Source: Minisyncoccota bacterium (lineage in GTDB: Bacteria > Patescibacteriota > Minisyncoccia > UBA6257 > GWB1-50-10). From it: a DNA stretch of 64,000 bases. The position numbers and the translations under genes are program-made. Numbering within the stretch: the stretch's first letter is position 1; each line of letters begins with the position of its first letter. A model generated the notes under the pieces. That model made no database searches, had not been told where the DNA came from, and saw nothing but the letters and a program-made list of their open reading frames with translations. The stretch covers positions 1,424-65,423 of the forward strand of contig JBAYJE010000003.1 of assembly GCA_041665265.1 (NCBI GenBank), given 5' to 3'. This document shows positions 1 to 64,000 of this stretch, piece by piece.

Positions 1-2147
1 AGTCTTGTAAGGAAATAATCCAAATTGTGTCGTAATCCCATTCCAACATTCGGATCGCCCATTTCAAGCAATGAATACTCAGGTATTGTATCCAAGAGAT
101 AAGTAATTATTTCCTTTGCGATATCATTTGGCAGCTCTCGTGCGTTATTTACTAATATGCGCCACAGTCTTTCTCTTGGGTATTCGCCTTCCGTATAAGC
201 AAATTTTGGATCTTCAAATGCTAAAGCGACAGTCGATGTTTTGTTAATAATCTTTTCTCTCCAAGTCATGTAAAACCGATGCTGTCCGATATCCGCAGGC
301 TTCGATAGATTTACGATCAAGTCTAAATACGTTTCGAGATTTCTTCCGTTAGTCCAACCACCATTGAAACAAGCGAGTGATGTGCGCACATCCTCTGGTA
401 CGCTGTCTATACGAGCGTAGTTATTGCTTCGCGGAAAATCTTCTCCAATTGCCTTGAGCCTCACGTCAACATTAAATACTTGATCCAGAAGAAAACGTTG
501 ATGACTGTCTTTCGGAAAGAGATCAAGATATTCCTTGTAGTAGGTTGAGTTTTTGTAAGTAGAGTCGCTAAAGGACGAACGTTGTTGACTATTAGTATCT
601 TCAGGATAGCCATCCTCGTGCGGTAAGACGAGTGAAAAGAATCCACGTCCGCCTTTTGTTTCAGTATCATATATTTTACGAAAAACGCTGGGGTAATGAA
701 TGTAAATCAGTAATAGATTTATAAGATCTCTTTTGTCGAAATCGCTGTTTTGAAAGTTGGTGTTTTGAAGATCAAACATCAAAACTGTATTGATAAGACG
801 TTTTAGTTTTCTTACGTCTCCTATAAAGGGGAGGTAGCGGTGATACGTGGGTGATTTATAGATATCAAGCAGGCCACCAACGGCTTGGCGCATTGGCAGC
901 GGATCGACAAGGCTAGTAGTTAGAGTTTTTTCAAGATTGTCGGATACATATTTTGCTAGATCTGCTCTCTCCAGGTAGAGACTTATTTTTATATTCACAA
1001 ACTTTTCCAGGAATTCGCCAACCTTTTCTATATCAGGAGTTTCGGCTTCCAAGATGCCGATGTTCTCGGTATCGTAGCAAATGACATACGAGACATTAGG
1101 AAATGCAAAGCTCTTTCTAATAACAAACAATATATCTTTTATTTCAGCGAAGCTGATTCGATCGAGGTCATCGATGACAATTACTACCTTTTTGGGAAAA
1201 CGTTTTAGGACTGCGCCCAGGTCATCGCAAGCTTCATCGGCAGTATAATCAACCGCCAATGTCGGCAGAGTTAATCCAAATAAAGAAAACCTTCCTATCT
1301 CCTTAAGAAGTCGAGCATACTTAGAAATCAACGGCTTTATTTCTGGTATAAAGGAATCCTTCTGGATGGCGTGAATGAGACCATCAATAAAAATCTCAAG
1401 TAGGTTCGCAGTACCCAAATAACGCAAAGGGCTGAATTTATATATCACAACCTCTTCCTTGTACTTTTCATCCCAATATTCTTTACAGAAATTAATAAAA
1501 GTTGATTTACCAATACCCCAGGGCGCATCTACTCCAAACACAAAGCTTTCAGGCGATCCGCCATTATAGACCTGTTCAGCAAATCTCTCCGCCTTTTCTG
1601 AGAAATTAAGCAAGTCCGCTTCTTTCTTTTCCAGTTCCTTATCAACAACAAACGAAGAAGCTGTTTGCTTCTCTTTCAAAATCAGTACTAGTTGTCTGAG
1701 CATTACGAGGACTCCCAAAATGAACGGGCCGGAAACTATGGTGAGTGCTTGGGTAATGTTCAGAGACGAAACAATGCGTACATCCCAGGTTGAGAGAAAA
1801 CCTCCCCAAGCAATACTCAACCAAATTCCAAAGCCGAGAGCTGCAAGGACATCGATGCGACCGCTTCTAAGTATCTTCTTAAGATCAGAAAAAATACCCC
1901 TCGCCAGCAGATATACAATCAAGAGAATAATGCCGAGTATGGAAAATAGTAGAGCCTTACTTTCGTAATTGTTTAAAATAACCCATTGATTAATCTTGTC
2001 CGAGAGTAGGATTGATATATGCCATATCTCGGCGGTCAAAACACCAAGAAAAGCCGTTTTGGTCAGCATTACAAGATTCGCTGTGACAATCCGAAAGTCG
2101 GACAGAGATTCTTTCAGCTTGATGATGGGTTTTTTAATATTTGGCAT
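1..2147 (-). CDS. KAP-like P-loop NTPase with an N-terminal 3-TM module. The C-terminus runs off the window start, so the gene is partial.
   Basis: Reverse-strand translation starts at ATG 2145-2147 (MPNIKKPIIKLKESL...) and has no stop through position 1. There are three hydrophobic helices, then Walker A 'GVDAPWGIGKST' and Walker B 'VVIVIDDLDRISF', which are KAP-family signatures. It is missing from the ORF track because no stop codon lies inside the window. Confidence 0.55.
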   Translation of the reverse strand, partial: MPNIKKPIIKLKESLSDFRIVTANLVMLTKTAFLGVLTAEIWHISILLSDKINQWVILNNYESKALLFSILGIILLIVYLLARGIFSDLKKILRSGRIDVLAALGFGIWLSIAWGGFLSTWDVRIVSSLNITQALTIVSGPFILGVLVMLRQLVLILKEKQTASSFVVDKELEKKEADLLNFSEKAERFAEQVYNGGSPESFVFGVDAPWGIGKSTFINFCKEYWDEKYKEEVVIYKFSPLRYLGTANLLEIFIDGLIHAIQKDSFIPEIKPLISKYARLLKEIGRFSLFGLTLPTLAVDYTADEACDDLGAVLKRFPKKVVIVIDDLDRISFAEIKDILFVIRKSFAFPNVSYVICYDTENIGILEAETPDIEKVGEFLEKFVNIKISLYLERADLAKYVSDNLEKTLTTSLVDPLPMRQAVGGLLDIYKSPTYHRYLPFIGDVRKLKRLINTVLMFDLQNTNFQNSDFDKRDLINLLLIYIHYPSVFRKIYDTETKGGRGFFSLVLPHEDGYPEDTNSQQRSSFSDSTYKNSTYYKEYLDLFPKDSHQRFLLDQVFNVDVRLKAIGEDFPRSNNYARIDSVPEDVRTSLACFNGGWTNGRNLETYLDLIVNLSKPADIGQHRFYMTWREKIINKTSTVALAFEDPKFAYTEGEYPRERLWRILVNNARELPNDIAKEIITYLLDTIPEYSLLEMGDPNVGMGLRHNLDYFLTR

Positions 2148-2177
2148 AATGAATACGCTAATTATCCACCTTTTAGA

Positions 2178-2206
2178 TTGATATGTAAAGAATTGTAAAG
2201 TATAAT
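2178..2206 (+). promoter_or_regulatory. Sigma70-like promoter (TTGATA-17-TATAAT) for the HTH/R/M operon. It sits in the divergent region shared with the KAP-like gene.
   Basis: TTGATA at 2178-2183, a 17-nt spacer, and TATAAT at 2201-2206. This is 7 nt upstream of the ATG at 2213. Confidence 0.5.
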
Positions 2207-2212
2207 GAGTGT

Positions 2213-2398
2213 GTGGATATGAATAAAAATAATGAGTTTTACAGAGCAGAAGATCTGGCCCAGAAATTAAAGGTCAATATTATGACCATTTACAGATATA
2301 TTAAAAGTCGCAAATTAAAGGCTTACAAAATAGGAAAAGAGTTTAGAATTGATAAGAAAGAATTTGAGTCTTTTTTAGATAAAGCAAAAACTAATTAA
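2213..2398 (+). CDS. Small HTH DNA-binding protein of the excisionase/MerR-like family. It may be the controller (C-protein-like) of the R-M pair.
   Basis: 61 aa. 'AEDLAQKLKVNIMTIYRYIKSRKL' is a helix-turn-helix. It is immediately upstream of, and co-oriented with, the R and M genes. Confidence 0.5.
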   Translation: MDMNKNNEFYRAEDLAQKLKVNIMTIYRYIKSRKLKAYKIGKEFRIDKKEFESFLDKAKTN

Positions 2399-2400
2399 AT

Positions 2401-3105
2401 ATGACCAACAAAGAAGACGAAATTATTGACCCAGTGGAAGCCGTGGATGAGGTTGAACTCAACGCTGCCACAGCGACAGCTTCCCCGGAGGAAAAAATAA
2501 GAATTCTCGCCGATAAGTATGCTGTCGCACTTAAGGGCAAAATAGATGAACGAGTAAGTGTAATGAAAAGCGATGACAATTCTCACTACCTCATTTATAG
2601 AGTTTTAGGTATCTCAGAAAAAGAGGGTGAGCTGATAGACGTCTATCAAAATAAGGGTCGTTTCTTGTATAAATACGCTGGCTCTTTCCTTGAAGCAGCT
2701 GCGATCCTTTGCTTCAAGGAAAAGTTTCCAGAAGCGCAAGCAAAACTTCGAATTCCAAATACTATAGGACAACGCCCCGCAACCTTCGAGATTGATTGTT
2801 TGATAGAAAATGATGCGTATGAGATCAAATGGAGAGACGCAACTACCGATGGGGATCATATCACCAAAGAGCATACGCGTTTGAAAAATATTAATAACGC
2901 TCACTATCGGCCTATAAGAGTGATGTTTTATTATCCAAACAGAGAACAAGCAATTAGGATACAACAAACCTTAAAGACACTTTATCTTGGTTTTAAGGGT
3001 GAATACTATTTTGGTGATGAAGCGTGGGAGCATATACATACAAAAACAGGAATTGATCTAAAGGGTATCTTAATCAAGATAGCTGAAGAACGAAACGGAA
3101 AATAA
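2401..3105 (+). CDS. Putative Type II restriction endonuclease of the PD-(D/E)xK type
   Basis: 234 aa. 'FEIDCLIENDAYEIKW' fits a D...(D/E)xK nuclease motif. There is a 3-nt gap to the HTH gene and a 2-nt gap to the downstream MTase. It has an acidic N-terminal tail. Confidence 0.45.
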   Translation: MTNKEDEIIDPVEAVDEVELNAATATASPEEKIRILADKYAVALKGKIDERVSVMKSDDNSHYLIYRVLGISEKEGELIDVYQNKGRFLYKYAGSFLEAAAILCFKEKFPEAQAKLRIPNTIGQRPATFEIDCLIENDAYEIKWRDATTDGDHITKEHTRLKNINNAHYRPIRVMFYYPNREQAIRIQQTLKTLYLGFKGEYYFGDEAWEHIHTKTGIDLKGILIKIAEERNGK

Positions 3106-3107
3106 TT

Positions 3108-4289
3108 ATGCAATTAGAGAATCAAATCATAAAAGGAGATTGTCTCGATGTCCTCAAAAGGGTTGAAGATCAATCCGTAGATTTGATTTACCTTGATCCT
3201 CCTTTCTTTACACAAAGGCGGCACTCACAGAAGACCAGAGATAACGCGAAAGAATATGCATTTGAAGATGTATGGGATGACATACATCAATACACCTCTT
3301 ATCTGGAATCAAGGATGAGAGAGAGCCGGAGAGTTTTAAAAGACAGCGGAAGTCTTTTTCTTCATTGTGATAAGAAAGCAGTGCATCACCTTCGGGTAAT
3401 GCTTGATAAAGTGTTTGGAGAAGAAAATTTTAGAAGTGAAATTATTTGGACTTATAGACGATGGTCTAACTCAAAGGAAGGGCTTTTGAACGCTCACCAA
3501 AATATTTTATTTTATTCAAAAACTGCCAAGTTCAAATTTAATAAGATACTAACTGATTATTCACCTACAACGAATTTAGACCAGATACTGCAGGCCCGTG
3601 AACGTAATGGACATAACAAGTCTGTGTACAAAAGGGATGTGAATGGAGAAGTTGTATTAGGCAAAGAAAAACTAGGGGTACCTCTTTCTGATGTATGGGA
3701 TATACCATTTTTAAATCCTAAAGCCGAAGAAAGAGTTGGATATCCCACTCAGAAACCAGTGATTTTGTTAGAGAAAATAATCTCCCTGGCTTCACATGAG
3801 GGAGATGTGATCCTCGATCCGTTTTGTGGTAGTGGCACTACGCTTGTTGCAGCCCTACTATTAGGCAGAAAGTATATCGGGATCGACACCTCGAAAGAGG
3901 CGGTTGAACTAACGAAAAAACGATTACTAAACCCTATCAAAACAGAATCTCACTTACTTAGAAGAGGTAAAGACGCCTATATAAATAAAGATGAGTCGAT
4001 ACGAACAATATTATTCCAAATGGATGCAAACGTTGTACAGAGAAACAAAGGAATAGATGGATTCCTCAAACAACATTATAAAGGCAGGCCAGTTGCAGTG
4101 TATATTCAAAGACCCGAACAATCCTTCTCAGATGCCTTATCTCTTTTAAAGAAAGCGAGTGATAAAAAGGGGGTTATCAGAAAAGTCTTAGTTAGAACCA
4201 ATGTGCCATCAGGTATCGCTGTTAAAATTGATAGCGAACTTCAAAATGAAGACATAGTAATAATCGATCACCCTCAGCATGTGATGTGA
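3108..4289 (+). CDS. DNA methyltransferase, beta-class amino-MTase (probably N6-adenine), with a C-terminal extension of about 130 aa
   Basis: Motif IV 'LDPPFF' comes before motif I 'DPFCGSGTT' (beta permutation). 'IKGDCLDVLKRVEDQSVDLIYLDPPF' is typical of this class. There are about 130 extra residues after the catalytic core. Confidence 0.8.
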   Translation: MQLENQIIKGDCLDVLKRVEDQSVDLIYLDPPFFTQRRHSQKTRDNAKEYAFEDVWDDIHQYTSYLESRMRESRRVLKDSGSLFLHCDKKAVHHLRVMLDKVFGEENFRSEIIWTYRRWSNSKEGLLNAHQNILFYSKTAKFKFNKILTDYSPTTNLDQILQARERNGHNKSVYKRDVNGEVVLGKEKLGVPLSDVWDIPFLNPKAEERVGYPTQKPVILLEKIISLASHEGDVILDPFCGSGTTLVAALLLGRKYIGIDTSKEAVELTKKRLLNPIKTESHLLRRGKDAYINKDESIRTILFQMDANVVQRNKGIDGFLKQHYKGRPVAVYIQRPEQSFSDALSLLKKASDKKGVIRKVLVRTNVPSGIAVKIDSELQNEDIVIIDHPQHVM

Positions 4290-4298
4290 ATAACTTCA

Positions 4299-4335
4299 TT
4301 TGACGACTTATTACCAAACCCGCTAAAATATAAAT
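4299..4335 (+). promoter_or_regulatory. Promoter-like element (TTGACG ... TAAAAT/TATAAAT) at the start of a 320-bp noncoding stretch
   Basis: TTGACG at 4299-4304. The -10-like sequences TAAAAT at 4324-4329 and TATAAAT at 4329-4335 have non-ideal spacing of 19-24 nt. Confidence 0.25.
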
Positions 4336-4362
4336 ATCAGAGTTAGTTAGTCTGACGGCGAC

Positions 4363-4471
4363 TGAATCTCTTCAGTCTAAACGTGACGGGGCTACGACTT
4401 CTGTTATCAAACCTTTTCGCATGTGCGGATCGGAGCTTGATGACAAGAGTCGTGGCCCCTTTTTCGTTTTC
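4363..4471 (+). ncRNA. Candidate structured small RNA or terminator module. It has hairpin 4363-4380 plus a long 12-bp-closed stem-loop at 4388-4459 followed by a U-tract.
   Basis: GACTGAA-tctc-TTCAGTC is a perfect 7-bp hairpin. GGGGCTACGACT at 4388-4399 pairs with AGTCGTGGCCCC at 4448-4459 (11/12, one G-U), and the enclosed 48 nt contains the CGCAtgTGCG hairpin. Then comes TTTTTCGTTTTC at 4460-4471. Confidence 0.35.
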
Positions 4472-4545
4472 TAACTAACTCCCGATAAATTCCCTCTGAG
4501 GCTAAGGTGCCCTGAAGATGTAACGACGAATTAGAAGAACCAGAC

Positions 4546-4585
4546 AAGGCTAGTCCCCGACGGGGCCTGGCTTTTATTTTATTAA
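4546..4585 (+). terminator. Rho-independent terminator-like hairpin (CCCCGACGGGG core) plus a T-run
   Basis: GTCCCCGACGGGGCC with an extended imperfect stem, followed by TTTTATTTTATT. Confidence 0.4.
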
Positions 4586-4612
4586 CCAATTAATCAATAA
4601 CAAAAAAACAAT

Positions 4613-4813
4613 ATGTTACCCAACGAAGCAGTGCAGGAGTTTAAAGAGCTTTACGAAAAACGCTATGGAGTGAAGTTGTCCGATGTCGAAGCAACGCTCA
4701 GAGCCAATAACCTTTTTAAGCTCTATAAGATCACCTATATGGGTGAGCCATCAGTAGATGATTTCAAAGAAAAATTGAATACAAGTCATGATCTCAAGCC
4801 AGACAACAATTAG
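4613..4813 (+). CDS. Hypothetical small protein (66 aa)
   Basis: It is an ORF with an ATG immediately after the A-rich tract. There are no recognisable motifs. It overlaps the next gene by 26 nt. Confidence 0.3.
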   Translation: MLPNEAVQEFKELYEKRYGVKLSDVEATLRANNLFKLYKITYMGEPSVDDFKEKLNTSHDLKPDNN

Positions 4814-5096
4814 CGAAATTCAGTTCTACCCGGTTAAACCCCAAGATGGCCTACTTGGGTTTGTTTCGTTTGTCCTGGACGGCAAATTCTGGATGGGATC
4901 GGTAGCGGTGTTCACCCGCAAAGACGGCGGGTATCGGCTCGTATACCCCACGCGCAAAGTGGCCGGGCAGAATGTGAACATTTTCCATCCGATTAATCAG
5001 GCCGTTGGCCAACAGGTCGAAGCAGTTATCAGTGAAAAAGTAGCAGAAATATTTAGTGAACAATATGGAACAACCGAACCAGAAAACTCGTGGTAA
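4788..5096 (+). CDS. spoVG: SpoVG-family nucleic-acid-binding protein
   Basis: 'FVLDGKFWMGSVAVFTRKDGGYRLVYPTRKVAGQNVNIFHPINQAVGQQVEAV' aligns with the SpoVG core, including the HPIN motif. This is the start of the ~50%-GC segment. Confidence 0.6.
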   Translation: MISSQTTISEIQFYPVKPQDGLLGFVSFVLDGKFWMGSVAVFTRKDGGYRLVYPTRKVAGQNVNIFHPINQAVGQQVEAVISEKVAEIFSEQYGTTEPENSW

Positions 5097-5472
5097 GAAC
5101 TTAAACTTCTTTCCGGCCCCGCATACGCCGTTCGACAACGACCGGCTGCGCGCCTTGCTCAGTCACGCCGAGCGGGATTTTTTAATGGTGCTTTGTCATC
5201 TCTCCAATCGCTTTGCTGATAAGGACGGCTGGTTTTGGCATACCGATGCTCCGTTCACCGGACAGAGTGGAAGGATTCGGGGACTTACGTCATATGGCTT
5301 TGGTACGACCACCTGCAAACGCGTCAGAAAGAAACTACTTTCGCTTGGCCTGATCGAAACAAAAGGAAACCCACACAAGCGCGGCCGAACCGGTGGCACC
5401 GTTTATCGGATCAACAAAGAAATGTTGGGAATGGCTATAGACCATAGTGGGCCTAAGAACAGACCACCATGA
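5056..5472 (+). CDS. Winged-helix DNA-binding protein, replication-initiator or phage-regulator-like
   Basis: 138 aa, basic. 'KRVRKKLLSLGLIETKGNPHKRGRTGGTVYRINKEML' looks like a wHTH wing. It lies inside the GC-rich segment next to the recombinase. Confidence 0.35.
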   Translation: MNNMEQPNQKTRGKNLNFFPAPHTPFDNDRLRALLSHAERDFLMVLCHLSNRFADKDGWFWHTDAPFTGQSGRIRGLTSYGFGTTTCKRVRKKLLSLGLIETKGNPHKRGRTGGTVYRINKEMLGMAIDHSGPKNRPP

Positions 5473-5697
5473 TACTTACCTTCAGACCACTAAGGTCTCC
5501 CTAGTAAGAAAGAGGAATTAAGAATTAAAAGTAAGATTAGTTGTAAATAACAACAGCAAAAGCTGTCCAATGTTGAAAGGTTCGGGGGTTGGGCAACTCT
5601 TGGGCAAAACTTGGGTGGATTTTGAGGATGTTTGACTTCATCCAAGCATTAGCAGATGTTGTACCTAGACCAATAAAAATTAACGAAAAATAACCAT

Positions 5698-6429
5698 ATG
5701 ACAAAAAATATAAGAATTACAGCAGTAATCGCCATTGTAGCGATCATTGGGGTGACTTACGGGATTTACACCCTTTCAGGACACAAAGCCCCGCGTGAGG
5801 GCAATGTTGCGCCCGTAGAAGGAACGGTAAGCCAGGCCGAACTAGACCGGGCAACCGCTTCCCTCAAAAGCGCAATTAACGTAGCTGATCAACTTTCCGG
5901 CACCACCGGCACAAGCTTCACCTTTCAGGCACAGCCGACCTATGGCCACTACGGGAACTTCGGTCTCGTAAAGTATGTGAACCAAGTTAAGGGCGTGGGG
6001 CTGGTTGATGAGACAGCCGTCACATTTCACGGCGAGACTGACAATGACAATGCCGAGGTCGATTCGAAAACCGGCCAAGTCATCTCTTTTCACCGATCCA
6101 TTGACCACACCAACCCCGGAAAAGAAAAAACTCAAGCGGAAATAGAAACCACTATGCGGATATTCCTCAATGAGGTGTACCCGGACTTTAAGCAGGTCGA
6201 GCCGACACTGACATTCAGTCCCGGTATAAAAGGCGTTCGCCTTAACAATGGCAATTACTTCTTTGACTGGGAGGATAACGACTACCAGAAGCAGCTGCCC
6301 GAAGGGGTTGAGACAGAACGTGCTCCGTTCATCCAGGTCGGTATTACTTCAAGCGGATATATCTTCAGCTACAACAACACGATTGATATTTACCGCAATG
6401 CGCTAAAAGAATTTAATCTCACCCAATAA
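5698..6429 (+). CDS. Hypothetical membrane-anchored (N-terminal TM) extracytoplasmic protein, element cargo
   Basis: N-terminal 'ITAVIAIVAIIGVTYGIYTL' is a TM helix and the remainder is hydrophilic. It ends 2 nt before the recombinase gene. Confidence 0.5.
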   Translation: MTKNIRITAVIAIVAIIGVTYGIYTLSGHKAPREGNVAPVEGTVSQAELDRATASLKSAINVADQLSGTTGTSFTFQAQPTYGHYGNFGLVKYVNQVKGVGLVDETAVTFHGETDNDNAEVDSKTGQVISFHRSIDHTNPGKEKTQAEIETTMRIFLNEVYPDFKQVEPTLTFSPGIKGVRLNNGNYFFDWEDNDYQKQLPEGVETERAPFIQVGITSSGYIFSYNNTIDIYRNALKEFNLTQ

Positions 6430-6431
6430 CT

Positions 6432-8045
6432 ATGCACCAGGAAGTATCACAAAAACTTAAATACTTCCTCTACGCAAGAAAGTCCTCTGAACAGGAGGAC
6501 AGACAAGTCGCTTCGATTGATTCGCAAATAGATTTTTTGAAAGATTTAGCAAAGCGTGAACACCTCGAGATCGTAGAGGTACTAACTGAATCCAAAAGTG
6601 CCAAAGCCCCGGGTAGGCCAATCTTTAACCAGATGACCGATCGGATTGAAAAGGGCGAAGCGCACGGCGTTATCTGCTGGAAGATAGACCGCCTAGCCCG
6701 CAATCCGGTGGACGGCGGTAAAGTGCAGTGGCTTTTACAAAGCAGCATTATCAAGCACATCAAGACCTTTGAGAGAAGCTATTACCCGTCTGATAATGTG
6801 CTCCTCATTAGCGTGGAGCTGGGCATGGCCAACCAATACATCCGTGACTTGGCCATCAATTCCCAGCGTGGAGTCAAAACCAAAGCAGCAACCGGCTGGT
6901 TCCCGGCCCCAGCTCCGATCGGATATTTGAACATAGCCGACAACGAATCAGGCATGAAAATTATCGGGAATGATCCGAAGCGTTTTGATCTGGTAAAAAA
7001 GATGTTTGAGCTGATGCTCACCGGTAATTATTCAGTACCGCGCATTCTTAAAATTGCTAACGGCGACTGGAGTTTCAGGATGCCGAGCGGACAGCCGATT
7101 GCCCGGAGCACGCTGTATAAACTTCTGACTGAGCCGTTTTATTACGGCCGGTATCAGTGGCCCAAAAAAGGCGGCATCTGGTACCAGGGCAAGCACGAAC
7201 CGATGATCACCGAAGAACAGTTTGACCGCATTCAGGAACTGCTGGGCCGAAAAGGAAAACCGCGCCCCAAAGTCCACGAATTTGCCTATACCGGCATGAT
7301 CCGCTGCGGTGAATGTGGTTGCCTCATCACGGCCGAAGAAAAGACTAAGCGTAATCAGAATGGCAACGTACATCACTACACTTACTATCACTGCACCAAA
7401 CGAAAAGGCCCCTGCACCCAAAGATGCGTCGAAGTAAAAGCCCTCGAGGTAGAAATCCAGAAAGCCCTTGCCACGATCGAGATACCGGAAGAATTTCACG
7501 ACTGGGCCATGAACTGGCTCCGGGTTGAGAACGCAAAAGAATCAGTTGACCGGAATACTATCCTGGCCACCCAGCAGAGAACGTATGAAGCATGTCTGAG
7601 AAAAATTGACCGGCTCATCGACATGAGAGCAGCCGGAGAAATAAGCGAAGAAGAATTTATAACAAAGAAAAATGAAAGTTTGAAAGAGAAAGCAAAACTT
7701 CAGGCACTGCTCAAAGCGACAGATGAACGAGCAGACAGCTGGCTTCAGACAGCAGAGCAAATACTTATATTCGCACAGGATGCACGGGAAAAGTTCGCCG
7801 GAGGCACACTTTCGGCAAAGCGCACGGTACTTTCAGCCCTTGGTTCGAACCTCCTGCTAAAAGACAAAAAACTCAATGGTGAACTGGATAAAGCCTTGTT
7901 ACCGCTGCAAAGGATCGCAGAAGCCGTCCGCGAGCATGCAAGACGGTTCGAACCTCTAACAAATCCAAGAAACAAACTGACATTCGAGGAACTTTGCATG
8001 CAAAGTCCAAACTGGCTGCGGGACCTGGATTCGAACCAAGATTGA
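6432..8045 (+). CDS. Large serine recombinase (integrase)
   Basis: N-terminal resolvase catalytic domain 'YARKSSEQEDRQVASIDSQ' (Ser nucleophile) and 'KIDRLARN', then a recombinase domain and a Cys-rich zinc ribbon 'CGECGCLITAEE...YYHCTKRKGPC'. It is 537 aa, and the last 33 nt overlap the tRNA-Gln 3' end. Confidence 0.9.
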   Translation: MHQEVSQKLKYFLYARKSSEQEDRQVASIDSQIDFLKDLAKREHLEIVEVLTESKSAKAPGRPIFNQMTDRIEKGEAHGVICWKIDRLARNPVDGGKVQWLLQSSIIKHIKTFERSYYPSDNVLLISVELGMANQYIRDLAINSQRGVKTKAATGWFPAPAPIGYLNIADNESGMKIIGNDPKRFDLVKKMFELMLTGNYSVPRILKIANGDWSFRMPSGQPIARSTLYKLLTEPFYYGRYQWPKKGGIWYQGKHEPMITEEQFDRIQELLGRKGKPRPKVHEFAYTGMIRCGECGCLITAEEKTKRNQNGNVHHYTYYHCTKRKGPCTQRCVEVKALEVEIQKALATIEIPEEFHDWAMNWLRVENAKESVDRNTILATQQRTYEACLRKIDRLIDMRAAGEISEEEFITKKNESLKEKAKLQALLKATDERADSWLQTAEQILIFAQDAREKFAGGTLSAKRTVLSALGSNLLLKDKKLNGELDKALLPLQRIAEAVREHARRFEPLTNPRNKLTFEELCMQSPNWLRDLDSNQD

Positions 8046-8086
8046 CGGATTCAGAGTCCGCTGTCCTACCATTAGACGATCCCGCA
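8013..8086 (-). tRNA. tRNA-Gln (anticodon CUG)
   Basis: The reverse complement reads TGCGGGA-TC-GTCT-AATGGTA-GGAC-A-GCGGA-CTCTGAA-TCCGT-CAAT-CTTGG-TTCGAAT-CCAGG-TCCCGCA-G-CCA. It is a clean cloverleaf with an encoded CCA. Confidence 0.85.
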
Positions 8087-8134
8087 ATATTCAATTATCA
8101 ACCCGCCAACCGTACTATTAGACGATCCCGTAAT
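8067..8134. repeat. 22-bp direct repeat that duplicates the 5' part of tRNA-Gln (copies at 8067-8088 and 8113-8134)
   Basis: taccattagacgatcccgcaat versus tactattagacgatcccgtaat (20/22). The second copy lies just outside the tRNA. Confidence 0.6.
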
Positions 8135-8398
8135 GTCGAGGTGATTATATCCCACCACCCTCGATTTTTCAATTGAATCTGGAGCTACATAATGCAATAG
8201 AACTAAAAAAGCGTCAATTTAACACTTTATAGGTTATGTATGATAAAAGGGATGGAACATCCAAAACATTCGCATATTGTGTATTGGATTATTGGCGTCC
8301 TTATCGCAATTCTTGGATTTCTTTTATATCCTGAAATTGCGATTCCTCGTAACGAGGTATTGCCCACAGTACTACAAAATAATTAGCAACGGATTTTC

Positions 8399-9166
8399 AT
8401 GAACATTGTTTTGACCGCGACTCAAGTTGAAAGAGAGTTAAAAAAACATGGAAATAAAACGAGAGCGAAATCCTCCGCGGGGTTTTTTAAAACAGAAAAA
8501 GGTGAGTATGGATATGGTGACGTATTTATCGGCGTCACTGTTCCCGAGCAGAGGAAGATTGCGAAGGGATGCAAGGAGCTTCCGCTTTCGGAAATAAAAA
8601 AACTTCTTGCGAGCAAATTCCATGAATGCCGTCTCACCGCGCTTCTCATTCTTGTTTCTCAATTCATAAGTGCAGATATACGTACGCGCGAGCGTATTGC
8701 AAAGTTTTATCTTGCAAATATAAAATACGTCAATAATTGGGACCTTGTAGATTCTTCCGCTCCTTATATTTTAGGAGAGCATCTCCTTAATACGAAGCGA
8801 GATATTCTCTACACGCTTGTGAAATCGAAGAATATTTGGGAGCGGCGTATCGCGATGCTCTCGACCTTCGCGTTCATACGAAACAACGAGTTCGCGGACA
8901 CTTTTTCCATCGCTGAACATTTACTCTCCGATACTCACGATCTTGTCCATAAGGCGACGGGATGGATGTTGCGCGAAGTAGGAAAGCATTCCCACTCAGC
9001 ACTCATACTGTTTCTCAAGATGCACGCTTCCCAAATGCCGCGCACTGCGTTGCGGTACGCAATAGAGCGTCTTTCAGAAAACGAAAGAAAGATGTTTCTG
9101 AACAAAAAAGATAATATTAAAATGCGCGAGGAGTTTTTCCCGCAACTTGAATACGTTTCAAAATAA
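8399..9166 (+). CDS. DNA alkylation repair protein (AlkD/AlkC-like HEAT-repeat glycosylase family)
   Basis: 'SAGFFKTEKGEYGYGDVFIGVTVPEQRKIAK' and 'KATGWMLREVG' match PF08713-type motifs. 255 aa. Confidence 0.7.
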   Translation: MNIVLTATQVERELKKHGNKTRAKSSAGFFKTEKGEYGYGDVFIGVTVPEQRKIAKGCKELPLSEIKKLLASKFHECRLTALLILVSQFISADIRTRERIAKFYLANIKYVNNWDLVDSSAPYILGEHLLNTKRDILYTLVKSKNIWERRIAMLSTFAFIRNNEFADTFSIAEHLLSDTHDLVHKATGWMLREVGKHSHSALILFLKMHASQMPRTALRYAIERLSENERKMFLNKKDNIKMREEFFPQLEYVSK

Positions 9167-9977
9167 GTTTTCCTTGGCGAACTTCCGCTTCTAAGAGCTT
9201 TGTGCGTTCCTTGTTACGAATAGTATAGACTCCAGGTTCCACACCTAATGCTCGAATTTTCTTATCAATTAATATTGCTTGTTCTGGATGTGTCCCAGAA
9301 AGAGCCTCTTCTAGATTTTTTTCATCAACAAATCCATCTTCGGTTTTGAATTTTGAGGTGAATGTGGCCTTTGATTCATCCTGTGGTTTTGCATCTTTAA
9401 TAGCTTTTTCAATAGTGGGAAATATTTTGATAAGCATTTCAGCACCAAGCCTCGCAAGTGCGTCATGAAGTGCGGGATAAGTAAGTGAGGTAAGCTCATA
9501 TGATTCAAGTATCTCTTCGGAAAGGATTGAGCCGTGGTCTACTTTTTCATCAACCATAAAGAGTGAAACACCCGTTTCTTTTTCATTCGAGAGAAGGGCG
9601 GATTGGATTGGTGTAGCACCACGAAAATGGGGGAGAAGAGAGGGATGAATGCCAATGGTGTGAAGGCGGGGAATGTCCAATATTCGCTTTGGAATAATGA
9701 GTCCATAAGCTGCGATGACAAAAAGGTCGTAGTTTCCAGCTTTTAATTGTTCTTCAATTTCTAATACCTTTTCTGGTTGCAGTATCTCAATCTGCTCACG
9801 AATATCTTCTTGCTGGTCAAGGATACTTTGTTTTGCAGGAGGGGGAGTGATGATCTTCTTTCTACCTACGGGACGATCAGGATTGCAGATAAGTGCTGCG
9901 GGTGGAAGTCCTGCACCAATAAGTCGTTCGAGAATAATGGCCGCGAATTCAGGCGTGCCGAAAAATGCGTATTTCAT
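9117..9977 (-). CDS. fmt: Methionyl-tRNA formyltransferase
   Basis: 'MKYAFFGTPEFAAIILERL' N-terminus and 'HPSLLPHFRGATPIQSALL'. It lies immediately downstream of def. Confidence 0.9.
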   Translation of the reverse strand: MKYAFFGTPEFAAIILERLIGAGLPPAALICNPDRPVGRKKIITPPPAKQSILDQQEDIREQIEILQPEKVLEIEEQLKAGNYDLFVIAAYGLIIPKRILDIPRLHTIGIHPSLLPHFRGATPIQSALLSNEKETGVSLFMVDEKVDHGSILSEEILESYELTSLTYPALHDALARLGAEMLIKIFPTIEKAIKDAKPQDESKATFTSKFKTEDGFVDEKNLEEALSGTHPEQAILIDKKIRALGVEPGVYTIRNKERTKLLEAEVRQGKLILKRIQVAGKTPRAF

Positions 9978-10493
9978 TTATTTCTTTGGAGGAAGTTTTT
10001 CTTTTGGTACAAGTTTAGTGAGCGTTTTTGCTTTATCAATAAAAAGCTTTCCATTTAAGTGATCGGTTTCGTGTTGGAACACTCGCGCGAGAAGTCCCCA
10101 CGCTTTAATTTTTATTTTCCGCTCGTGGATATCAAATCCCTCAAGGGTTACGCGATAGGCGCGCGGAGTAGGTCCGTATACTTCAGGAACACTAAGACAA
10201 CCCTCTTCAATTGTTATCATTTCACTTGAAATCTTAGTAAGTACGGGGTTGAAGATAGCATAAAATTTTTGACGGCCTTGTGTGTCAGGAACTTGCGCCA
10301 CAAAAAAGCATTCGTTGCGCCCTACCTGGTTTGCACTGAGTCCCACGCCGTTCGCTTTCTTCATTGTCTCACGCATTGTTTTTACAAGCAGGAGAAGTTC
10401 TTTCTTGTCATATTTTGAAAAATCAAAAGCCTCCGTTTTCTTTCTTAAAAATGCTTCATTTTCTTTTTTATGTATGGTGACTATTGGATTCAT
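9978..10493 (-). CDS. def: Peptide deformylase
   Basis: Motifs 'GVGLSANQVG', 'EGCLSVP' and 'HETDHLNG'. Confidence 0.9.
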   Translation of the reverse strand: MNPIVTIHKKENEAFLRKKTEAFDFSKYDKKELLLLVKTMRETMKKANGVGLSANQVGRNECFFVAQVPDTQGRQKFYAIFNPVLTKISSEMITIEEGCLSVPEVYGPTPRAYRVTLEGFDIHERKIKIKAWGLLARVFQHETDHLNGKLFIDKAKTLTKLVPKEKLPPKK

Positions 10494-10755
10494 GTAATTT
10501 ATTATCTTTGCTCAAGAGTACTCTCATAAAATAAGCGCCTTTCTTTTTTATATTTTTTGTTTCTGCAACTCGTTTTGCAATAGAAAGAAGATGATTTGCA
10601 TCAAATTGCTTTGCAAGTTTTATATAAAGACCCGCATGAGCATTATCTCCCAAAATTTCTGAGATAGTAAGACCGGTGAGTTGAAATTCCTGATAAATTT
10701 TACTCTTTGACCCTTTTTCTCTCAATGCTTTCACATAATTCTCATCGAACGGCAT
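10468..10755 (-). CDS. Hypothetical protein (95 aa), first gene of the def-fmt operon
   Basis: The ORF overlaps the def start by 26 nt. No known motifs. Confidence 0.4.
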   Translation of the reverse strand: MPFDENYVKALREKGSKSKIYQEFQLTGLTISEILGDNAHAGLYIKLAKQFDANHLLSIAKRVAETKNIKKKGAYFMRVLLSKDNKLHESNSHHT

Positions 10756-10792
10756 TGTTTCTATTCTATGGTATTATGAGAACGAAGAAAAG

Positions 10793-12070
10793 GTGATGTA
10801 CAAGAAGTCACCCTTCGTGATTAAATTAATTAACACAATGATAAAAAAATATTTAAAAAACGTCAGCATTATATTGCTCGCCCTCCTTATTTTTGGAGGA
10901 GTTGCATTAGGAAGTTATACTGTGGGGAAAAAGGTAGGAGTAGAACGTTCAATAGTAATTACTGATAGTAAACAGATTATCGACGCTGATTTTTCTCTTT
11001 TTTGGAACGCAATTGACCTTGCAAAACAGAAACAAGTGGATGCGGGCGGCATCAAAGATGAAAAGTTTCTTTATGGCGCGATTAAGGGAGCTCTTACGGC
11101 ATTTGAGGATCCTTATACTTCATTTTTTGAGCCATCAGATGCAAAGAAATTTGAACAAGATTTGAATGGTAGTTTTGGTGGCATTGGTGCACAGATTGGA
11201 ATGAGAGAGGAGCAAATAGTAGTTATCGCGCCGCTTAAGGGGAATCCTGCAGAGGCAGCGGGGTTGAAACCTATGGATAAGATTCTCAAAATAAATGACA
11301 CATTTACTGCAGGAATGAATGAGGAAGATGCAGTAAAAATAATTCGTGGAGATGTGGGTACGGAAGTGAGACTTCTCATTTTGCGTAATGGTTGGAAAGA
11401 TACGAAAGAATTTAAGATTACACGCGCAATTATCCAAGTGCCCACACTGGATACAGAGATGAAAACACTAAAGTCGGGCGATAAGGTGGTATGGATGAAA
11501 TTATATAATTTCAATTCAAATGTGCCTCCGCTTTTTCATACCGCAGCACTTCAGGCAATGACCGAGGGTGCTAAAGGAATAATTCTTGATATGCGCAATA
11601 ATCCTGGTGGATTTCTTGATGTTTCAACGGACCTTGCAGGATGGTTTCTTCCAAGAGGCTCGGTGGTGGTAAAAGAAAAGACTCGTTCTGGAGAGGAAAA
11701 ATCACTTTTTGCCTCGGGGAACGCGGCATTTGGTGATATTCCGGTGGTAGTACTTGTAAATAGTGGTTCTGCTTCCGCATCAGAGATTCTTGCGGGTGCC
11801 CTGCACGATATTCGTGGTGCAAAACTTGTAGGAGAAAAAACATTTGGAAAAGGAAGTGTTCAAGAGATACAAAATCTTCAAGGTGGAGCATCGATGAAAA
11901 TAACTATCGCACATTGGTTTACACCGAAGGGAACAAAAATTGATAAGGTGGGTTTAAGTCCCGATGTTGAGGTAAAACTTACCGACGTTGATGTAGAAAA
12001 AAAGACCGACCCACAATTAGACAAAGCACTCGAAGTTATAGAAAAAGAGCTTTCTCTAATAAAACAATAA
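10793..12070 (+). CDS. ctpA: Carboxy-terminal processing protease (S41 peptidase, CtpA-like)
   Basis: N-terminal TM, a PDZ region, and 'LDMRNNPGGFLD', 'GSASASEILAGAL', 'GEKTFGKGSVQ'. Confidence 0.85.
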   Translation: MMYKKSPFVIKLINTMIKKYLKNVSIILLALLIFGGVALGSYTVGKKVGVERSIVITDSKQIIDADFSLFWNAIDLAKQKQVDAGGIKDEKFLYGAIKGALTAFEDPYTSFFEPSDAKKFEQDLNGSFGGIGAQIGMREEQIVVIAPLKGNPAEAAGLKPMDKILKINDTFTAGMNEEDAVKIIRGDVGTEVRLLILRNGWKDTKEFKITRAIIQVPTLDTEMKTLKSGDKVVWMKLYNFNSNVPPLFHTAALQAMTEGAKGIILDMRNNPGGFLDVSTDLAGWFLPRGSVVVKEKTRSGEEKSLFASGNAAFGDIPVVVLVNSGSASASEILAGALHDIRGAKLVGEKTFGKGSVQEIQNLQGGASMKITIAHWFTPKGTKIDKVGLSPDVEVKLTDVDVEKKTDPQLDKALEVIEKELSLIKQ

Positions 12071-12076
12071 TTATAT

Positions 12077-12514
12077 ATGCAAGTCATTCTTCTAAAAGAT
12101 GTAAAAGGAATAGGAAAAAAAGGAGAAGTACGCAATGTAAATGATGGACACGCACGAAACTTTCTTCTTCCTAAGCAACTCGCGGTTATTGCAACCGAAA
12201 AATCAGTAGCACATATTGAGCGCACCAATAACGAGCAGCTTGAAGCTGAAAAAGAACGTGTAAAAAAATTGAAGGCACGAGCACAAGAACTCACGAAAAT
12301 AAAATTGCATTTTGTCTTGAAAGCAGGGGAGAAAGGAGAGATTTTCGGTTCTGTCTCCGCAAGGGATATTGAAAAGGAAATGCATCGTTTTGAAACGAAT
12401 GGGAAAGCGCTTCTTGAGCATCCCCTAAAAGCACTGGGCATTTTCCCCGTATCTATTGATATAGGAGAGGGTATTTGTACAACAATCACTGTCGAGATAA
12501 AGCCAGAAAAATAG
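12077..12514 (+). CDS. rplI: 50S ribosomal protein L9
   Basis: 'MQVILLKDVKGIGKKGEVRNVNDGHARNFLLPKQLA'. Confidence 0.9.
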   Translation: MQVILLKDVKGIGKKGEVRNVNDGHARNFLLPKQLAVIATEKSVAHIERTNNEQLEAEKERVKKLKARAQELTKIKLHFVLKAGEKGEIFGSVSARDIEKEMHRFETNGKALLEHPLKALGIFPVSIDIGEGICTTITVEIKPEK

Positions 12515-12518
12515 AAAC

Positions 12519-12548
12519 AAAAAATCCCGCTACTCGCGGGATTTTGAT
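12519..12548 (+). terminator. Intrinsic terminator after rplI
   Basis: AAAATCCCGC-tact-GCGGGATTTT followed by a T-run. Confidence 0.7.
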
Positions 12549-12589
12549 TTAGACACAAACAATCCTTCATTTATATATGATAAGTATTA

Positions 12590-12617
12590 TTGACAAATAG
12601 TTAAATTATAGTATAAT
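12590..12617 (+). promoter_or_regulatory. Consensus sigma70 promoter (TTGACA-16-TATAAT)
   Basis: TTGACA at 12590-12595 and TATAAT at 12612-12617. It is upstream of the 12689 gene. Confidence 0.6.
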
Positions 12618-12688
12618 GTTTCTAGTTCGTTCCAATGAGGACTTTTGTTCCTCTCATCAATTCATCAATTAATAGATAGGAGATATTT

Positions 12689-13345
12689 ATGAAACGTTCC
12701 TTTGTTGTTTTAATGGCTTTCCTTGTCATTCTTTCGACAGGTTTGGTATTTGCTCAAAAGTCTGCTGTTCGTTCGGATTCAAGTATTTCACAGGCTATGA
12801 CGCCGGAAGAAGCAAAGAAAATTCGCGAAAGTGTTATTGCACTTGGTGAGCTCTTTGGTGTGAATCAGAATTCACAGCAGCAGAATCAACAGCCGGTTCA
12901 GCAGCAAAATCAACAACAAGGCTCCGGTAAGACCGTTGCCGATGTTGCCGACAAGGCTTTAGATCTTCTTGCAAAGGGAATTACCACCATCGCGGAGAAT
13001 CTTGAAAAGACGGCGCCGTTTGTTTGGAAGGTAATGATCAAACAGCAGTATGCAAATGCCATCGCAAATCTGATCGTACCATGGAGTTTATTCTTCGGAG
13101 TAGTGACCTATATGTCTATTAGCCGAAAAATGTTTAAGAAGAGTGATCGTGAAATTGATGGAAAAATTGATTGGGACAGTGGTCGTGTTTGGGTTGTTTC
13201 TGCTATTCCAACAATTCTTTTAATTATTTTTGGCACCTGGGGATTCAATCGGCTCTCTGATTCGATTCAACTCCTCATCAATCCAGAATATTATGCGATT
13301 CGCGATCTTTTGCGCATGATTATGTCAGGTGGAAAGACATTCTAA
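12689..13345 (+). CDS. Hypothetical secreted/membrane protein with a Q-rich linker and 2 C-terminal TM helices
   Basis: Signal peptide 'MKRSFVVLMAFLVILSTGLVFA', a 'QQQNQQPVQQQNQQQ' tract, and two hydrophobic helices. Confidence 0.55.
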   Translation: MKRSFVVLMAFLVILSTGLVFAQKSAVRSDSSISQAMTPEEAKKIRESVIALGELFGVNQNSQQQNQQPVQQQNQQQGSGKTVADVADKALDLLAKGITTIAENLEKTAPFVWKVMIKQQYANAIANLIVPWSLFFGVVTYMSISRKMFKKSDREIDGKIDWDSGRVWVVSAIPTILLIIFGTWGFNRLSDSIQLLINPEYYAIRDLLRMIMSGGKTF

Positions 13346-13364
13346 AGTTCGTGCTACAAAGTTT

Positions 13365-13392
13365 GCCAGTTTCTTTTGAAACTGGCTTTTTA
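13365..13392 (+). terminator. Intrinsic terminator
   Basis: GCCAGTTTC-ttttg-GAAACTGGC plus TTTTT. Confidence 0.7.
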
Positions 13393-13398
13393 TTACAC

Positions 13399-13429
13399 AA
13401 AAAAATCCACCCATAAGGGGTGGATTTTA
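13399..13429 (-). terminator. Intrinsic terminator of rpmA (it reads as a hairpin plus U-run on the minus strand)
   Basis: ATCCACCC-ataa-GGGGTGGAT with a flanking A/T run. Confidence 0.65.
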
Positions 13430-13430
13430 C

Positions 13431-13703
13431 TTAGACAATATTTACGACTCGAACGAACTTCCGCGATCCATCAAAATGCACACGTTTCTTTGTAGAATAT
13501 TTGATGACACCTTCTTTTTTTGCATAGAGTGTGTCGTCGCCACCACGAAGTACATTGGTGCCAGGGTAGAACTTTGTTCCACGCTGACGGATGATGACTT
13601 CTCCTGGAGCAACTTTCTCACCATCAAAAAGCTTGACGCCAAGTCGTTTCGATTCTGATTCTCGCCCTAATTTAGTAGAGCCTTTCGCTTTGGTATGTGC
13701 CAT
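13431..13703 (-). CDS. rpmA: 50S ribosomal protein L27
   Basis: '[51 protein letters not shown]'. Confidence 0.9.
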
Positions 13704-13984
13704 GGTTCTTATGAATACCGCCCTTTTGGCGGTTCACTAATACCCCTGTATAATAAGTGAAACAAGGTAATAATGTCAATCGTTCTTGCGCGAATTGTGG
13801 TGTGGATAAGAGAGCATCAAAAAGCTATTTTCTTCTGGTTCCTTCTTTTCTTGGTGGGAAGTCTTGGATTTGCGGTTGGGTATCTTATGGCACATGGAGA
13901 GATAAGGGCTCCTATAATCATTGAAAAATGTTCAAAATAGGGATATTGTGATTTCAGCAATCCACCAAAAAATGAGGAGGGTGT

Positions 13985-14197
13985 ATGGTACAAAAAAGGC
14001 AGTGGCGTGTAAGAAATATCATCATAATGGTATGTATTGCCATTGTTTCCCTTGTGTTTCTTCTCAGTGAAAATCCGTGGGCAGTTCTGCTTTCCATATT
14101 CCTATATTTTCTGGTTTTTGCTTTTGCGGGAGCATTCGTATGGAGCCTCAGCAAAACAAAATTGGGGAATGGATATCGTGGCATGTTCAAGGATTGA
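13985..14197 (+). CDS. Small membrane protein (2 TM, 70 aa)
   Basis: There is a strong RBS, GAGGAGGG, 5 nt upstream of the ATG. Two hydrophobic helices. Confidence 0.45.
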   Translation: MVQKRQWRVRNIIIMVCIAIVSLVFLLSENPWAVLLSIFLYFLVFAFAGAFVWSLSKTKLGNGYRGMFKD

Positions 14198-14284
14198 TAC
14201 CGGAGATTTATCTAAAGCCGCAGCAATGCGGCTTTCTATTTGAAAATATTTGAATAATTTGTATACTAGAGAGGCATTTATATA

Positions 14285-14369
14285 TGCGCGGGTGGCGAAA
14301 CTGGCAGACGCACTACCTTGAGGTGGTAGCACCCGTAAGGGTATGCAGGTTCAACTCCTGTCCCGCGCA
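14285..14369 (+). tRNA. tRNA-Leu (anticodon GAG), long variable arm, no encoded CCA
   Basis: GCGCGGG-TG-GCGAAACTGGCAGACGC-ACTACC-TTGAGGT-GGTAG-CACCCGTAAGGGTATG-CAGGTTCAACTCCTG-TCCCGCGC-A. Confidence 0.85.
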
Positions 14370-14573
14370 CTAATATCAAAAGGACGTTCAACAACGTCTT
14401 TTTTGATATCCATGTTAGGAGGAGTTGAACCGTAGGCCGAAGACCTCGAAGAGAGGGCGTAGGTCTCGAACATAGCAATGTGAGAGGAAACTCCTGTCCC
14501 GCGCACTAATATCAAAAGGACGTTCAACAACGTCTTTTTTGATATCCATGTTAGGAGGAGTTGAACCGTAGGC
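14353..14573. repeat. Tandem 85-bp direct repeat (copy 1 at 14353-14437, copy 2 at 14489-14573). Each copy holds the last ~17 nt of tRNA-Leu, a terminator hairpin and an inverted T-arm fragment.
   Basis: 'aactcctgtcccgcgcactaatatcaaaaggacgttcaacaacgtcttttttgatatccatgttaggaggagttgaaccgtaggc' occurs twice, 136 bp apart. The 51-bp spacer has its own hairpin (AGACCTC...AGGTCT). Confidence 0.8.
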
Positions 14574-14736
14574 TCCCTGTTTTCTTAGCAAGCGAAGCGA
14601 GTTTAGAAAACAGCAGTGTCGCATGCCATGCGGCCCGTAAGTCACGAACAAAGAGGAGATTGACAAATACTATATAATATGATACCATGTAGTAGTTCAT
14701 TAGCACCCCACAATTTAATAATAAGGAAGGAAATTC

Positions 14737-15078
14737 ATGAAAAAAATCATGATAGTTGTAGGAATAATTCTTCTTTCATTCTTCGGAACTAAACATTTCG
14801 AAATGAGTGAGAAGATTGCTCCGCTTGAAGAACAGTTCGTTGTCACTGCTGAACAATTTGAAGGATCGAAGGAATTAGCAATAAAAGGGTCTGCGGTGTA
14901 TGAAGGAAAACTTGATCGAATTGTAGATGTAAGAAACCGTCTCTTACGCGAAAACAAGTACTTGAAGATGGGTGGATGGGTTGTCCGAGGCGGACGACCA
15001 GAAACAGTTGTTGTTTGCATCTATGCCGGATTCCTTCCAGAAAAGTGGTATGACACAATAGCGTCATATAATATGTAG
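14737..15078 (+). CDS. Hypothetical secreted protein (113 aa)
   Basis: N-terminal signal/TM 'MKKIMIVVGIILLSFFG'. It is followed by a terminator. Confidence 0.5.
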   Translation: MKKIMIVVGIILLSFFGTKHFEMSEKIAPLEEQFVVTAEQFEGSKELAIKGSAVYEGKLDRIVDVRNRLLRENKYLKMGGWVVRGGRPETVVVCIYAGFLPEKWYDTIASYNM

Positions 15079-15083
15079 TTATA

Positions 15084-15114
15084 TAAGCGGCTCAATGAGT
15101 CGCTTTTTTTTTTG
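15084..15114 (+). terminator. Intrinsic terminator
   Basis: AGCGGCTC-aat-GAGTCGCT plus T10. Confidence 0.65.
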
Positions 15115-15154
15115 CCTTTAAAAGGCTGGTGGCACAGGGTATAATGGAATAACT

Positions 15155-15499
15155 ATGGCAGTTGCGACATTTTTAAAACAAAAAACGTTGGTAACGCTTA
15201 TTATCATAAGTGTATTATTTATGATTGTGTCGCTTGCCCTTGTTGCGATGAATTATGGAGCCATTACACAAAACATAGTTCTTCATTTTGATGCATTTCA
15301 GGGTGTCGACCTCTTTGGTTCAAAGGCAAACCTATGGGGTGTGTGGGTTTTAGGACTCATGATGATGATGGTGAATGGCATTCTTTGTTATGAATTTTAT
15401 AATCGCGAGCGCTTTTTTTCATATCTTTTCATTATGGGAAATGTACTCATTAGTATGCTTGTGCTTATTATAGATGCGGTACTTATCTCAATTAATTAA
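15155..15499 (+). CDS. Hypothetical polytopic small membrane protein
   Basis: 114 aa with 3-4 hydrophobic helices. Confidence 0.5.
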   Translation: MAVATFLKQKTLVTLIIISVLFMIVSLALVAMNYGAITQNIVLHFDAFQGVDLFGSKANLWGVWVLGLMMMMVNGILCYEFYNRERFFSYLFIMGNVLISMLVLIIDAVLISIN

Positions 15500-15502
15500 T
15501 TT

Positions 15503-16588
15503 ATGAATACTTTCTTTAGTGTATTTCTCGGCATTATCCTCGCAATAGTTATTGGGGGATTTGTTGTGCTCTTTCGAATGATGAAAAAGAATAGAACGCC
15601 AGCCGAAGATGCACAATCATTGCTTCTCCTTCAAAATCAGATGCAAACGCAGTTTCAGGAATTAAGGCGCTCTGTTGAGCGAGGATTCGGTGATTCGGTG
15701 CAGTTTATGCAACATCAAACGAGTGCATCTCAACAGATTATTCGTGATGTAACTGAGCGTCTTACGAAGCTTGATGAAACAAATCGCCAAGTAGTTAATT
15801 TTGCAGACCAACTTCAGTCATTGCAGGATATTCTAAAAAATCCTAAACAACGTGGTATTTTGGGAGAATTTTATTTAGAGACACTTTTGAAAAATGTCTT
15901 GCCTCCAGGAAGTTATGAGGTGCAATATCACATGGGAAGAGATGAAAATACAGAAAAAGACCTTATTGTTGATGCGGTCGTATTTGTGAAGGACAAGATT
16001 ATTCCAATTGATTCAAAATTTTCTCTTGAAAACTATAATCGTCTTGCAGAGGAAAAAGATCCAGTAGAGCGAGAAAAATTGGAGAAATTATTTAAGAACG
16101 ATCTTAAAAATCGAATTGATGAGACGGCAAAATATGTACAACCTTCAAAAGGAACCATGGATTTTGCATTTATGTTTATTCCCCATGAAGCAATTTATTA
16201 TGATCTTTTGGTGGCCCAGGTGGGTGCAGTGAAGGTGAATACTCGGGATTTAATTGAATACGCATTTAAGGAAAAACACGTGATCATTGTCTCTCCAACC
16301 TCATTTCTTGCATATCTTCAGACGGTATTGCAAGGACTTAAAGCACTTCAAATTGAGGAGTCTGCAAAAGATATTATTAAACGTGTGGAAGAACTTGGAA
16401 AACATGTTGCGAGTTATGAGTCGTGGGTTCAAAAATTGGGAAACAATCTCGATACTACTGTAAAATCATATAATGCGGCATATAAAGAATTGGGGAAGAT
16501 TGACAAAGACGTGATGCGCATCACAAAAGGTGAGATAGTAATTGAGCCGATGGTACTTGAGTCACCAACGCATCGAGAGATGGAATAA
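15503..16588 (+). CDS. rmuC: DNA recombination protein RmuC
   Basis: N-terminal TM, a coiled coil, and the conserved 'LIVDAVVFVKDKIIPIDSKFSLENY' (the IPIDAKFPLE-type motif). Confidence 0.75.
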   Translation: MNTFFSVFLGIILAIVIGGFVVLFRMMKKNRTPAEDAQSLLLLQNQMQTQFQELRRSVERGFGDSVQFMQHQTSASQQIIRDVTERLTKLDETNRQVVNFADQLQSLQDILKNPKQRGILGEFYLETLLKNVLPPGSYEVQYHMGRDENTEKDLIVDAVVFVKDKIIPIDSKFSLENYNRLAEEKDPVEREKLEKLFKNDLKNRIDETAKYVQPSKGTMDFAFMFIPHEAIYYDLLVAQVGAVKVNTRDLIEYAFKEKHVIIVSPTSFLAYLQTVLQGLKALQIEESAKDIIKRVEELGKHVASYESWVQKLGNNLDTTVKSYNAAYKELGKIDKDVMRITKGEIVIEPMVLESPTHREME

Positions 16589-16589
16589 G

Positions 16590-17489
16590 ATGGAAATAGA
16601 GATAAAGAATCTTTTTACGTTTTACGACGTCCTTGGGCGCCCTCTTACGCTTATTGAAATTTTTATTCATCTTCCGAGTTTGAAGCAAAATATACAAGAG
16701 ACGCGGAGAATACTTTCAAAACTAATTCGTGAAAAAATTGTAATAGAAGAAGACGGGTTTTATAGATTGAGGGGAGCCTCATACGATAGCATGTCACGAA
16801 GGAAGCAGGATTTATTAGGTGATATGAAGTGGAAGAAGCTCGTAAAACTTTCTCGATGGTTTCGGTATGTTCCATTTGTCCAATTTGTGGTTGCGAGTGG
16901 TTCTCTTGCGTTTGGCAACGTGAATGCGCGTTCCGATTTCGATGTAGTAGTCGGAGTGTCTAGCGGAAGAATGTTTACTGCGCGCTATTTTCTTCTTGCT
17001 CTTTTTTCACTTTTGCACGGAAGACGAATGGATGATGCGCATGAAAGTAGCCCTGATAAGCTCTGTTTCAATCATTTTGTTACTCCAGATACCTACGAAA
17101 AATTACCCCACAATACATATCGACTCCAACTGTATCGAAACACGATTCCTCTTTGGGGCGATGAAAATGCATTGCAAGATTTTATTACACAAAACGTGTG
17201 GGCAGACCTTCCTCAAAATAGTGTTTATGATACACACAGAAATAAGCTCGCACCAAGTAATGTAAAAATAATTTTAGAAAAACTCTTAAAAGGCTCTTTA
17301 GGAGAATTTGTTGAGCAAAAGATAATGCGTCCGATTGCAATGAAGCGACTTGAGAAATATATTGCAAATAAAGAAAATAACGGCCGAGTGGTCGTAAGCG
17401 ATAAGGAACTCGAGTTCCATTTTAACCTTAATTACGAGAAACGTTTTTCCGATACTGCTACTTCTTTATCTTGTGAGGATTGTGGTTAA
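16590..17489 (+). CDS. Winged-helix plus minimal nucleotidyltransferase (Pol-beta superfamily) domain protein
   Basis: 'GSLAFGNVNARSDFDVVV' is a GS-x10-DxD nucleotidyltransferase signature. The 3' end overlaps the convergent topA by 32 nt. Confidence 0.5.
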   Translation: MEIEIKNLFTFYDVLGRPLTLIEIFIHLPSLKQNIQETRRILSKLIREKIVIEEDGFYRLRGASYDSMSRRKQDLLGDMKWKKLVKLSRWFRYVPFVQFVVASGSLAFGNVNARSDFDVVVGVSSGRMFTARYFLLALFSLLHGRRMDDAHESSPDKLCFNHFVTPDTYEKLPHNTYRLQLYRNTIPLWGDENALQDFITQNVWADLPQNSVYDTHRNKLAPSNVKIILEKLLKGSLGEFVEQKIMRPIAMKRLEKYIANKENNGRVVVSDKELEFHFNLNYEKRFSDTATSLSCEDCG

Positions 17490-19647
17490 CACAGGCTTTA
17501 TTTGAGCAACGCTCGGGAATCGTTTTTGTGCCTTCCATCATAAGTGAGCCACAAAGATCACATTTATTACCCGTAGGACGAGATTTCATTATAAATTTGC
17601 AGGAAGGGTAATTTGAACAACTAAAAAATGCGCCAAAGCGTCCGCGACGTTCTATGATATCCCCATTATCGAGTGGACATTTTACGCCCGTACGCTTCTT
17701 AGCCTCTTCTTCGGGGCTTTGTTTAATATAATGACAGCCTTTTTTTCCGCGGGACCAATTACTGCACGCGATGAATTTCCCAAATCGTCCCTCGCGTTCA
17801 AGAAGTTTCCCGCCACAATCGGGACATAATTCTCCCGTTTCCTTTGGTCCTTCCATAAGAGTGCCATCGAGTTTGCGCGCACCTTTGCATTGTTTTGTCT
17901 TATCCTTTTCGTCAAAGAGACGGCAGCTCAAAAACTTTCCTGCACGACCAAGTTTAATAACCATGGTGCCGTGTGAGGCATCAAGAGGACAGGTGAAACG
18001 AGCATCTTCTCCAAGTGTGGTAGCTTTCTCTAACTTATCCTTTTCTTTCACTTCTTTTACAAACGGAATATAGAAATCTTTCAATACTTTTTTGTATTCC
18101 TTCTTTCCTTCTGCAATTTCATCAAGTTTATTCTCCATTTCCGCAGTAAATGAATCACTAATGTAGTTTGCAAAATTCTTTTCCAAGAAATCACTCACTA
18201 CTTCGCCGGTATCAGTGGGATGAAGCGTTTTATTTTGCTTCTCAATGTAACCACGTTCATCAAGAGTGCGGATAATAGCAGCGTACGTACTCGGACGGCC
18301 AATTTCGCGCTTTTCAAGTTCTTTTACAAGTCCTGCTTCTGTATAACGCGGAAGGGGTTCTGTTTCTTTTCCCTCACTTTCGATTGAGACGAGAGTTAAT
18401 GGCTCATCCTTCTCTAAATGAGGAAGCTCATGTTCTTCACCGCGCGCACCCGTATCAGCCATAAGCCATCCAGGGAAGATAACAATATTACCGGTCATCG
18501 AAAAAAATGGAATTTCGGCACCTTTTGCTTCTGCAACTATCTTAGTACGAAGCAATTGAGCGTCGGTCATTTGAGATGCAAGTGTGCGTTGCCAAATGAG
18601 TTCATAAAGTTTTTTCTGCTCATCATTGCCTCCCGCATGATGAAGTGACATTTTTGTAGGACGAATTGCCTCGTGTGCTTCTTGAGCATTTTTACTTTTT
18701 GTCACATAGGTTCGTGGGGAAAGATATTCCTTACCATATGTTTTTTCAATTTCCGTATACATCTCAGCAAGTGCAATGGAGCTTAAATTCACACTGTCAG
18801 TTCTCATATAGGTAATAAACCCTGATTCATACAATTTCTGTGCAATACCCATAGTGCGAGAAGGCGAGTATCCAAGACGCGAGCTTGCCGCTTGTTGGAG
18901 TGTTGAGGTGATAAAGGGAGGTTTTGGTGAGCGTTTTGCTTCAGTCTTTTTTACCGAAGCAATATGCCACGGGTGTGTTCGTGCTGCACCAAGAATGCGT
19001 TCTACTTCCTGTTCATTTTTCGGTTCGTCTTCACAGGTAAGTTCGAGTTGGTGTTTTTCTGTTTTGCACTGTGCTTTAATTACCCAAAAATGTTCTGGGA
19101 TAAATGCACGAATTTCTCGTTCGCGTTCCATAATAATGCGAAGTGCAGGGGATTGTACGCGCCCCGCGGAAAGTCCGTAGCGCACTTTCTTCCAAATAAG
19201 TCCGGAAAGGTCATAGCCTACAAGCCTATCAAGAACACGACGCGCTTCCTGCGCTTTACGAAGATTTTCATCAATCTCGCGAGGATGTTTCATTGCCTCA
19301 AGAATTGCGGGTTCGGTAATCTCGTGAAATACTACCCGTTTCGGATTCTTTAGATTACACGCTTCTTTAATGTGCCATGCAATTGCCTCACCTTCTCGGT
19401 CAGGATCAGTAGCAAGAAGTACTTCATCCGCTTTCTTTGAAAGTTTAATGAGCTCTTCGACAATTTCTGTTTTTGCTTTTGCAATTTCGTAGTGGGGAAT
19501 AAATCCACCGGGAATGTCAATTGCTTTTTTATTACTTTTTGGAAGATCGCGAATATGTCCGACGCTTGCGCGGACTTTGTATTCTCCTTTTAAATATTTT
19601 TCGATTGTCTTCGCTTTTGCGGGACTTTCAACAATAACTAATTTCAT
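17458..19647 (-). CDS. topA: DNA topoisomerase I with C-terminal zinc ribbons
   Basis: 'MKLVIVESPAKAKTIEKYLKGEYKVRASVGHIRDLP' and multiple C-terminal C4 zinc-ribbon motifs. Confidence 0.95.
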   Translation of the reverse strand: MKLVIVESPAKAKTIEKYLKGEYKVRASVGHIRDLPKSNKKAIDIPGGFIPHYEIAKAKTEIVEELIKLSKKADEVLLATDPDREGEAIAWHIKEACNLKNPKRVVFHEITEPAILEAMKHPREIDENLRKAQEARRVLDRLVGYDLSGLIWKKVRYGLSAGRVQSPALRIIMEREREIRAFIPEHFWVIKAQCKTEKHQLELTCEDEPKNEQEVERILGAARTHPWHIASVKKTEAKRSPKPPFITSTLQQAASSRLGYSPSRTMGIAQKLYESGFITYMRTDSVNLSSIALAEMYTEIEKTYGKEYLSPRTYVTKSKNAQEAHEAIRPTKMSLHHAGGNDEQKKLYELIWQRTLASQMTDAQLLRTKIVAEAKGAEIPFFSMTGNIVIFPGWLMADTGARGEEHELPHLEKDEPLTLVSIESEGKETEPLPRYTEAGLVKELEKREIGRPSTYAAIIRTLDERGYIEKQNKTLHPTDTGEVVSDFLEKNFANYISDSFTAEMENKLDEIAEGKKEYKKVLKDFYIPFVKEVKEKDKLEKATTLGEDARFTCPLDASHGTMVIKLGRAGKFLSCRLFDEKDKTKQCKGARKLDGTLMEGPKETGELCPDCGGKLLEREGRFGKFIACSNWSRGKKGCHYIKQSPEEEAKKRTGVKCPLDNGDIIERRGRFGAFFSCSNYPSCKFIMKSRPTGNKCDLCGSLMMEGTKTIPERCSNKACVNHNPHKIKK

Positions 19648-19767
19648 TCCGTTAGGATTTTACCTTTTTAAGGTTATTCTTTTCGACGCCATTTTGTATC
19701 ATTTCATTTTTCATAATGTGTATTTGTAAAACCTTAACGGGATTCATAAACATTCTTTTATACTACC

Positions 19768-20649
19768 TCAATTGTTTTTTATTCTAAACTTTCCACTCAC
19801 TTCTTCGATTATTCCTGAAAAAAGAAGGAGGGTGAGTTTCTCATTCACAATATGAGGTTGTAGTGTAGTCAGCTCAAGTATTTTGTCAATTGAGAGTGGT
19901 TCGTGTGCACTTGTAAGTACTCGCACAATTTGTGATTCAAATTCACTGAGCGCAATATTGTTTTCTCTTGCGCTCGTGAGCGAAGGGGACGTTTCAACAC
20001 CAAGGTCTTCTAGAATATCTGCGCAGTTTGTCACAAGGCGCGCACCATTTCGAATGAGCATATGAGAACCTTTATAGTTAGCATTATTCACACTTCCGGG
20101 AAAGACAAATACCTCGCGTCCTTGTTCAATTGCATTGCGTGCGGTGGCAATTGAGCCTGAGCGAAGTGGCGCTTCAATAACGATAGTTGCGATAGAAAGA
20201 CCACTTACAATACGATTCCGCTCAAGAAATTGATTTGGATATGCAGGAGTTCCTTCTACGTATTCTGAAATGAGACATCCACCGGACTCAAGAATGTGCT
20301 CTGCAAGATGTTCGTGCTGACGAGGATACACATGGTCAAGACCATTTGCAAGTACTGCAATAGTGCGACCGCCCGCCTTAAGTGTCCCTTCATGCGCGGC
20401 GGCATCAATACCGAGTGCGAGACCACTCACGATAGTAATGCCACGTAAGGCAAGTGTTTCAGCAAGTTCGTGTGCAAGTGCTAATCCCTCACGCGATGCT
20501 TTTCGTGTGCCTACAATTGCAACACATGATTCATGTGAGGTGGGAAGAATGCCACGATAGTAAAGTGTGTTAGGCGCTCCAGGAATTTCGGAGAGGAGAG
20601 GAGGATATAATTCTGATTCTTCGTGTAGAACACACACCGGAAGTTTCAT
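19768..20649 (-). CDS. dprA: DNA processing protein DprA (Smf)
   Basis: 'VAIVGTRKASREGLALAHELAETLALRGITIVSGLALGIDAAAHEGTLKAGGRTIAVLANGLDHVYP'. Confidence 0.9.
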   Translation of the reverse strand: MKLPVCVLHEESELYPPLLSEIPGAPNTLYYRGILPTSHESCVAIVGTRKASREGLALAHELAETLALRGITIVSGLALGIDAAAHEGTLKAGGRTIAVLANGLDHVYPRQHEHLAEHILESGGCLISEYVEGTPAYPNQFLERNRIVSGLSIATIVIEAPLRSGSIATARNAIEQGREVFVFPGSVNNANYKGSHMLIRNGARLVTNCADILEDLGVETSPSLTSARENNIALSEFESQIVRVLTSAHEPLSIDKILELTTLQPHIVNEKLTLLLFSGIIEEVSGKFRIKNN

Positions 20650-20695
20650 AATGTGGTAAAATAATTATATACTACGCGTTTGTAGAGAAGCACGT

Positions 20696-21235
20696 TTGTT
20701 TTTGAGTATGGATGTATTTAAGAAAAAAATAACGATTGAGGGACTTATTACGGCAATTATTATAATTGCAATTTCTGGAGGAATTTATTTTTTTGCTTCT
20801 AAAATAACTGCCTACTCAAATGAGATTCTCACATTGCGTACCGAACTTGCATTGCGTTCAAGTTCACTCACTATGCTTGCAAACCTACGTTCCGAGTACA
20901 TTTCCAAAGCACAGAAAGATTTTACGGCATTACAAAATATAATTCCGGTGAAGGATCAGCTCATTAATATTGCAAAAGATTTTCAGTTTATTGCAACTCA
21001 GGCAGGATTTGATTCAACCTTTTCATTTATGAGCGAATCACCCGCAACCGTAAATACATTAGGCTTTCTTAGTTTTAAACTGACTTTCGGTGGCGATTTT
21101 GATAAATTACTTGAGTTTGTAAAGACATTACAAGACTTCCGTTATCTCTCCGATTTCACTAATTTTACGATTACGCGCGGAAAAGATAAGGCACAACTGT
21201 CAGTAAATGGAAAAGTATTTTTTAGACTCCCATAA
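20696..21235 (+). CDS. Hypothetical membrane protein, possibly a PilO/PilN-like pilus/competence assembly component
   Basis: A single N-terminal TM plus a coiled coil. It is divergent from dprA. No decisive motif. Confidence 0.3.
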   Translation: MFLSMDVFKKKITIEGLITAIIIIAISGGIYFFASKITAYSNEILTLRTELALRSSSLTMLANLRSEYISKAQKDFTALQNIIPVKDQLINIAKDFQFIATQAGFDSTFSFMSESPATVNTLGFLSFKLTFGGDFDKLLEFVKTLQDFRYLSDFTNFTITRGKDKAQLSVNGKVFFRLP

Positions 21236-21236
21236 T

Positions 21237-21464
21237 ATGAAAAATCTATTTAATAAAGGAATAAAACTTCATTTTTCTCGTCAGGGTTTCTTTTCCATCC
21301 TTGCGGTTGTTCTTATTATCATTATTGTAGGACTCGTGATTTATCTTTCTACCTTCCTTATATCCAACTTTGGGACAGCATTAGAACTAGGAGGAGAGGG
21401 TGTTCCTAAAGAACAGTTTGACATCAAGGGCTTCGAAACGCTAAATTTAGTGAAGCCACAATAG
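21237..21464 (+). CDS. Small membrane protein
   Basis: 'FFSILAVVLIIIIVGLVIYLSTFLI' is a TM helix. The ATG is 1 nt after the upstream stop. Confidence 0.4.
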   Translation: MKNLFNKGIKLHFSRQGFFSILAVVLIIIIVGLVIYLSTFLISNFGTALELGGEGVPKEQFDIKGFETLNLVKPQ

Positions 21465-21479
21465 GAATATAACTGATTC

Positions 21480-21551
21480 GGGTGTGTAGTTCAGTGGTAG
21501 AACGCTGTCCTGATAAGACAGAGGTCGAAGGTTCGATTCCTTCCACACCCA
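21480..21551 (+). tRNA. tRNA-Ile (anticodon GAU)
   Basis: GGGTGTG-TA-GTTC-AGTGGTA-GAAC-G-CTGTC-CTGATAA-GACAG-AGGTC-GAAGG-TTCGATT-CCTTC-CACACCC-A. Confidence 0.85.
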
Positions 21552-21587
21552 CAAAGAAAGGCCTTGTGAGGAGGTCTTTTCTTTAGC

Positions 21588-21661
21588 GGGCCTGTAGCTC
21601 AGTTGGTTAGAGCGCCTCATTTGCAATGAGGAGGTCACCGGTTCGAATCCGGTCAGGTCCA
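21588..21661 (+). tRNA. tRNA-Ala (anticodon UGC) with a G3:U70 identity pair
   Basis: GGGCCTGTAGCTCAGTTGGTTAGAGCGCCTCATTTGCAATGAGGAGGTCACCGGTTCGAATCCGGTCAGGTCCA. Confidence 0.85.
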
Positions 21662-21769
21662 CAAATTGCTCTTTTGGGTAGAAGTGTCCCACTTAACAAA
21701 TAGAGAGTTCTACTCAATTTAGTATTGATTTGAAAAATGGGTCGCGATAGATAATACTTATATACGTAG

Positions 21770-21979
21770 ATGGAAAGCACGGAACAAAAAAACGAAAACT
21801 CATCGATTTTAGTAATATGTCCCGAATGTAAGGGGTCATTTTATTTACAATCAATAGAATTAGGTATACTTCGCCCATGCCCTTTTTGCGGTAAAACAGT
21901 GACTTTTGATAAGGTCGAAGTGAATCAAAAAAAAGATGAAGTTGAATCTACTAAATCCTCGAGGAAAGAGGTGGCCTGA
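21770..21979 (+). CDS. Small zinc-ribbon protein (CPxC...CPFC)
   Basis: 'ILVICPECKGSFYLQSIELGILRPCPFCGKTVTF'. It overlaps the next ORF by 44 nt in a different frame. Confidence 0.45.
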   Translation: MESTEQKNENSSILVICPECKGSFYLQSIELGILRPCPFCGKTVTFDKVEVNQKKDEVESTKSSRKEVA

Positions 21980-22928
21980 TTTTTATGGAGATAGGTCCTC
22001 TATTAGAAATAGAGTCGAGTCAAATCCAGCGGTTAAAGAATTAATAGACTGCGGTCTTTTATTAACCAAAGAACTCAACACTTTGTTGTTGGGTTTTTTG
22101 ATTAAGAATAGAAGAATACAAGAATTAATCACTGCGCCTACAACAATAAATGATAAAGATTGGTCAGAAAAAGACACGACCGAGGTTATTAAAATTTATG
22201 ATGAACAAACTATTGGGAAGTCTAAAGACGAGGGGAAAAAGATCCTAACTCATCTCATTGATAACCATCAGAAAAAAATTGCTTCAGAAAAAAGGAAGAA
22301 AAGAAAAGTAGAAATTAAATCAATATCAGATGATTTGGAAGATGAATTGAGTAATTTCCGCACCCTAAAAAACTTGAATATATCAACACTTATTCATACA
22401 AACCTTTATTATTGCCCTGACTGTGCTGAAATTTTTAGAAAAGATACTTTTTATTCCGGTAAATGTTATTGTGGGAAGCAATTGAGTAGGGTATCTGAAA
22501 CTAACCAGGATAGTATAGCGTGTATAAGTGATGATGTTGAGATTTTTGTTAAGAATAATATGTGGTTAGAGCACGGTGTAGAAAGACAATTTTCAATAAA
22601 TGGTTATAATACCGCCTGTGGAGTAAATATTATGGGCTCATCGGGGGTTTCGCATGAAGTAGATGTTTTAGCAGAGTCTGCGTCAAAGAATAAGAGGATT
22701 ATTGGGGAGTGCAAAAATCGAGAAATTGACATATCAGATGTCTTTAAATTATATGGCCAAATGGCAGACACTGGTTGTAATATCGGATTTATATTTTCCA
22801 CAGGTGTTGTTCAGGACCCTCAGAAAAGTAGGCAGGTGTTTAGACTCGCATCTTCAAAAAACATTAGGATTATTGATGGAATTCTGGAAAATACTTCCGA
22901 GCGGCTCAATGAGCTTATTTTAAATTAG
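21936..22928 (+). CDS. Mrr-cat / PD-(D/E)xK restriction-endonuclease-like protein with an internal zinc ribbon
   Basis: The C-terminal 'GSSGVSHEVDVLAESASKNKRIIGECKNREIDISDV...IGFIFSTGVVQD' fits the Mrr catalytic domain (D...ExK). It has the zinc ribbon 'YYCPDCAEIF...GKCYCGKQL'. The segment is ~33% GC. Confidence 0.55.
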   Translation: MKLNLLNPRGKRWPDFYGDRSSIRNRVESNPAVKELIDCGLLLTKELNTLLLGFLIKNRRIQELITAPTTINDKDWSEKDTTEVIKIYDEQTIGKSKDEGKKILTHLIDNHQKKIASEKRKKRKVEIKSISDDLEDELSNFRTLKNLNISTLIHTNLYYCPDCAEIFRKDTFYSGKCYCGKQLSRVSETNQDSIACISDDVEIFVKNNMWLEHGVERQFSINGYNTACGVNIMGSSGVSHEVDVLAESASKNKRIIGECKNREIDISDVFKLYGQMADTGCNIGFIFSTGVVQDPQKSRQVFRLASSKNIRIIDGILENTSERLNELILN

Positions 22929-23116
22929 AAAAACCTCAAATCTTTTCAAGCAACTTCCCTCAACTTCGTCTTTTCAATCCACTCGGCTATTCTAATAATC
23001 TACGTCGTTATAGTCATTTTTGTTCCAACTAGTTAATACAAGGTCCACCACAGAATGTGATATGCACGGACGCAAAGCCGTTTTATCTTATTCGTATACC
23101 GCAGTACAATGACAAT

Positions 23117-23428
23117 ATGAAAAAGAAGGAATATTTTATGAGGAGTTTTCTTAACGCTACGGGAGTTCTCGCATACATATCTCTGGTAGCGGGGTTCTTA
23201 TTCAACGGTAAACAACTATTTGGAAAAGAGGAAACTTTTCTCCTTCCAATCCTCATGCTTCTTCTTTTTGTTACATCCGCAGCAATCACAGGGTCTCTTG
23301 TGTTGGGAAAACCAATTCACCTTTATCTGAGCGGTCTTAAAAAAGAAGCGTTCACAATGCTTTTTGCTACGATTGGTTGGCTTGTTCTTTTTCTTGTTGT
23401 GATTATCGGAATATTGCTAGTGCAATGA
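23117..23428 (+). CDS. Hypothetical 3-TM membrane protein
   Basis: 'MKKKEYFMRSFLNATGVLAYISLVAGFLF...' has three hydrophobic helices. Confidence 0.45.
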   Translation: MKKKEYFMRSFLNATGVLAYISLVAGFLFNGKQLFGKEETFLLPILMLLLFVTSAAITGSLVLGKPIHLYLSGLKKEAFTMLFATIGWLVLFLVVIIGILLVQ

Positions 23429-23706
23429 AGATACTCAAGAAAGTTCAACACGAATATTTCGAAGCACTTCTCGAAGGACGAAAACAATTTGAGATTCGCC
23501 TCGCAGACTTTAAATATAAACCAGGCGACACGCTGGTACTTTTAGAACAAAAAGAAGGGAAGAGGGAATTGAGCGGAAGAAAGCTCGAATGCGAGATACT
23601 TTTTACAGTGAACACGAAAATAGCTGAACAATTTTGGACGAAAAAGAAAATAGATAAATATGGTCTCGCGGTTCTTTCTCTCCGAAGAAAGTTCAAATTT
23701 AAATAA
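23425..23706 (+). CDS. DUF3850 / ASCH-like (PUA-fold) domain protein
   Basis: 'MKILKKVQHEYFEALLEGRKQFEIRLADFKYKPGDTLVLLEQ' matches the DUF3850 N-terminal signature (KI.PEYFEA..SGKKTFEIRKND...GD.L.L.E). ATGA overlaps the upstream stop. Confidence 0.6.
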   Translation: MKILKKVQHEYFEALLEGRKQFEIRLADFKYKPGDTLVLLEQKEGKRELSGRKLECEILFTVNTKIAEQFWTKKKIDKYGLAVLSLRRKFKFK

Positions 23707-23708
23707 CT

Positions 23709-23921
23709 ATGTTTATTATTTTCGGTATTATCGGACTTCTCATAATATCAACCGCAATCTGGCTAAAGAATGAAAAGAAACAGGATTTCTTGTTCGTTAT
23801 CGGTGGTATTTCACTCCTCATTTATAGCATGAGTATTCACGACCTTATTTTTATAATTCTGCAAATTGTTTTTATTATTTCCGCACTTGTGGAGATTTTT
23901 CGATTACCTAAAAAGAAGTAG
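23709..23921 (+). CDS. Small 2-TM membrane protein
   Basis: 70 aa with two hydrophobic helices. Confidence 0.4.
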   Translation: MFIIFGIIGLLIISTAIWLKNEKKQDFLFVIGGISLLIYSMSIHDLIFIILQIVFIISALVEIFRLPKKK

Positions 23922-24002
23922 GTGAGTATATTGAAAGAAGATTATTTTTATCCACAGGTGTGATTGCTTGCATATTATGAACCTGGGGTGTAGGTTATAG
24001 GT

Positions 24003-24281
24003 ATGAAGCATCACAAACAAGGAACTGCACCAGACAAAGCAAAATCACTAAAACACGCGAAGCAGGCACAAGGCACACTCCTTAAGGTTATTCAGATGAT
24101 TGAAGGGGACAAATATTGTCCAGAAGTTATTCAACAAACACATGCTGCAATCGGTCTTTTACGCACACTCGAACATAACCTTCTTAAGGGTCATCTTGAC
24201 CACTGTGTAGAACATAAATTGCACGAGAATAAGAAACAGACCGTTGATGAATTATTGCGTATTTACAATCTTTCAAAATAA
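24003..24281 (+). CDS. csoR: Metal-sensing repressor of the CsoR/RcnR family
   Basis: 'LLKVIQMIEGDKYCPEVIQQTHAAIGLLRTLEHNLLKGHLDHCV' carries the C-H-C ligands. Confidence 0.8.
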   Translation: MKHHKQGTAPDKAKSLKHAKQAQGTLLKVIQMIEGDKYCPEVIQQTHAAIGLLRTLEHNLLKGHLDHCVEHKLHENKKQTVDELLRIYNLSK

Positions 24282-24284
24282 TCT

Positions 24285-26546
24285 ATGGCACTTACCACAT
24301 TTAAAGTGAAAGGAATGCATTGTGCGAGTTGTGCAGTCATTATTTCAAAACGAATCACTAAACTCCCCGGAGTAAAAAAAGCGGATATTAATTATGCATC
24401 AGAAACAGCAAAGATTGATTTTAATCCTAAAGAAGCACCACTCGAAAAGATAAACGAAGAAATTCGCATGTTGGGATACGAGCTAGAGGATCCACACACA
24501 GGGCATGATATGGGTGCTATGAATATGATGGATTCACAAAATAAGAGTGAGAAGTTGAAGGAGTTAGCCCTCATGAAAAGAAAGGTCAATATAGCGTTTC
24601 CTGTAGCGCTTGTGGTGTTTGCACTTATGATCTGGGACATTATTGCAAAAATGTTTTTACTTCCTGCGCTTCCGCTTTCAATGCAATTGCAGAATGTTAT
24701 TTTTCTTGTATTTTCCACAATAATTCTTTTTTGGGCAGGAAAACCATTCGTGCAAGGATTTGGAAGATTTTTTCGTTACCGAGTAGCAAATATGGACTCA
24801 TTGATTGGTATCGGAACACTTACTGCGTATACCTATAGTGCGGTGTTGGTGCTTATGCCTCAGGCGCGAGATTATTTCTCGTTTCCAGAATATGTTTATT
24901 TTGATGTAGTCATGGTAGTAATTGGGTTTGTATTATTTGGAAAATATCTTGAAGCGCGGTCAAAACTACGCACGGGGGAGGCAATTGAAAAACTGTTAAG
25001 CCTGCAAGCAAAAACAGCCCTCGTGATTCGTGAAGGGCATGAAGTAGAAATATCTCTTGCAGAAGTGGTAGTAGATGATGTTGTGCTCGTGCGTCCAGGA
25101 ACAAAGATTCCAGTTGATGGTGTGATTATTGAAGGAAATTCTGCAGTTGATGAATCTATGATTACTGGCGAATCAATTCCTGTCGATAAACATCCAGGAG
25201 ATGCGGTGGTGGGTGCAACAATAAATAAGCAGGGATCGTTGAAGTGTCGTGTTACACGCATAGGAAGTGCCACAATGCTTTCTCAAATTGTAAAAATGGT
25301 AACTGACGCACAAGCATCAAAAGCACCAATTCAAGCACTTGCGGATAAAATTTCAGGAACATTTGTTCCTGTAGTGCTTGGTATCGCCTCACTTTCGTTT
25401 GTTCTTTGGCTTACGGTGGGTGCATGGCAACTCGGATTCACTGTGGCATTCTCGTATGCTCTTTTATCACTTGTGGGTGTGCTTGTTATTGCATGTCCTT
25501 GCGCACTCGGACTTGCAACTCCTACTGCAATTATTGTAGGCGTAGGCAAGGGGGCCGAACAGGGAATTTTAATTAAAGGAGCAGAATCTCTTGAAGAACT
25601 TTCGCACATAACAACGGTGGTGTTTGATAAAACAGGAACAATAACCGAAGGTTCACCAAAAGTCACCGACATCGTTGTTTCTTCTGAATATAGTGAAAGC
25701 GAAATTATAAAATATGCAGCAAGTATAGAAAGGCATTCCGAACATCCATTAGCTCATGCTATTGTTGCCGACGCAAAGAAAAGAAACATTTCTCTTGTTG
25801 AGCCACTCGATTTTATTGCATATGAAGGAGTTGGTGTAGAAGGTACAATAGAAGGAAAGCGGGTGCGTGTACAAAAACCCACCATAGAAGATATTGCGCA
25901 ATTATCTCTCAATCGATTACATGAAGAAGGAAAGACAACGGCAGTCATTTTTATTAATCAAAAGATTGTTGGTGCATTAGCACTGAGCGACACCCTAAAA
26001 GAAGGCGTACACGAAGCAATTGCAGCACTTCATCAAGTAGGTCTTACTACAGTAATGATTACTGGAGATAATAAGAAAGCAGCGGAATATATTGCTACAC
26101 AGGCAGGCATCGATAAAGTAATTGCCGAAGTTATGCCAAATGAAAAAGCGGCAGCAGTAAAAGAGTTGCAATTACAAGGATTGAAGGTGGCTATGGTAGG
26201 AGATGGAGTAAACGATGCACCTGCACTAATTCAGGCAAATGTAGGTATCGCTATGGCAACAGGAACGGACATCGCAATTGAAGCAGCAGGAATTACCCTT
26301 CTTAAGGGCGATGTACGAAAAGTGGTTCAAGCGCATACACTTGCACGACGTACGATGCGTGTAATACGGCAAAATCTTTTTTGGGCATTCTTTTACAATG
26401 TGATTGGTATTCCACTTGCCGCGGGTGCACTCTTCCCATTTTTTGGAATCTTTCTCAATCCAATGTTTGCAGGCATTGCGATGGCAGGAAGCAGCGTCTC
26501 CGTGGTTGGGAATTCTCTACGATTAAAAACGCTTAACCTTAAATAA
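24285..26546 (+). CDS. copA: Copper-translocating P1B-type ATPase
   Basis: N-terminal HMA 'GMHCASCAV', '[10 protein letters not shown]', 'DKTGTIT', '[10 protein letters not shown]'. Confidence 0.95.
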
Positions 26547-26548
26547 TT

Positions 26549-27571
26549 ATGACTCAATCACAAAAACATCTTTTCCATGTACAAGGTATGCATTGTACTG
26601 CGTGTGGAATCTTAATTAAAGAAACTCTCGAAAATGTTGAGGGAGTAACCTATGTACATGTTGATGATATAAAAAACACCGTAGAAGTAATTCTGGAAAG
26701 CAACGTAAGTAAAGAAGCTATTGTAGAAAATTTTTCCGCGCTCCTTAAAAAGGACGGATACTCGCTTTCAATAGAAAAAGTTGCTCACGCCCCCAAATGG
26801 AAGGAGTTTCGATATGCACTTCCTATTGCACTTGGCATGCTTGGCATCTTTATCTTCTTACAGAAAATTGGCCTTGTGAATCTCATTACTGCAGAGAAGG
26901 TAAATTTACCCGCAGCATTTGGCATCGGTCTTATTGCATCTGTTTCGTCATGCCTTGCGGTAGTGGGAGGATTACTTCTCTCAGTGTCAGCAAATTATGC
27001 GAAAGAAGGAGAAAAAGCAAAACCACAAATTTTCTTTCATGGAGGAAGACTTCTCTCGTTCTTTGTCTTCGGTGGGCTTATTGGTCTTCTTGGATCCGCA
27101 TTCACGTTAAGTGGGGGGGTGATACTTTCTCTGGGAATCTTAGTGAGCGTGGTAATGCTTTCGTTGGGATTAAATCTTCTTGATGTATTTCCATGGACAA
27201 AGCGGTGTCAACCACGAATGCCAAAGTTTCTTGACCATTCCTCTCGAATAAAAAATATGCAGCATAGCGCGGTACCATTCCTTATTGGACTTAGCACTTT
27301 TTTTCTTCCTTGTGGATTTACGCAATCGATGCAGGTATACAGCCTTTCTACCGGTTCATTTCTTGCAGGAGCGCTCACTATGTTTGTATTTGCTCTTGGT
27401 ACACTTCCCGTGCTCGCACTTATTAGTGTAAGCTCAGTAGAGTTTGGAAAAGGAAAATATTCAGGGATCTTTTTCAAAGTCGCAGGTCTTCTTGTGATTG
27501 CATTCGGACTTCTCACCATGATAAGTAGCCTTACTGCTGCGGGTGTTATAAAACCACTTTTTAACCTCTAA
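26549..27571 (+). CDS. HMA metal-binding domain fused to a DsbD_2/CcdA-like polytopic membrane domain
   Basis: 'GMHCTACG' HMA, then ~6 TM helices with cysteines inside TM segments ('SSCLAVVGG', 'FFLPCGFTQS'). Confidence 0.6.
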   Translation: MTQSQKHLFHVQGMHCTACGILIKETLENVEGVTYVHVDDIKNTVEVILESNVSKEAIVENFSALLKKDGYSLSIEKVAHAPKWKEFRYALPIALGMLGIFIFLQKIGLVNLITAEKVNLPAAFGIGLIASVSSCLAVVGGLLLSVSANYAKEGEKAKPQIFFHGGRLLSFFVFGGLIGLLGSAFTLSGGVILSLGILVSVVMLSLGLNLLDVFPWTKRCQPRMPKFLDHSSRIKNMQHSAVPFLIGLSTFFLPCGFTQSMQVYSLSTGSFLAGALTMFVFALGTLPVLALISVSSVEFGKGKYSGIFFKVAGLLVIAFGLLTMISSLTAAGVIKPLFNL

Positions 27572-27574
27572 TTT

Positions 27575-27979
27575 ATGAGAAAAGATTCAAAAATAGTGAG
27601 CGCGAGTATTCTTGCAGGAGCGCTTATTGTTGCTGCACTTATCATAGTACGTTCTACTTCTCCTTCTTTACCTCATACAGGGGATTCCTCAAGTGTTCGC
27701 ATGGAGAACGGAGTTCAATGGATTGAAGTGACTGCACGAGGTGGTTATTCTCCTCGAGTAATAGTTGCTAAAGCAAACATTCCAACAAAATTACGTATGA
27801 TTACACGCAGCACTTTTGATTGCTCTGCAGCATTTGTAATGCCCGCACTTGGCATTCGAGCGATGTTGCCATCTTCAGGTTTAACTAATTTCGATATTCC
27901 ACCACAGTCGGAAGGTTCTGAACTACAAGGTCTTTGTGGAATGGGTATGTATAGTTTTGTTATTCAATTTACGAAATAA
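27575..27979 (+). CDS. Membrane-anchored Cys/Met-rich protein, possibly cupredoxin-like and metal-binding
   Basis: N-terminal TM. The C-terminal 'GLCGMGMYSFVIQF' resembles a cupredoxin tail but lacks the His ligands. Confidence 0.3.
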   Translation: MRKDSKIVSASILAGALIVAALIIVRSTSPSLPHTGDSSSVRMENGVQWIEVTARGGYSPRVIVAKANIPTKLRMITRSTFDCSAAFVMPALGIRAMLPSSGLTNFDIPPQSEGSELQGLCGMGMYSFVIQFTK

Positions 27980-28001
27980 AAAAGTTTGATATACTAATGA
28001 T

Positions 28002-28235
28002 ATGTGGAATTATTATGGAAGACATATGTTTGGATGGGGAGGAGGTGGGTTTGTACTAATTTTATTTTTCTGTATCGTGGTAGTTGCTTTTATTGTATGG
28101 GCTGAATATAAAACATTTTCACCAAGAAACGAGGCAAAAAAGACCGCACTTGAGATTCTGAACGAGCGATATGTAAAAGGAGAGATGGATAAGAAAGAAT
28201 TTGAAGAAAAGAAAAAAGATATTAAAAACAATTAA
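28002..28235 (+). CDS. SHOCT-domain small membrane protein
   Basis: TM helix plus 'ALEILNERYVKGEMDKKEFEEKKKDI' (SHOCT motif). Confidence 0.6.
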   Translation: MWNYYGRHMFGWGGGGFVLILFFCIVVVAFIVWAEYKTFSPRNEAKKTALEILNERYVKGEMDKKEFEEKKKDIKNN

Positions 28236-28238
28236 ATC

Positions 28239-28475
28239 ATGAAACATATAACCATTTACTCAACTCCTTCGTGTGTATACTGCAAAATGGCCAAAGCATA
28301 CTTTGACCAAAAGGGTGTAACCTACACTGAAAAAGATGTATTTGCAGACGAAAAAGCACGAGAAGAGATGATTCAAAAATCTGGACAACTTGGCGTTCCC
28401 GTAATAGATATCGGAGGACAAATTGTCATTGGATTTGATAAGAGCATTATCAATAATCTTTTAGAAACAAAATAA
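28239..28475 (+). CDS. Glutaredoxin/NrdH-like redoxin
   Basis: 'ITIYSTPSCVYCKMAKAYF' is a CxxC thioredoxin-fold motif. 78 aa. Confidence 0.75.
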   Translation: MKHITIYSTPSCVYCKMAKAYFDQKGVTYTEKDVFADEKAREEMIQKSGQLGVPVIDIGGQIVIGFDKSIINNLLETK

Positions 28476-28488
28476 AGTTCAGTATCTC

Positions 28489-28512
28489 AAGCGCCCTTCG
28501 GGGCGTTTTTGT
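28489..28512 (+). terminator. Intrinsic terminator
   Basis: GCGCCC-ttcg-GGGCGT plus TTTTTG. Confidence 0.7.
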
Positions 28513-28543
28513 TTCGTGCAAATGTTCGGTATAGTGAGAGTAA

Positions 28544-29260
28544 ATGAAACTTCATAGATTTATAGGTGATTTTGATTTTTCACACTCTATACTACGGGTT
28601 ACCGAGCGTGACTTTGTTGAACAAGTCATTTCTGTACTTAGACTTGCACGTGGTGAGGAACTGATTTTGTGTGATGGAAAAAGGAATGAAGTGAGAGGAA
28701 AAATCCTTACTTACGAAAAGGGGTTTGTTGAGATTGAAATTCTTGAGAAGAAAAGGAATGAGGCAGAATCTGAATGTGAAGTGACACTTTACCTTTCAAT
28801 ATTAAAGAAAAGTAATTTTGAACTTGCAGCACAAAAAGCGACAGAGGCGGGAGTCACACATCTTACTCCTGTTCTTTCTACGCGCACAGTTAAATTGAAT
28901 ATGCCAGAAGCAAGAATCTCACAAATTATGAAAGAGGCATCGGAGCAATCTGGACGAGGGGTAGTTCCTCAGATTCATAAAGCAATTGATTTTGATATGG
29001 CACTTGAACATGCAAAACAAAACGACGCAAATCTTCTTTTTGATAGCTCTGGCAACTCCATGCACCATATTCTACCCACACTTCAGGATGCACGTCGCAT
29101 AGGAATTTTTATAGGTCCTGAAGGAGGATTTGATCCAGAAGAAGTGTCACGCGCAAAAGAAAAAGGATTTAAAATTGGAAATTTAGGGAAACGTACACTT
29201 CGCGCTGAAACAGCGGCAACTATTGCAACATTTATCATATGCCAATTGCACGAAGAGTAG
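28544..29260 (+). CDS. rsmE: 16S rRNA (uracil1498-N3)-methyltransferase
   Basis: 'MKLHRFIGDF', 'GPEGGFDPEE', 'LGKRTLRAETA'. Confidence 0.8.
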   Translation: MKLHRFIGDFDFSHSILRVTERDFVEQVISVLRLARGEELILCDGKRNEVRGKILTYEKGFVEIEILEKKRNEAESECEVTLYLSILKKSNFELAAQKATEAGVTHLTPVLSTRTVKLNMPEARISQIMKEASEQSGRGVVPQIHKAIDFDMALEHAKQNDANLLFDSSGNSMHHILPTLQDARRIGIFIGPEGGFDPEEVSRAKEKGFKIGNLGKRTLRAETAATIATFIICQLHEE

Positions 29261-29826
29261 CACGGGTTATGGAAGTAATGCAGAAACGCCAAAAAGGACT
29301 TATCATCGTTCTCGAGGACATTTATGATCCACACAACGCAGCTGCCATTTTAAGAAGCGCGGAGGCTTTTGGTGCAGGAACAATCTACTTTATTTTTAAT
29401 ACAGAGAAGGAATTCAACCCTCGCCAAATAGGGAAGAGGAGTTCATCGTCCGCAAATAAATGGCTTGAGTTTAAAATATTTAAGACTATTGAGGAATGTA
29501 CAAAAGAATTAAAGAAACAGAAGTACACTATTATTGCGACTGCACTTATTCCAGACGCAAAATCCATTTTTCGTGCTTCATTTACATCCCCACGCATTGC
29601 GCTCATGTTTGGAAATGAATCGCGCGGTCTTTCACCAAAAGCACTTAGTATTGCTGATGAAGTTGTCTCCATTCCTATGCGAGGCATGGTAGAAAGTCTT
29701 AATCTTTCAGTATCGGCAGGAATCTTTCTTTTTGAGATTACCCGTCGACGCCTCGCAACTATGAAAAAGCATGTACTTACCACTCGCGAAGCTAAAGCTG
29801 CCACCAAGCGTATACTACGGACATGA
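29239..29826 (+). CDS. SpoU/TrmH-family RNA 2'-O-methyltransferase
   Basis: 'VLEDIYDPHNAAAILRSAEAFG', 'GNESRGLS', 'IPMRGMVESLNLSVSAGIFLFE'. Confidence 0.75.
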   Translation: MPIARRVARVMEVMQKRQKGLIIVLEDIYDPHNAAAILRSAEAFGAGTIYFIFNTEKEFNPRQIGKRSSSSANKWLEFKIFKTIEECTKELKKQKYTIIATALIPDAKSIFRASFTSPRIALMFGNESRGLSPKALSIADEVVSIPMRGMVESLNLSVSAGIFLFEITRRRLATMKKHVLTTREAKAATKRILRT

Positions 29827-30497
29827 AAAAAATAACTGGAGGAATTTTTGGTGTATGGAAACCGAAAGGGCCGAGCTCGTATGACGTAATACGCGTTTTA
29901 AAGCATATGACGACAGAAAAAAAAATTGGGCACGCAGGAACATTGGATCCTCTTGCGTCAGGCATTCTTGTGATTGCAATTGGGCGTGAAGCGACAAAAA
30001 AAATTAGTAATGAAGTGGCAAAGGAAAAAGAGTATGTAGCTTCAGTACGACTAGGTGTTACAAGCAGCACCGATGATAGGGAAGGTATAAAAACAAGAAA
30101 CATTTCTGCAAAAAAGATTTCAAAAGAAGAAGTACAAAATGCAGTAAATAAATTTGAAGGAAAGATAATGCAAGTGCCACCTGTCTATAGTGCAATAAAA
30201 ATGCAGGGAAAAGAAGCATATAAAAGAACACGTGCAGGGGAAAAGATTGTTATGAAACCAAGAGAAGCTCTTATTAAAGAGATTGAGATTCTTTCCTATA
30301 GATGGCCTTATCTCTCCATTCGCGTAGTCACGGGCCCAGGAGTCTATATCCGTTCGCTTGCGCGTGATATAGGGGGTGCACTGGGTGTGGGAGGGTATCT
30401 TGCAAATCTCATACGTACTCGCGTGGGCACCTATACTAAAAAGGATGCACTGCACCCAAAAGTGAAACATAGTAGAATAAAGAAAAGGTCAAAATAA
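29823..30497 (+). CDS. truB: tRNA pseudouridine(55) synthase
   Basis: '[21 protein letters not shown]...[21 protein letters not shown]'. Confidence 0.85.
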
Positions 30498-30510
30498 TAT
30501 AATTATAGCT

Positions 30511-31128
30511 ATGTACGAATTACCAAAACTTCCGTATGCATATGATGCGCTCGAACCATGGATTGATGCGCGCACGATGGAAATCCATCACACAAAACAT
30601 CATGCTACCTATGTGGCGAAATTGAACGAAGCGCTTGCTCCTTATCCAGAACTTTCTGCACAATCGGTTGAACAACTCGTAAAGAACCTCGCATCTCTCC
30701 CTGAGGCAGTTCGCGGCGCAGTAAAAAATCATGGAGGAGGGCACGCAAATCACTCGCTCTTTTGGACGGTGATGGGACCACAAAAGGGTGGCGAACCTGT
30801 TGGAAAAACAAAAAACGCAATTACTTCATCACTTGTAAGTTTCGGTTCTTTCAAAGAGCAATTCTCAAAAGCCGCGCTTGGTGTATTTGGAAGTGGATGG
30901 GTCTGGCTCGTAGGCGACTCGCAAGGAGCTCTGAAGATTATGACTACCCCTAATCAAGAATCGCCACTTACCCAGGGGCTAACTCCTATCCTTTGCCTTG
31001 ATGTATGGGAACACGCCTACTATCTTAAATTTCAGAATCGTCGTACAGAATACATTGAACAGTGGTGGAATGTAGTCAATTGGGATGAGGTTGAAAATCA
31101 ATATACAAAAGCAATACTCCATGGATAA
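30511..31128 (+). CDS. Fe/Mn superoxide dismutase
   Basis: '[16 protein letters not shown]', '[10 protein letters not shown]', 'DVWEHAYYL'. Confidence 0.9.
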
Positions 31129-31387
31129 CATTAAAGAGAAAATAGTAGGGGAACAGGCGCAATTCAAGAAAGAGGCACGAAACCAGGCACTCACCCTTAT
31201 TACGACGAGCTTTAGTCTTGTGGCAGGCCTTGCGTGGAATGAAGCAATTAAATCGCTTATTGAATTTCTTTTTCCGCTTGGGCAAAACGGCCTTGTTGCA
31301 AAATTGCTCTATGCGGTACTTATTACTCTTTTTATAGTGATAGTTACCTATAGCCTTTCAAAGATGAAAGCAAAAGATACCGAGTAA
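31121..31387 (+). CDS. Hypothetical small protein with one C-terminal TM
   Basis: '[15 protein letters not shown]...' The ORF overlaps the sod stop by 8 nt. Confidence 0.4.
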
Positions 31388-31396
31388 CATCAAGAT

Positions 31397-31424
31397 AAAA
31401 AATACCCCGAGTAGGGTATTTTTG
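31397..31424. terminator. Bidirectional intrinsic terminator between convergent genes
   Basis: AAAAATACCC-cgagta-GGGTATTTTT. Confidence 0.65.
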
Positions 31425-31432
31425 TAGAAGCC

Positions 31433-31879
31433 TTAGTTAAGAACAACGATATCAGTAAATGCGATTCCGAACTCCATCGCATCTTGCCTTGAGGGCATCC
31501 AGATATCTACGAAGTTTTTCTTACGCACATGCATACGATCCTCAACAACGAACGTCTTTGTTCCAAAAAACTTTGGAATCTGAATCTTTGTACCAAAGGG
31601 GTAGATATTGGTCGCAATGATTCCATCGCGAACCATAGAGCCCATTGCAGTGACAAAAGGAGTGCTATCAGTTTGGTCTGGAGTACTTGAATAGGCAGTT
31701 ACCCAGACTTTTCGGGTATTTTGTTCATCTACTACTTGTTTTGGTGTGACAGCTGCCTCTGCTACATGAACAACGGCATCTGAAAGTACTTGACGGTCTC
31801 CCACTACTGGCACCTCCGAAGGAATCGGAAAGACCATAACGGCAAGACTTATAAGTACTGGTATAAGTTTAATCATCAT
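31433..31879 (-). CDS. 3D-domain protein (MltA-like double-psi barrel, cell-wall associated)
   Basis: Signal/TM plus 'RKVWVTAYSSTPDQTDSTPFVTAMGSMVRDGIIATN...FGTKIQIP...VVEDRMHVRKKNFVDIWM'. Confidence 0.6.
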   Translation of the reverse strand: MMIKLIPVLISLAVMVFPIPSEVPVVGDRQVLSDAVVHVAEAAVTPKQVVDEQNTRKVWVTAYSSTPDQTDSTPFVTAMGSMVRDGIIATNIYPFGTKIQIPKFFGTKTFVVEDRMHVRKKNFVDIWMPSRQDAMEFGIAFTDIVVLN

Positions 31880-32004
31880 AATAAAAACCCCTCACTCAGG
31901 GATTATGGGGATAGCCTATCACACTTTGTCGATTCTGGCAAGGGTTTGAGGCAATAAACCGCTATTTTATTGAGTTTTTCGGACTTTCTGGTAGTATTGT
32001 AAGT

Positions 32005-32094
32005 GATGAATCCCGTTAGAAACATGAGTATAATAGAAAATATGAAAACCCGAGTCGAAAGCGAATTGACCTTAAATTTCTAACGGGATGAATC
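32005..32094 (+). promoter_or_regulatory. Perfect 18-bp inverted repeat (32005-32022 / 32077-32094). It encloses a TATAAT box and sequesters the RBS/start codon of the RluA-family gene.
   Basis: GATGAATCCCGTTAGAAA ... TTTCTAACGGGATGAATC with a 54-nt loop that contains TATAAT (32029-32034). The gene's ATG at 32088-32090 lies in the right arm. Confidence 0.5.
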
Positions 32095-32810
32095 TTGTGA
32101 TTTATAAAACAAAAGACTTTGTGGCATACAACAAGCCGGCAGGCATGCTTGTACACCGAACGCACGAGACAAAAGAGGGCCAAGGAGAGAAAACACTCGC
32201 TGATATTGCCATTGAAGAGTTTCCAGAGATAAAAAAAGTAGGAGATGACCCAGAACTTCGTCCTGGAATCGTACATCGCCTCGATAGACACACGTCGGGC
32301 GTTATTATTGTGGCTCGAAACCAAAAATTCTTTGAATTTATGAAGGGTCTCTTTCAAACACATCAAATTACGAAAACATATTGCGCACTAGTAAATGGAA
32401 GATTAATGGGAAAAGGTACTATAGATACTCCTATAGGATTGAAGCCGGGCACGGTAAAGAGGAGCGTCTTTGCAAAGAATATGAAGATGGTAAAGGAGGC
32501 GATTACTGAGTATAAGGTAAGGAAAATGTATCAAAAGGAAGGATTCGGAGGGCGAGCGATTTATTATTCACTTGTTGATGTAACCCCAAAAACAGGAAGG
32601 ACACATCAGATTCGCGTTCATCTTGCTTCTATTGGTCACTCAATTGTAGGTGACGCACTTTATGGACAAAAAATAAACTCACTTGGTCTTGCTAGACAAT
32701 TTCTTCACGCAGAATCAATCGAATTTAGTACGCCCGATGGGAATCGCGTAAAATTGGAGGCCGAACTTCCCAAAGAACTTCGAGATGTACTTGAAGCATT
32801 AGAGAAATAA
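32088..32810 (+). CDS. RluA-family pseudouridine synthase (no S4 domain)
   Basis: 'HRLDRHTSGVIIVARN', 'TYCALVNG', 'GRTHQIRVHLASIGHSIVGD'. Confidence 0.85.
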   Translation: MNLVIYKTKDFVAYNKPAGMLVHRTHETKEGQGEKTLADIAIEEFPEIKKVGDDPELRPGIVHRLDRHTSGVIIVARNQKFFEFMKGLFQTHQITKTYCALVNGRLMGKGTIDTPIGLKPGTVKRSVFAKNMKMVKEAITEYKVRKMYQKEGFGGRAIYYSLVDVTPKTGRTHQIRVHLASIGHSIVGDALYGQKINSLGLARQFLHAESIEFSTPDGNRVKLEAELPKELRDVLEALEK

Positions 32811-32841
32811 AAAGCCCCACAAATGTGGGGCAGATTTTTTG
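32811..32841 (+). terminator. Intrinsic terminator
   Basis: GCCCCACA-aa-TGTGGGGC plus AGATTTTTT. Confidence 0.7.
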
Positions 32842-33178
32842 TGCGAACCTATATTACAGAAGGTGGCAAGTCTTCGTGTGTCCGCGTGCCGGAGATTCGT
32901 CCTTTCGTGGCTTCGAGTATATGCAGTATTACATCGTATTGATCAAAACGTGTATGACACTGAGCGAGTAATCAATTATATGCAGATTTTATATTGTGAC
33001 AGTATTTATCACAAGGAAGAGGGCAGGTCTTCTTATCCGCATGCCAAACCTCCGTTTGTTGTACTGGGTCGGATAATACCCTTAAGCCACATAATATGTC
33101 AATGGCCTTTTAAGATACGGATAATGTAAGGCGGTTTCGTTTGACAAAAGACATGGTTTTGCTTACTCTTTTATAGTT

Positions 33179-33502
33179 ATGGAAAACGACATCTTGAAGA
33201 AAATTCGCCCAGGCGCAAAAGTACGCGTGTGGGAAAAAATCAAAGAAGGAGACAAGGAGCGCCAAAGCGCTTTTGAAGGATTAGTACTTGCACGCAAGCA
33301 TGGTAATGAATCAGGAGGAAGCTTTACGGTTCGTGCAGTACTTTCTGAAGTAGGAGTTGAAAAAGTTTTTCCAATCAATTCTCCAACAATCGCAAAAGTT
33401 GACATTCTTTCAAGTCCAAAGAAATTACATAAAGCAAAGTTGTATTATGTCCGAGATTTCTCAAGCAAGAAGATTCGCGAACGCGTCACTTCAAAGAAAT
33501 AA
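33179..33502 (+). CDS. rplS: 50S ribosomal protein L19
   Basis: 'IRPGAKVRVWEKIKEGDKERQSAFEGLVLARKHGNESGGSFTVRAVLSEVGVEKVFPINSPTIAKVDIL'. Confidence 0.9.
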   Translation: MENDILKKIRPGAKVRVWEKIKEGDKERQSAFEGLVLARKHGNESGGSFTVRAVLSEVGVEKVFPINSPTIAKVDILSSPKKLHKAKLYYVRDFSSKKIRERVTSKK

Positions 33503-33511
33503 CGATAAGGG

Positions 33512-33536
33512 ACTCCCGCATTCGCGGGAGTTTTTG
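33512..33536 (+). terminator. Intrinsic terminator after rplS
   Basis: CTCCCGC-attc-GCGGGAG plus TTTTT. Confidence 0.7.
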
Positions 33537-33577
33537 TATGATAAGAGTATAAGAAAAAAGAGAGTACGAACTACAAC

Positions 33578-34273
33578 ATGGAAACCGAAAAAGAAAACGT
33601 AGGAATGCTGTTGGTGGTAGCAACGCCAATCGGTAATTTAAAGGATATAACACTTCGTGCGCTCGAAGTGTTAAAGTTGTGTGATGTAGTGTTTGCCGAA
33701 GACACGCGTGTTTCTGCAAAATTACTCGCACACTTTGAAATTAAAAAGCCGGTATTTCGGTACGACGAACACTCGCACGCACTTTCAGTTACTAAGATTG
33801 CAAAATTACTTGTTGAAAAAAAAAGAGTAGTACTAATAACCGATGCGGGTACTCCTGGTATCGCAGATCCTGGTTCCCGTCTTATTGCTGCAATTCATAG
33901 TGAGCTTCCAGAAGTTCCTATTGTTCCTATTCCGGGGCCCTCAGCACTTATTACCTTACTTTCTGTTTCGGGTATGAATACAGAGCAATTCACTTTCTTG
34001 GGTTATCCGCCGCATAAAAAAGGAAGAGAAACATTCTTTAGAAAGATAAAGGAGATACCAGTATGGCCCGTGGTTCTTTATGAATCTCCTCATCGAATTG
34101 TAAAAACATTTCATAGTATTGTGGAACAGTGCGGCGAGGAGAGAATGGTAGTGGTAGGACGAGAGCTTACGAAGATGTACGAGGAGATATTTAGAGGTAC
34201 TGCAAAGGCAGCACTTCAAAAATTCGAAGCAAATGTAATACGAGGAGAATTTGTAATAGTTATTTCCCAATAG
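33578..34273 (+). CDS. rsmI: 16S rRNA (cytidine1402-2'-O)-methyltransferase
   Basis: 'LLVVATPIGNLKDITLRALEVLKLCDVVFAEDTRVSAKLL', 'DAGTPGIADPG', 'PHR', 'ELTKMYEE'. Confidence 0.85.
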   Translation: METEKENVGMLLVVATPIGNLKDITLRALEVLKLCDVVFAEDTRVSAKLLAHFEIKKPVFRYDEHSHALSVTKIAKLLVEKKRVVLITDAGTPGIADPGSRLIAAIHSELPEVPIVPIPGPSALITLLSVSGMNTEQFTFLGYPPHKKGRETFFRKIKEIPVWPVVLYESPHRIVKTFHSIVEQCGEERMVVVGRELTKMYEEIFRGTAKAALQKFEANVIRGEFVIVISQ

Positions 34274-34547
34274 CCCAATCCTCAAGTGATTGAAAGTCTG
34301 TTTCTCCACAAATACTTTTCTTTGATCGTGTATTGTAAAAGAAAGGCACACCTTCGCAATGCTCCGTGTCGTACTCCTTCATAAGTTGTTGGTTGGCAAT
34401 ATCGTGCCATACCTCGAGTCTCTCAATTGTGAGATGATTATCGAGTTCAATTTTCTCTACAAACGGTTTCATTGTCTCGCAATGTGGGCATTCCTGACCA
34501 TAAAACATGAGCAAATGATTTTTTTCGTTCATAATAGTATTATACAA
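34260..34547 (-). CDS. Thioredoxin/glutaredoxin-fold protein (CPHC)
   Basis: 'LLMFYGQECPHCETMKPFVEKI'. Confidence 0.6.
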   Translation of the reverse strand: MYNTIMNEKNHLLMFYGQECPHCETMKPFVEKIELDNHLTIERLEVWHDIANQQLMKEYDTEHCEGVPFFYNTRSKKSICGETDFQSLEDWAIGK

Positions 34548-34549
34548 CG

Positions 34550-35140
34550 GTGATGAAAAGATTTCTCGATATTGTGGGTGGTTGTATTGGCTTTCTAGGA
34601 TTTCTAATCCTTACCCCTTTTGTTGCGCTTGCCACAGGTATAGAAAGTGGTTTCCCGATTCTTGTGAAGCTTGATCGAGTGAGCAGTGGGGAATGTATAC
34701 AAGTGTATAAGTTTCGTACGATGATTCATGGAGCACATGCGATGAAGAAAGATCTTGCTACTCAAAATGAACGAAATGATGGGCCTCTTTTTAAAATAAA
34801 AAACGACCCTCGCCTCACGAAAGTAGGAAAATTTCTGAGGAAGCTTCGGATTGATGAGTTTCCACAATTTATTAATGTATTGCGTGGGGAACTATCGCTT
34901 GTAGGCCCTCGTCCTCATGAGCCCGAAGAACTCGCAAAATATCCGGAGGAATTTAAAATGCTTGCTGAAGGGAAGGCGGGACTTACCGGGCTTTCTCAGG
35001 TAAGTGGTGCATCGGGTCTTCCATTTCGAAAGGAATTGGAGCTCGATAAATATTATTTGGAACATCAATCATTGTGGCTTGATATTAAAATACTTTTTAA
35101 AACGGTTTGGATTTTTATTTCCGACCCCACGGGGGTCTAA
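34550..35140 (+). CDS. Bacterial sugar transferase (polyprenyl-phosphate glycosyl-1-phosphate transferase, WbaP/EpsL C-terminal-domain type)
   Basis: 'YKFRTM...DPRLTKVGKFLRKLRIDEFPQFINVLRGELSLVGPRP'. Confidence 0.8.
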   Translation: MMKRFLDIVGGCIGFLGFLILTPFVALATGIESGFPILVKLDRVSSGECIQVYKFRTMIHGAHAMKKDLATQNERNDGPLFKIKNDPRLTKVGKFLRKLRIDEFPQFINVLRGELSLVGPRPHEPEELAKYPEEFKMLAEGKAGLTGLSQVSGASGLPFRKELELDKYYLEHQSLWLDIKILFKTVWIFISDPTGV

Positions 35141-35158
35141 AAATAAAAAACATTGACT

Positions 35159-35183
35159 ATAGCACTTTGAAGTGCTATTTTAG
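35159..35183 (+). terminator. Intrinsic terminator
   Basis: AGCACTT-tga-AGTGCT plus ATTTT. Confidence 0.5.
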
Positions 35184-35219
35184 TTTCAGCAATTTTATTC
35201 ATTCACAAAAGGAGGTTGT

Positions 35220-35558
35220 ATGCGACAAACCAATCTTACACGCGAAGAGGTATTATTATCTCTCGTAGGACAGCGAGAATGCCCATATCCGCGCTGCCTG
35301 TTACTAAATGAACTAGGTGTCATGGCAAAAGAAGGAGATAAAGAGGCTGAAAAAGCCCTTCGTCCCGTCCTCCTCATTTTGTCTGAGGATGAACGTGCCA
35401 TCGCATATTGTTGTCTTGCAAGTCTTGAAGCACACGAACCTGAAACAATCGCCGCACTCAAACAATTTGCGAACGATGCGGAAAATGCGCCTCTCATAGG
35501 ATGGGCACATCAACGATTCGGGATTGTGGTGCCAACCGGCACAACACCGACTGCATAA
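35220..35558 (+). CDS. Hypothetical protein (112 aa, locally GC-rich)
   Basis: Strong RBS AAAGGAGG 8 nt upstream. No known motifs. It is followed by a terminator. Confidence 0.45.
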   Translation: MRQTNLTREEVLLSLVGQRECPYPRCLLLNELGVMAKEGDKEAEKALRPVLLILSEDERAIAYCCLASLEAHEPETIAALKQFANDAENAPLIGWAHQRFGIVVPTGTTPTA

Positions 35559-35563
35559 TAATA

Positions 35564-35593
35564 TAAAATCCCCGTACTAAACGGGGATTTTTT
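35564..35593 (+). terminator. Intrinsic terminator
   Basis: AAATCCCCG-tactaaa-CGGGGATTT plus TTT. Confidence 0.7.
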
Positions 35594-35627
35594 GCCTAAA
35601 TTATAGGATTCTTTCTAATTCTCGGTT

Positions 35628-36788
35628 ATGATGAGACTAATGCGGGTCGCGATTTTACATGATTATTTGAATCAGTTTGGTGGCGCGGAACGAGTACTTG
35701 AGGTTCTTCTTGAGATATTTCCAAAAGCCGATTTATATACGCTTCTTTATGATTCGAAAAAAACATTTGGACGTTTTGACCGTAACATTGCAAAAACAAG
35801 CATTCTTGATAATTCGTTAGTACGGAAAAAACATCGCGCGTTTATCCCTCTTATGCCTTTTGCCTCGGAACATCTCACAAGCAAGGATCAGTACGATCTT
35901 ATAATCTCTTCTACTGCGGGGTATGCAAAAGGATTTAATATAAAAGGGCGATATCATATAAGTTATTGCCACAGTCCTTTGCGATACGCGTGGGAAGTTG
36001 ATTATTTAAAAAATCTTCCCTTTGCACCGTGGCCACTAAAAGAAATGATTATAAATCCAATTGCACAATGGATGCGGCAGTGGGATATTGATGCCGCAAA
36101 ACGAGTAAATCTTTTTATTGCAAACTCTCATTATATTGCGCAGAAAGTGCATTCGTATTATGGGCGTGAGGCATTTGTAGTATTTCCTCCTGTCGAAAGT
36201 AGAACTTTTTATCCTGATCCTTTGGTAGCACAAGGTGATTATTATCTTATGGCGGGGAGGCTTTTGTACTACAAAGGATTTGATATTGGTATTAAAGCAT
36301 TTAATCGATTAAAAAAACCTTTAAAAATTGTGGGTGCGGGTCCCGAAGCAGAAAAGCTAAAAGCGCTAGTAAAGACTCCCTATATTGAATTTTGCTCAAA
36401 TATTTCTGATGAAGAGCTTCGAAAATTGTATTCAGGAGCAAAGGCATTTATTTTTCCACAAATTGAGGATTTCGGACTGGTAGCTGCAGAAGCACAGGCA
36501 TGTGGTACACCAGTACTTGCGTACCGCATAGGAGGAGGAGGAGAAATCGTAATTCATAAAAAAACGGGACTTCTTTTTGATGAGCAAACTCCTGAAGCAA
36601 TCGAGGCGGCGGTACGCGAGTGCGAAGCAATGCAGTTTAACCGTAATGAGATTGCACGAGAGGCAAAACGCTTTTCACGGGAACAATTTATAACCAAAAT
36701 AAGTACCATTGTTCGTGCTGCAGGATTTTCTGATACGATGCCGTCTATGGGGACTTCGAAAATTCAAAATAGAAAAATGCGCTCATGA
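35628..36788 (+). CDS. Glycosyltransferase family 4 (group 1)
   Basis: '[21 protein letters not shown]' and '[29 protein letters not shown]'. Confidence 0.8.
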
Positions 36789-37927
36789 ATATATTGATTG
36801 ACATACGACTTCTTAGTAAGGGTCGTGTCTCTGGTATTGAGGAGTATACCAAGTCCCTTATTGACGATCTTTTACACGAGGGGAGTAAAGAAACATTCCA
36901 TTTTTTCTATAATGGTTTTCATCATGCGCCTTTTCCAGCAATGTGGAAGGCAGCATCAAATGCGCGCCTTATTGAATGGAGTGTCCCCAATAAACTTCTT
37001 GATTTTACCACTCGATTTTTAAAATGGCCTCGCGTTGAACAAATTGCACATACTGACCTTGTATTCAGCCCTCATTTTAATCTCTTGCCTGCTACCGCAC
37101 ACACAAAAAGGGTCATTACTTTTCATGATCTCTCATTTCTCCATTTTCCAGAATTCTATCCGTTACGAAAAAGACTCTGGCATTGGCAACAAAATTATCG
37201 CGTACAGGCAACACACGCAGACGCACTTATTGCAGTTTCCGAATTCACACGACAAGATATCATTACCTCGCTTCGTGTTTCAGAAAAAAAGGTGCACACC
37301 ATCTATTCAGGTATTAATTCGTTTTTCTCCGAACTTCCAGAAAAAAGTCCAGAACGCGCACGCTTTGTAAAGGAAAAAAATCTCCACCAGCCATTTCTTT
37401 TATTTGTAGGAGTACTTGAACCAAGAAAAAACATATCAGGAATTATTCGCGCATTTAACGAAGTTAAAAAGATTTCCTATCATCGTGAATTACAGCTTAT
37501 TATTGTCGGAAGGAAGGGTTGGTTATGTGATACAATTTTTAGAGATGCAGCAGAGTCCCCATGGTCTCGTGATATTCGTTTTTGGGGAGAAGCATCTCTT
37601 GAAGATTTGAAGCTCCTCTATAATTTAACCTCGGCGTTCGTGTATCCATCTTTTTTTGAAGGATTTGGGTTTCCACCACTCGAAGCACAAGCATGCGGAG
37701 CACCAGTTATTACCTCAAATCGCTCCTCATTGCCAGAAATAGTGGGGGAAGGTGCACTTCTTGTTGATCCTTGGAAAATTGAGGAACTCATTACTGCGAT
37801 TGATTGTGTGGTGCGCGATACCTCTTTTGCAAATGATTTAAAAAAACGAGGACGAGTGAATGCGAAAAGATTTTCTTGGCAAAAAACTGCAAAACAAATT
37901 CTCGAACTTTTTCATTCACTTACCTAA
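36785..37927 (+). CDS. Glycosyltransferase family 4 (group 1)
   Basis: '[39 protein letters not shown]'. Confidence 0.8.
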
Positions 37928-37931
37928 CCGT

Positions 37932-40028
37932 ATGTCCCAACAAGTTCCTATAAAAAATATTGACCCGGTTTTAGTGGATATAAAAAATCCACGCATCAAT
38001 TATACGTGGTCATCTCACCACAAAGTGGTAGATTTACGCAAAACACCCATAGATGAGGGTGGCAAACGACGCACCATCGAATTCATTGCAAAAGTCTCTC
38101 TTTTTGCAGTACTTGGTGTAGTTTCGTTAGGAATTGTAGTCGAATCTTTTATTCTTTTTCAAACAAAAGATGTGGTAAAAAATGCAGGAGAAAAGATCGC
38201 ACAAAACTTCTCCATGTCAGTAGATGCATTTCAAAATTTAGAGCCCGATAAAGCAACCGCAGCATTAAGGCAAAATGGTACAGAAATTCGTGAACTCGAT
38301 GCAATTCTTGAAAACCGTCACACGTCTGGTTTTTTAAGTCTTATTGGGACAATTATTCCTACATTCCGTGAAGCAGGAACACTTGTAAAGCATGTGGCTT
38401 CGCTCAATATGAGTTTCTTAAAGCTTGCGGAAACGACTGATAAATTGAAACAGGATGGATTTACTGATTTTCAATCAAATGGGGATGCTCTTGTTGAAAA
38501 AATGACGAACGCACGAAACGCAATAAAAGTTATTCTTGCAGAAGCACAAGTAATTAAAAATGCGACCACCAATCTTCGAAGACTTTCCTCATTTTTTGAT
38601 AAGGTGGATAGCGTAATTGGAGAAAAATATCTTGCGCACAGTGCCGATCTTTACCGTGGAGATGCTGCAATCGAACATTTCTTGTCACTTGTGGATTCCG
38701 AAAAAGAAAAACATATTGCCCTTTTTTTTCAAAATCCTGCAGAAATAAGACCAGGCGGCGGATTTATTGGAAGCTATTCGGATATGACTATTCAAAATGG
38801 ACAGATGATGAACTTGGATGTGCGCGATATTTATGACCCTGATGGACAGTTCTTCGGCAAAGTCATTCCTCCTTATCAACTGCAAACGGTAAGTGAAAAA
38901 TGGGGTGCGCGTGATGCAAATTGGTTTTTTGACTTTCCCACTTCTGCAAAAACAGTACTCGGTTTTCTTGAGGAATCTCTCATGTATTCAGAAAAAGGCA
39001 TTACCTTTGATGGCGCGATTGCAATTAATATAGAAGTTATTAAAACGCTCCTTTCGGTAACTGGGCCAATTCCACTTCCTGAGTATAACCTTACTATTAC
39101 AAATGAGAATTTTCTTTTGGAAGTACAACGAGAGGTCGAAGCAGGAAAGGATAAGGCGGCAGGCCAGCCAAAAAAAATATTAAAAGTACTCACTCCAATG
39201 CTTCTAGAAAAATTGAAGGACCTTGATGCTGCAGGGAAAACCGACCTCATTAAAAAATTTACAAGCCACATTGGAAAGAAGGATATTATGTTCTATATGA
39301 AAGATGCTGAGTTAGCATCGTTCTTAAATGATGCGAAAGCAAATGGCGCAATATATACAATCCCACGCGATTTTTGGGGTTCGTATCTTGCGGTAGTGGA
39401 TGCAAATGTTGCAGGAGGAAAAACAGATGCATTTATGTCACAGTCGGTAAGCGCGGATATAAATGTAGACACGAGCGGCTCTCTCCTCACCGACATTACC
39501 GTGACGCGCACTCATAAAGGAGGGACACAAAAAGACCCATGGTGGAATACGGATAATAAAAATTTTATTCAATTATTGATGAATCCTGGTTCAAGCCTTG
39601 TAACGATGAAGGGGAATACAATAAAACTTATTAAACCCACATTCGACTACGAAGCAAATGAATATATAAAAAATCCAGACCTTGAAAGTATCGATTCGTC
39701 GCGTGTTGCACTTCCTGGATTTAATGCATGGACGATGAGCGAATTTGGGAAAACTGCATTTGCAACGTGGTTTACGGTACCCCCCGCAAAGACAGGGACC
39801 TTGACGCTACGGGTACATACCGACAATACTGCGGAGGCAACTCTTGAAGAGGGAAAGAAATATACCTTTGTATATGAGCGTCAATCGGGTGTCCCCACAA
39901 AGCTTTCCGTGTCCGTTTCAGCACCCGTCGGGTTTACCTGGGCCGAGTCAGGAACCCCGCTTTACACCTACACTAATGACGACATAGATGGACGCACCTT
40001 ATTTACTCTCGAATTAAAACGACAATGA
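37932..40028 (+). CDS. DUF4012-like large membrane-anchored extracytoplasmic protein
   Basis: An N-terminal TM and 'NPAEIRPGGGFIGSYSDM', the hallmark DUF4012 motif. About 700 aa. Confidence 0.5.
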   Translation: MSQQVPIKNIDPVLVDIKNPRINYTWSSHHKVVDLRKTPIDEGGKRRTIEFIAKVSLFAVLGVVSLGIVVESFILFQTKDVVKNAGEKIAQNFSMSVDAFQNLEPDKATAALRQNGTEIRELDAILENRHTSGFLSLIGTIIPTFREAGTLVKHVASLNMSFLKLAETTDKLKQDGFTDFQSNGDALVEKMTNARNAIKVILAEAQVIKNATTNLRRLSSFFDKVDSVIGEKYLAHSADLYRGDAAIEHFLSLVDSEKEKHIALFFQNPAEIRPGGGFIGSYSDMTIQNGQMMNLDVRDIYDPDGQFFGKVIPPYQLQTVSEKWGARDANWFFDFPTSAKTVLGFLEESLMYSEKGITFDGAIAINIEVIKTLLSVTGPIPLPEYNLTITNENFLLEVQREVEAGKDKAAGQPKKILKVLTPMLLEKLKDLDAAGKTDLIKKFTSHIGKKDIMFYMKDAELASFLNDAKANGAIYTIPRDFWGSYLAVVDANVAGGKTDAFMSQSVSADINVDTSGSLLTDITVTRTHKGGTQKDPWWNTDNKNFIQLLMNPGSSLVTMKGNTIKLIKPTFDYEANEYIKNPDLESIDSSRVALPGFNAWTMSEFGKTAFATWFTVPPAKTGTLTLRVHTDNTAEATLEEGKKYTFVYERQSGVPTKLSVSVSAPVGFTWAESGTPLYTYTNDDIDGRTLFTLELKRQ

Positions 40029-41845
40029 AACTCCATATTAGAAATTTCGTCATAATTGCACATGTAGATCACGGCAAGAGCACTCTTGCCGATCGTCTTT
40101 TGGAAGTCACGGGAACCATTGAAAAAAGGAAAATGAAAGAACAGTATCTCGATCAACTTGAACTTGAGCGGGAGCGTGGTATTACGATTAAAATGGCACC
40201 AGTGCGCATGCATTACACCATGAACGACATGGAGTATATTTTGAATCTTATTGATACACCGGGACACTCTGATTTTTCATATGAAGTTTCTCGCGCGCTT
40301 AATGCGGTGGAAGGCGCAGTGCTTCTTGTTGACGTGACTCAAGGAATCCAAGCACAAACACTCGCAAATTATCGACTCGCAAAAGCAGCTGGCCTCACTG
40401 TGCTTGGTGCATTGAATAAAGTTGATTTCTTTAAACTCGAATCAGGAGAAATTGATTTTGAAAATGACAGGTTGAAAAATCACAGGAGAGACCTCGCTGA
40501 ACTTATTGGGGTATCAGAGAATGAAATTTATTATGTGTCAGGAAAAAGTGGAGATGGCGTTGATGAACTTCTAAAAGGGATTGTCACCAAAGTACCTCCT
40601 CCTCAAGATGAGAAAATTGGAGTGGGTCGTGCATTGGTATTTGATTCTTTCTACGATGACCATAAAGGAATTATCGCGTCTGTTCGAATGTGGAATGGGG
40701 AGGTAAATGGAGAAAATGCGATTTATCTTGTGGCCACAAACACCCATTCAAAAATAAAAGAAATTGGCCACTTTATGCCTCAGTTAAAAGTACTTCCTAT
40801 TCCACAAACACTCTCCGCAGGTGAAATTGGGTACATTGCAACTGGCATTCGGGACCCCGAAAAGATTCGCATTGGAGACACAATACTTATTGGCAATTTT
40901 AAGAATTCAAGTGAGTTAGCATTGCCAGGATATAAAGAAGCAATGTCGGTAGTATTTGTATCATTTTATCCAGAGGAAAATGATGATTTCGAGATGCTCT
41001 CGAAAGGGTTACAAAAATTAAAACTGAATGATTGTGCACTTCATATAGAACCAGACCAAAACGAAGTATTAGGCCGTGGATATAAAGTGGGGTTTTTAGG
41101 AAGGCTCCATTTTGAAATTACGAGTGAACGTCTTTTGCGTGAATTTAATGTGGCAACGGTAAATACATTTCCTTCGGTGCTTTATAAGGTGAAGAAAGGG
41201 GAGGAGTGGCTCATGATTGTAAAACCAGAAGAGTTGCCACAAGATTATGACGAATTGTGGGAGCCAATCATTACTGTAGAAATTATTCTGCCAAATGAAT
41301 ATCTTTCGAGTGTACTCTCACTTCAAAAAAAGTTTCGTTTTTCTGATCTTCATACAGAAACTTTAGGTGATCGTATTCGTCTTATCACTCAAATGCCACT
41401 TGCAGAACTTGTAAGTGATTTCGATGACCAACTAAAGTCCGCCACAAAAGGAATGGCTTCATTCAGTTATGAGTTTGTAAAATATGCAAAAGCGGACATC
41501 GCCCGGGTTGATATTCTCATCTCTCATGAAAGTATTCCGGGTCTTAGTCGCTTTCTTCCAAGGGAATCACTTGAACGAGAAGCGCGTCAAATGGTGTCAC
41601 GCCTAAAAGACCTCCTACCACGCCAGCAGTGGAGTCAACCAATTCAAGCACAATCCGAAGGAAAGATTCTTTCTCGTGATGACATTGCCGCATTACGTAA
41701 GGATGTGACAGGGTATCTCTATGGAGGTGATCGTACACGAAAAATGAAACTCTGGAAGAAGCAAAAACGTGGAAAGAAGAATCTTTTAGAACGTGCAACA
41801 GTACAAATTGCACCTGAAGTATTTAAGGAACTCCTCAAGCGCTAA
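40025..41845 (+). CDS. lepA: Elongation factor 4 (LepA)
   Basis: 'NFVIIAHVDHGKSTLADRLLE', 'ERERGITIK', 'DTPGHSDFSYEVSRAL'. Confidence 0.95.
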   Translation: MKLHIRNFVIIAHVDHGKSTLADRLLEVTGTIEKRKMKEQYLDQLELERERGITIKMAPVRMHYTMNDMEYILNLIDTPGHSDFSYEVSRALNAVEGAVLLVDVTQGIQAQTLANYRLAKAAGLTVLGALNKVDFFKLESGEIDFENDRLKNHRRDLAELIGVSENEIYYVSGKSGDGVDELLKGIVTKVPPPQDEKIGVGRALVFDSFYDDHKGIIASVRMWNGEVNGENAIYLVATNTHSKIKEIGHFMPQLKVLPIPQTLSAGEIGYIATGIRDPEKIRIGDTILIGNFKNSSELALPGYKEAMSVVFVSFYPEENDDFEMLSKGLQKLKLNDCALHIEPDQNEVLGRGYKVGFLGRLHFEITSERLLREFNVATVNTFPSVLYKVKKGEEWLMIVKPEELPQDYDELWEPIITVEIILPNEYLSSVLSLQKKFRFSDLHTETLGDRIRLITQMPLAELVSDFDDQLKSATKGMASFSYEFVKYAKADIARVDILISHESIPGLSRFLPRESLEREARQMVSRLKDLLPRQQWSQPIQAQSEGKILSRDDIAALRKDVTGYLYGGDRTRKMKLWKKQKRGKKNLLERATVQIAPEVFKELLKR

Positions 41846-41885
41846 AAGTGCATCTATAATACCTACTTTTGTATACTATATAAGT

Positions 41886-42128
41886 ATGGGATTCTTACCG
41901 AAATCGTTTCGACCTCACGTTGCAATGCTTATGACTGCATTGATATTTTTGCTTATTCAATTTATTAGCGAACTCCTGATGGTGTATGCGATTACAGAAC
42001 GATTCCCTGATGCAGGTACTTTTCTTTATGCATCAAAACAACTTGTTATTTTCTTCCACATTATTGTGACTATAGCACTTGTCTCGTATGCGAGAACAAT
42101 AAGCAAACGTTTCTATAAAGAATCATAA
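41886..42128 (+). CDS. Hypothetical small membrane protein
   Basis: 'MGFLPKSFRPHVAMLMTALIFLLIQF...' has 2-3 TM helices. Confidence 0.4.
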   Translation: MGFLPKSFRPHVAMLMTALIFLLIQFISELLMVYAITERFPDAGTFLYASKQLVIFFHIIVTIALVSYARTISKRFYKES

Positions 42129-42129
42129 T

Positions 42130-42423
42130 ATGAGATTCATAAAACCAATTATTATTCTTATAATAGTTATTATTCTCGGCTATGGAATATATAGTCTTGT
42201 GCGCGAGAGAAATGCTATTGAAAAGGAGATGCAACAACTTGCAGACACCGCACAAAAATTGAATGTGGAAAATGCAGAATACCAGGCAAAAATTTCGCAA
42301 TATAAAAGGCCTGAAAATCTTCTTAAACTTTCTCGTGAGCAATTCAACTACAGGAGAGAGGGAGAAAAGATGATTATTGTAGTACCTGGAAATGCAAGTA
42401 CATCTTCGAGTACCGCGAGATAA
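42130..42423 (+). CDS. Septum formation initiator (FtsB/DivIC/FtsL-like)
   Basis: A single TM 'IIILIIVIILGYGIYSL' plus a coiled coil and 'KMIIVVPG'. Confidence 0.6.
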   Translation: MRFIKPIIILIIVIILGYGIYSLVRERNAIEKEMQQLADTAQKLNVENAEYQAKISQYKRPENLLKLSREQFNYRREGEKMIIVVPGNASTSSSTAR

Positions 42424-42673
42424 ACTCATTATAAGTAAACTCACATCCCATGAGTCATAGATTATTTAAAAAATTAGACGAGGAATTAGATACCATTCTT
42501 GATGATTTTAATAAAAACTTTCATATTCCACCGATTCTTTTGATGGCATTAAAATTGAAACATTCGAACAAAATTCAAGAAATTATTAAAAAATACAGCA
42601 GAAAAAATGACGAAGAGTAAGGAATAAAACCTCTCTATACAATAACTGTATTTCCAGGATATAGTGAAGGAAG

Positions 42674-42744
42674 GTGGGATTGGTTCAGTGGTAGAATGCG
42701 ACCTTCCCAAGGTTGAGACACGGGTTCGATTCCCGTATCCCGCA
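42674..42744 (+). tRNA. tRNA-Gly (anticodon CCC)
   Basis: GTGGGAT-TG-GTTC-AGTGGTA-GAAT-G-CGACC-TTCCCAA-GGTTG-AGAC-ACGGG-TTCGATT-CCCGT-ATCCCGC-A. Confidence 0.8.
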
Positions 42745-42837
42745 CTAGAAAAACTCCCATTTATGGGGGTTTTGTTTAAAGAAATACATATTAATAGGTG
42801 AGTAAAATGCTATACTAAAAGGGATAAAGCGAATGCA

Positions 42838-42866
42838 TTGACATTTTGCTGTTTCGGTAGTATAAT
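42838..42866 (+). promoter_or_regulatory. Consensus sigma70 promoter (TTGACA-17-TATAAT)
   Basis: TTGACA at 42838-42843 and TATAAT at 42861-42866. It drives the small-protein / giant-protein pair. Confidence 0.65.
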
Positions 42867-42889
42867 ATAAACCAATAAATACAATACTT

Positions 42890-43204
42890 ATGAACCAAAC
42901 ACGTATTGAAGAGCTCATGAAAGTAGACTTGTTTGAAGCCTTGAATATAGATGGTTTTTCAGTCGAGAAAAAACTTGAGGTGATGGATGAGATTGCACAA
43001 GTTGCAATGAAAGGAATCTGGTTGAAGATTCTTGAAAATCTCTCTGAAGAAGAGCAAGAACAATTAAATCTGCTTCTTGATAAAGGACCAAGTTCAGAAG
43101 AACTTACCACGTTTCTCAAAACGTCGATTCCGAATCTCGAAAATCTTATCAAGGGAGAAATTGCTTCATATAAAGCGATGCTTCTTCCTCCAGAAATTAA
43201 CTAG
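42890..43204 (+). CDS. Hypothetical small acidic protein (104 aa)
   Basis: ORF in an operon with the giant gene. No known motifs. Confidence 0.5.
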   Translation: MNQTRIEELMKVDLFEALNIDGFSVEKKLEVMDEIAQVAMKGIWLKILENLSEEEQEQLNLLLDKGPSSEELTTFLKTSIPNLENLIKGEIASYKAMLLPPEIN

Positions 43205-43220
43205 TTAATTATTTTTACAT

Positions 43221-46200
43221 ATGAACATGGAAATACCTCCAAAAAGCACTACAACACCGGTCAAAGAAGCAGAAAAGACTCAAGAGATTATCTCACCTGA
43301 GAAACTTAAAGTTGCCGAGGTACTTCTTGGTGATAAGAATTTTAATATTGAGGATCTTTACGAGAAGTCAAAAGAAGGTAAGGGGTCAGTATTGAATCAG
43401 GATAGGGCTCGAGAAAAAATGAAGGAAGTAGAAGCATTCTCTCCAGAGGCGCGTAAATGTGCGGAGGATGTGGTTTCGGCGCGCGAGGAAAGTGCGCGGG
43501 TTTTGGAACAAGCGTACGAGATTAAAAAGAGAGATCCCAATTCGAAAAAACTAAAAATTTCAGATATTATTAGTCTTTTTCCGGATGAGCAAAAAAATAC
43601 AAAAGAAAAACACGAAAATGCGGTTATCGCTCTCAAGAAAACTATTCTTCAAGATGAGATTATTACCTTGCGACAAAAGCATGGTCAAAATCCTGAATCC
43701 GATAAACTTATAAGAGAAGGTATCAAAAACGGAACAACACTCGAATCAATTCGAAATATTTCGGTTATGGAACTTGCGCGCATGAACGATGCGCGAGAAG
43801 GGGTTAACAAAGGGAATTCAAAACTTTGGGAAAATATTAAAAAACCTTTTGCAGCTTTTGCAAAAATAGAACCACGAGCCTTACGTTCAGTGGTGGGTTC
43901 AAGTATTTTTACCGCCGGACTCATTGGAGGAAGTGTTGCATTTAGTATTCCAATTGCAGCTGCGGCAGCAGGATACGGAACCTATGCCGGTTATCGCGTA
44001 GTCCGCGCACTTGTAGGGGGCACTATTTCAGCTTTTGTACAAAAGCATGTTACTAACAAAATCGTAGAAAGCGCATACAAAGTAGACACAAAAAAAGCAT
44101 TTGAAGATATCAAGAAAAGCACAAAACAGAGCGTTGTTGAGCAAGGTATTTCAGATGAACTTTCAGAGATAGTTGATTTAGAAAGTTTAGCTTCTCAAAA
44201 TTTTAGTACCGACAAAGAACTCGCTGAAGAATATTCAAAGAAAATGAAGAAGGCTCGTCGTCTTCACACCGCAAATGCGATTGGTTCGGGTGTTATCACT
44301 GGAGCTGCAGGTGGTATGATTGGCGCAAAAGGACTCGACTTCAGTATAGGAAAATTCGATGAGTTTACTGGAGGAGGTTCTACACCCGAACAAATTCCCG
44401 GCGTTATACCAAAAGGTGAACCAGAATGGGAATCTACTACCGCACAAAAAGGTGATTCGGTTTGGAGTGTTGTTGAACACGATTTAGAAAAAAACGTTCC
44501 TGGATTCAAGGATATGACGGAAGCGGAAAGAACATATGTAATCGATCACTACAAAGATTATGTAGAAGCGGATCCTGAAAAATTTGGTCTTACTAACCCC
44601 GATCAGATTAAAATTGGATGGGGTAAGGAAGTTGACAGTCTTTTTAATAACAAGCAGGAGCTTGCAGAAATCATTGGTACGGCAAAGGGATTAAAACCTG
44701 AAGAAGTTCAGAATATTTTGCGCACCAACGAATGGAATAGATTGCATCCTGATGGCATAAGTCACGAAGAAGTAGTTCCACAGGGAGCACAAACACCGGA
44801 AGAATTACGACCTGCATTTTCACCAGAAGATCAGCGTATATACAGCCAGGCGATGCAAAATTATCGTGGAGGTACTTTTGAACAAGGTTCTGCTGCATGG
44901 AATTCGGCTCACGCACAAGGTGAACAATCACTTCTTGCATTAGCGCATGATCATCCAAGAGTAATGCAAAATCCCGCATACCAAGATTTCAAATACACGG
45001 TAAGAAATATCTTCGGAGAACACCTTCAGAAAGAACTTGGTGAGGGTGGTATGCTCAAGATGTTTCAAAGTGCTGACCATGATGACTTGGTTCGAGAAAC
45101 ATCAGGTATTGCAGAAACATTTGGATTAAAACCACAAGAAGCGCAAATATACACCGCGTTTCTTGGTCAAGGCCACGAGCTTGATGAAAATACATTTAAA
45201 CCATTTGTAAATCCAGAAACAGGTGAGGTTTCTATGAAAGAGTTTGCCCGCTCCATCGGTCAATTTGGTGCAATTGCTGAAAACAATCACGATCTTCCTG
45301 ATATTCCTGTGGGAAAAACAGTATCGGCGTGGGAGCCACGAATCATTCGTGTGGGTGATAATAATTATCTCGGCCTTGTCCGTAATGCGGGTGAGGGAAA
45401 ATTTGAGTATTCAATTGAGCCAGGTGATGTAAGTGGTGCAAGTAAAACGGGCATGGAACTAATGCTTGAACAAGGAGCGAAGTCCACTCCAATTAATGCT
45501 GAAGCGCCAATAGAAAATGTTCGTGCAATACCTCCCTCATCAATAAGAGGACTCGCTGATACAGTTCAGAAAATTGGTCCGTCAACTGAATCTAGTATTC
45601 CAAAAACAGACTTGAATGAACCAATGAAAGGAGTGGTAGTTCCAGAAAATATTCAACACGAACTTGCTGCTTCACAGGAAGAACTTTATAAAACGATTGG
45701 ACTTCAAGCGAGTATTGAATCAGGGGATATTGAGCGAATTCATAATTCCCTCGTAAATATCGGAAAGGTATATGGATTAAGTCCTCAAGAAACTTCTGTA
45801 TTTGAGCAATATACCGCAGGAGGAAAGCCACTCACTACAGAAACAATGCGAGGGTTTGTTGATCAGGAAACAAGAACTCCAGCTTTTGCAAAAGTTGCGG
45901 AAGCCATGAACGAGTTTAAAGAAGTGGCAAAGAGAACAGAACTTCCACAAAATCTCCCTGGTGAAGCCGTTTCTGATTGGGAACCAAGAATGATAAAGAC
46001 GGGTGTAAGCGGAACAGGAAGACTTGGACTTGTACATAAGATGGGTCCGAATTTATACGAAGTAAAAGTAGGAAATGCCGAAATGACTTCGTTATCACGC
46101 ACTGATATGCAAGAGCTTATCGTTGGGGCAAAAGTAGACAATGTTAATGAAATGGGCCCCGTTGCAGTAGAAACTTCAGTAGTGCGCGAAGCAACTGACG

Positions 46201-46967
46201 AAATAAACAAACAGCCGATTAATATCAATTCATTAAATGAAGGTCCTTCAGTTGAAGCAGAACGATTTAGGACAGGAGAACAACTTAAAGAGGAAATCAG
46301 TGAGCGATTAGCAAAAAAACCGATCGGAAGAACTGAAGCGTTCAAGGTACCTAAGATGAATTTGAATGAACCAATGAAAGGAGTGGTAGTTCCAGAAAAT
46401 ATTCAACACGAACTTGCTGCTTCACAGGAAGAACTTTATAAAACGATTGGACTCAGGGAGGAATCGGGGAGTATTGAGCAGATACATGATTCATTTGTGC
46501 GTATTGGAAATGTGTACGGATTAAGCACAAAGGAAATTGCTGTATTTGAGCAATATGCATTTAATAACGAAACGCTTATTAATCCAGAAACCGGAGCTCC
46601 AAGCTTTGCAAAAGTTGCGGAAGCCATGAACGAGTTTAAAGAAGTGGCAAAGAGAACAGAACTTCCAAAGAATATTTCTGGAGAAACCTATTCCAATTGG
46701 GAACCTAGAAAATTAGGAATAAGGTTTGGTACCGAAAGAATAGAGGAGCTCGGGCTCGTACGTAAGACGGGACCCGCAACATACGATATGAGAATAGGCA
46801 ATAGAGCACTCACTTCGATAACTGAGGGACAAGTGCGACAAGCTATTGATGCGGGACATTGGGATGACGTCATTCCAGTAAAACCTACCGCTCCGATGCC
46901 TCCTGGAAGTGAACAAATTGGGCAATCCGATAGAATTATAAAAGGCCGTTCTCCTGAAAATATCTAA
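43221..46967 (+). CDS. Giant membrane-anchored surface protein (1248 aa) with a TM hairpin, a LysM-like segment and three ~240-aa tandem repeats
   Basis: Continuous ORF. Gly/Ala-rich hydrophobic segments around aa 215-270 and 330-345. 'QKGDSVWSVVEHDL...NPDQIKIGWGKEV' is LysM-like. The repeated unit is 'LNEPMKGVVVPENIQHELAASQEELYKTIGL...FAKVAEAMNEFKEVAKRTELP'. Confidence 0.8.
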   Translation: MNMEIPPKSTTTPVKEAEKTQEIISPEKLKVAEVLLGDKNFNIEDLYEKSKEGKGSVLNQDRAREKMKEVEAFSPEARKCAEDVVSAREESARVLEQAYEIKKRDPNSKKLKISDIISLFPDEQKNTKEKHENAVIALKKTILQDEIITLRQKHGQNPESDKLIREGIKNGTTLESIRNISVMELARMNDAREGVNKGNSKLWENIKKPFAAFAKIEPRALRSVVGSSIFTAGLIGGSVAFSIPIAAAAAGYGTYAGYRVVRALVGGTISAFVQKHVTNKIVESAYKVDTKKAFEDIKKSTKQSVVEQGISDELSEIVDLESLASQNFSTDKELAEEYSKKMKKARRLHTANAIGSGVITGAAGGMIGAKGLDFSIGKFDEFTGGGSTPEQIPGVIPKGEPEWESTTAQKGDSVWSVVEHDLEKNVPGFKDMTEAERTYVIDHYKDYVEADPEKFGLTNPDQIKIGWGKEVDSLFNNKQELAEIIGTAKGLKPEEVQNILRTNEWNRLHPDGISHEEVVPQGAQTPEELRPAFSPEDQRIYSQAMQNYRGGTFEQGSAAWNSAHAQGEQSLLALAHDHPRVMQNPAYQDFKYTVRNIFGEHLQKELGEGGMLKMFQSADHDDLVRETSGIAETFGLKPQEAQIYTAFLGQGHELDENTFKPFVNPETGEVSMKEFARSIGQFGAIAENNHDLPDIPVGKTVSAWEPRIIRVGDNNYLGLVRNAGEGKFEYSIEPGDVSGASKTGMELMLEQGAKSTPINAEAPIENVRAIPPSSIRGLADTVQKIGPSTESSIPKTDLNEPMKGVVVPENIQHELAASQEELYKTIGLQASIESGDIERIHNSLVNIGKVYGLSPQETSVFEQYTAGGKPLTTETMRGFVDQETRTPAFAKVAEAMNEFKEVAKRTELPQNLPGEAVSDWEPRMIKTGVSGTGRLGLVHKMGPNLYEVKVGNAEMTSLSRTDMQELIVGAKVDNVNEMGPVAVETSVVREATDEINKQPININSLNEGPSVEAERFRTGEQLKEEISERLAKKPIGRTEAFKVPKMNLNEPMKGVVVPENIQHELAASQEELYKTIGLREESGSIEQIHDSFVRIGNVYGLSTKEIAVFEQYAFNNETLINPETGAPSFAKVAEAMNEFKEVAKRTELPKNISGETYSNWEPRKLGIRFGTERIEELGLVRKTGPATYDMRIGNRALTSITEGQVRQAIDAGHWDDVIPVKPTAPMPPGSEQIGQSDRIIKGRSPENI
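45612..46667 (+). repeat. Near-identical intragenic DNA repeats (92-bp block 45612-45703 = 46362-46453; ~64-bp block 45884-45947 = 46604-46667; period 720-750 bp)
   Basis: Exact nucleotide identity of the blocks, seen directly in the sequence. Confidence 0.8.
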
Positions 46968-47067
46968 GTGAATTCAAAAAGAGCCTGGGATAGGCTCTTT
47001 TTGTTGACACAGCACTATTTTTCTGGCATAAAGAGAACAGTCACTTTTAAATAATCTGGAGAAACCA

Positions 47068-47793
47068 ATGCGTATTATCGATCGCTTAAGCATCTGGCTC
47101 ACAAACATCTATCGTTTTATTAATAGTGTGTTTCGTGAATCCATCAAACCATTCGTTCCTGCGGTAAAAGCGTGGATACAACGTCATAAAGAGCGTCGCG
47201 AAGATAAGAGAGAAGATCGCATTTTTCGAATTTTAAATTTTAGAATTATGGGTGAAGAAGTGGTCACTGTACCAAATGTACTTTCAGCACTTCGTCCAAT
47301 TCTTGCTCTTCTTCTTCTTCCAATGCGATATTATGGTGTTCCACTCACAATTACCGCACCCATATTTGCCATAGCATTACTTACTGACAAATATGATGGG
47401 GTATGGGCAGAACAAGATGGACATACAAACTTCGGAGAATTTTTAGATCCGATTTGTGATAAAATAGCACTTTTTATTTTTGTGCTTCCTGATCTTGCAT
47501 ATCTGAACTCTTGGATTATATGGCCACTTTTTGTAATAGAGCTTGTTCTCTTTACGGTTTCCATAGGAGCTATGATTTCCATACATCTCGGAGGGCTTAA
47601 AAAAAGTACCAATTTAAGTTCGAACATTTTTGGTAAAACAAAATTTACCATGGAATGTGTGGCACTTTGTGCGCTTGCAATCGGATTCATTGATTTCGCA
47701 GGATGGTTCTTTGCAATTGCAATTCCTTTTGCGCTTCTTAGTATTCTGGGAAAAGCAAAAGAACTCATGCGTGCTCATTATCACGCTGCATAA
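47068..47793 (+). CDS. CDP-alcohol phosphatidyltransferase family membrane protein
   Basis: 'DKYDGVWAEQDGHTNFGEFLDPICDKI' (the D-x2-DG-x2-AR...G-x3-D-x3-D-type motif). Polytopic. Confidence 0.6.
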   Translation: MRIIDRLSIWLTNIYRFINSVFRESIKPFVPAVKAWIQRHKERREDKREDRIFRILNFRIMGEEVVTVPNVLSALRPILALLLLPMRYYGVPLTITAPIFAIALLTDKYDGVWAEQDGHTNFGEFLDPICDKIALFIFVLPDLAYLNSWIIWPLFVIELVLFTVSIGAMISIHLGGLKKSTNLSSNIFGKTKFTMECVALCALAIGFIDFAGWFFAIAIPFALLSILGKAKELMRAHYHAA

Positions 47794-47860
47794 TAAATAC
47801 TCCCTGTTTTGCCACTGGCAAGATGGGGATTTTTTTACCCTTTAAAAATAGCTGGGAATC

Positions 47861-49201
47861 TTGCATACTATGGATATGGCTACTATAGAGCCCACATTAC
47901 CGGGCGGATTCAAGGATTATCTTCCCGAAGATATGATTCCGCGCCAGAAAATGCTCGACACGATTCGAAAAACGTTCGAGCTCTTTGGGTTCGTTCCGCT
48001 TGATACACCAGGTATCGAAAAAACGGAGATACTGACCGGAGGGGATCCCGAATTCAAAAAACAGATATATCGTATCGCTTCCGAAAAAGGAGATGACGAA
48101 CTCGCACTCCGCTTTGACCTTACGGTGCCCTTAGCGCGTGTTGTTGCCGCAAATGCAGGCACCATAAGACGGCCCTTCAAGCGATATCAAATGGGCAAGG
48201 TGTGGCGCGGAGAGCGACAGCAAGCAGGACGCTTTCGTGAATTCATGCAATGTGATGCGGATATCGTAGGCACAGAATCGGTAGCAGCTGATGCAGAAAT
48301 CATCGCACTTATTAATACAGTAATGCGCGCATTAGGCTTCAAACGATTTCTTATTAAAATAAATAATCGAAAAATTTTAAATTGTCTTGCAGAATATGCA
48401 AAATTTGATGACAAAAAACTTCCTGCAATATTACGTTCACTCGATAAACTCGATAAACAAGAATGGAGTGATGTAGAAAAAGAACTTATAGAAATTGGTA
48501 TCACACCAGAAGCAATAAATGCTATTAAGAATTTTATTAATGTGAAGGAAAGTAAATCTCGTGCAAAATTGACCGCATTGCGGGAACTCCTTGTAGGAAT
48601 CAAAGATGCGGAGGAGGGAATCAAAGAACTTGAAGTGATTGCATCATATCTTGATGCACTCGGTGTATCTGAAGAATCATGGACATTCGATTTCTCGGTC
48701 GCTCGTGGTCTCGGTTATTATACCGGTCCCGTGTTTGAGACAACTCTCCTCGATCTTCCAAAAATTGGTAGTGTATTCTCGGGAGGACGTTACGACGACC
48801 TTGTCGCACGCTTCGGCACAATAACCATACCTGCAACAGGAGCTTCAATTGGCATTGACCGTCTTTTTGCCGCAATGGAAAAACTAAACCTCATTAAACA
48901 AGAGAAAACAACTGCGCAAGTAATCGTGTTAAATTTTGATGAGTCATGTGCGACTAGCACATCATACACCGTCGCCACATTACGCTCTGCGAACATCCCT
49001 GCAGAATTATATTTTGGTTCAGAAAAAAATATGAAAGGACAACTCGCCTATGCGGTAAATGAGGAGATTCCTGTTACTATCATTATCGGAGGAAATGAAA
49101 AAGAGAAAGGAACTGCGATGGTGAAAGATATGAGAAAAAGAACACAGATAGAAGTTCCTCAGAAAGAGATAGTGCAAAAAATAAAAGAAATCTTACAATA
49201 G
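47861..49201 (+). CDS. hisS: Histidyl-tRNA synthetase
   Basis: 'GGFKDYLPEDMIPRQKMLDTIRKTFELFGFVPLDTPGIE', 'RFREFMQCDADIVG', 'GGRYDDLVARFG'. Confidence 0.9.
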   Translation: MHTMDMATIEPTLPGGFKDYLPEDMIPRQKMLDTIRKTFELFGFVPLDTPGIEKTEILTGGDPEFKKQIYRIASEKGDDELALRFDLTVPLARVVAANAGTIRRPFKRYQMGKVWRGERQQAGRFREFMQCDADIVGTESVAADAEIIALINTVMRALGFKRFLIKINNRKILNCLAEYAKFDDKKLPAILRSLDKLDKQEWSDVEKELIEIGITPEAINAIKNFINVKESKSRAKLTALRELLVGIKDAEEGIKELEVIASYLDALGVSEESWTFDFSVARGLGYYTGPVFETTLLDLPKIGSVFSGGRYDDLVARFGTITIPATGASIGIDRLFAAMEKLNLIKQEKTTAQVIVLNFDESCATSTSYTVATLRSANIPAELYFGSEKNMKGQLAYAVNEEIPVTIIIGGNEKEKGTAMVKDMRKRTQIEVPQKEIVQKIKEILQ

Positions 49202-49223
49202 AATAATATGCCCCATCTAACTG

Positions 49224-50213
49224 ATGGGGCTCGTTCATATGACACGCGGATTTTGGAAAAAACTTAAAAAACCTTTTTTTGTGCTTGCACCGATGGCTGA
49301 TGTTACCGATGCCGCATTCCGACACGTCATCGCAAAATATGGAAAGCCCGATGCAATGTGGACGGAATTTGTTTCGTGCGAAGGACTCTGCTCTCGTGGA
49401 AAAGAAAGGCTTCTTATTGATTTACGCTATGGCTCAAAAGAGCGCCCTATTGTAGCTCAATTATTTGGTTCAAACCCCGAACATATGTATGAGTGCGCAA
49501 AACTTGTTCGCTCATTAAAATTTGATGGGCTTGATATCAACATGGGGTGTCCTGACCGCGCAATTGAAAAGCAGGGGGCGGGTGCCTCACTTATAAAAAA
49601 TCCTAAACTTGCTCAGGAACTTATCCGCGCCGCAAAAGAAGGGGCAGGAACAATGCCAGTCTCAGTGAAAACTCGCATTGGTTATTTAACAAATACTCTT
49701 GAGGAGTGGCTTCCTTTACTTCTCAAGGCCGAACCAGTGGCAATAACTGTTCATGGGCGCACACGAAAAGAGATGTCTAAGGTGCCTGCGAATTGGGATA
49801 TAATCCGTGACGCAGTATTACTAACAAAAAAATACACAAGCGCCGCAAAACGCCCTCTTATTATTGGGAACGGGGATGTGAAAGATATTCGTGATGCGCG
49901 AGAAAAAATAAAACAATCGGGAGTCGATGGTGTAATGATAGGACGCGGTATTTTTGGCAACCCATGGCTTTTTAATAGGAAATTTGAAGGGAAGGAAATA
50001 TCACAAAAGAAGCGCCTCGGGGTTCTTGTAGAACATGCGAAGTATTTTGAGAAAATTTACAAAAATATAAAACGGTTTGAAATAATGAAGAAGCATTTTA
50101 AGGCCTACGCATCGGGTTTTGATGGTGCAAAAGAATTGCGCGTACACCTCATGAGTACTCGCAATGCAAAAGAAGTAGAGAAAGTGGTAACATCATATTT
50201 ATTGACAATATAA
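49224..50213 (+). CDS. tRNA-dihydrouridine synthase (Dus family)
   Basis: 'LAPMADVTDAAFRHVIAKYG', 'DINMGCP', 'VSVKTRIG', 'TVHGRTR'. Confidence 0.85.
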   Translation: MGLVHMTRGFWKKLKKPFFVLAPMADVTDAAFRHVIAKYGKPDAMWTEFVSCEGLCSRGKERLLIDLRYGSKERPIVAQLFGSNPEHMYECAKLVRSLKFDGLDINMGCPDRAIEKQGAGASLIKNPKLAQELIRAAKEGAGTMPVSVKTRIGYLTNTLEEWLPLLLKAEPVAITVHGRTRKEMSKVPANWDIIRDAVLLTKKYTSAAKRPLIIGNGDVKDIRDAREKIKQSGVDGVMIGRGIFGNPWLFNRKFEGKEISQKKRLGVLVEHAKYFEKIYKNIKRFEIMKKHFKAYASGFDGAKELRVHLMSTRNAKEVEKVVTSYLLTI

Positions 50214-50336
50214 GCATCTAATGCTACAGTAAGAATCTTAAATCGCTCATTTATAACAAGAAGCAGTTAAAGAGAAGGCACTAAACAGTTCCTCTTATTT
50301 CACAATTCATAATCATTTTTACAGATAGGGGCTTAC

Positions 50337-50603
50337 ATGGATCAGAAAGAACGTGAAAAACACTTCACGCCCAATACTCTCGTAGTATGGGACAAAAAAG
50401 TGCCACAATTTGAATCGGTCAAAAAATTTGCCCAATTGGTGGGTGATGGGCCATTTATTGTGACAAGCACAGCTGATGTGCATTCAGAAAATCAGGAAGC
50501 GGTGGGGCATCATCAGTTTGTTAAGTTCGATGTAAACGGAACAATCAAAACATTTTCGGGGGCCGTGCTTGTGCGTTATCAAGGTGCAAAAGAGCCCATA
50601 TAA
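50337..50603 (+). CDS. Hypothetical protein (88 aa)
   Basis: ORF followed by a terminator. No known motifs. Confidence 0.4.
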   Translation: MDQKEREKHFTPNTLVVWDKKVPQFESVKKFAQLVGDGPFIVTSTADVHSENQEAVGHHQFVKFDVNGTIKTFSGAVLVRYQGAKEPI

Positions 50604-50617
50604 TTCTCTTCTATCAT

Positions 50618-50650
50618 CAACCCCGCCACTGGCGGGGTTCATTTCTTGTT
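50618..50650 (+). terminator. Intrinsic terminator
   Basis: AACCCCGCC-actg-GCGGGGTT followed by a T-rich stretch. Confidence 0.6.
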
Positions 50651-50684
50651 ATTCTTGCAGAGAAAGGTGATACTATAAAAGCAA

Positions 50685-51386
50685 ATGCGTATACAGAAAT
50701 ACTTTTCGGAACAAAAAATACTTTCCCGCCGAGAAACCGAGGATTTTATCCTGAAGGGTTTTATTACAGTAAACGGTAAGATAGTGAAAGAGTTAGGTAC
50801 TCAAATCGACCCCACAAAAGACAAGGTGGAGATTATTGAGGCAGCAAAACCTACTCTCGGCAAAAAAATTACAATTGCGTTTCATAAGCCTCGCGGTATT
50901 GTGGTCTCAAAAATTAAAGAAGAAGGACCAACGATATTTGATCTTCTTCCTCAATTCACTTATTTAAATGCAGTAGGGCGTCTTGATAAAGAAAGTGAAG
51001 GACTTATTCTTCTTTCAAATGATGGTGCGGTAACTGCCACAGTCACAGGAACCGAACATCTCGTGGAAAAAGAATACGAAGTAGAGGTAAGTGAGCCAGT
51101 AAATGCGGGAAAATTAAGAAAGATGGAAGAAGGAGTTATGCTTGTTGATGGAAAAACGCTCCCCGCAAAAACATATCGCGTGAGCCCAACCTCGTTCCAT
51201 ATTATTTTGCGAGAAGGAAGGAAACATCAAATTCGTCGCATGTGTGCGGCACTTTACCTTACTATCAATCGCCTAAAGCGTATTCGCATAGGAACAATTC
51301 TTCTTAAAGGAATCGATTCTGGAAAATTTAGAGAATTAACTGAAAAAGAAGTGACTTCTCTTAAGAGGGGTTCGCCAGTCAAATAA
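50685..51386 (+). CDS. RsuA/RluB-family pseudouridine synthase with an S4 domain
   Basis: 'RIQKYFSEQKILSRRETEDFILKGFITVNG', 'GRLDKESEGLILLSNDG', 'RKHQIRRM'. Confidence 0.85.
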   Translation: MRIQKYFSEQKILSRRETEDFILKGFITVNGKIVKELGTQIDPTKDKVEIIEAAKPTLGKKITIAFHKPRGIVVSKIKEEGPTIFDLLPQFTYLNAVGRLDKESEGLILLSNDGAVTATVTGTEHLVEKEYEVEVSEPVNAGKLRKMEEGVMLVDGKTLPAKTYRVSPTSFHIILREGRKHQIRRMCAALYLTINRLKRIRIGTILLKGIDSGKFRELTEKEVTSLKRGSPVK

Positions 51387-51406
51387 AAAAAATCTATACT
51401 ATATCC

Positions 51407-52240
51407 ATGAGAGGATTTGAACGAAGCGAGGAAAAAATATTCGAGCATCTCACGGTAGATCAAGGATTTAAAAAAGCAGAAAGACTTCTTTCACAAGAGG
51501 CCATTAAGCCGCGCTCATTTGCAGATTTATATGGAGAGGACTCAGTAAAGGAGGATGAATTATACGTAGAAAAAATGGAAGCGGAATTCGAACAAGGACA
51601 TTCTCCTGAAATGAGGGAAACACAGAAGCTTGCAACTATTTTTGAGGCAATTGTTCATGATAACGCGGATATGAGTGAGTGGTTTGGAAGCGATGCAGAA
51701 GCAATAAAGCCTTCGCGCTTTGATGATATTAAAAATGGAGTAGATACCATTATCGAAATTCAAGAAGATGAGCGCTCTGCATCTCATCTTGGTCTCGCAA
51801 TAGATGCAACATTCAGTCAGGATATGGAAAAGAAATTTACCCGCATTCGAAGGGAGATTGATGCCGGAGAACTCGCGAAAGTAAAATATTTTCAATCAGA
51901 ACATCTTAGTATCCGAGGAGAATTAAGCAATCTTCCACGCGTAGTTATTGGAGCTGATGCAAAAACAATTAAGGAATTGAATGAGTTGTGGCTAGAAGGA
52001 AAAAAACGTGACCTTGGGAAACACTCCGTTCAATTTCAAATCCTTGAGGAAATTGTAATGCAACTTGAAGCTTTTCGACGCTATGCCGAAGAGAAAAATA
52101 AAAAAGAATTGGCGATTATTTATGAATCAACGCGATCACTTGTTGCAGGCATTCTTTCTAAAAAACATCACGAAGTACACGACAACGGAGATCGTGATCA
52201 AATATATTACGCAATTCAAAGCAATTTAGGTGCCTTTTAA
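51407..52240 (+). CDS. Hypothetical acidic protein (277 aa)
   Basis: ORF only. No recognisable motifs. Confidence 0.4.
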   Translation: MRGFERSEEKIFEHLTVDQGFKKAERLLSQEAIKPRSFADLYGEDSVKEDELYVEKMEAEFEQGHSPEMRETQKLATIFEAIVHDNADMSEWFGSDAEAIKPSRFDDIKNGVDTIIEIQEDERSASHLGLAIDATFSQDMEKKFTRIRREIDAGELAKVKYFQSEHLSIRGELSNLPRVVIGADAKTIKELNELWLEGKKRDLGKHSVQFQILEEIVMQLEAFRRYAEEKNKKELAIIYESTRSLVAGILSKKHHEVHDNGDRDQIYYAIQSNLGAF

Positions 52241-52262
52241 TATCCTAGATGGAGCTATTCAG

Positions 52263-53156
52263 ATGAATATGAAAAAAGGTTTTATAATTTCTTCCGTCGC
52301 AGTTCTAATAATTGCGTTTCTTTTTTCTTTAAAAACGAACACTCCCGCAGAAATAAAAGAAACCTCTCAAATACTCATTGGTGCTGGAGATATAGCTGAT
52401 TGTTCACGTGATACCGATGAAAAAACAGCGACTCTTCTCGAGCACTTTCCCTCAAGTACTGTATTTACCACAGGCGACAATGTCTATCCAGTAGGAACTA
52501 GAGATACCTACTCACAATGCTATGAACCTTCATGGGGCAAGGTAAAAGCGCGCACACGTCCATCACCAGGGAATCACGATTATGCGCAAGGAACCAATAG
52601 TTATTTTTCGTATTTTGGTGAAAACGCAGGTAAAAAAGGGGAAGGATATTATAGTTATGATCTTGGGGGATGGCATATTGTGATGCTTGATAGCGAATGT
52701 ATAAATGGATGTAACACCACTTCATCCCAATATATGTGGCTAAAAAATGACCTCGAGACTGCCCAAGCCTCATGCACGATGGCAATGTGGCATCATCCGG
52801 TATTTAGCTCTGGCATGCATGGTAATTCTGAGCGCGCACACGATCTTTGGAATCTTCTTTATAACTACGGCGCAGAAGTTGTAGTAAATGGACACGATCA
52901 TTATTACGAACGATTCGCACCTCAAAATAAAGCGGGACAAGCAGATTCTCAAGGAATCCGCGAATTTATAGTTGGTACTGGTGGAAAAGATCTTTATGCG
53001 GTTACTTCTATTCAACCGAACAGTGAGATAAGGAATGCGGAAACCTTTGGTGTTATGAAATTTGATCTTAAACCTGGGTCATACACGTGGGAATTTATTC
53101 CAATCGAAGGATCTACATTTACTGATAAAGGCGAGGGGAGTTGCTTTACGCGATAA
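52263..53156 (+). CDS. Secreted metallophosphoesterase (calcineurin-like / purple-acid-phosphatase-like)
   Basis: Signal peptide, 'GAGDIADCS', 'GDNVYP', 'GNHDY', 'HHPVFSSGMHG', 'GHDHYYER'. An alternative upstream start is at 52230. Confidence 0.75.
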   Translation: MNMKKGFIISSVAVLIIAFLFSLKTNTPAEIKETSQILIGAGDIADCSRDTDEKTATLLEHFPSSTVFTTGDNVYPVGTRDTYSQCYEPSWGKVKARTRPSPGNHDYAQGTNSYFSYFGENAGKKGEGYYSYDLGGWHIVMLDSECINGCNTTSSQYMWLKNDLETAQASCTMAMWHHPVFSSGMHGNSERAHDLWNLLYNYGAEVVVNGHDHYYERFAPQNKAGQADSQGIREFIVGTGGKDLYAVTSIQPNSEIRNAETFGVMKFDLKPGSYTWEFIPIEGSTFTDKGEGSCFTR

Positions 53157-53259
53157 CTATTACCGATATCGACTACATAATTTTATAAAAAGACCCACAA
53201 AATCCCCATCTGAATAGGGACTGGTAATTTTTCAAAATATCTGTTATAGTAGGCCTGCT

Positions 53260-54624
53260 ATGATAAATGCAGATAAAAATTTTTCAGGACTCGGTATTTC
53301 TCCAGACATTCTCGGTGTTCTTGAGAAGCTTAATTTTAAGATTCCTACTCCAATTCAGGAGCAATCTATTCCTATCGCGATAGAAGGAAAGGATGTTATG
53401 GGAATTGCACAAACTGGAACGGGCAAAACTCTTGCGTTTGGTATCCCTATGTTACAACGCGTTATTATCGAGAAAAAACTCGGTCTTATTGTTGTTCCTA
53501 CACGTGAACTTGCACTTCAAGTAAGTGAGGCACTCGATGCGGTAGGTAGCCCACTCGGTATTAAAACTGCGACGATTATTGGTGGTGAGCCAATGCCGCG
53601 TCAATTACGCGCGCTTTCAAGACACCCTCACATAGTTATTGGAACTCCCGGACGCATTATCGATCATATTGAACGCAGAACGCTTGATCTTCGCAATGTG
53701 GGCATTCTTATCTTGGATGAGGCTGATCGTATGCTTGATATGGGATTTGAACCACAGTTAAAGCAGATTCTTTCTGTTATTCCTCACGAACGACAAACAA
53801 TGCTCTTCTCAGCAACCATGCCTGATGAAATTATGAGCATTGCCCGTACTCACATGAAGCTTCCAATTCGCATCGAAATTGCACGCGCAGGAAGCACCGC
53901 GAAAGATGTGACTCATGAACTTTTCATTGTGGCGCAAGAAGATAAATCACGCCTCTTAGAAAAACTTCTCCAAGAATACCGTGGTTCAGTTCTCGTTTTT
54001 TCTCGTACAAAGCACAGCGCAAAACGCATTGCGGCTATTGTCCGCTTTATTGGACACACCGGTGCAGAAATTCACTCAAATCGTTCGCTCGCACAGCGTC
54101 GTGACGCTCTTGAAGGCTTCAAACAAGGACGCTATCGCGTACTCGTCGCAACTGATATTGCAGCGCGTGGTATTGATGTTACTAATATTGAACTCGTTAT
54201 TAACTATGATCTCCCTGAGAATGCGGAAGATTACGTGCATCGCATTGGACGCACAGGACGCGCAGGATTAAGTGGACACGCTATCTCATTTGCACGACCA
54301 AACCAAAGTGGTGATGTGCGCGCCATCGAACGCCTTATCCGTTCTTCACTTCCTGTTTCAAAACTCCCAGAATTACCACGAGTACTTCCTGCATCGCGAA
54401 CTGGTATTCCGCCAGAGCGCGAGGAACGCCGTGGACGTTCAGGAGGATTTTCACGGTCAGGTGGTGGTCGCTCACATTCCTCATCTTCATCACGCAGACC
54501 ATTTTCCTCACATTCTCCGTCATCTCGTCCATCATCACCCGCATCCTCTTCATCAGAAGCAGGTAAAACAAAACCACGATTCAGAAATCGAGGTCCACGC
54601 CCAATGCGTTCATTCGGACGTTAA
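53260..54624 (+). CDS. DEAD-box ATP-dependent RNA helicase with a C-terminal Arg/Ser-rich tail
   Basis: 'PTPIQEQSIP', 'AQTGTGKT', 'LILDEADRMLDMGF', 'SAT', 'HRIGRTGRAG'. The tail is 'RRGRSGGFSRSGGGRSHSSSSSRR...'. Confidence 0.9.
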   Translation: MINADKNFSGLGISPDILGVLEKLNFKIPTPIQEQSIPIAIEGKDVMGIAQTGTGKTLAFGIPMLQRVIIEKKLGLIVVPTRELALQVSEALDAVGSPLGIKTATIIGGEPMPRQLRALSRHPHIVIGTPGRIIDHIERRTLDLRNVGILILDEADRMLDMGFEPQLKQILSVIPHERQTMLFSATMPDEIMSIARTHMKLPIRIEIARAGSTAKDVTHELFIVAQEDKSRLLEKLLQEYRGSVLVFSRTKHSAKRIAAIVRFIGHTGAEIHSNRSLAQRRDALEGFKQGRYRVLVATDIAARGIDVTNIELVINYDLPENAEDYVHRIGRTGRAGLSGHAISFARPNQSGDVRAIERLIRSSLPVSKLPELPRVLPASRTGIPPEREERRGRSGGFSRSGGGRSHSSSSSRRPFSSHSPSSRPSSPASSSSEAGKTKPRFRNRGPRPMRSFGR

Positions 54625-54645
54625 TAATAAAAACTTAAAAAACTA

Positions 54646-54680
54646 TAAAAATCCCTGATATCACATCAGGGATTTTTTAT
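54646..54680. terminator. Bidirectional intrinsic terminator between convergent genes
   Basis: AAAAATCCCTGAT-atcacatc-AGGGATTTTTT. Confidence 0.7.
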
Positions 54681-54700
54681 ATTCTTGTAAACAATGTAAT

Positions 54701-56182
54701 TTAAAGTTTGATACTTTTTTCGAGATCGAATGTCTCGTCAATACGAATCTGAGTAATAAACTCGGGTACGTGACTTACGAGTATCATGGCTCCATCATAC
54801 TTATTAAGTGCTGCCGCAATAATAGGAAGATGACGGAAGTTGATGTGGTTTGTTGGTTCATCAAGAATAAGCAATCCTGGGCGCTGCAATACAAGCCGGG
54901 CAAATGCCACAAGGCCTTTTTGCCCCTCTGATAGGCTTCCAATCTTCTTCCTCATGACTTCTTCATCAATCAAAAATCCTGCCGCAATAGAGCGGAGATG
55001 ATCTTCTGTCATATTTTCCGTTACCGAAACAAGTGATTGATACACAGTATCTTCGAAATTAAGCGTTGAGAAATCCTGGCGATAATATCCTACACGAACA
55101 CCTTCAGTAATAGTGGCACCTTTATGATGCTCGCTCGCAAGTGATTCGAGTAAGGTGCTCTTCCCGATACCATTCGGGCCCACAAGGAGAAGATGTTGAT
55201 TTTTCTTTAATGATATTTTTGCTTTATGAACGGTTGGTTTATGATTTTGAAACACAGAATACGATGAGATGTGAATAATCTCTCCTGTCATATCTTCCTG
55301 TGAGGGGATTATAAACGGACGAATCGTTTTATCCTCCTTCCGCACATCAACCATTGCTTCCTGCATCTCCTCAGCTTTCTCCCGCATCTTCTTTGCTACC
55401 AAACGCATCTGCCCTCCTTTGTGCGCAAAGAAGTTTGCCTTATCCTTGTTTGCTTGAATTTCTTTTGCAAGAAGTGCGTTTTTTCTATTTTCTCGCTCAA
55501 CACGGGCGGTAATCTGAGTTACTACATCAAGATAGTTACCCATGTACTGTTCAACTTTCTTTGTATAAATATCGAGATAAAGAACTCCTTGAGTAAAAGC
55601 ATTTAAGAAGTCAGCATCGTGAGAAATAACAATGCACGTCTTCTTATAATCAATAAGGAACTTGGTAAGATGAGCGATGCCCGCCTTATCAAGATTATTG
55701 GTAGGTTCATCAAGAAGAAGAAGATCGGGATTCTGGATAAGCGCAGAAGCAAGAAGAAGGCGAGCCTGTTGACCGCCAGAAAACGATTTCATAATTCGAT
55801 CATGGGGCGCCTGAAGATTTACCACATCAAGAACTTCGTCAATAAGAGGATCAATATTATAAACCTTCTTATCAAAACATTTTTCAAAAAATTCTCGCAC
55901 CGTAAGTTGCATGTCGGCTCGAGGAATAACCTGAAGAGCTGTTGCAATTGTGAGTCCCTTTGCTTTATGAATTGCTCCCATTTCTGGCTGAAGTGCGCCA
56001 GTGATAAGTTGAAAAATAGTACTTTTTCCAGCACCATTCTGACCCATAAGAGTGAACTTCCATCCGTCTCGCAACGAAAAACTTGCCTCGTTTAAAATGG
56101 GGGTTTGGTGACCAAAATCGAAGGAAACTCCATCGAATCTTAAGATAACTTCATTTCTCGCCATAGGAGTTATAGAATACAT
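54701..56182 (-). CDS. ABC-F family ATPase (two ABC domains, no TMD; Uup/EttA/YheS-like)
   Basis: Two Walker A sites ('GQNGAGKST', 'GPNGIGKST') and two signatures ('LSGGQQARL', 'LSEGQKGLV'). The start is placed at 'MYSITPMARNEV'. The longer track ORF reads through AT-rich upstream DNA. Confidence 0.8.
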   Translation of the reverse strand: MYSITPMARNEVILRFDGVSFDFGHQTPILNEASFSLRDGWKFTLMGQNGAGKSTIFQLITGALQPEMGAIHKAKGLTIATALQVIPRADMQLTVREFFEKCFDKKVYNIDPLIDEVLDVVNLQAPHDRIMKSFSGGQQARLLLASALIQNPDLLLLDEPTNNLDKAGIAHLTKFLIDYKKTCIVISHDADFLNAFTQGVLYLDIYTKKVEQYMGNYLDVVTQITARVERENRKNALLAKEIQANKDKANFFAHKGGQMRLVAKKMREKAEEMQEAMVDVRKEDKTIRPFIIPSQEDMTGEIIHISSYSVFQNHKPTVHKAKISLKKNQHLLLVGPNGIGKSTLLESLASEHHKGATITEGVRVGYYRQDFSTLNFEDTVYQSLVSVTENMTEDHLRSIAAGFLIDEEVMRKKIGSLSEGQKGLVAFARLVLQRPGLLILDEPTNHINFRHLPIIAAALNKYDGAMILVSHVPEFITQIRIDETFDLEKSIKL

Positions 56183-56266
56183 TATTTCACTGAATTTGGG
56201 AAGAGCTGGCAAGAAGAGAGACCAAAAAATATTAGATTGAGAAATATTGTATAATAATAAAAATAC

Positions 56267-56734
56267 ATGATTGTAGAAAAAGCGACTGAAAAAATAAAAA
56301 AAGAGGCGAAGGAATATCTTCAAAGTGAAAAGCTTGCGGTGGTATCGACAGTTTCTTCAGAAGGGAAACCTCAATCGGCAACCGTTTTATACCTTCTTGA
56401 CGATGAATTCAATTTTTTCTTTGTCACTCGTAGCGACACAAAGAAAGTGGAAAATCTTTTAACAAATAATGATGTATCTATTGTAGTAGGGGCGCAAATG
56501 GGACCCGTTACCATGCAAATGAGTGGTGTTGCAACACTCCTGTCATCTACCGAGCAAAAAGAATTTGTATATAAACTTTCTAAGAACACGGAGCTAAAAC
56601 AACTCTATTATGGACCCTTCCTAAACCTAGAGGGGATTAATTTCTCTCTTTATCGAGTTGCAATTACATGGGCACGTTGGTTAAAAATTGATATAGAAAA
56701 AAAGAAAGAAGTGTATTATCAAATCATTCCTTAA
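56267..56734 (+). CDS. Pyridoxamine 5'-phosphate oxidase-like FMN-binding family protein
   Basis: 'EKLAVVSTVSSEGKPQSATVLYLLDDEFNFFFVTRSDTKKVENL' shows the general-stress-protein-26-like pattern. Confidence 0.5.
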   Translation: MIVEKATEKIKKEAKEYLQSEKLAVVSTVSSEGKPQSATVLYLLDDEFNFFFVTRSDTKKVENLLTNNDVSIVVGAQMGPVTMQMSGVATLLSSTEQKEFVYKLSKNTELKQLYYGPFLNLEGINFSLYRVAITWARWLKIDIEKKKEVYYQIIP

Positions 56735-56744
56735 AAAGTAGTTC

Positions 56745-56772
56745 TAGTACGCAGATAATGCGTACTTTTTTT
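56745..56772 (+). terminator. Intrinsic terminator
   Basis: GTACGCA-gataa-TGCGTAC plus T7. Confidence 0.7.
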
Positions 56773-56794
56773 ACTTAGTGGTAGAATAATCTCG

Positions 56795-57376
56795 ATGCAT
56801 ACAGATGAGCAGCTCGTGCAAGCATATTTAAACGGCGATGCAGAAGCATTTTCTCTCCTCGTTGAACGATATACAAACCATATTTATAACTTTGTTCGAC
56901 GTTTTATTACACAAAAGAACGATGCAGAAGATATAACTCAGGAGGTATTCGTGAAGGTTTGGAAACATCTCCCTTCATTTAATACTACAAAGTCATTCAA
57001 GGTATGGCTTTTTACTATCGCAAAAAATGCCTCATTTGATTATGCACGAAGAAAATATGAGACAGTGTTTTCTGATATCGAGGATGTGCATGATGAACAT
57101 TGGGTAGAAGAATCAATTGAAGATGTAGCATCACTTCCCACAACACTCTTTGAAAAAAAAGAGGTGAGCGAATTTATATCCCGAGCACTTCAAACACTTT
57201 TAATACATGAGCGAACCGTCCTTCTTCTTCATTATGAAAATGAACTCACCTTTGAGGAGATAGCAGAAATCCTTAAAAAGCCGATGAATTCAGTAAAAAG
57301 CACGCATTTCCGCGCAATTAAAAAGCTGCAATCTTCTCTTGTGCACCAAAATAACAATGAGAAGCGTATTAAGTAA
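56795..57376 (+). CDS. ECF-type RNA polymerase sigma factor (sigma-70 family group 4)
   Basis: Region 2 'HIYNFVRRFITQKNDAEDITQEVFVKVWK' and region 4 'LHYENELTFEEIAEILKKPMNSVKSTHFRAIKKL'. Confidence 0.85.
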   Translation: MHTDEQLVQAYLNGDAEAFSLLVERYTNHIYNFVRRFITQKNDAEDITQEVFVKVWKHLPSFNTTKSFKVWLFTIAKNASFDYARRKYETVFSDIEDVHDEHWVEESIEDVASLPTTLFEKKEVSEFISRALQTLLIHERTVLLLHYENELTFEEIAEILKKPMNSVKSTHFRAIKKLQSSLVHQNNNEKRIK

Positions 57377-57377
57377 T

Positions 57378-57791
57378 ATGGAGCGCGAATACGAAAAACT
57401 TTTTGCCCAGGTAGATCATCAACTTCCTTCGGAAGGATTGGTCGAGCGCATCGTTGCAACAATTGCTCAAAAGGATAAAAAGCGGGCACAAATAAGATTT
57501 ATCTACAGTACTACTATACTTGCCGCATCAGTAATAGCATTTGTTCCTGCTATTCAATATTTAGGAAGTGAAGCTACGCAATCAGGGTTTTTTCAATATA
57601 TTTCACTTATGTTTTCTGACGGAGCACTCCTTGCTACATTTTGGAAAGAATTTAGTTTTTCCCTTGCAGAATCATTCCCGGTATTTGGAACACTCGCCAC
57701 ATTCTCTACCGGTTTCGCATTTCTTTTTGCATTACGAAATATGATTCCTACCTATATAATAAGTCCAAAAATAAAACACCAATTTAATTAA
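57378..57791 (+). CDS. Putative anti-sigma factor (membrane protein encoded directly after the ECF sigma)
   Basis: Start ATG at 57378 overlaps or abuts the sigma stop. There is a cytoplasmic N-terminus and then TM helices. Confidence 0.45.
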   Translation: MEREYEKLFAQVDHQLPSEGLVERIVATIAQKDKKRAQIRFIYSTTILAASVIAFVPAIQYLGSEATQSGFFQYISLMFSDGALLATFWKEFSFSLAESFPVFGTLATFSTGFAFLFALRNMIPTYIISPKIKHQFN

Positions 57792-57795
57792 TACT

Positions 57796-58281
57796 ATGGA
57801 TATAACAAAATGCATTCAGTCAAAAAAGTTTAAGGCTGTGCTCTCGATTGTGGGTATTTTTATCGTGGCTATTCTCATATTCCAAGCTGGCATGTTTATT
57901 GGCTATAAAAAAGCTGCATTCTCCTATGGCTGGGGAGAGCGCTATTACAAGGCATTCGGTGGTCCACGAGGAATGCCCATGATGCAACAATTTCCACGAG
58001 GAGGATTCCCTGATGCCCATGGTGCCTCAGGACGGATACTTCAATTATCACTTCCTACATTCGTGATAGAGGGACGTGATGGTATCGAAAAAGTTGTTGT
58101 AATAAAAGATGATACGATTGTGCGACGTTTTCGAGAAACAATACAAGCCACCGAACTTAAAGTAGGGGATTCTCTCGTAGTAATTGGTGCGCCAAACGAA
58201 CAATCTCAAGTTGAAGCAAAACTTATTCGTTTACTTCCTTCTGATGAAATGAGAGAAATTGAAACACTGAAATCAAGATAA
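57796..58281 (+). CDS. Hypothetical membrane-anchored protein
   Basis: N-terminal TM, a Gly/Pro/Met-rich linker, and a beta-rich C-terminal domain. Confidence 0.45.
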   Translation: MDITKCIQSKKFKAVLSIVGIFIVAILIFQAGMFIGYKKAAFSYGWGERYYKAFGGPRGMPMMQQFPRGGFPDAHGASGRILQLSLPTFVIEGRDGIEKVVVIKDDTIVRRFRETIQATELKVGDSLVVIGAPNEQSQVEAKLIRLLPSDEMREIETLKSR

Positions 58282-58282
58282 T

Positions 58283-59986
58283 ATGAAATTTCCACTAAAG
58301 ACCTTTCTTCATTCCGTATTACATTTTTCATCATTACATAAATTCATTAGCACCGTTGGTATTCTCACCCTTTTAGGGGGAGGGTATTGGTTATTTCATC
58401 AACAGACCATAACAGGAACGAGTTATATCACTGCACAAGTAACGAAGGGTACAATCGTTGTTTCGGTTACAGGAACCGGACAAGTTTCTGCATCCAACCA
58501 AGTTGATGTAAAAGCAAAAGCTTCAGGAAATATTGTATATCTTGGGGTATCAAACGCTCAGGAGGTGAGAGCGGGGACACTTATTGCGCAGGTTGATACA
58601 CGCGACGCTCTACAGGCAGTAAAAGATGCTGAGGTGAACTTAAGTCAGGTGAAACTAACCTTAGAAAAAATGAAAGGGCTTACCACCTCCGATGGAACAC
58701 TGCGCGGATCAAAAGAAAAAAATGCGGATGATTTAAAAAAGGCATACGAGGATGGATTTAATACAGTAGTAAATACATTCCTCCAACTTCCAGACATTAT
58801 GACCGGCCTTCAAGATATGCTCTATTCCAGTACAATGGGAATAAGTGGACAATGGAATATTGATTACTATCTTAATGCTATTTCTCAATATGAATTAAGA
58901 GCTCTTCAATTTAAAAATGACACGACAGTAGCCTATGAAGCAGCCAGAAAGGCATACGATAAAAATCTCTCCGACTATAAAGCTTCCTCTCGTTTTTCTA
59001 CTACAAATGAAATAGAACAACTCATTAATCAGACGTACGAAACCACAAGACTTATTGCGGAGTCGGTAAAGAATTACAACAATCTTATCCAGCTATATAA
59101 AGATACACTCGTAGGAAGAAATATTAGAACGTCAACAATTGCAGACACTCATCTTTCTCAGTTAAGCTCTTATACAAGCAAGACAAACACACAACTCTCA
59201 AATCTCCTTTCTATAAAGAATGCAATCCAGAGCGGAAAAGAAACTTCTATAACGGTTGCATTTGATATAGCTGATCAAGAAATACGGGTAACACAAGCTG
59301 AAAATACACTTACAAATGCAAAAGAAAGACTTGCTGACTGTTATGTATACGCGCCCTTCAGTGGTATTGTGGCAAAATTGAATGTTGAAAAAGGAGACGA
59401 TATTTCTTCAGGTGGTTCGATTGCAACCTTCATTACTAAACAAAGACTCGCACAGATAACATTAAATGAGGTTGATATTGCAAAAGTAAAAGTTGGACAG
59501 AAAGCGACACTTACCTTCGATGCAGTTTCTGATTTAAGCATTGTAGGAAAGGTAACTAACATTGATACATTGGGAACGGCGACACAAGGAGTGGTTAACT
59601 ATGCAGTACAAGTAGGTTTTGATACAGAAACCGATACTCGTGTAAAACCTGGAATGAGCGTAAGTACTTCTATTATTACTGATGTAAAACAAGACGTGCT
59701 TGTAGTGCCCAATAGCGCAATTAAAGTTCGTGATACTGAGTATTATGTAGATACACTCAACATACAAAGCGCAGGCACTCAAGGAATTGCTTCTTCTATT
59801 CCTCCAACTGGAAAAATAGTAGTAATTGGTATTGCAAATGATACGGAGACGGAAATTATCTCTGGATTAAGCGAAGGAGAAAATGTAGTGACGCGTACAA
59901 TAACTGCTCAGACAACAGCCACACAAGCAACAGCACCAAGTCTCTTTGGAGGTGGCGGTGGGGTGCGTATCCAACGCGGAAATTAA
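58283..59986 (+). CDS. Efflux periplasmic adaptor (HlyD/MacA-family membrane fusion protein)
   Basis: N-terminal TM, a long coiled coil, and the lipoyl-like 'YVYAPFSGIVAKLNVEKGD'. Confidence 0.75.
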   Translation: MKFPLKTFLHSVLHFSSLHKFISTVGILTLLGGGYWLFHQQTITGTSYITAQVTKGTIVVSVTGTGQVSASNQVDVKAKASGNIVYLGVSNAQEVRAGTLIAQVDTRDALQAVKDAEVNLSQVKLTLEKMKGLTTSDGTLRGSKEKNADDLKKAYEDGFNTVVNTFLQLPDIMTGLQDMLYSSTMGISGQWNIDYYLNAISQYELRALQFKNDTTVAYEAARKAYDKNLSDYKASSRFSTTNEIEQLINQTYETTRLIAESVKNYNNLIQLYKDTLVGRNIRTSTIADTHLSQLSSYTSKTNTQLSNLLSIKNAIQSGKETSITVAFDIADQEIRVTQAENTLTNAKERLADCYVYAPFSGIVAKLNVEKGDDISSGGSIATFITKQRLAQITLNEVDIAKVKVGQKATLTFDAVSDLSIVGKVTNIDTLGTATQGVVNYAVQVGFDTETDTRVKPGMSVSTSIITDVKQDVLVVPNSAIKVRDTEYYVDTLNIQSAGTQGIASSIPPTGKIVVIGIANDTETEIISGLSEGENVVTRTITAQTTATQATAPSLFGGGGGVRIQRGN

Positions 59987-59988
59987 TT

Positions 59989-60702
59989 ATGATTGAAATT
60001 CATAACGTTAAAAAAACATACCGAAGTGGTGATGTTGAAACGCACGCATTGCGTGGGGTAACGTTTACCATTCGCGATGGGGAATTCGTTGCTATCATGG
60101 GCCCCTCTGGTTCTGGAAAATCAACACTCATGCATCTTTTAGGAGCACTTGATACTCCTACGAGTGGAAAATTTATTCTTGATGGAAAAGATGTCTCAAA
60201 ACTTTCAGACGATGAGCTTGCGGATATCCGTCGCGACAAAATAGGATTTGTATTTCAATCTTTTAATCTTCTTCCTCGTGCAACCGTATTACGCAATGTT
60301 ATGCTCCCACTTGTATATGCGGGTATTCACACAGAAAAACGCGAAAAAATAGCTCGTGAAGCACTTCGTAATGTGGGCCTCAACGAAGAACATTTTACTC
60401 ATCGTTCAAATCAACTTTCCGGAGGACAGGTACAACGCGTTGCAATTGCGCGCGCGCTTGTGAATAATCCGACTCTCATCCTTGCCGATGAGCCCACAGG
60501 AAACCTTGATACAAAAACTGGTGAGATTGTTATCGATACCTTTCAAAAACTAAACATGAACCAAGGGCGAACTATTGTGCTTATTACCCACGAACCTGAT
60601 GTTGCTGCTCACGCAGAACGGATTATCTACATACGCGACGGACTTATTACCGAAGATAAAAAAGTAATAAATCGAAGAATTCTCCACCATGAACATAACT
60701 GA
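59989..60702 (+). CDS. ABC transporter ATP-binding protein (MacB/LolD type)
   Basis: '[15 protein letters not shown]', '[15 protein letters not shown]', '[10 protein letters not shown]'. Confidence 0.9.
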
Positions 60703-61912
60703 TACATTTCAAGAAACATACGAAGCACTCTCAGGAAATAAAGTGCGTTCTGGGCTTACTATGCTTGGGATTATTATTGGCATTGGTTCTGTTATAGCCA
60801 TGGTTTCTATCGGACAAGGTGCTCAAGGAACGATTGAATCAAATATCCAATCGATCGGCTCAAATCTAATTATGATAATGCCTGGTGCTCAGCGTGGAGT
60901 AGGAATGCAGGTAAGTCAAGGTCGTGGTTCGGCACGTTCTTTAGTACGGGCCGACGCAAGTGCTCTTATAGCAGAAATTCCTGGCATAAAAGCAGTTGCT
61001 CCAGAACTTTCATCGCGCTATCAAATAACAAGTCGTGGGAAAAATACTAATACACAAGTAGTCGGCACAACTCCTCAATATCCCGACGTACGTAATATAC
61101 AGATTGATAATGGTTCATTTATTTCTGATCAACAGGTGCTTGGATCATCAAAGGTAGCAGTACTTGGACCAACCGCAAGTCTCGATCTTTTTGGTGAGGG
61201 AGTTGACCCAATTGGTCAAACCATCCGCATAAAGCAAATTGAATTCAAAGTAATCGGTGTCATAAAAGCGAAAGGAGGCTCAGGATTTGGAAGTCAGGAC
61301 GATATGATTTTTGTGCCCTTAACTACTGCACAACGATTTCTTGCAGGAGATGAGTATTTAAGTACCATCAGTGTCCAAGCAGAGAATGCGAGTGTCATGA
61401 CAGAGATACAGGAACAAATTACAACTCTATTATTAGAGCGTCACCATATCACCGACCCACTTCTTGCTGATTTTAATACTTTGAACCAAGCCGACATCGT
61501 TGCTACCGCATCAAGCATTACTCAAACATTTACTATTCTTCTTGCGGCAGTTGCAGGTATCTCTCTTATTGTCGGTGGAATCGGCATTATGAATATGATG
61601 CTCACTACAGTCACCGAACGCACAAGGGAAATAGGTCTTCGAAAAGCGATTGGCGCAAAAAAAAGAGATATTAGCATTCAATTTCTTGCGGAATCAATAG
61701 CACTTACTTTTCTTGGAGGGGTTCTCGGTATTGTGTTGGGATGGCTTGTTGCGTTTGGATTCACCTATTTTGGTGTTATTCAGACAAAGGTCGCAGTCTC
61801 ATCAGTTCTTCTTGCATTTGGAGTATCAACACTTATTGGTATTATCTTCGGTTATTATCCATCCCGTCGCGCAGCAGGACTTAATCCAATCGAGGCATTA
61901 CGATACGAGTAA
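60689..61912 (+). CDS. ABC transporter permease (FtsX/MacB-type, 4 TM with a large periplasmic loop)
   Basis: The architecture and its position next to the MacB-type ATPase. Confidence 0.8.
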   Translation: MNITDTFQETYEALSGNKVRSGLTMLGIIIGIGSVIAMVSIGQGAQGTIESNIQSIGSNLIMIMPGAQRGVGMQVSQGRGSARSLVRADASALIAEIPGIKAVAPELSSRYQITSRGKNTNTQVVGTTPQYPDVRNIQIDNGSFISDQQVLGSSKVAVLGPTASLDLFGEGVDPIGQTIRIKQIEFKVIGVIKAKGGSGFGSQDDMIFVPLTTAQRFLAGDEYLSTISVQAENASVMTEIQEQITTLLLERHHITDPLLADFNTLNQADIVATASSITQTFTILLAAVAGISLIVGGIGIMNMMLTTVTERTREIGLRKAIGAKKRDISIQFLAESIALTFLGGVLGIVLGWLVAFGFTYFGVIQTKVAVSSVLLAFGVSTLIGIIFGYYPSRRAAGLNPIEALRYE

Positions 61913-61945
61913 CATAGACAATTATACGAGCAACAAAAATATACT

Positions 61946-62383
61946 ATGCACACAACAACAAAAAAGAAATCAATGATTGGAATAAGCGCAGCAATTCTTA
62001 TAATCATTTCATTTTACGGAGGTACACAATATCAAAAATCAACACCTCAAAGTAAAGGTGGGTTTAACGCATTTCAAAATTTTTCAACAGGAAGCCAAAA
62101 TGGGGGAGCGGCTCGTCGCGGAGGAATGTTTGGCGCAAATGGTGCAAGTGGAGAAATAATAAGCAAAGATAATACAAGTATTACTATAAAGCTTACAACT
62201 GGAGGATCAAAAATCGTTTTCTTCTCTTCTTCTACGCGAATCTCAAAATTAACCGATGGATCTATAAATGATTTAATAGTAGGCACACAAATAATGGCAA
62301 ATGGTTCGCCAAATAAAGATGGGAGTGTTACCGCTCAAACAGTGCAGATACATCCACAAGGAACATTGCAAAATACACGCTAA
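61946..62383 (+). CDS. Hypothetical membrane-anchored protein, architecturally similar to 57796-58281
   Basis: N-terminal TM, a Gly-rich linker, and the C-terminal 'ITIKLTTGGSKIVFF...VGTQIMANGSPNKDGSVTAQTVQI'. Confidence 0.45.
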   Translation: MHTTTKKKSMIGISAAILIIISFYGGTQYQKSTPQSKGGFNAFQNFSTGSQNGGAARRGGMFGANGASGEIISKDNTSITIKLTTGGSKIVFFSSSTRISKLTDGSINDLIVGTQIMANGSPNKDGSVTAQTVQIHPQGTLQNTR

Positions 62384-62385
62384 AC

Positions 62386-62412
62386 AAAAACCCCGCATCA
62401 TGCGGGGTTTTT
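62386..62412. terminator. Bidirectional intrinsic terminator
   Basis: AAAACCCCGCATCATGCGGGGTTTTT. Confidence 0.75.
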
Positions 62413-62430
62413 ACTAGCTCACATACTACT

Positions 62431-62844
62431 TTAAACTATCTCTTCTTTTGGTTTTTTTAAAAATGTATCGTAACTCCATAAATCGGGACCAAAGAAAAAG
62501 ACGGCAAGGGTTGCAATCGCGATTCCATAATCACGCACACCAATTGCGTTATAACCCACTACAAGAGTGATATCCAACATATGAACTGCCAGAAGAAATG
62601 CACTCACTCTCGTAAAAAATCCGAAAAGAAGTGCTAAGCCAAATACTATTTCAAATGCGCCATTACAATACACAAGCGTTTGAGCACTCACAGGGGAAAG
62701 TGCCACAATTGATTTCGGAATATAACTCACCCACATAAGAGGGGAGATAAGCTGCTGTAAACCAAACCACAAATACACAACGGTTATTCCAATACGAAGA
62801 AATGCGGGAGCAATAAGTGGAAATCGATTTATAAAATTATTCAT
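62431..62844 (-). CDS. DoxX-family membrane protein
   Basis: Four hydrophobic helices with the DoxX-like 'GLQQLISPL...AFEIVFGLALLFGFFTR'. Confidence 0.55.
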   Translation of the reverse strand: MNNFINRFPLIAPAFLRIGITVVYLWFGLQQLISPLMWVSYIPKSIVALSPVSAQTLVYCNGAFEIVFGLALLFGFFTRVSAFLLAVHMLDITLVVGYNAIGVRDYGIAIATLAVFFFGPDLWSYDTFLKKPKEEIV

Positions 62845-62850
62845 ACTCTT

Positions 62851-63273
62851 TTATTTAAGAATACCAATTTTAAGAGAAGCAAGTTCGCGCTCCGGACTTC
62901 GATTTCCTCCATGCTGATCAACAAACGATGCGGTGCTATCATTTCCACACATACTAATAATAGCATCGGAACCTCCGGGGTGCTGATTAATCCATTCAGT
63001 AAGATTATACACTCCACCACGCACCACACTCCAACAATCCTGACTATTATTATGCTTTGCCACTTCTGCTGCAGAATAGCCCTTTTCTCCCGAAGAAACG
63101 GGTGCCTTTGTAGGAACTTCCTGACCTCCATTTAGACTTGAAGTTGCGGTTTGTTGTATTGCTGGCCGTCCTACCGTGATTTGTATATTAACCTGGCTCC
63201 TCACAAATACGATGCCAACAATGATAAGTCCTGCGATACCGAGAAATATAATTGTAGAAATTATTTTATTCAT
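62851..63273 (-). CDS. Membrane-anchored cytochrome b5-like heme-binding domain protein
   Basis: 'YSAAEVAKHNNSQDCWSVVRGGVYNLTEWINQHPGGSDAIISMCGNDSTASFVDQH' includes the HPGG motif. Confidence 0.65.
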   Translation of the reverse strand: MNKIISTIIFLGIAGLIIVGIVFVRSQVNIQITVGRPAIQQTATSSLNGGQEVPTKAPVSSGEKGYSAAEVAKHNNSQDCWSVVRGGVYNLTEWINQHPGGSDAIISMCGNDSTASFVDQHGGNRSPERELASLKIGILK

Positions 63274-63349
63274 ATGATGTAGTAATTATACTATGCTCCA
63301 ATAAAAAATAAAATTTTACCCCCAACAATTTGCTGAGGGTAAAAATATA

Positions 63350-63544
63350 TTATTTCTTCATTTTTCTTTTCTTTCCTGGAATCCATTCCCAGAAAACCGT
63401 TGAATTGCGTTTCCTGAAATCCTTCTCCTTTTTTGCACATCCTGCACAAAATGGATGATTCCCTGCAAACTGGGTATGACGAATCCATGTCGCGTTTTCA
63501 TCACATCCGCTGCACTTTTTTACTTCTTGCTGCTGTTTTGTCAT
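63350..63544 (-). CDS. Small zinc-ribbon protein (CxxC ... CxxC)
   Basis: 'KCSGCDENATWIRHTQFAGNHPFCAGCAKKEK'. Confidence 0.4.
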   Translation of the reverse strand: MTKQQQEVKKCSGCDENATWIRHTQFAGNHPFCAGCAKKEKDFRKRNSTVFWEWIPGKKRKMKK

Positions 63545-63687
63545 AACGCCTCCAATAAGTAATAGGTTCTCGCACTAGATTACCCTTATTGCTACCACTT
63601 TTCAAATACAAAATTTTATTGGCGAAAAACACATATAAATTGTATAACTAGATTAGTATTCATTTACAAGAAAAGGAGGTACATCAC

Positions 63688-63939
63688 ATGCTTCTCAAAT
63701 CACGCTGTATTATTGCTTGGATATTTAGCATAGTAGGAATGATCATCAGTTTGGGTGGAATAGTCTGCCCAATTTGGCTTGCGTATGCTCATGAAGACGT
63801 TTTCATCGAAGTCTTTCAAAATCCGATAGCCGCGTTCGGCCTCATCGTTTCGTTCCCAGTTATTGGAATCATTGTCCACGGAATAGGGAGGGTCTTAACC
63901 ATAACCGGCTTTAGTGAGATTCCACGATGGAAAAAATAA
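63688..63939 (+). CDS. Small 2-TM membrane protein
   Basis: RBS AAAAGGAGG upstream, and two hydrophobic helices. Confidence 0.45.
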   Translation: MLLKSRCIIAWIFSIVGMIISLGGIVCPIWLAYAHEDVFIEVFQNPIAAFGLIVSFPVIGIIVHGIGRVLTITGFSEIPRWKK

Positions 63940-64000
63940 TCTGCAATACACAAACCCCGATATTCTTGGGGTTTTTATTTATACTAAACATATATAAAAC

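Follow-up and report, generated by a model that had tools for sequence, protein, structure and literature searches.

A putative slot for exchangeable restriction-modification cassettes beside a KAP-family NTPase gene on a likely integrative island of Candidatus Paceibacterota

Results

Organisation of the locus

The 64,000-nt stretch analysed (the window) begins within a KAP-family NTPase gene, from which an operon of HTH_17, Type II restriction endonuclease (REase) and DNA methyltransferase (MTase) genes, in that order and with 2-nt gaps between genes, runs in the opposite direction; four small genes, a large serine recombinase gene and a tRNA-Gln gene follow (Table 1). All genes described in the original prediction lie where it had placed them. 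Contig L001 (other loci are numbered likewise) is identical to the window DNA (window position = L001 position - 6893) and contains the KAP gene in full (5903-9040; 1045 aa): 715 of the 1045 codons are in the window, while the last 330, upstream of it, were taken from L001.

Table 1 Features at the left end of the window (residue numbers refer to the respective protein).
Feature	Position	Strand	Remarks
KAP-family P-loop NTPase gene	1..2147	-	ATG at 2147; continues past window start
N-terminal membrane block, residues 22-157	1677..2084	-	four predicted TM helices, all before P-loop
KAP NTPase core, residues 186-456	780..1592	-	
Walker A GVDAPWGIGKST	1500-1535	-	
Walker B VVIVIDDLDR	1158-1187	-	
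All-helical C-terminal region, residues 461-1045	1..767 (to residue 715)	-	
Divergent control region, 65 bp	2148..2212		between KAP and HTH genes
HTH promoter TTGATA-17-TATAAT	2178-2206	+	11/12 consensus positions
Two direct TGTAAAG repeats, 10 bp apart	2184-2200		within HTH promoter spacer
Candidate KAP promoter TTTACA-17-GATAAT	2189-2161	-	
HTH_17 gene, 61 aa	2213..2398	+	59 aa if start is ATG at 2219
ApaLI-family Type II REase, 234 aa	2401..3105	+	PF09499, E 8.9e-95
PD-(D/E)xK motif of REase, D132-x8-E141-I-K143	2794-2829	+	
Beta-class N6/N4 amino-MTase, 393 aa	3108..4289	+	PF01555, E 5e-57
MTase C-terminal domain, residues 275-393	3930..4286	+	conserved VQRNxGIDGFL...IQ[KR]xxE
Small island genes	4613..6429	+	66-aa ORF, SpoVG-like 102-aa ORF, 138-aa ORF, 243-aa ORF
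Large serine recombinase (integrase), 537 aa	6432..8045	+	Resolvase, Recombinase and Zn_ribbon_recom domains
tRNA-Gln(CTG)	8013..8086	-	ARAGORN, Rfam

The KAP-family NTPase

Assignment of the minus-strand gene to the KAP family, first made from its Walker motifs, was borne out by the Pfam search (KAP_NTPase, PF07693; E 1.1e-37, residues 186-456); both motifs are present, the Walker residues are invariant across alignment A1, and the fold of the core matches AAA+/STAND NTPases (RdrA, ORC/Cdc6, NLRs). The original prediction placed three TM helices before the P-loop. Their position was correct, but Kyte-Doolittle analysis of the single protein and of a 21-sequence family alignment gave four, centred near residues 34, 75, 108 and 140 in the family-averaged hydropathy profile, and the AF2 model has long helices at residues 5-159. 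The NTPase side is predicted by the positive-inside rule to be cytoplasmic. No other region of the protein is as poorly conserved as the membrane block (36% mean pairwise identity), which, rather than the atypical architecture initially supposed, is a fixed feature across a family of ~1000-aa proteins.

The C-terminal region (~580 aa) matched no Pfam domain and no PDB sequence; pairwise identity here is 52-61%, compared with 65% in the NTPase core, and many polar residues are invariant. Comparison with the PADLOC defence catalogue recovered both enzymes of the adjacent operon (see below), but no PADLOC or NCBIfam model spans the KAP protein end to end, the nearest PADLOC models being PifA and QatA.

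The ApaLI-type restriction-modification operon

The proposed PD-(D/E)xK endonuclease is an ApaLI-type enzyme carrying the D132/E141/K143 motif, with a full-length match to PF09499 (186 of 189 profile positions) and a match to PADLOC REase_II (E 4e-94); 5562 homologues were found, many in CPR bacteria. The second enzyme is, as anticipated, a beta-class amino-MTase (DPPF at residue 30, FCGSG at residue 239), matched by PADLOC MTase_II model PDLC03339 over residues 5-388 (E 2e-169), with a catalytic domain resembling those of CcrM and M.RsrI; members of a very large family, Bacillus enzymes among them, share ~60% identity with it across 97% of its length. Its C-terminal domain, described as unexplained in the original prediction, is family-wide: thousands of homologues of ~400 aa align with 91-99% of the query length, and structure prediction gave a restriction-endonuclease-like (PD-(D/E)xK) fold for this part.

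A ~400-aa MTase gene follows the REase gene in all ApaLI-type loci examined, and the order and protein sizes of the restriction-modification (R-M) genes are as in the other CPR loci examined. The loci differ in the gene leading the operon, which is HTH_17 in the window, an XRE-type (HTH_3) C gene in another member and absent in a third. REase and MTase genes are co-transcribed downstream of HTH_17, with no obvious separate MTase promoter. The specificity is possibly GTGCAC, a sequence found eight times in the window against 10 expected, i.e. not depleted.

Recombinase end and extent of the island

Among the small genes, the 138-aa ORF weakly matches replication initiators; those of 66 and 243 aa reappear next to related recombinases in L048 and L078. 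The 537-aa recombinase matches a PHROG integrase (E 5e-65), and relatives of it adjoin KAP genes at 13 or more other loci. The recombinase gene runs at its 3′ end into the tRNA-Gln gene, just as the L004 recombinase overlaps tRNA-Asn, and sister elements adjoin tRNA-Asn, tRNA-Ser, tRNA-Arg and tRNA-Gln genes. The island probably integrated at tRNA-Gln(CTG), which would form its right-hand end; the KAP, HTH_17, REase and MTase genes appear to be its cargo.

Positions 1-8086 plus ~1 kb upstream most likely constitute a ~9-kb integrative island in a Candidatus Paceibacterota (CPR) genome, so that the segment, originally described as lying next to an integrative element, is most likely part of one. 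We infer the left boundary; the left end and att sites were looked for but not found, and a search for an empty (uninserted) site recovered none. The GC content of the segment, given as ~36-38% in the original prediction, is 37-41% over positions 1-4000 and matches the window average of ~40%; it is positions 5000-8000 (47-49%) that have an odd composition.

Distribution of the KAP family

The searches returned 330 full-length homologues and ~225 clusters at 50% identity with E<=1e-30, the best-scoring of these clusters being ~1000-aa proteins that align over their whole length. The family is common in CPR bacteria and patchy elsewhere (Paenibacillus, Pseudomonas, Methylophilaceae and Burkholderia glumae plasmids), where the neighbouring genes encode integrases, a toxin-antitoxin pair and AIPR. 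This distribution points to an accessory, horizontally spread family. No partner gene is common to all KAP loci; linkage to a serine recombinase is the most widely conserved, and KAP is the sole cargo of minimal elements made up of a tRNA gene, KAP and a serine recombinase gene (L007, L019, L021), the smallest KAP-recombinase elements (~4.6 kb) carrying those two genes only.

Such elements could mean that KAP serves the integrative element itself (e.g. by stabilising it post-segregationally, keeping out competing elements or providing a membrane function of use to the episymbiotic CPR host), leaving R-M as the real defence cargo. The absence of any copy among 50,697 phage records fits this explanation, as does the conserved C-terminus, whose invariant polar residues are more in keeping with an enzyme or binder of a fixed ligand than with a variable phage sensor. 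However, the family is also found outside CPR bacteria, among integrases, toxin-antitoxin and Abi-like genes, KAP neighbourhoods are enriched in R-M and other defence genes, and KAP proteins of comparable design are antiphage (PMC13552941). A role for KAP that is confined to the element and not antiphage is thus considered unlikely.

Exchange of R-M genes in sister islands

Comparison with related loci strongly supports the defence-island layout originally proposed. Ten of 12 close KAP relatives (>=74% identity) directly adjoin an R-M system, led by HTH_17 in nine of the ten, and at least seven kinds of R-M are found in this position: ApaLI, gamma MTase (Eco57I/TaqI_C type), Type III Mod/Res, EcoRI-type MTase with GmrSD/HNH, MvaI/BcnI, DpnII and AlwI. 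KAP itself remains 74-87% identical across loci while the kind of R-M changes. The 12 relatives share ancestry, so this linkage represents one island lineage with repeated cassette replacement, not 12 independent events. Pairing of KAP with R-M, which holds in these close relatives, lapses in L071 (87% identity; no adjacent R-M) and in most distant KAP loci, an MTase gene being found within 4 kb in only 3 of ~44 (seed BLAST).

Two arrangements recur. In L012, L005, L072, L077, L078 and L079 KAP is co-directional with the R-M cluster and starts 7-51 bp after its last gene (in L078 a DUF7768 ORF, not an R-M gene), while in the window, L004 and L006 KAP and the R-M operon share a promoter region. 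DNA homology of the window to L004 and L006 runs from KAP across the intergenic region into HTH and ends at the HTH stop codon (2398 and 2388), and homology to L062, which lacks KAP and has a recombinase gene after the MTase gene, begins at 2178, at the promoter, and continues through HTH and the R-M genes. The breaks thus fall exactly at the two ends of the HTH gene. In sister islands KAP and HTH with its promoter stayed fixed, while R-M genes between or beside them appear to have been replaced, so that the locus behaves as an exchangeable R-M cassette slot.

This tight, recurrent layout might instead reflect a single coupled system, like PrrC with EcoprrI, in which KAP stays silent as long as restriction works and is triggered by restriction products or by anti-restriction factors of a phage. 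In favour, the HTH operator contains the candidate KAP -35 element, the divergent HTH-MTase layout recurs at a distant KAP homologue (L023, 45% identity), and Tmn is reported to be synergistic with PrrC and other ATP-sensing systems. PrrC is likewise an NTPase within or beside an R-M operon, but is regulated by the R-M proteins, whereas for KAP such regulation is a model only. The variety of R-M kinds and Pfam families beside near-identical KAP proteins makes specific protein contacts unlikely; KAP as sole cargo, KAP loci without R-M and HTH-R-M blocks without KAP also argue against coupling, which we regard as distinctly unlikely.

Control region and HTH_17 gene

The promoter recognised in the original prediction is present upstream of HTH_17, and the first TGTAAAG repeat gives, in reverse complement, the -35 element of the candidate KAP promoter. 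The repeat pair occurs once in 64 kb (0.05 expected) and is kept upstream of the orthologous HTH genes in L004, L012 and L062, and partly in L006. The 61-aa HTH gene was correctly identified, but its product is not a canonical (XRE) controller: it matches PF12728 (HTH_17; E 5e-12), TIGR01764 (‘excisionase family’; 39.9 bits, cut-off 28.8) and PHROG ‘excisionase and transcriptional regulator’, and weakly MAD1 of MADS; PADLOC mad1 is matched as well (E 1e-8).

R-M genes lie downstream of HTH_17 on the same strand in every locus with a match, and it heads the R-M operon directly in 11 of 12 carrying loci (1-71 nt between them); the exception is L023, where a 220-aa ORF separates it from the MTase gene. 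The same regulator lineage (68-74% identity) leads at least five kinds of R-M system. Because an XRE-type gene holds the same slot in another ApaLI-type system, HTH_17 probably plays the controller part, and it is a candidate controller of the R-M operon and possibly also of the KAP promoter. As with Type II C proteins, the REase gene is immediately preceded by a small DNA-binding gene that is transcribed together with it, has repeated sites in its own promoter and has a short 5′ leader or none. Unlike them, the protein is of the HTH_17 (excisionase/MerR-like) type, not XRE (HTH_3), and the candidate operator is a direct-repeat pair in the -35/-10 spacer of a near-consensus promoter, which suggests simple autorepression in place of the activator-then-repressor logic of classical C-boxes. 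That HTH_17 is instead the excisionase (recombination directionality factor, RDF) of the island, as its best curated matches and its constant presence on serine-recombinase islands (including L062) might imply, is very unlikely: tblastn (E<0.01) finds it neither in minimal KAP-recombinase elements nor at KAP loci that have no R-M, it directly heads R-M operons in a position that HTH_3 can also occupy, the repeats sit inside its own promoter, and large serine integrases usually have RDFs with no relationship to Xis-type HTH proteins.

Discussion

Like PifA (F plasmid) and EF_KAP-type proteins, the KAP protein is a single large, membrane-associated polypeptide in which a KAP P-loop core is followed by a long C-terminal stretch lacking any known domain, and its gene, like theirs, lies next to serine recombinase genes on mobile elements. 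In 2026, antiphage activity was shown experimentally for KAP proteins that have TM helices and an uncharacterised C-terminal part and are encoded beside serine recombinases; Walker motifs were essential in the examples tested (PMC13552941). Only in its NTPase core is the protein similar to PifA (best-scoring stretch: KAP residues 302-410 versus positions 165-274 of the 720-position PifA model), and PifA is reported to lack TM helices. Of the two TM helices of EF_KAP, one is N-terminal and the other lies within the NTPase domain, in contrast to four, all N-terminal, here. The recombinases of window-type loci are also large, not small, and the C-terminal region constitutes a distinct, highly conserved family. 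Tmn (YobI-family), a mechanistic precedent for a KAP defence NTPase (PMC13001434), differs in having its TM helices inserted within the P-loop domain; Tmn, Avs/NLR-type STAND NTPases and RdrA (RADAR) gave weak structural matches (TM-score ~0.2; NTPase core only), and there was no PADLOC tmn or Avs match or sequence-level membership in Tmn/Avs.

Like known defence hotspots, the locus has conserved flanks (KAP; HTH plus promoter) around seven kinds of R-M cargo, with sharp breakpoints. It differs in that a candidate defence gene forms one flank and the regulator of the cargo the other, and in its setting on small tRNA-targeting serine-recombinase islands of CPR bacteria.

We consider it reasonably likely that two separable defence modules are carried by a mobile island and that the locus is a slot for exchangeable R-M cassettes; separability follows from KAP alone with a recombinase, HTH-R-M without KAP, and seven R-M kinds beside a nearly unchanged KAP. 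The large serine recombinase would have inserted the island at tRNA-Gln. The first module is a conventional Type IIP operon (HTH_17, ApaLI-family REase, beta-class MTase), in which the MTase would shield host sites, the REase would cleave unmodified incoming DNA, and HTH_17 would probably bind the two TGTAAAG repeats in its own strong promoter, autoregulating the operon. The second is the 1045-aa protein, combining four TM helices, the KAP P-loop NTPase and the 580-aa helical region, for which we infer an antiphage role: by analogy with PifA, Tmn, Avs/NLR-type NTPases and the 2026 KAP antiphage proteins, it is most likely a membrane-anchored, NTP-driven sensor-effector. It may respond to infection by disturbing the membrane or the balance of ions, or in some other way, and would provide a second layer of defence whatever kind of R-M adjoins it. 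Both modules may be co-regulated because the candidate KAP -35 element is inside the HTH operator.

Counted against this two-module reading are the KAP C-terminus, which is unlike fast-evolving Avs-type sensors and may be enzymatic or bind a housekeeping-like ligand, as well as the shared ancestry of the 12 close relatives, the lack of a PADLOC or NCBIfam model that spans KAP, the undepleted GTGCAC sites, the lack of an obvious separate MTase promoter, the rarity of R-M at distant KAP loci and the unrecovered left end, att sites and empty site. KAP and R-M are most likely two independent defence layers joined at a common regulator and promoter, with R-M cassettes being exchanged. The R-M system is ordinary and the KAP protein belongs to an uncharacterised family; the locus has the look of a place into which restriction systems are swapped, rather than of a novel machine.

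The KAP NTPase

The minus-strand ORF that leaves the window at its start begins with an ATG at 2147. Three public metagenome contigs are identical to the window over its first 14,289 bases, and NCBI assigns the encoded proteins to a 'Candidatus Paceibacterota bacterium'. One of the contigs, L001 (window position = L001 position - 6893), reaches 6.9 kb farther upstream and supplies the whole gene of 1045 codons, the extension that the original prediction had proposed. The product matches Pfam KAP_NTPase (PF07693; E 1.1e-37; 130.4 bits against a cut-off of 20) over residues 186–456 (profile positions 5–287 of 293), and both of the KAP-family Walker motifs predicted for this gene were located, GIGKST and VIDDLDR being invariant across the family alignment. 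With a profile score above the curated cut-off and Walker A and B intact, the protein is a KAP P-loop NTPase.

Hydropathy averaged over 21 family members gives four TM segments, centred near residues 34, 75, 108 and 140, all preceding Walker A; the originally proposed position ahead of the P-loop stands, while the proposed number, three, does not. Nothing hydrophobic lies inside the NTPase domain (family maximum after residue 170 of 1.3, under TM level), and the side of the basic loops would place both the N-terminus and the NTPase domain in the cytoplasm. The founding KAP description (Aravind et al., 2004) reportedly had TM helices inserted within the NTPase domain, an arrangement absent from this protein. 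That criterion is disputed, because a 2026 preprint puts the helices outside the P-loop domain.

Mean pairwise identity in the 21-sequence alignment is 36% in the N-terminal TM block, 65% in the NTPase core and 52–61% in the C-terminal region (residues 461–1025). Many polar residues are invariant across the C-terminal 580 residues (e.g. C593/N595/G596, D782-R-G-G785 and C902-G-x-Y-D906), a region covered by no model in Pfam, PADLOC, NCBIfam or PDB sequences. The AlphaFold model (pLDDT 72.7, pTM 0.49) has long N-terminal helices, a P-loop core and an all-helical C-terminus; the closest solved folds (RdrA of RADAR, ORC/Cdc6, SAMD9, NLR resistosomes, Apaf-1 and Avs3) match with low TM-scores, confined to the NTPase core.

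Comparison with PADLOC, as originally suggested, returned a Type II MTase model spanning residues 5–388 of the neighbouring methyltransferase, and for KAP gave PifA (E 3e-28) and QatA (E 3e-11) as nearest models, both in the NTPase core alone. KAP is not PifA, to which it has no end-to-end similarity (residues 302–410 against PifA model positions 165–274 of 720), nor QatA (NCBIfam QatA, 26 bits against an equivalog cut-off of 600), and no QueC, TatD or other Qat partner is found among its neighbours. Tmn/YobI was likewise rejected: no tmn model is among the PADLOC hits, and the TM helices are N-terminal, not between the Walker motifs.

Main features of the window and of compared loci (L-numbers; positions in each locus's own coordinates).
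Feature	Locus	Position	Strand	Remarks
KAP Walker B, VVIVIDDLDR	window	1158-1187	-	motif read in sequence
KAP Walker A, GVDAPWGIGKST	window	1500-1535	-	motif read in sequence
Candidate KAP promoter, TTTACA-17-GATAAT	window	2189-2161	-	13 nt before KAP ATG
HTH promoter, TTGATA-17-TATAAT	window	2178-2206	+	11/12 consensus positions
Direct repeats, TGTAAAG-N3-TGTAAAG	window	2184-2200		10 bp apart, inside HTH promoter spacer
HTH_17 protein, 61 aa	window	2213-2398	+	public gene call begins at ATG 2219
ApaLI-family endonuclease, 234 aa	window	2401-3105	+	PF09499 E 8.9e-95, almost whole profile
Beta-class N6/N4 methyltransferase, 393 aa	window	3108-4289	+	PF01555 E 5e-57, 193.7 bits
Large serine recombinase, 537 aa	window	6432-8045	+	Resolvase, Recombinase and zinc-ribbon; PHROG integrase E 5e-65
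tRNA-Gln	window	8013-8086		overlapped by 3' end of recombinase gene
Minimal element, ~4.6 kb	L007	7782-12402		only tRNA gene, KAP gene and convergent large serine recombinase
Minimal element, ~4.6 kb	L019	7738-12459		as L007
Minimal element, ~4.6 kb	L021	7731-12297		as L007
157-aa two-TM protein	L071	10211-10684
157-aa two-TM protein	L072	10150-10623
157-aa two-TM protein	L077	9165-9638
157-aa two-TM protein	L008	2545-3015

The ApaLI-type restriction-modification operon

Three plus-strand genes with 2-nt gaps between them form an operon divergent from KAP. The HMM search originally proposed for three proteins of the locus gave RE_ApaLI and N6_N4 MTase matches beside KAP_NTPase. The endonuclease, put forward as a PD-(D/E)xK candidate, scores 316 bits against RE_ApaLI (cut-off 25) and carries the motif D132-x8-E141-I-K143, and the proposed beta-class amino-methyltransferase has the beta-class motif order (DPPF, motif IV, at residue 30, then FCGSG, motif I, at 239). 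This REase with its adjacent cognate amino-MTase is a predicted Type II R-M system of the ApaLI family. A ~400-aa MTase of this kind comes after the REase in three other ApaLI-type loci (L062, L065 and L069), and every ApaLI-family REase examined has such a neighbour. We infer, with good support, that this ApaLI-type Type IIP system restricts incoming DNA sequence-specifically; systems of this family are very common, and this one is routine. Site counts in the window, made as a clue to specificity, gave 8 GTGCAC sites against 10 expected, and so no avoidance of GTGCAC.

The unexplained C-terminal domain of about 130 aa that had been pointed out in the MTase is present and is no peculiarity of this gene. 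There are 7988 hits to this family among the candidates scored, and the homologues listed, Bacillus and Anoxybacillus included, are mostly 58–65% identical (up to 74%) over 91–99% of the length; judged from these homologues, the C-terminal 120–130 residues are a constant trait of a large ~400-aa MTase family and not of this locus. A Pfam search of the domain gave no family above its threshold. Its conserved motif, VQRNxGIDGFL ... IQ[KR]xxE, recalls Mrr-type sites and is not the canonical D...(D/E)xK. This family-wide domain is predicted to be restriction-endonuclease-like, has no solved structure, and may cut DNA, bind DNA or contact the REase.

HTH_17 and the divergent promoter region

As predicted, a 61-aa HTH gene heads the R-M operon, 2 nt ahead of the REase gene, and the predicted TTGATA-17-TATAAT promoter lies in the 65 bp (2148–2212) that separate it from the divergent KAP gene. 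The original observation at this locus is confirmed, since KAP, HTH, REase, MTase and promoter all lie where they had been placed. The HTH protein matches HTH_17 (excisionase/MerR-like) and TIGR01764 above cut-off, and the MADS MAD1 model weakly; a classical controller protein of XRE type was rejected, as there is no HTH_3 hit.

Across the 64 kb the TGTAAAG repeat pair has a single occurrence, where 0.05 would be expected; L004, L012 and L062 keep the pair ahead of their HTH genes, and L006 keeps part of it. The -35 of the candidate KAP promoter is the reverse complement of the first repeat, and the GTGGATAAT part of this promoter is conserved in L004 and absent from L062, which has no KAP. 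The HTH protein might occupy the repeats and thereby repress both divergent promoters. Such repression would leave unexplained how M precedes R in a new host, because the two are co-transcribed, and the promoter scan found no good internal promoter for M within the operon.

Two HTH_17 subfamilies were distinguished, one with 68–74% mutual identity (this window, L004, L006, L012, L062 and L078) and one in L005, L072, L077 and L079. Every HTH_17-bearing locus has R-M genes downstream on the same strand (in L023 with a 220-aa ORF in between), and HTH_17 is absent from the KAP-recombinase loci L007, L019 and L021 (the minimal elements), L009 and L074, and from KAP loci that lack R-M. An HTH_3 gene holds the identical slot in L065, and the third ApaLI-type system (L069) has no HTH at all. 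The constant downstream R-M genes, the absence from R-M-free loci and the HTH_3 gene in the slot of another ApaLI system support a controller-like role for HTH_17. The alternative of an island excisionase or recombination directionality factor has the TIGR01764 match in its favour and is disfavoured by the strict association of HTH_17 with R-M and by its absence from recombinase loci lacking an R-M cluster. The literature searched contains nothing specific on KAP in Patescibacteria or on HTH_17 regulators of R-M.

The integrative island

The recombinase is a zinc-ribbon serine integrase abutting a tRNA gene, and sister elements are arranged alike. Its relatives adjoin KAP genes in at least 13 other loci, flanked by tRNA genes; in L004 the recombinase overlaps tRNA-Asn as it does tRNA-Gln here, and in L006 a tRNA-Ser comes after the KAP stop codon. 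The KAP and R-M segment had been described as lying next to an integrative element; because recombinase relatives flank KAP beside tRNA genes in sister loci, both are most likely cargo of the island and not its neighbours. Two further island genes of the window (66 and 243 aa) are also found in L048 and L078.

KAP and the recombinase stand at opposite ends of the island, the left end of which, by analogy with L006, L007, L019 and L021, should lie just past the KAP stop codon, ~1 kb upstream of the window. A search for a direct repeat of the tRNA-Gln end in 7 kb upstream (short-word BLAST and Smith-Waterman) gave weak 11–21-nt matches inside ORFs only. Large serine recombinases require just a few bases of identity, so the missing att repeat says little. 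Exact-protein look-ups with the flanking DNA-alkylation-repair gene, made in search of an empty site, gave island-bearing contigs only. A perfect 14-nt palindrome, CTTTGCATGCAAAG (7991–8012), lies within the 3' end of the recombinase gene, 8 nt from the 3' end of tRNA-Gln, and may be the core of the attachment site; L001 5505–5525 resembles it weakly.

The GC content of ~36–38% originally noted as distinctive of the KAP and R-M segment does not set it apart, 37–41% in 1–4000 being the norm of the window (~40%); the deviant stretch is 5000–8000, at the recombinase end (47–49%). This contrast along the island fits a mosaic origin. In the 4788–5472 region a SpoVG-like 102-aa protein (Pfam E 2.8e-7, barely above cut-off) is overlapped by a 138-aa ORF with a weak PHROG replication-initiation match (E 5e-4); the two may belong to a regulatory or replication module. 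Between the MTase gene and the next ORF, a 320-nt gap (4290–4612) contains a promoter-like TTGACG-18-TAAAAT (4300–4329) and a terminator-like hairpin with a T-run (4545–4575). Within it, 4336–4580 folds at -93.6 kcal/mol on the plus strand (z = -6.1, 200 shuffles; minus strand z = -4.7). The stretch matches no Rfam family, lacks homology to the sister islands, and could be a ~240-nt structured RNA or a DNA hairpin such as an island origin or recombination site.

Exchange of R-M systems beside KAP

Among 12 KAP genes 74–100% identical to that of the window, 10 have R-M genes directly beside them, headed by HTH_17 in all but one. KAP is divergent from HTH-R-M in the window, L004 and L006; the other seven loci are co-directional, in the order (HTH)-R-M-KAP, ending 7–51 bp ahead of the KAP start codon.

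R-M genes accompanying close KAP relatives (identity to the KAP of the window).
Locus	KAP identity	HTH_17	R-M and associated genes
this window		yes	ApaLI-family R-M beside KAP
L071	87%		no R-M nearby
L004	85%	yes	gamma-class Eco57I/TaqI_C-type MTase, 246-aa ORF
L077	84%	yes	DpnII system with two MTases
L072	82%	yes	N6_N4 MTase, MvaI/BcnI REase
L078	81%	yes	DpnII system with two MTases
L079	78%	yes	two D12 MTases (one RadC-fused), AlwI REase
L005	78%	yes	Type III Mod/Res
L016	78%	no hit	Type III Mod/Res behind 298-aa ORF
L012	78%	yes	EcoRI-type MTase, GmrSD-N/HNH nuclease
L074	76%		PLD/SNF2 helicase and Eco57I/MmeI-type MTase, beyond recombinase
L006	74%	yes	Type III Mod/Res

When the window is compared with L004 or L006, DNA homology extends over KAP, the intergenic region and HTH, and stops at the HTH stop codon (2398 and 2388). 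With L062, which contains HTH-R(ApaLI)-M-recombinase and no KAP, it spans 2178–4185, starting exactly where the HTH promoter starts. These breaks mark the HTH gene and its promoter as the shared joint at which modules recombined, and the R-M cargo was replaced at least six times within this island lineage. Of the more distant KAP loci, L019, L023 and L025 alone have an MTase within 4 kb (by seed BLAST, with seeds covering some MTase families only), which indicates that the KAP-R-M linkage is a trait of one island lineage and not a requirement of the KAP family.

Other gene arrangements were seen in the compared loci. Immediately downstream of KAP, several close relatives encode a conserved two-TM protein of 157 aa that weakly matches Pfam PycTM; it is absent from the island of the window and may be an optional KAP partner or effector. 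The first MTase of the AlwI-type system (L079 1715–3532) is fused to an N-terminal RadC/UPF0758 domain. Downstream of the CPR ApaLI-type R-M in L069 (7854–9696) are a 170-aa ORF and a 447-aa SMODS/AGS_C protein, a CBASS-like nucleotidyltransferase and hence another small defence cluster.

Distribution of the KAP family

A word-indexed search returned 330 KAP homologues, the best 120 nearly all of ~1000–1050 aa and 44–87% identical over the full length. When 1.84 billion cluster representatives were searched exhaustively, 2337 clusters scored E<=1e-10 and 225 (clustered at 50% identity) scored E<=1e-30; the best of these 225 align over residues ~20–1025. The 56 KAP loci of a one-genome-per-species scan are mostly from Patescibacteria; full-length relatives with 28–55% identity are found in Paenibacillus, Cohnella, Methylophilaceae, Pseudomonas, Roseateles, Flavobacteriaceae and Ignavibacteriales. 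Copies on Burkholderia glumae plasmids (31–32% identity) adjoin integrases, a ChpB toxin-antitoxin pair, a second KAP gene and an AIPR protein, and no KAP copy was found in 50,697 phage records. This is the pattern expected of an accessory, horizontally moving gene; a housekeeping role was rejected, since the gene is scattered patchily across phyla at 40% identity, has copies on plasmids and lies in variable neighbourhoods.

All-against-all BLAST of three genes per side in 49 KAP loci revealed no universal partner gene, the sole recurring neighbour clusters being large serine recombinases, DNA methyltransferases and HTH_17. Pfam matches among the 272 neighbours include ResIII (6), N6_N4_Mtase (5), N6_Mtase, Eco57I and Mrr_cat (2 each), HindVP, XhoI, HaeII, EcoRI methylase, C5 methylase and D12 methylase (one each) and 7 Resolvase-type recombinases; plain housekeeping genes are present too. 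As a rough guide, R-M genes make up less than 1% of genes, so the ~20 R-M hits in this set of 272 would exceed expectation roughly ten-fold.

Possible functions of KAP

By analogy, KAP would be a separate, single-gene, membrane-anchored NTPase defence. This reading draws on the three-part layout (membrane part, NTPase, large helical part), on PifA and Tmn, and on a 2026 demonstration for KAP proteins. PifA, as summarised in PMC13001434, causes membrane leakage upon T7 infection, and Tmn, once it has sensed the phage protein RIIB, exports Mg2+, leading to plasmolysis (PMC13001434). KAP P-loop proteins with TM helices and uncharacterised C-terminal regions, encoded next to serine recombinases, were phage-protective, dependent on Walker B and the C-terminal region and, for EF_KAP, without abortive infection (PMC13552941). 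Compared with sensors of phage proteins, the C-terminal region here is unusually conserved, contrary to expectation for a sensor.

A non-defence role for KAP in maintenance of the element is an unlikely alternative. Also unlikely is a two-layer HTH_17-[any R-M]-KAP system with a plug-in first layer and one regulator for both, in which membrane-bound KAP would answer a signal common to restriction, either its DNA-end or nucleotide products or its failure, and would select for and stabilise whichever R-M cassette enters the slot. If true, this would be a guard indifferent to R-M type, generalising the logic of PrrC-EcoprrI in minimal CPR genomes. A PrrC-like guard physically coupled to the R-M system, to which the operon-like packing of KAP and R-M lends itself, has a low probability because the partner systems are diverse, some elements carry KAP alone, and the HTH-R-M block also exists without KAP.

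Significance

Genomic islands with R-M have already been described in Patescibacteria (PMC12455944), and antiphage KAP NTPases with a link to serine recombinases have been published (PMC13552941). Four features appear undescribed in the literature searched: a family with four TM helices, a KAP core and a conserved C-terminal region; KAP as signature cargo of tRNA-targeting large-serine-recombinase mini-islands; an R-M exchange slot between KAP and, in 9 of 10 cases, an HTH_17 regulator; and HTH_17 as a candidate substitute for a C protein, portable between systems. Current ideas are not overturned by the KAP, HTH_17 or MTase-domain findings.

CPR bacteria (Patescibacteria) have tiny genomes, usually without CRISPR, and to our knowledge their defence biology has barely been studied. 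As this locus shows, small serine-recombinase islands that target tRNA genes circulate among them. An uncharacterised family of ~1000-aa proteins, in which a KAP NTPase is combined with four TM helices and a conserved helical region, is the signature cargo of these islands. One island lineage has a slot in which at least seven kinds of R-M have been exchanged, mostly behind a conserved HTH_17 regulator and promoter. KAP, for which a 2026 publication offers a precedent, is a candidate single-gene defence protein, and HTH_17 a candidate non-XRE class of R-M controller, apparently portable between R-M systems.

What the first reader, a model, noticed from the sequence alone, without database searches (positions are those of the whole stretch)
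4600..8090. A mini integrative element (~3.5 kb, ~50% GC) with a SpoVG-like protein, a wHTH, a membrane cargo protein and a large serine recombinase that overlaps tRNA-Gln
GC content rises from ~38-42% to ~50% from about 4800 to 8045. The genes are co-oriented and tightly packed (2-nt gap or overlaps): a small ORF, a SpoVG-family protein, a basic wHTH protein, an N-terminally anchored extracytoplasmic protein, and a 537-aa large serine recombinase whose last 33 nt overlap the 3' end of tRNA-Gln(CUG) on the opposite strand. That is the classic signature of tRNA-targeted integration in which the element restores the tRNA 3' end. SpoVG is an unusual cargo for such an element and could act as an element-encoded nucleic-acid-binding regulator.
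Basis: partly seen in the sequence, partly recalled or inferred. Interest (0 to 1): 0.6.

Follow-up and report, generated by a model that had tools for sequence, protein, structure and literature searches.

The report
Serine-recombinase defence island at tRNA-Gln
The flagged 3.5 kb is the conserved backbone of a 9.1-kb mobile island in a Paceibacterota (CPR) genome, inserted at the tip of tRNA-Gln by a large serine recombinase whose attachment site lies inside its own gene, so integration swaps the enzyme's C-terminal tail.

Summary
The described genes, the GC rise (48% against 40%) and the 33-nt overlap between the recombinase gene and tRNA-Gln(CUG) are all real. The element is about 9.1 kb, not 3.5 kb.

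- **Left junction (attL).** It lies 1.1 kb left of the window start, on the source contig. It carries the same 6-bp core GGCTGC as the tRNA junction. It is followed by the displaced, still-open 36-codon native tail of the recombinase gene.
- **Junction geometry.** The tRNA T-loop motif TTCGAACC lies 10 nt from the core at the tRNA junction. A mimic, TTAGAACC, lies 15 nt from the core at attL. This 5-bp offset is the published attB/attP geometry of large serine integrases.
- **Content.** The island carries a PifA-like KAP NTPase, an HTH protein and an ApaLI-type restriction-modification system. These are followed by a conserved backbone: promoter, structured leader RNA with two terminators, a 66-aa protein, SpoVG, a winged-helix protein, iteron-like repeats, a membrane protein and the recombinase.
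- **Family trait.** In 48 of 82 related loci the recombinase gene end overlaps a convergent tRNA (Asn, Gln, Trp, His, Ser or Ala).
It sits in a conserved terminator hairpin and is not an att site.

I rate it a new variant of a known kind. The closest functional analogue is phage Mx8 integrase.

The parts
1..2147 (-). Cargo: KAP-family P-loop NTPase, PifA-like, 1045 aa. The gene continues about 990 nt left of the window start. The element's attL lies a further ~115 nt left, at L001 335-340 (window -1106 to -1101).
   Evidence: Called gene L001 451-3588. Pfam KAP_NTPase 1.7e-37. PADLOC PifA 8e-28 and QatA 6.6e-11. attL.
2213..2398 (+). Cargo: small HTH_17 (excisionase/MerR-type) DNA-binding protein. 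It may control the R-M operon or be a candidate directionality factor.
   Evidence: Pfam HTH_17 5.4e-12. PHROG excisionase 4e-9. PADLOC mad1 9.6e-9. A 67%-identical homologue sits directly upstream of the recombinase in L061.
2401..3105 (+). Cargo: ApaLI-like type II restriction endonuclease.
   Evidence: Pfam RE_ApaLI 8.9e-95. PADLOC REase_II 4.2e-94.
3108..4289 (+). Cargo: N6/N4 DNA methyltransferase partnered with the endonuclease. Its stop codon abuts the left edge of the backbone.
   Evidence: Pfam N6_N4_Mtase 5.4e-57. PADLOC MTase_II 2.2e-169.
4300..4329 (+). Sigma-70-like promoter of the backbone (TTGACG-18-TAAAAT). Homology to other backbone copies begins inside it, at about 4316-4324.
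   Evidence: 10 of 12 matches. Conserved position in 12 related loci. Homology starts.
4338..4612 (+). Conserved structured leader or small RNA: one short hairpin, a long terminator hairpin (4388-4459 plus U-run), a small hairpin, and a second terminator hairpin (about 4546-4573 plus U-run) just before the 66-aa ORF.
   Evidence: 12-sequence alignment with 89.6% of cells paired, against 32-53% when partners are slid. 10 pairs show changes on both sides. 0 of 500 shuffles reach the covariation score. No Rfam family at E<=1.
4613..4813 (+). orf66: 66-aa helical-hairpin protein and the accessory gene most often linked to this recombinase clade. Candidate directionality factor or regulator (inferred).
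   Evidence: BLASTP matches in 44 ORFs, about 40 of 82 related loci, always upstream of and co-oriented with the recombinase. 63 database homologues, all unnamed. AlphaFold pLDDT 81 with no significant fold match.
4788..5096 (+). SpoVG-family protein, a backbone gene.
   Evidence: Pfam SpoVG 2.8e-7, above the gathering cut-off. PDB SpoVG 2i9z E 0.013. Present in 16 related loci.
5056..5472 (+). Basic winged-helix DNA-binding protein, with a probable start at 5065. Candidate iteron-binding initiator or repressor.
   Evidence: pI 10.4. AlphaFold pLDDT 76, pTM 0.71. Weak Foldseek hits to wHTH regulators, RepA_N 4pql/5kbj and RctB domain 1, all E>=0.07. Weak PHROG replication-initiator hits.
5585..5623 (.). 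Iteron-like direct repeats in 11-bp phase (TTGGGCAACTC / TTGGGCAAAAC / TTGGGTGGATT). Candidate origin or operator.
   Evidence: The 39 nt are 100% identical in L032 although its flanks are about 70-75% identical. Asn-subfamily backbones have TTGGAYAAAAC repeats at the same place.
5698..6429 (+). N-terminally anchored membrane or extracytoplasmic protein. It is the most variable backbone gene.
   Evidence: Sequence. Weak DUF4901 match, 6e-4. 89% identity in L005 but 23-41% in the other backbones.
6432..8045 (+). Large serine recombinase in its integrated form, 537 aa. From Arg529 the last 9 residues (RDLDSNQD and the preceding R) are encoded by host tRNA DNA read antisense; Trp527-Leu528 span the core.
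   Evidence: Pfam domains. PDB relatives SPbeta YokA/SprA 1e-11 and A118 integrase 6e-9. YARKSS and DRLAR motifs in the sequence. Tail analysis.
7990..8040 (.). attR: P half-site, core GGCTGC (8014-8019), then B' half-site formed by the tRNA acceptor 3' strand and T arm. TTCGAACC lies 10 nt from the core.
   Evidence: Homology to other backbone copies ends at the core.
8013..8086 (-). Host tRNA-Gln(CUG), the integration target, intact after integration.
   Evidence: ARAGORN. Rfam tRNA 61.8 bits. By eye from the sequences it is only roughly three-quarters identical to the tRNA-Gln beside the 93%-identical element copy L002, so it is host DNA.

Best explanation
Window 4290-8019 is the conserved backbone of a 9,120-bp integrative island. 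The island spans source-contig L001 335 to 9460, which is window -1106 to 8019. It sits at the 3' end of tRNA-Gln(CUG) in a Paceibacterota (CPR) genome.

How it works:
- **Integration.** In the free form the island's large serine recombinase is a 563-aa protein. Its last ~37 codons contain attP. The enzyme recombines attP with an attB made of the tRNA's acceptor 3' strand and T arm (B' half) plus the DNA just downstream of the tRNA (B half).
- **Site of exchange.** Strand exchange falls within the shared core GGCTGC. The stretch common to four att pairs is GCTG, the complement of tRNA nucleotides 71-74.
- **Consequences.** The tRNA stays intact. The recombinase gene is split: its native 36-codon tail (QALDDIRTTILEGWKSYELEAAVKIMIQGQMVSV) is left at attL, 9.1 kb away. 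The enzyme acquires a 9-residue tail read from the antisense of the tRNA. Excision would rebuild the full-length gene.
- **Two modules.** A variable defence cargo lies on the P' side: PifA-like KAP NTPase, HTH_17 and an ApaLI-type R-M system. A conserved backbone lies on the P side: promoter, double-terminator leader RNA, orf66, SpoVG, wHTH protein, iteron-like repeats, membrane protein and recombinase.

Shown here: the gene content, the two junctions, their geometry, the family-wide pattern, and the existence of attP-type and attL-type copies.

Inferred, not shown:
- The island is still mobile.
- The wHTH protein and the iterons form a replicon for the excised form.
- orf66 or HTH_17 acts as directionality factor.
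- The leader RNA keeps the backbone operon off.
For: 1. **attL.** L001 335-340 is GGCTGC, followed by AAGCCCTAGACGACATTAGAACC. An in-frame open 36-codon tail follows. Joining the recombinase gene to it at the core gives one 563-aa ORF.
2. **Independent copy L170.** Its backbone start is 93% identical to the window's. It has the same junction (GGCTGC-GAACCCTGGACGACATTAGAACC) and a homologous displaced tail 4.4 kb upstream of its backbone. That junction is 76% identical to L001 335-413 at E 1e-9. Its cargo is different.
3. **attP-type copy L167.** It is 88% identical over window 4324-8029. Its recombinase has a free-form tail (..SPNWLTVLDDVGTFLLRSLL), and homology ends at the core.
4. **Core-to-motif spacing.** The spacing is 10 nt at tRNA junctions and 15 nt at attP/attL junctions, in both the Gln and Asn subfamilies. 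This matches the published 5-bp shift of the zinc-ribbon-domain motif between attB and attP (PMC3783163).
5. **More attL/attR pairs.** L052/L053 share core GCTG (8.7 kb). L054 shares TGCTGGG (11 kb). L036 at tRNA-Ala has a displaced tail 6.8 kb upstream.
6. **Family pattern.** In 48 of 82 related loci the recombinase ORF overlaps a convergent tRNA. By my reading of the C-termini of 40 close protein homologues, about 15 have tRNA-antisense tails (..LRGxDSN..) and about 17 have free tails (..LRLxDDVRT..).
7. **Horizontal spread.** L002 is 93% identical in the backbone and sits beside a clearly different tRNA-Gln.
8. **Composition.** GC is 47.3% in the backbone against 40.1% for the host.
9. **Variable cargo.** Defence genes lie left of the backbone in L082, L066, L039 and L170.
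Against: - No empty attB and no circular attP junction of this exact element was recovered.
- The closest relative genome (L085) has a contig end about 100 nt from the site.
- attL lies outside the given window. It rests on one contig plus homologous cases.
- The displaced-tail peptide of L001 has no significant BLASTP hit on its own. Support comes from nucleotide homology to L170, motif spacing and reading frame.
- The non-tRNA (B) half-sites are not conserved between hosts, which is unusual for serine integrases.
- For L036 no in-frame core could be defined.
- The backbone has a sharp left edge of its own that this model does not explain.
- The cargo has host-like GC (38.8%).
Confidence: 0.8

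Rival explanations
1. One reading: a self-contained ~3.5-kb mini element bounded by an att copy near 4562-4577 and the tRNA. The R-M and KAP genes would be unrelated neighbours.
For: - GC is elevated only in 4290-8019.
- The backbone has a sharp, reproducible left edge in many loci.
- GGGNCCTGGNTT occurs twice against 0.04 expected, but the pattern was derived from those same two sites.
Against: - The 4562-4573 copy is the 3' arm of a terminator hairpin that is conserved in backbones targeting tRNA-Asn.
- No P'-type half-site exists near 4290-4612.
- The displaced recombinase tail and P' half-site are 9.1 kb away in L001, and 4.4 kb upstream of the backbone in L170.
- Co-oriented cargo ORFs end exactly at the backbone edge in several loci.
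Confidence: 0.05
2. The backbone is a separately mobile or exchangeable cassette nested in a larger island. It would be swapped between islands through tandem integration and mixed attL x attR excision, or by another recombination system acting at its left edge.
For: - The left homology edge lies inside the promoter.
- The right edge lies exactly at the att core.
- The window is a mosaic. orf66 is about 80% identical to tRNA-Asn-targeting backbones, while the recombinase is only 53% identical to theirs and 70-73% identical to Gln-targeting ones.
- The same backbone occurs with different cargo in L170 and L167.
- L167 carries two recombinases in tandem.
Against: - No repeat or site-specific signature was found at the left edge.
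- Ordinary homologous recombination between related islands would give the same mosaics.
- This reading adds to the 9.1-kb island model rather than replacing it.
Confidence: 0.12
3. A decayed or immobilised remnant, such as a defective prophage or a domesticated recombinase. On this view the tRNA overlap is a fossil, not an active junction.
For: - No virion, conjugation or clear replication genes are present.
- Some relatives of the recombinase sit in phage-like contigs, for example L165 with Rad52, a PDDEXK nuclease, RuvC and a cI-like repressor.
- The integrated enzyme lacks its native tail.
Against: - All recombinase domains and motifs are intact.
- Both junctions keep an identical 6-bp core, and the displaced tail ORF is still open.
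- Copies 88-93% identical occur beside different tRNA-Gln genes and with different cargo.
Confidence: 0.1

Closest known systems
Large serine integrases of temperate phages (Listeria A118/LI integrase, SPbeta SprA/YokA, Bxb1, phiC31)
   Same: - Same architecture: resolvase catalytic domain, recombinase domain and zinc-ribbon domain.
- Short att sites of roughly 42 and 52 bp.
- A distal motif lies 5 bp closer to the centre in attB than in attP (PMC3783163).
- No long attL/attR repeat.
   Different: - At most 28% identical to any recombinase in deposited phage genomes.
- attP lies inside the enzyme's own 3' coding end, not beside the gene.
- The target is the 3' tip of a tRNA gene.
- Sister clades use Asn, Trp, His, Ser and Ala tRNAs.
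- The carrier is a small defence island without virion genes.
Myxococcus phage Mx8 integrase (intP/intX) and Mx9
   Same: attP lies within the int coding sequence. Integration therefore creates a recombinant int gene with a new 3' end. That change has been described as a molecular switch (PMC6070905).
   Different: Mx8 Int is a tyrosine recombinase (my knowledge), a mechanistically unrelated enzyme. The resemblance is in logic, not in family.
tRNA-targeting genomic islands with tyrosine integrases (Islander/TIGER class), including archaeal SSV-type elements whose int gene is split on integration
   Same: - The integrase gene abuts a tRNA gene.
- The tRNA remains functional.
- Cargo is adaptive or defensive (PMC4383910 abstract; PMC8371274 listed).
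   Different: Those islands duplicate tens of nucleotides of the tRNA as a direct repeat. Here the shared core is only 4-7 bp and no tRNA fragment repeat exists. The enzyme is a serine recombinase.
Tycheposons of Prochlorococcus
   Same: Small cargo-carrying elements with site-specific integrases that flank full and partial tRNA genes. A minority (27 of 937) encode a large serine recombinase (bioRxiv 10.1101/2020.12.28.424599).
   Different: - Different hosts and mostly tyrosine recombinases.
- No int-embedded attP is described in the passages I read.
- No shared backbone genes.
SpoVG nucleic-acid-binding proteins
   Same: The 102-aa protein passes the Pfam SpoVG threshold and aligns end to end with solved SpoVG structures.
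   Different: It is encoded in a mobile-element backbone, beside a structured leader RNA and a wHTH protein. Its target here is unknown.

Membership tests
Large serine recombinase (serine integrase) | N-terminal resolvase-type catalytic domain with a serine nucleophile | tested here: met
   Pfam Resolvase 1.1e-16, residues 12-155. The sequence has the YARKSS and DRLAR motifs. 3g13 and YokA hits.
Large serine recombinase (serine integrase) | Recombinase domain plus zinc-ribbon domain C-terminal to the catalytic domain | tested here: met
   PF07508 1.6e-12 and PF13408 2.6e-6. A118 integrase C-terminal-domain structure 4kis, E 6e-9.
Large serine recombinase (serine integrase) | attB about 10 bp shorter than attP, with the distal (zinc-ribbon) motif shifted 5 bp toward the centre in attB | tested here: met
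   Core to TTCGAACC is 10 nt in the tRNA half-site. Core to TTAGAACC is 15 nt in the P' half-site. The same 10 against 15 holds in the Asn subfamily. Criterion from PMC3783163. Only the right-hand halves show it clearly.
Large serine recombinase (serine integrase) | Exchange at a 2-bp central dinucleotide; integration unidirectional unless a directionality factor is present | not testable with these tools
   Only a 4-7 bp shared core can be read (GCTG is common to four pairs). Needs a biochemical assay.
tRNA-integrating genomic island (Islander-type definition) | Integrase gene next to a tRNA gene that stays intact | tested here: met
tRNA-integrating genomic island (Islander-type definition) | Displaced tRNA fragment forms a direct repeat at the far end of the island | tested here: not met
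   The best local alignment of the tRNA 3' region to the upstream 9 kb scores at chance level (12.0 against a shuffled maximum of 11.5). Only the 6-bp core is shared.
Int-embedded attP with C-terminal swap (Mx8 type) | attP inside the integrase ORF, so the prophage-form integrase has a different C-terminus | tested here: met
   The reconstructed attP ORF is 563 aa. The integrated ORF is 537 aa with a tRNA-antisense tail. Free and integrated tails both occur among homologues.
Int-embedded attP with C-terminal swap (Mx8 type) | Tyrosine recombinase catalytic fold | tested here: not met
   The enzyme is a serine recombinase. It works like Mx8 Int in this respect but is not a member of that family.
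SpoVG (PF04026) | Match to the family profile above the curated cut-off over the full domain | tested here: met
   31.0 bits against a 29.6 cut-off, profile positions 2-79 of 82. PDB 2i9z, 2i9x and 2ia9 are the top hits.
Iteron-type plasmid replicon | Winged-helix initiator next to phased direct repeats | tested here: inconclusive
   11-bp-phased repeats lie directly downstream of the wHTH gene in all five backbones examined. Fold matches to RepA_N and RctB are weak, E>=0.07. PHROG replication-initiator hits are E 5e-4 to 9e-3. A repressor with its operator fits equally well.
Type II restriction-modification system (ApaLI type) | Adjacent endonuclease and methyltransferase genes | tested here: met
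   RE_ApaLI 8.9e-95 and N6_N4_Mtase 5.4e-57, genes 2 nt apart.
Prophage | Capsid, terminase, tail or lysis genes | tested here: not met
   No structural PHROG or Pfam hit for any of the eight ORFs from 2213 to 8045 tested against PHROGs, nor for the KAP NTPase tested against Pfam and PADLOC.

The most novel reading that the evidence does not exclude
The tail swap may be a built-in directionality or state switch for a serine integrase. The free-form 563-aa enzyme, whose tail is dual-coded with the P' half-site, would favour integration. The 537-aa integrated form, which ends in tRNA-antisense codons, would be altered in activity or stability until excision rebuilds the gene.

On this reading the clade is a naturally retargeted series of integrases. 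They read the universal T-arm/acceptor end of different tRNAs. Control would come from a leader RNA with two terminators and an element-encoded SpoVG.
Probability: 0.2. Interest if true: 0.75.

Novelty: new variant of a known kind. Interest (0 to 1): 0.6.

Why it matters
- **Target choice.** Serine integrases are usually described as inserting into protein-coding or intergenic sites, with attP beside the gene. Here a large, diverse clade from candidate-phyla-radiation bacteria targets the 3' tip of tRNA genes with attP embedded in the enzyme's own coding end. Related enzymes have shifted between at least six tRNA species.
- **Comparative att-site data.** The clade offers a natural set of attP/attB pairs built on one conserved motif (T-loop TTCGAACC against a TTAGAACC mimic). 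This could help in understanding and re-engineering target choice in serine integrases.
- **Testable regulation.** It provides a serine-recombinase counterpart to the Mx8 intP/intX switch that can be tested directly.
- **Defence-gene spread.** It shows how restriction-modification and abortive-infection genes spread in organisms with tiny genomes and few known mobile elements.
- **Annotation practice.** Such islands leave no long tRNA repeat, so tRNA-repeat-based island finders would miss them. Recombinase C-termini in these genomes are partly host tRNA read backwards.

Tried and rejected
1. I looked for a direct repeat of the tRNA 3' end upstream of the recombinase in the window and in 36 related loci. 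Nothing exceeded shuffled controls except a weak hit in L052/L053. This rules out a classic tRNA-fragment attL.
2. I first treated the sharp left edge of the backbone (ATTTCCGTCAAC... in the Asn subfamily, about 4290-4324 in the window) as attL. I rejected this for three reasons. Cargo ORFs end exactly there, defence genes always lie to its left, and the real P' half-sites are kilobases away.
3. I searched the other loci with the 300 nt downstream of attP-type recombinases (L035, L039, L032, L008, L004, L073, L013). There were no matches.
4. I considered a crossover in the T-loop palindrome TTCGAA. I rejected it because homology between element copies in different hosts ends at the acceptor/CCA end.
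5. I sought an empty site through the right-flank AlkD gene in GTDB genomes. The closest relative, L085 (89% amino-acid identity), has a contig end about 100 nt from the site.
6. A scan of IMG/VR with the recombinase found nothing.
7. A fold search for orf66 gave no significant match. The wHTH protein gave only weak matches.
8. Rfam searches of the leader region at E<=1 found nothing.
9. Literature searches for a serine recombinase together with tRNA in Patescibacteria found no description.
10. BLASTP of the displaced tails against free-form recombinases gave only weak E-values (0.01-1), although the hits fall consistently at the extreme C-termini.

Full report
**Observation**

The five co-oriented ORFs at 4613-8045 are present as described.
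- The second ORF passes the Pfam SpoVG threshold (2.8e-7, 31.0 against 29.6 bits).
- The last ORF has the three domains of a large serine recombinase: Resolvase, Recombinase and Zn_ribbon_recom. Its solved-structure relatives are SPbeta YokA/SprA and A118 integrase.
- ARAGORN and Rfam both call tRNA-Gln(CTG) at 8013-8086 on the minus strand. The recombinase ORF ends at 8045, which gives a 33-nt overlap.
- GC is 48.3% in 4800-8045 against 40.1% for the rest of the window. No other 3.2-kb stretch exceeds 42.9%.

Minor errors in the finding:
- There is a 225-nt gap at 5473-5697, so the genes are not all tightly packed.
- GC is nearer 48% than 50%.
- The proposed core motif sits at 4562-4573, not 4566-4577.

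**Source and host**

The window is positions 1442-65441 of a 71-kb metagenome contig (ENA ERZ27249449 k141_1191768, fetched as L001). The right flank (AlkD, fmt, def and further genes) is 83-87% identical in nucleotides to a Candidatus Paceibacterota MAG (L085). The host is therefore a CPR/Patescibacteria bacterium.

**A family-wide trait**

A scan of metagenome contigs with the recombinase returned 80 loci with 38-98% identity.
- Counting these with L003 and L004, the recombinase ORF overlaps the 3' end of a convergent tRNA in 48 of 82 loci: Asn 23, Gln 14, Trp 4, His 4, Ser 2, Ala 1.
- About ten more loci end in tRNA-like codons next to tRNA genes that ARAGORN does not call. Several of these are tRNA-Asn genes interrupted in the anticodon loop.
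- L002/L005 is a 3.3-kb contig that is 93% identical to window 4784-8088. It lies beside a clearly different tRNA-Gln(CTG), roughly three-quarters identical by eye, with compensating acceptor-stem changes.
- The tRNA is therefore host DNA, and the element boundary lies at its 3' tip.

**The flagged region is a conserved backbone, not the whole element**

The gene set orf66, SpoVG, wHTH protein, membrane protein and recombinase recurs in at least a dozen loci. So does a ~300-nt upstream region with a promoter and a structured RNA.
- Among tRNA-Asn-targeting copies, homology starts sharply about 325 nt upstream of orf66 and stops at the tRNA tip.
- Immediately left of that edge lie restriction-modification genes, LexA-methylase fusions and OLD/AAA-type ATPases. 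These differ from locus to locus and often end exactly at the edge.
- In the window the corresponding genes are a PifA-like KAP NTPase, an HTH_17 protein and an ApaLI-type R-M pair.

**Finding attP and attL**

Recombinase genes that do not abut a tRNA end in a different but related tail..W-L-R-x-x-D-D-(I/V)-R-T.. (L035, L039, L073, L026). By my reading, about 17 of 40 close protein homologues have such a tail. Recombinases beside a tRNA end in ..W-L-R-x-x-D-S-N.., which is the antisense of CCA, the acceptor strand and the T arm.

I searched upstream regions for the free-form tail.
- On the source contig, 7.5 kb upstream of the recombinase start, the sequence reads ...CGCTTAAAAATC GGCTGC AAGCCCTAGACGACATTAGAACC... 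This encodes R-L-Q-A-L-D-D-I-R-T-T-I-L-E-G-W-K-S-Y-E-L-E-A-A-V-K-I-M-I-Q-G-Q-M-V-S-V-stop (L001 335 onward).
- The tRNA junction reads ...GTCCAAACT GGCTGC GGGACCTGGATTCGAACC...
- Both junctions share GGCTGC. Joining them at that core gives a single 563-aa ORF.
- The island from core to core is 9,120 bp. Its left end is at window -1106, outside the window.

**Independent support**

1. **L170.** Its backbone start is 93% identical to the window's. It has GGCTGC-GAACCCTGGACGACATTAGAACC and a homologous displaced tail (W-L-R-T-L-D-D-I-R-T-I-V-L-E-G-W-H-S-Y-E-M-E-T-A-V..) 4.4 kb upstream of its backbone. That junction is 76% identical to L001 335-413 (E 1e-9). Its cargo differs: a DUF4365 protein, HTH_17 and T5orf172.
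2. **L167.** It carries the backbone and recombinase at 88% identity over window 4324-8029, but with an attP-type tail (..SPNWLTVLDDVGTFLLRSLL). Homology stops at the core.
3. **Other pairs.** L052/L053 (core GCTG, 8.7 kb), L054 (core TGCTGGG, 11 kb) and L036 (tRNA-Ala) also have a P'-type half-site and displaced tail upstream. The stretch common to four cores is GCTG, the complement of tRNA positions 71-74.
4. **Geometry.** The motif T(T/C)(A/C)GAAC(C/A) lies 10 nt from the core in tRNA (B') half-sites and 15 nt from it in P' half-sites, in both the Gln and Asn subfamilies. This is the 5-bp shift of the zinc-ribbon-domain motif between attB and attP shown for the Listeria integrase and proposed for other serine integrases (PMC3783163). 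With a centre inside GCTG, the right half-sites are about 20 and 25 bp. That implies sites of about 42 and 52 bp.

**Consequences for the tRNA and the enzyme**

- The reconstructed empty site ends ...CCCGCAGCC|GATTTTT. After integration the gene reads ...CCCGCAGCCA|GTTTGG. Only the nucleotide after CC changes, and the tRNA is still called normally.
- The recombinase loses its native 36-residue tail. From Arg529 it gains nine residues (RDLDSNQD and the preceding R) read from host tRNA DNA; Trp527-Leu528 span the core.
- All catalytic and DNA-binding domains lie upstream of the swap, so the enzyme is not truncated in any conserved domain.
- The same logic is documented for the tyrosine integrase of phage Mx8: attP sits inside int, and integration gives a new 3' end (PMC6070905).

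**Backbone functions (inferred)**

- **Leader RNA.** A promoter at 4300-4329 drives a leader with four conserved helices. Of the base-pair cells, 89.6% are paired against 32-53% in slid controls. Ten pairs show double changes, and 0 of 500 shuffles reach the observed covariation. Two helices are terminator hairpins followed by U-runs, and each sequence folds this way on its own. No Rfam family matches.
- **orf66.** It is a helical hairpin with no fold match. It is the accessory gene most consistently linked to the recombinase. This makes it my first candidate for a directionality factor. HTH_17 is the second, because a homologue sits directly upstream of the recombinase in L061.
- **wHTH protein and repeats.** The 138-aa protein is basic and winged-helix. 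It has weak resemblance to plasmid initiator N-terminal domains. Directly downstream are 11-bp-phased repeats. These are conserved to 100% over 39 nt in L032 and replaced by a different phased repeat in the Asn subfamily. This suggests either an initiator with iterons, so that the excised form could replicate, or a repressor with its operator.
- **Membrane protein.** It is the fastest-diverging backbone gene.
- **Transfer genes.** No virion or conjugation genes are present.

**Mosaicism**

The window's orf66-to-wHTH segment is closest to tRNA-Asn-targeting backbones (orf66 about 80% amino-acid identity, 74% nucleotide identity to L025). Its recombinase is 53% identical to theirs and 70-73% identical to Gln-targeting ones. 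Backbone copies combine with different cargo, with breaks at the att core and inside the promoter. Tandem integration followed by mixed excision would produce breaks at the core. The promoter-edge break is unexplained.

**What is not shown**

- No empty site or circular junction for this element was found.
- The left (non-tRNA) half-sites are not conserved between hosts.
- A tRNA-Gln 5' fragment at 8095-8138, also present in the relative, remains unexplained.

**Comparison and novelty**

The enzyme is a member of the large serine recombinase family by domain content and att-site geometry. It is at most 28% identical to any recombinase in deposited phage genomes.
- The island is not a classic Islander-type tRNA island, because the defining tRNA-fragment repeat is absent.
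- It works like Mx8 Int with respect to the int-embedded attP, but it belongs to a different enzyme family.
- Full-text searches found no description of serine-recombinase/tRNA elements in Patescibacteria. Tycheposons include a minority with large serine recombinases.

I rate it a new variant of a known kind, with moderate to high interest.

Noticed in passing
window 8095-8138: Read on the minus strand, this is a copy of the first ~22 nt of tRNA-Gln (acceptor 5' strand plus D arm), 28 nt upstream of the intact tRNA-Gln. The closest relative genome (L085) has a better copy at the same place, followed by unrelated sequence and then a contig end. No tRNA is called there. It could be a remnant of an older tRNA copy or integration, or the 5' exon of an intron-containing tRNA.
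   Followed up: partly
window 4338-4612: A conserved structured leader or small RNA with its own promoter and two terminator hairpins. It has no Rfam match and is supported by covariation in 12 loci. It may be a transcription attenuator for the backbone operon.
   Followed up: partly
window 5585-5623: 11-bp-phased direct repeats (TTGGGCAA..) between the wHTH gene and the membrane-protein gene. The 39 nt are 100% identical in L032 although its flanks are about 70-75% identical. Other backbones carry a different phased repeat at the same position.
   Followed up: partly
L034, L037, L040, L066 (just downstream of the recombinase ORF end): tRNA-Asn genes at the integration junction are interrupted in the anticodon loop and are not called by ARAGORN. 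This fits the group I introns reported in Patescibacteria tRNA-Asn genes (PMC13011429, seen).
   Followed up: no
L071 ~3600-3680 and L072: A tRNA-Gln next to the recombinase carries a 27-nt insertion inside the T-loop: GGATTCG[GCTCGCCCATAGGGCTACGCCCGAGGG]AACCAAG.
   Followed up: no
L167 1-8300: A composite element. The backbone with an attP-type recombinase is followed by DUF6624, DUF2726 and HTH_3 genes, a rolling-circle Rep (REP_ORF2-G2P), and a second 502-aa serine recombinase that itself abuts tRNA-Gln(CTG).
   Followed up: partly
L039 11570-12700: An attP-type recombinase tail is followed by about 1 kb (a 163-aa ORF and a GIY-YIG gene) and then an intact tRNA-Asn. attP and a potential attB therefore lie 1 kb apart in direct orientation.
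   Followed up: no
window 21480-21662: A tRNA-Ile(GAT)/tRNA-Ala(TGC) pair, the classic rRNA-spacer pair, with no rRNA match anywhere in the window at Rfam gathering thresholds.
   Followed up: no
L165 (contig of P0008): A 60%-identical recombinase with a free-form tail sits in a phage-like contig with Rad52/Rad22, a PDDEXK nuclease, RuvC, DUF932 and a cI-like HTH_3 protein. The clade therefore also serves temperate phages of these bacteria.
   Followed up: no

Follow-up and report, generated by a model that had tools for sequence, protein, structure and literature searches.

A duplicated tRNA-Leu(GAG) 3' end around a structured core in a Candidatus Paceibacterota bacterium: a possible miniature non-coding element at the T-loop

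Partial copies of tRNA genes are the standard footprint of integrative elements, and are usually read as the scars of large gene-bearing islands. Some elements are moved by the enzymes of others; the CIMEs of Streptococcus thermophilus are ICE derivatives with att flanks which, having no recombination genes, depend on mobilisation in trans. Correia elements, RPEs, and mitochondrial GC clusters serve as comparators of the MITE-like type, and tandem inversion duplications in Salmonella reportedly form by snap-back at quasi-palindromes, according to the Roth laboratory. The trailer of a tRNA can also be functional: 3'ETS-leuZ of E. coli is an sRNA sponge that is cut from a tRNA trailer, and it provides a precedent for an RNA function of the kind weighed below. 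CPR-type genomes, of about 1 Mb, usually purge junk, and CPR bacteria are without most classical vectors.

The T-loop is a known sublocation of tRNA-integrating elements, as far as Williams (2002) is reported in PMC3146451 and bioRxiv 10.1101/2020.12.28.424599. The ssrA islands of Dehalococcoides, which are inserted in the T-loop and flanked by 20-bp direct repeats, encode the 540-aa serine recombinase DsiB, and the recombinase gene overlaps the 3' end of the RNA gene (PMC3146451). In Prochlorococcus, the tycheposon islands display partial-tRNA scars and tandem accretion (bioRxiv 10.1101/2020.12.28.424599).

The locus described here lies in a 64 kb stretch of DNA (hereafter the window) from a Candidatus Paceibacterota (CPR) bacterium. 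What sets it apart, judging from sequence comparison, is that the duplicated tRNA end encloses a 57-nt hairpin core, of which relatives exist at another tRNA, and is accompanied by an inverted copy of the tRNA end. The features of the locus are as follows.

14286 to 14370, plus strand: intact tRNA-Leu(GAG), CCA not encoded (ARAGORN; Rfam RF00005, 48.6 bits, full length)
14348 to 14431, no strand assigned: imperfect palindrome P1, in which the T-arm (14348-14359) pairs with F'1 (14420-14431) over 12 bp (fold -38.7 kcal/mol)
14353 to 14437, plus strand: repeat copy A1, consisting of F1 (T-loop to discriminator, 14353-14370), terminator T1, F'1, and GTAGGC (repeat search, 85 nt, 100%)
14378 to 14404, no strand assigned: terminator T1 at the tip of P1, with stem GACGTT/AACGTC, loop CAAC, and A4/T6 flanks
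14432 to 14488, plus strand: B-type element of 57 nt, with two hairpins and the conserved 3'-terminal motif TCGAACATAGCAATGTGAGAGG (homologue behind tRNA-Gln in L006)
14489 to 14573, plus strand: repeat copy A2, consisting of orphan F2 (14489-14506), T2 (14514-14540), F'2 (14556-14567), and GTAGGC (repeat and inverted-repeat search)
14568 to 14665, plus strand: C-type element, starting with GTAGGC, with the 3' end CGTAAGTCACGAACA..AGAGGAG and an internal long hairpin CTCCCTGTTT...AAACAGCAGTG (hairpin motif in L006 and L008)

The two copies of the direct repeat, each of 85 nt (14353-14437 and 14489-14573), are 100% identical at a spacing of 136, with a non-repeated spacer of 51 nt (14438-14488) between them, and the exact repeat described in the first-pass annotation was borne out by the repeat search. 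Its left edge does lie within the 3' part of the tRNA, as had been claimed; ARAGORN and Rfam place it in the T-loop, 18 nt before the tRNA end, and each copy opens with these last 18 nt of tRNA-Leu. The terminator hairpin and the inverted T-arm were likewise recovered in each copy. The hairpin GACGTT-CAAC-AACGTC is flanked by A4 and T6 at both sites (14378-14404 and 14514-14540), and with these flanks T1 looks bidirectional. AGGAGTTGAACC, the inverted T-arm, stands at 14420-14431 and again at 14556-14567, and all 12 nt are the exact reverse complement of the T-arm GGTTCAACTCCT (14348-14359); the terminator and inverted T-arm motifs occur at just these two sites in the 64 kb window, where shuffles expect 0. 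What had been described as an inverted copy of the T-arm is thus present, but belongs to a long terminator-centred palindrome that recurs at other tRNAs; in the predicted fold of P1, the acceptor 3' strand is placed in an internal loop, with the extended stem of the terminator at the tip. The spacer is structured, in agreement with the earlier description (-16.2 kcal/mol, z about -2 against dinucleotide shuffles), but it forms two small hairpins instead of one. Nor is it an anonymous spacer: with the 6 nt that precede it, it makes up the 57-nt B element, which has a homologue at tRNA-Gln of L006. By reading, B and C are alike at both ends, sharing the GTAGGC start and the CGTAAGTCACGAACA..AGAGGAG 3' end, and a junction of the B end with F is exemplified by ...CATAGCAATGTGAGAGGAAACTCCTGTCCCGCGCA.... 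Around the repeat lie L27, RmuC, and small ORFs to which no function is assigned.

At least four other lineages keep this layout of a tRNA 3' end, a bidirectional terminator, an inverted T-arm, a structured spacer, and a second tRNA 3' end, and in two outgroups (L012 and L015) tRNA-Leu(GAG) is without the module. The Leu clade as a whole conserves the inverted T-arm, over 10-12 nt, and F2, over 14-18 nt, although the spacers cannot be aligned and have no conserved core nucleotides except AGAGG; B itself can hardly be aligned with its positional counterpart in L008. The two terminators of L096 are diverged homologues in which the stem is kept in both, the second copy is gone from L094, and L063 is without one. 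Within a genome the copies match completely (85/85 for the window, 52/52 for L006, and 82/82 for L008), the terminator sequences of the window and L008 are completely different, and at the one C/T difference that separates the terminator loops of the window and L006, both copies of each genome agree. Because the copies are identical within and different between these three genomes, the sequences indicate concerted evolution of the two copies.

The window and L006, its sister genome, represent two species that occur in the same sample, and the identity between them is 95.1% over T1 and F', 94.7% over B, 96.5% over A2, and 95.3% over the tRNA, compared with 91.9% over the L27 gene, 66-75% over the neighbouring non-coding DNA, and roughly 85% over the aligned flanks. 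Judged by these values, the module looks younger, or far more constrained, than its surroundings. The proposal in the first-pass annotation that the two copies were left over from excision or decay is not upheld, because precise excision leaves one copy and the module is kept in at least five lineages, at about 95% identity against 66-75% for nearby non-coding DNA. An occupied tRNA-Leu site, which had been envisaged for related genomes, was looked for in the relatives, and no gene-bearing element was found between the copies.

The core of the module also has a relative at a different tRNA. Together with the adjoining inverted T-arm, B matches a copy at tRNA-Gln in L006 (56-122, minus strand) with 80.6% identity over 67 nt (E 1.5e-11), and nhmmer detects this B homologue behind tRNA-Gln with an E-value of 7e-16. 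The L006 copy sits between an inverted T-arm and a duplicate of the tRNA-Gln 3' end, and the segments that flank B match the local tRNA at both tRNA-Leu and tRNA-Gln. The junction motif TCGARCATAGCAATGYGAGAGG is common to the two copies, the hairpin of B carries compensatory changes between them (CCTC/GAGG at tRNA-Leu vs CCGC/GCGG at tRNA-Gln), and 8 of the 23 pairs of the consensus fold are compensatory. A C-type hairpin is similarly common to the tRNA-Leu trailer of the window and the tRNA-Gln leader of L006 and L008, in which the motif lies between a duplicated tRNA-Gln 5' fragment and tRNA-Gln. By homology, B is a member of a small element family in the tRNA genes of tiny-genome bacteria. 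A covariance model of F'-B-F2 recovered the four training copies and nothing new in 957 kb of CPR loci, a metagenome pattern scan for an inverted T-arm with a second tRNA-Leu 3' end yielded, besides the L006-type contig, a single unrelated high-GC match and no others, and the B junction motif gave only chance matches in viral contigs. The copies found are very few, which counts against an element.

Analogous inserts are found at other CPR tRNAs, namely those for Met, Glu, Arg, and Ala. The left edge of the repeat is the T-loop or its 3' border in all instances (Leu, Met, Glu, Arg, and Ala), nine of which were checked besides the window, and the P1-type palindrome geometry is present in 11 instances at five different tRNAs. 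The inverted T-arm and the terminator-centred palindrome are not predicted by conservative site-specific recombination, and by fitting fold-back or template-switch duplication better, they too speak against an element. The duplicated segment of the tRNA 3' end ranges from 11 to 85 nt, and the spacer cores are GC-rich (0.43-0.73, vs a window mean of about 0.40) with fold z values of -2 to -6. The tRNA-Arg/tRNA-Ala pair is filled in L077 and empty in L080; the insert is 143 nt long with a 16-nt duplication, and the native spacer comes after the second copy in L077. In L058, tRNA-Glu and a 23-nt copy of its 3' end are separated by 2.2 kb, an interval that contains the gene for a 671-aa PEP-utilising enzyme and no integrase, and L008 carries an unrelated 50-nt duplicated terminator module behind tRNA-Gln. 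Partial 5' copies occur upstream of tRNAs in 8 of 59 cases; they look like decaying tandem pseudo-tRNAs, which for them indicates local duplication rather than integration.

The first-pass annotation had stated that no integrase is present. None adjoins the repeat, but the window does encode a 537-aa large serine recombinase (6432-8045), about 6 kb (6.3 kb) from the repeat, the 3' end of which overlaps tRNA-Gln (8013-8086) on the opposite strand. This recombinase belongs to a family that integrates at the T-loops of tRNAs and tmRNA; its homologues L101, L102, and L104 likewise overlap the 3' end of an RNA gene, and relatives sit at tRNA-Asn and at a tmRNA-like 3' end, overlapping in the same way. 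In the recombinase genes, the GGTTCGAACC motifs code for GSN and RFEP, which are conserved peptides. By analogy, the recombinase of the window is a possible candidate for the enzyme acting in trans at tRNA-Leu. No recombinase gene adjoins the tRNA-Leu locus in any of the five lineages, no tyrosine recombinase was detected among the 20 window ORFs scanned, and no sequence link was found between the B motif and the recombinase island, of which neither the far end nor a B-like motif was found within 15.6 kb. Neither a circular form nor a within-species occupied/empty polymorphism was observed. The spacer was also considered as the remnant of a recombinase gene 3' end and this was rejected, as tblastn of recombinase C-termini against the mini-elements matched only antisense tRNA-Gln.

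Several other identities were examined and rejected. ARAGORN finds no second gene that would make the second copy a pseudo-tRNA, and a decayed tandem tRNA is contradicted by the comparison of B with the tRNA body in both orientations, which is no better than shuffles in six of seven instances, and by an ungapped identity of about 25% at period 136 (by reading). A minus-strand tRNA-like gene or tmRNA-like fold was set aside, since, by reading, an acceptor-like helix is possible in L039 and impossible in the window, L008, and L022. The only small ORF in the spacer that is common to the window and L006 has 7 codons and is out of frame in L008. For a group I intron, a trans-splicing ribozyme, or a small self-cleaving ribozyme, the cores are too short and have neither nucleotides conserved across lineages nor an Rfam match. 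The attC sites of integrons (R'' RYYYAAC...R' GTTRRRY, 57-141 nt, with IntI/attI) are matched by reading only by the T-arm pair GTTCAAC/GTTGAAC of the Leu instance, coincidentally; the Met, Glu, Arg, and Gln instances (TTCGAT, TTCGAA) are off consensus, and the 20 ORFs include no tyrosine recombinase. A replication origin or terminus is not consistent with the uniformly positive GC skew of the window, and a MITE was rejected on account of the tRNA-specific rather than fixed flanks, the 4 copies in 957 kb, and the duplicated segment of 11-85 nt. Rfam 15, applied at the gathering threshold to the window and in E-value mode to the locus and eight related loci, returned only tRNAs, the best non-tRNA matches in the element regions being at most 16 bits or at E above 1. 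A phage megablast returned nothing, and five pattern scans of viral contigs returned nothing or chance matches inside coding DNA.

The favoured explanation, to which about an even chance of being correct is given, is that of a miniature, non-autonomous, non-coding element residing, as a single unit or two in tandem, in the T-loop of tRNA-Leu(GAG), with an attL/attR-like duplication that is homogenised by gene conversion. A miniature element had been among the options named in the first-pass annotation, and it is the option favoured by the evidence. One unit would consist of a replacement tRNA 3' end, a bidirectional terminator, an inverted T-arm copy, and a small hairpin core (B or C). Recombination at the T-loop would join the 3' end borne by the element to the tRNA body, leaving the tRNA gene intact, and would displace the old 3' end and its terminator downstream to create the attL/attR-like direct repeat. 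Because the element is without a recombinase of its own, it would be moved either in trans by a T-loop-specific recombinase, for example one of the large serine recombinase family found at tRNA-Gln, or by homologous recombination after DNA uptake, in which the tRNA and the duplicated end would serve as homology arms. Gene conversion would keep the two 85-nt copies identical. Speaking against this reading, the long retention of the module in streamlined genomes suggests that it may benefit the host. A further proposal, for which the chances appear slender, is an integrase-free mobile unit that retargets between tRNAs, with the B/C core travelling and its flanks re-templated on each target, so that one is antisense to the T-arm while its partner carries the tRNA 3' end in the sense direction. 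These flanks would then serve as guide segments or as a folded single-strand mimic of the target duplex, comparable to bridge-RNA or guide-RNA logic or to the attP of phage CTX in its folded state; or else they would be built-in homology arms, and the cassette would spread by natural transformation among CPR species sharing the tRNA.

Possible, although doubtful, is that the host has selected the module as a functional RNA or terminator, with a local duplication that was kept since both halves are needed. The tRNA-Leu transcription unit would then end in two tandem bidirectional terminators, and read-through would yield a structured 3'-trailer RNA (F'-B-F2-T2), consisting of a three-way junction closed by F'/F2 pairing and a single-stranded tail that imitates the tRNA acceptor strand, which could serve as an sRNA, a sponge, a decoy, or a processing signal. 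Conservation equal to that of the tRNA between the window and L006, with adjacent non-coding DNA at 66-75%, would be consistent with such a role, as would the maintenance of the inverted T-arm and F2 throughout the Leu clade despite unalignable spacers, the stems retained in both diverged terminators of L096, and the GC-rich, well-folded spacer cores (z -2 to -6); the unrelated 50-nt terminator module behind tRNA-Gln of L008 would be a second example. The consensus fold with 8/23 compensatory pairs also favours an RNA, but most compensatory pairs of the closing helix are automatic, as both of its strands derive from the local T-arm. Function does not demand identical 85-nt copies, terminator loop included, and uniform constraint would predict the 95% identity of the window and L006 to reach L008 as well, which it does not; moreover, there is no Rfam family match, the Leu-clade spacers have no conserved core nucleotides beyond AGAGG, no consistent promoter is seen upstream by reading, and the second copy is lost in L094 and missing in L063. 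The module could also be a purely mutational by-product, without element or function, of fold-back or template switching at the terminator and T-arm hairpins, in the manner of tandem inversion duplications, which is considered unlikely. Such an event would yield plus/minus/plus tRNA 3' fragments, to be followed by small GC-rich palindromic insertions and gene conversion, and it needs no recombinase. It would account for an inverted copy that mirrors the tRNA 3' end about the terminator (20/22 nt in L063, partial in L025, L039, and L096), for the match of all tRNA-derived pieces to the local tRNA, for partial tRNA copies both upstream and downstream of tRNAs, and for the GC-rich palindromes that L008, L018, and L073 carry in orphan 5' fragments, all inserted at one D-loop position. 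However, it cannot explain the 81%-identical B core at two tRNAs or the shared C hairpin, and neither orientation of the tRNA body gives rise to B; the second direct copy is predicted to abut the inverted T-arm, which is not seen; neutral junk is not expected to be 95% conserved where the aligned flanks are roughly 85% identical; and the perfect 12/12 inverted T-arm beside a 0/10-complementary segment in the window is unlike neutral decay.

The retention of the same mini-architecture in at least five lineages, the homologous 57-nt core at a second tRNA, the identity of the copies within a module far more conserved than its neutral neighbours, and the lack of an occupied Leu site in any relative examined all argue against the remnant of a large integrase-bearing island or prophage at tRNA-Leu, of which everything except 51 nt would have been lost to leave a neutral attL/attR scar. 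Such a remnant, the main reading of the first-pass annotation, is judged very unlikely, although the T-loop boundary and a replacement 3' end bringing its own terminator fit it, partial-tRNA scars of degenerated elements are well documented beside tRNAs in other streamlined genomes, and L058 has a larger, cargo-bearing interval between its copies. An assembly artefact, in which a short-read assembler duplicated 136 bp, is barely credible. All of the sequences are short-read metagenome assemblies, and a 100-N gap inside the first copy in the L009 scaffold shows that assemblers struggle at the locus; the duplication is the same in the JGI and ENA assemblies of the source sample, JGI 3300037810 / ERZ27249449, and these may share reads. 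However, the same architecture was independently assembled in L006/L013, L008/L010, L039, and L096, which include other samples and species with differing sequences and spacings (136, 148, 168, and about 182 nt), and since the architecture is conserved in the assemblies of other species, the assembly duplication about which the first-pass annotation had cautioned is taken to be ruled out.

The miniature element favoured here is as conserved as the tRNA itself, in junk-purging genomes of about 1 Mb. If mobile, it would be among the smallest site-specific insertion units known, would provide a handle on DNA movement among CPR bacteria, and would represent natural att sites for the very large T-loop serine recombinase family of CPR metagenomes; if the modules are RNA genes, they would constitute an additional class of tRNA-trailer-derived sRNA. 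In practice, the modules disrupt short-read assemblies at tRNA genes, as seen from the N-gap in L009 and a contig end in L007, and they can be mis-annotated as pseudo-tRNAs.

With the Dehalococcoides ssrA islands, the tRNA-Leu module shares an insertion midway along the T-loop, direct repeats of an RNA 3' end (about 20 bp in those islands), and a conserved end motif directly upstream, and the same genome carries a 537-aa recombinase of the homologous type at tRNA-Gln. In contrast to these islands, which are cargo-bearing and 10-30 kb in size, the tRNA-Leu site has no gene for a recombinase. As in T-loop att sites and tycheposons in general, the direct repeat corresponds to the tRNA's 3' portion from the T-loop onward, with an intact gene on one side; the incoming copy would restore the gene and bring a terminator, units would be stacked in tandem between partial tRNAs, and the hosts are streamlined. 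The interval between the copies here differs in being only 51-140 nt long, non-coding, and devoid of an integrase; the identity block of 82-85 nt is unusually long, an inverted tRNA 3' copy lies in a terminator-centred palindrome, and, instead of being transient or decaying, the module is inherited stably and conserved to a high degree.

The CIMEs resemble the module in their att-like flanks and in the absence of recombinase or transfer genes, with mobilisation in trans being possible in principle. However, CIMEs are kilobases long and have a recognisable parent ICE, whereas here the core is a 57-nt hairpin with no parent element identified, and related cores are found at different tRNAs, each with tRNA-specific flanks. 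Like MITEs and palindromic repeats, the module is small, non-coding, rich in hairpins and GC in an AT-rich genome, present in more than one copy, and intergenic near terminators; unlike MITEs, it has no fixed terminal inverted repeats or short target-site duplication, its flanks are copied from the local tRNA, and it amounts to four copies so far. Tandem inversion duplications share with the module the three copies in plus/minus/plus order and one junction that is centred on the terminator hairpin. In the module, by contrast, the second junction is a transferable structured core and not the T-arm hairpin, and the whole arrangement spans tens of nucleotides instead of kilobases, and is stable and conserved.

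The tRNA-Leu(GAG) gene of the window is followed by a tandem 85-nt duplication (copies A1 and A2), each copy of which is made up of four parts and precedes a core of its own, B or C.

14286-14370, + strand: tRNA-Leu(GAG), Rfam 48.6 bits
14353-14437 and 14489-14573: exact 85-nt direct repeat, A1 and A2, start-to-start 136
Repeat part 1, F: final 18 nt of tRNA-Leu, from the T-loop interior to the discriminator
Repeat part 2, T: terminator hairpin GACGTT-CAAC-AACGTC between A4 and T6
Repeat part 3, F': AGGAGTTGAACC, perfect 12-nt reverse complement of the T-arm GGTTCAACTCCT at 14348-14359
Repeat part 4: GTAGGC, six bases after F'
14432-14488: B, 57-nt hairpin element
14568-14665: C, after the second copy, both ends common to B

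A direct-repeat search confirms the exact duplication and the inverted T-arm copy within it, both reported in the first-pass annotation; the repeat motifs occur nowhere else in the window, and shuffled sequences likewise expect none. Because the A parts are identical and B and C share both ends, the layout can be read from the sequence as tRNA body, A-B, A-C, that is, as two tandem units with different cores.

The duplication is flanked by genes for ribosomal proteins L9 and L27, RmuC, topoisomerase I, and DprA, and the nearest RmuC relatives are labelled Candidatus Paceibacterota or Patescibacteria. Two contigs of a single sample, one from JGI and one from ENA, are identical to the window; they may derive from common reads and are insufficient alone against an artefact. 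All sequences are metagenome assemblies, and the same architecture recurs in independently assembled loci of other species.

Table. The duplication in related loci (RmuC identity to the window; repeat; spacing)
L006/L013 (L006, sister genome): 96%; 52 nt exact; 136
L008/L010: 80%; 82 nt exact; 148
L039: 76%; 17 nt; 168
L096: 76%; 18 nt and a diverged homologous terminator; about 182

The entire module is flipped relative to the neighbouring genes in L096, only its first half is found in L094 (RmuC 77%), and L012 (74%) and L015 (70%) carry the same tRNA-Leu with no part of the module. This recurrence in independent assemblies rules out, as nearly as such comparisons can, the assembly artefact that the first-pass annotation had considered; the duplication is real and has a single origin in the clade ancestor, having since been kept. 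Assemblies break at such modules, as seen in a 100-N scaffold gap within the first repeat copy (L009, 5760-5859) and in a contig terminating at position 1 inside the tRNA-Gln leader element (L007).

The copies are identical within each genome (85/85 in the window, 52/52 in L006, and 82/82 in L008), yet they differ between genomes: the L008 terminator (ACACTC...GAGTGT) has no sequence relation to that of the window, and at a C/T difference in the terminator loop between the window and L006 both copies carry their own genome's base. This pattern points to repeated homogenisation, most simply by gene conversion between close direct repeats. The long aligned flanking blocks of the window and L006, both in the same sample, show a nucleotide identity of only about 83-88%. 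Gene order across 9000-20000 is common to both Paceibacterota species, and their RmuC proteins are 96% identical.

Table. Identity of the window to L006, per segment
L27 gene: 91.9%
Intergenic DNA: 75.4%
70-aa ORF: 66.5%
Promoter region: 83.0%
tRNA-Leu: 95.3%
T1 and F': 95.1%
B: 94.7%
A2: 96.5%

B can hardly be aligned with the sequence that takes its place in L008, and uniform purifying selection would not yield such a pattern, high in L006 and nearly absent in L008. The module may have been exchanged recently between co-resident species, or it may be under strong, lineage-specific constraint. Under neither reading is it the decayed or excised remnant first proposed, since it is about 95% identical between the window and L006, above the neighbouring non-coding DNA.

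The B core recurs at a second tRNA. Behind tRNA-Gln of L006, a terminator is followed by GGATTCGAACC (the reverse complement of the tRNA-Gln T-arm), a 57-nt core, and GAATCCAGGTC (a partial copy of the tRNA-Gln 3' end), and the inverted T-arm and core match window 14421-14487 at 80.6% over 67 nt (E 1.5e-11). The tRNA-Leu and tRNA-Gln versions share the motif TCGARCATAGCAATGYGAGAGG immediately before the tRNA fragment, and one B hairpin has compensatory changes (CCTC/GAGG vs CCGC/GCGG). F'-B-F2 has a consensus fold in the form of a three-way junction, in which 8 of 23 pairs are compensatory, those of the closing helix covarying by construction; only four B-type copies are known. C contains a long hairpin (CTCCCTGTTT...AAACAGCAGTG), which is also found in L006 and L008 between a duplicated tRNA-Gln 5' fragment and the tRNA-Gln gene, where its identity across genomes is about 88%, against 67-79% for their coding DNA. 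That 5' copy is intact in L006 (379-402) and L008 (629-643), where the conserved C-type element of about 125 nt separates it from the gene; in the window, the element is absent at tRNA-Gln and present behind tRNA-Leu. The window itself has a degenerate version of the direct 5' copy (8113-8134, − strand; 22 nt, 91% identity), which lies downstream of the promoter and 46 nt upstream of tRNA-Gln proper. Past the second repeat copy, L006 carries a 121-aa ORF (6732-7097) that is absent from the window and has no Pfam match; the sequence that provides its ribosome-binding site and start (AAGGAGTTGAACGGTATG) is a homologue of the inverted T-arm together with the first B bases.

The same design is seen at further tRNAs in loci from other CPR genomes.

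Table. Direct copies of tRNA 3' ends (length; spacing; inverted T-arm)
L022, tRNA-Met: 17 nt; 207; yes
L025, tRNA-Glu: 20 nt; 180; yes
L077, tRNA-Arg: 16 nt; 143; yes
L073, tRNA-Ala: 21 nt; 78; no

L080 shows the empty form of the L077 site, with 8 nt between the same tRNA-Arg and tRNA-Ala, and the L077 sequence past the second copy matches this native spacer. L058 (about 185-2387) resembles a cassette of one gene with tRNA-end repeats on either side: 2.2 kb encoding a 671-aa PEP-utilising enzyme, and no recombinase, separates tRNA-Glu from a 23-nt copy of its 3' end that has its own terminator. In the CPR tRNA sample (48-59), which was collected via one marker gene and is thus phylogenetically clustered, 9 of 48 non-redundant tRNAs are followed within 400 nt by an inverted match to the T-arm (9 nt or longer) and only 1 is preceded by one, and partial 5' copies lie upstream of 8 of 59 (downstream control, 0). 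Several of the latter have GC-rich palindromic insertions in the D-loop. Palindromes of 18-39 nt (e.g. CCTGCCTGCGCAGGCAGG) occupy the same D-loop position of orphan 5' fragments from three tRNAs in three genomes (L008 643-672; L018 about 4080-4100; L073 upstream of tRNA-Arg) and look like small mobile GC-cluster-type hairpins. Behind tRNA-Gln of L008, a 50-nt direct repeat (888-937 and 1010-1059; 96% identity, spacing 122) encloses a terminator-like hairpin without a tRNA fragment; tRNA trailers may more widely contain terminator modules in duplicate. Adjacent tRNA-Ile(GAT) and tRNA-Ala(TGC) genes, a pair typical of rRNA spacers, lie at 21480-21662, and likewise in L006, L012, and L039; an Rfam gathering scan finds no rRNA gene in the 64 kb.

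The best-supported account, held at about even confidence, is the miniature element that the first-pass annotation had listed among its options: a non-autonomous family inserted at tRNA T-loops. The 85-nt repeat would comprise a replacement 3' end and terminator brought by the element, plus the displaced older copy; two units would be stacked, with gene conversion holding the A copies identical. This account would extend both the familiar partial-tRNA att footprint and the concept of cis-mobilisable elements (CIMEs) to a 57-nt core, and it leaves the terminator-centred inverted copy unexplained. In 11 of 11 instances examined, the stretch from T-arm to F' folds as a single long, imperfect hairpin tipped by the terminator; in L063 the inverted copy matches nearly the full tRNA 3' fragment (20 of 22 nt), and it still reaches into the acceptor strand in L025, L039, and L096, whereas in the window and L008 pairing is limited to the T-arm part (11-12 bp), and the acceptor strand, which has no complement, is left in an internal loop. 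An origin by mutational fold-back alone accounts for this orientation pattern but not for the shared cores, and we regard it as improbable. Somewhat less unlikely, and the main rival, is a host-selected module of terminator and trailer RNA, with which the conservation of the module, its maintained terminators, and its strongly structured GC-rich cores (fold z from -2 to -6) agree. The scar of a single island is very doubtful, as the identity pattern with L006 is not that of a decaying module.

An enzyme for such elements may lie elsewhere. The earlier statement that no integrase is present holds at tRNA-Leu, which no recombinase adjoins in any lineage examined, but the window carries one at tRNA-Gln.

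6432-8045, + strand: large serine recombinase, 537 aa; last 33 nt overlap tRNA-Gln on the opposite strand
8013-8086, − strand: tRNA-Gln, overlapped by the recombinase 3' end
2401-3105: ApaLI-like restriction enzyme, recombinase island
3108-4289: N6/N4 methylase, forming a restriction-modification pair with the ApaLI-type enzyme

The recombinase ends a GC-richer island (0.45-0.48 vs about 0.40; about 1-8045) that extends left beyond the window, its far end not found within 15.6 kb, and also carries a SpoVG-like gene and the gene of a KAP NTPase of 1045 aa. As a source of B, the coding region of the recombinase C-terminus was considered and rejected on sequence comparison. Neither this comparison nor the search for the far end connected the recombinase with the miniature elements. 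The family is very large in CPR metagenomes, and three homologues likewise overlap the 3' end of a tRNA-Asn or tmRNA-like gene. The Dehalococcoides ssrA islands, whose large serine recombinase is DsiB, insert at the T-loop and leave 20-bp repeats (PMC3146451), and the window recombinase and its homologues resemble these islands in that the recombinase 3' end overlaps the t(m)RNA 3' end. By this analogy, the T-loop serine recombinase family is a plausible candidate for the trans-acting enzyme of the miniature elements.
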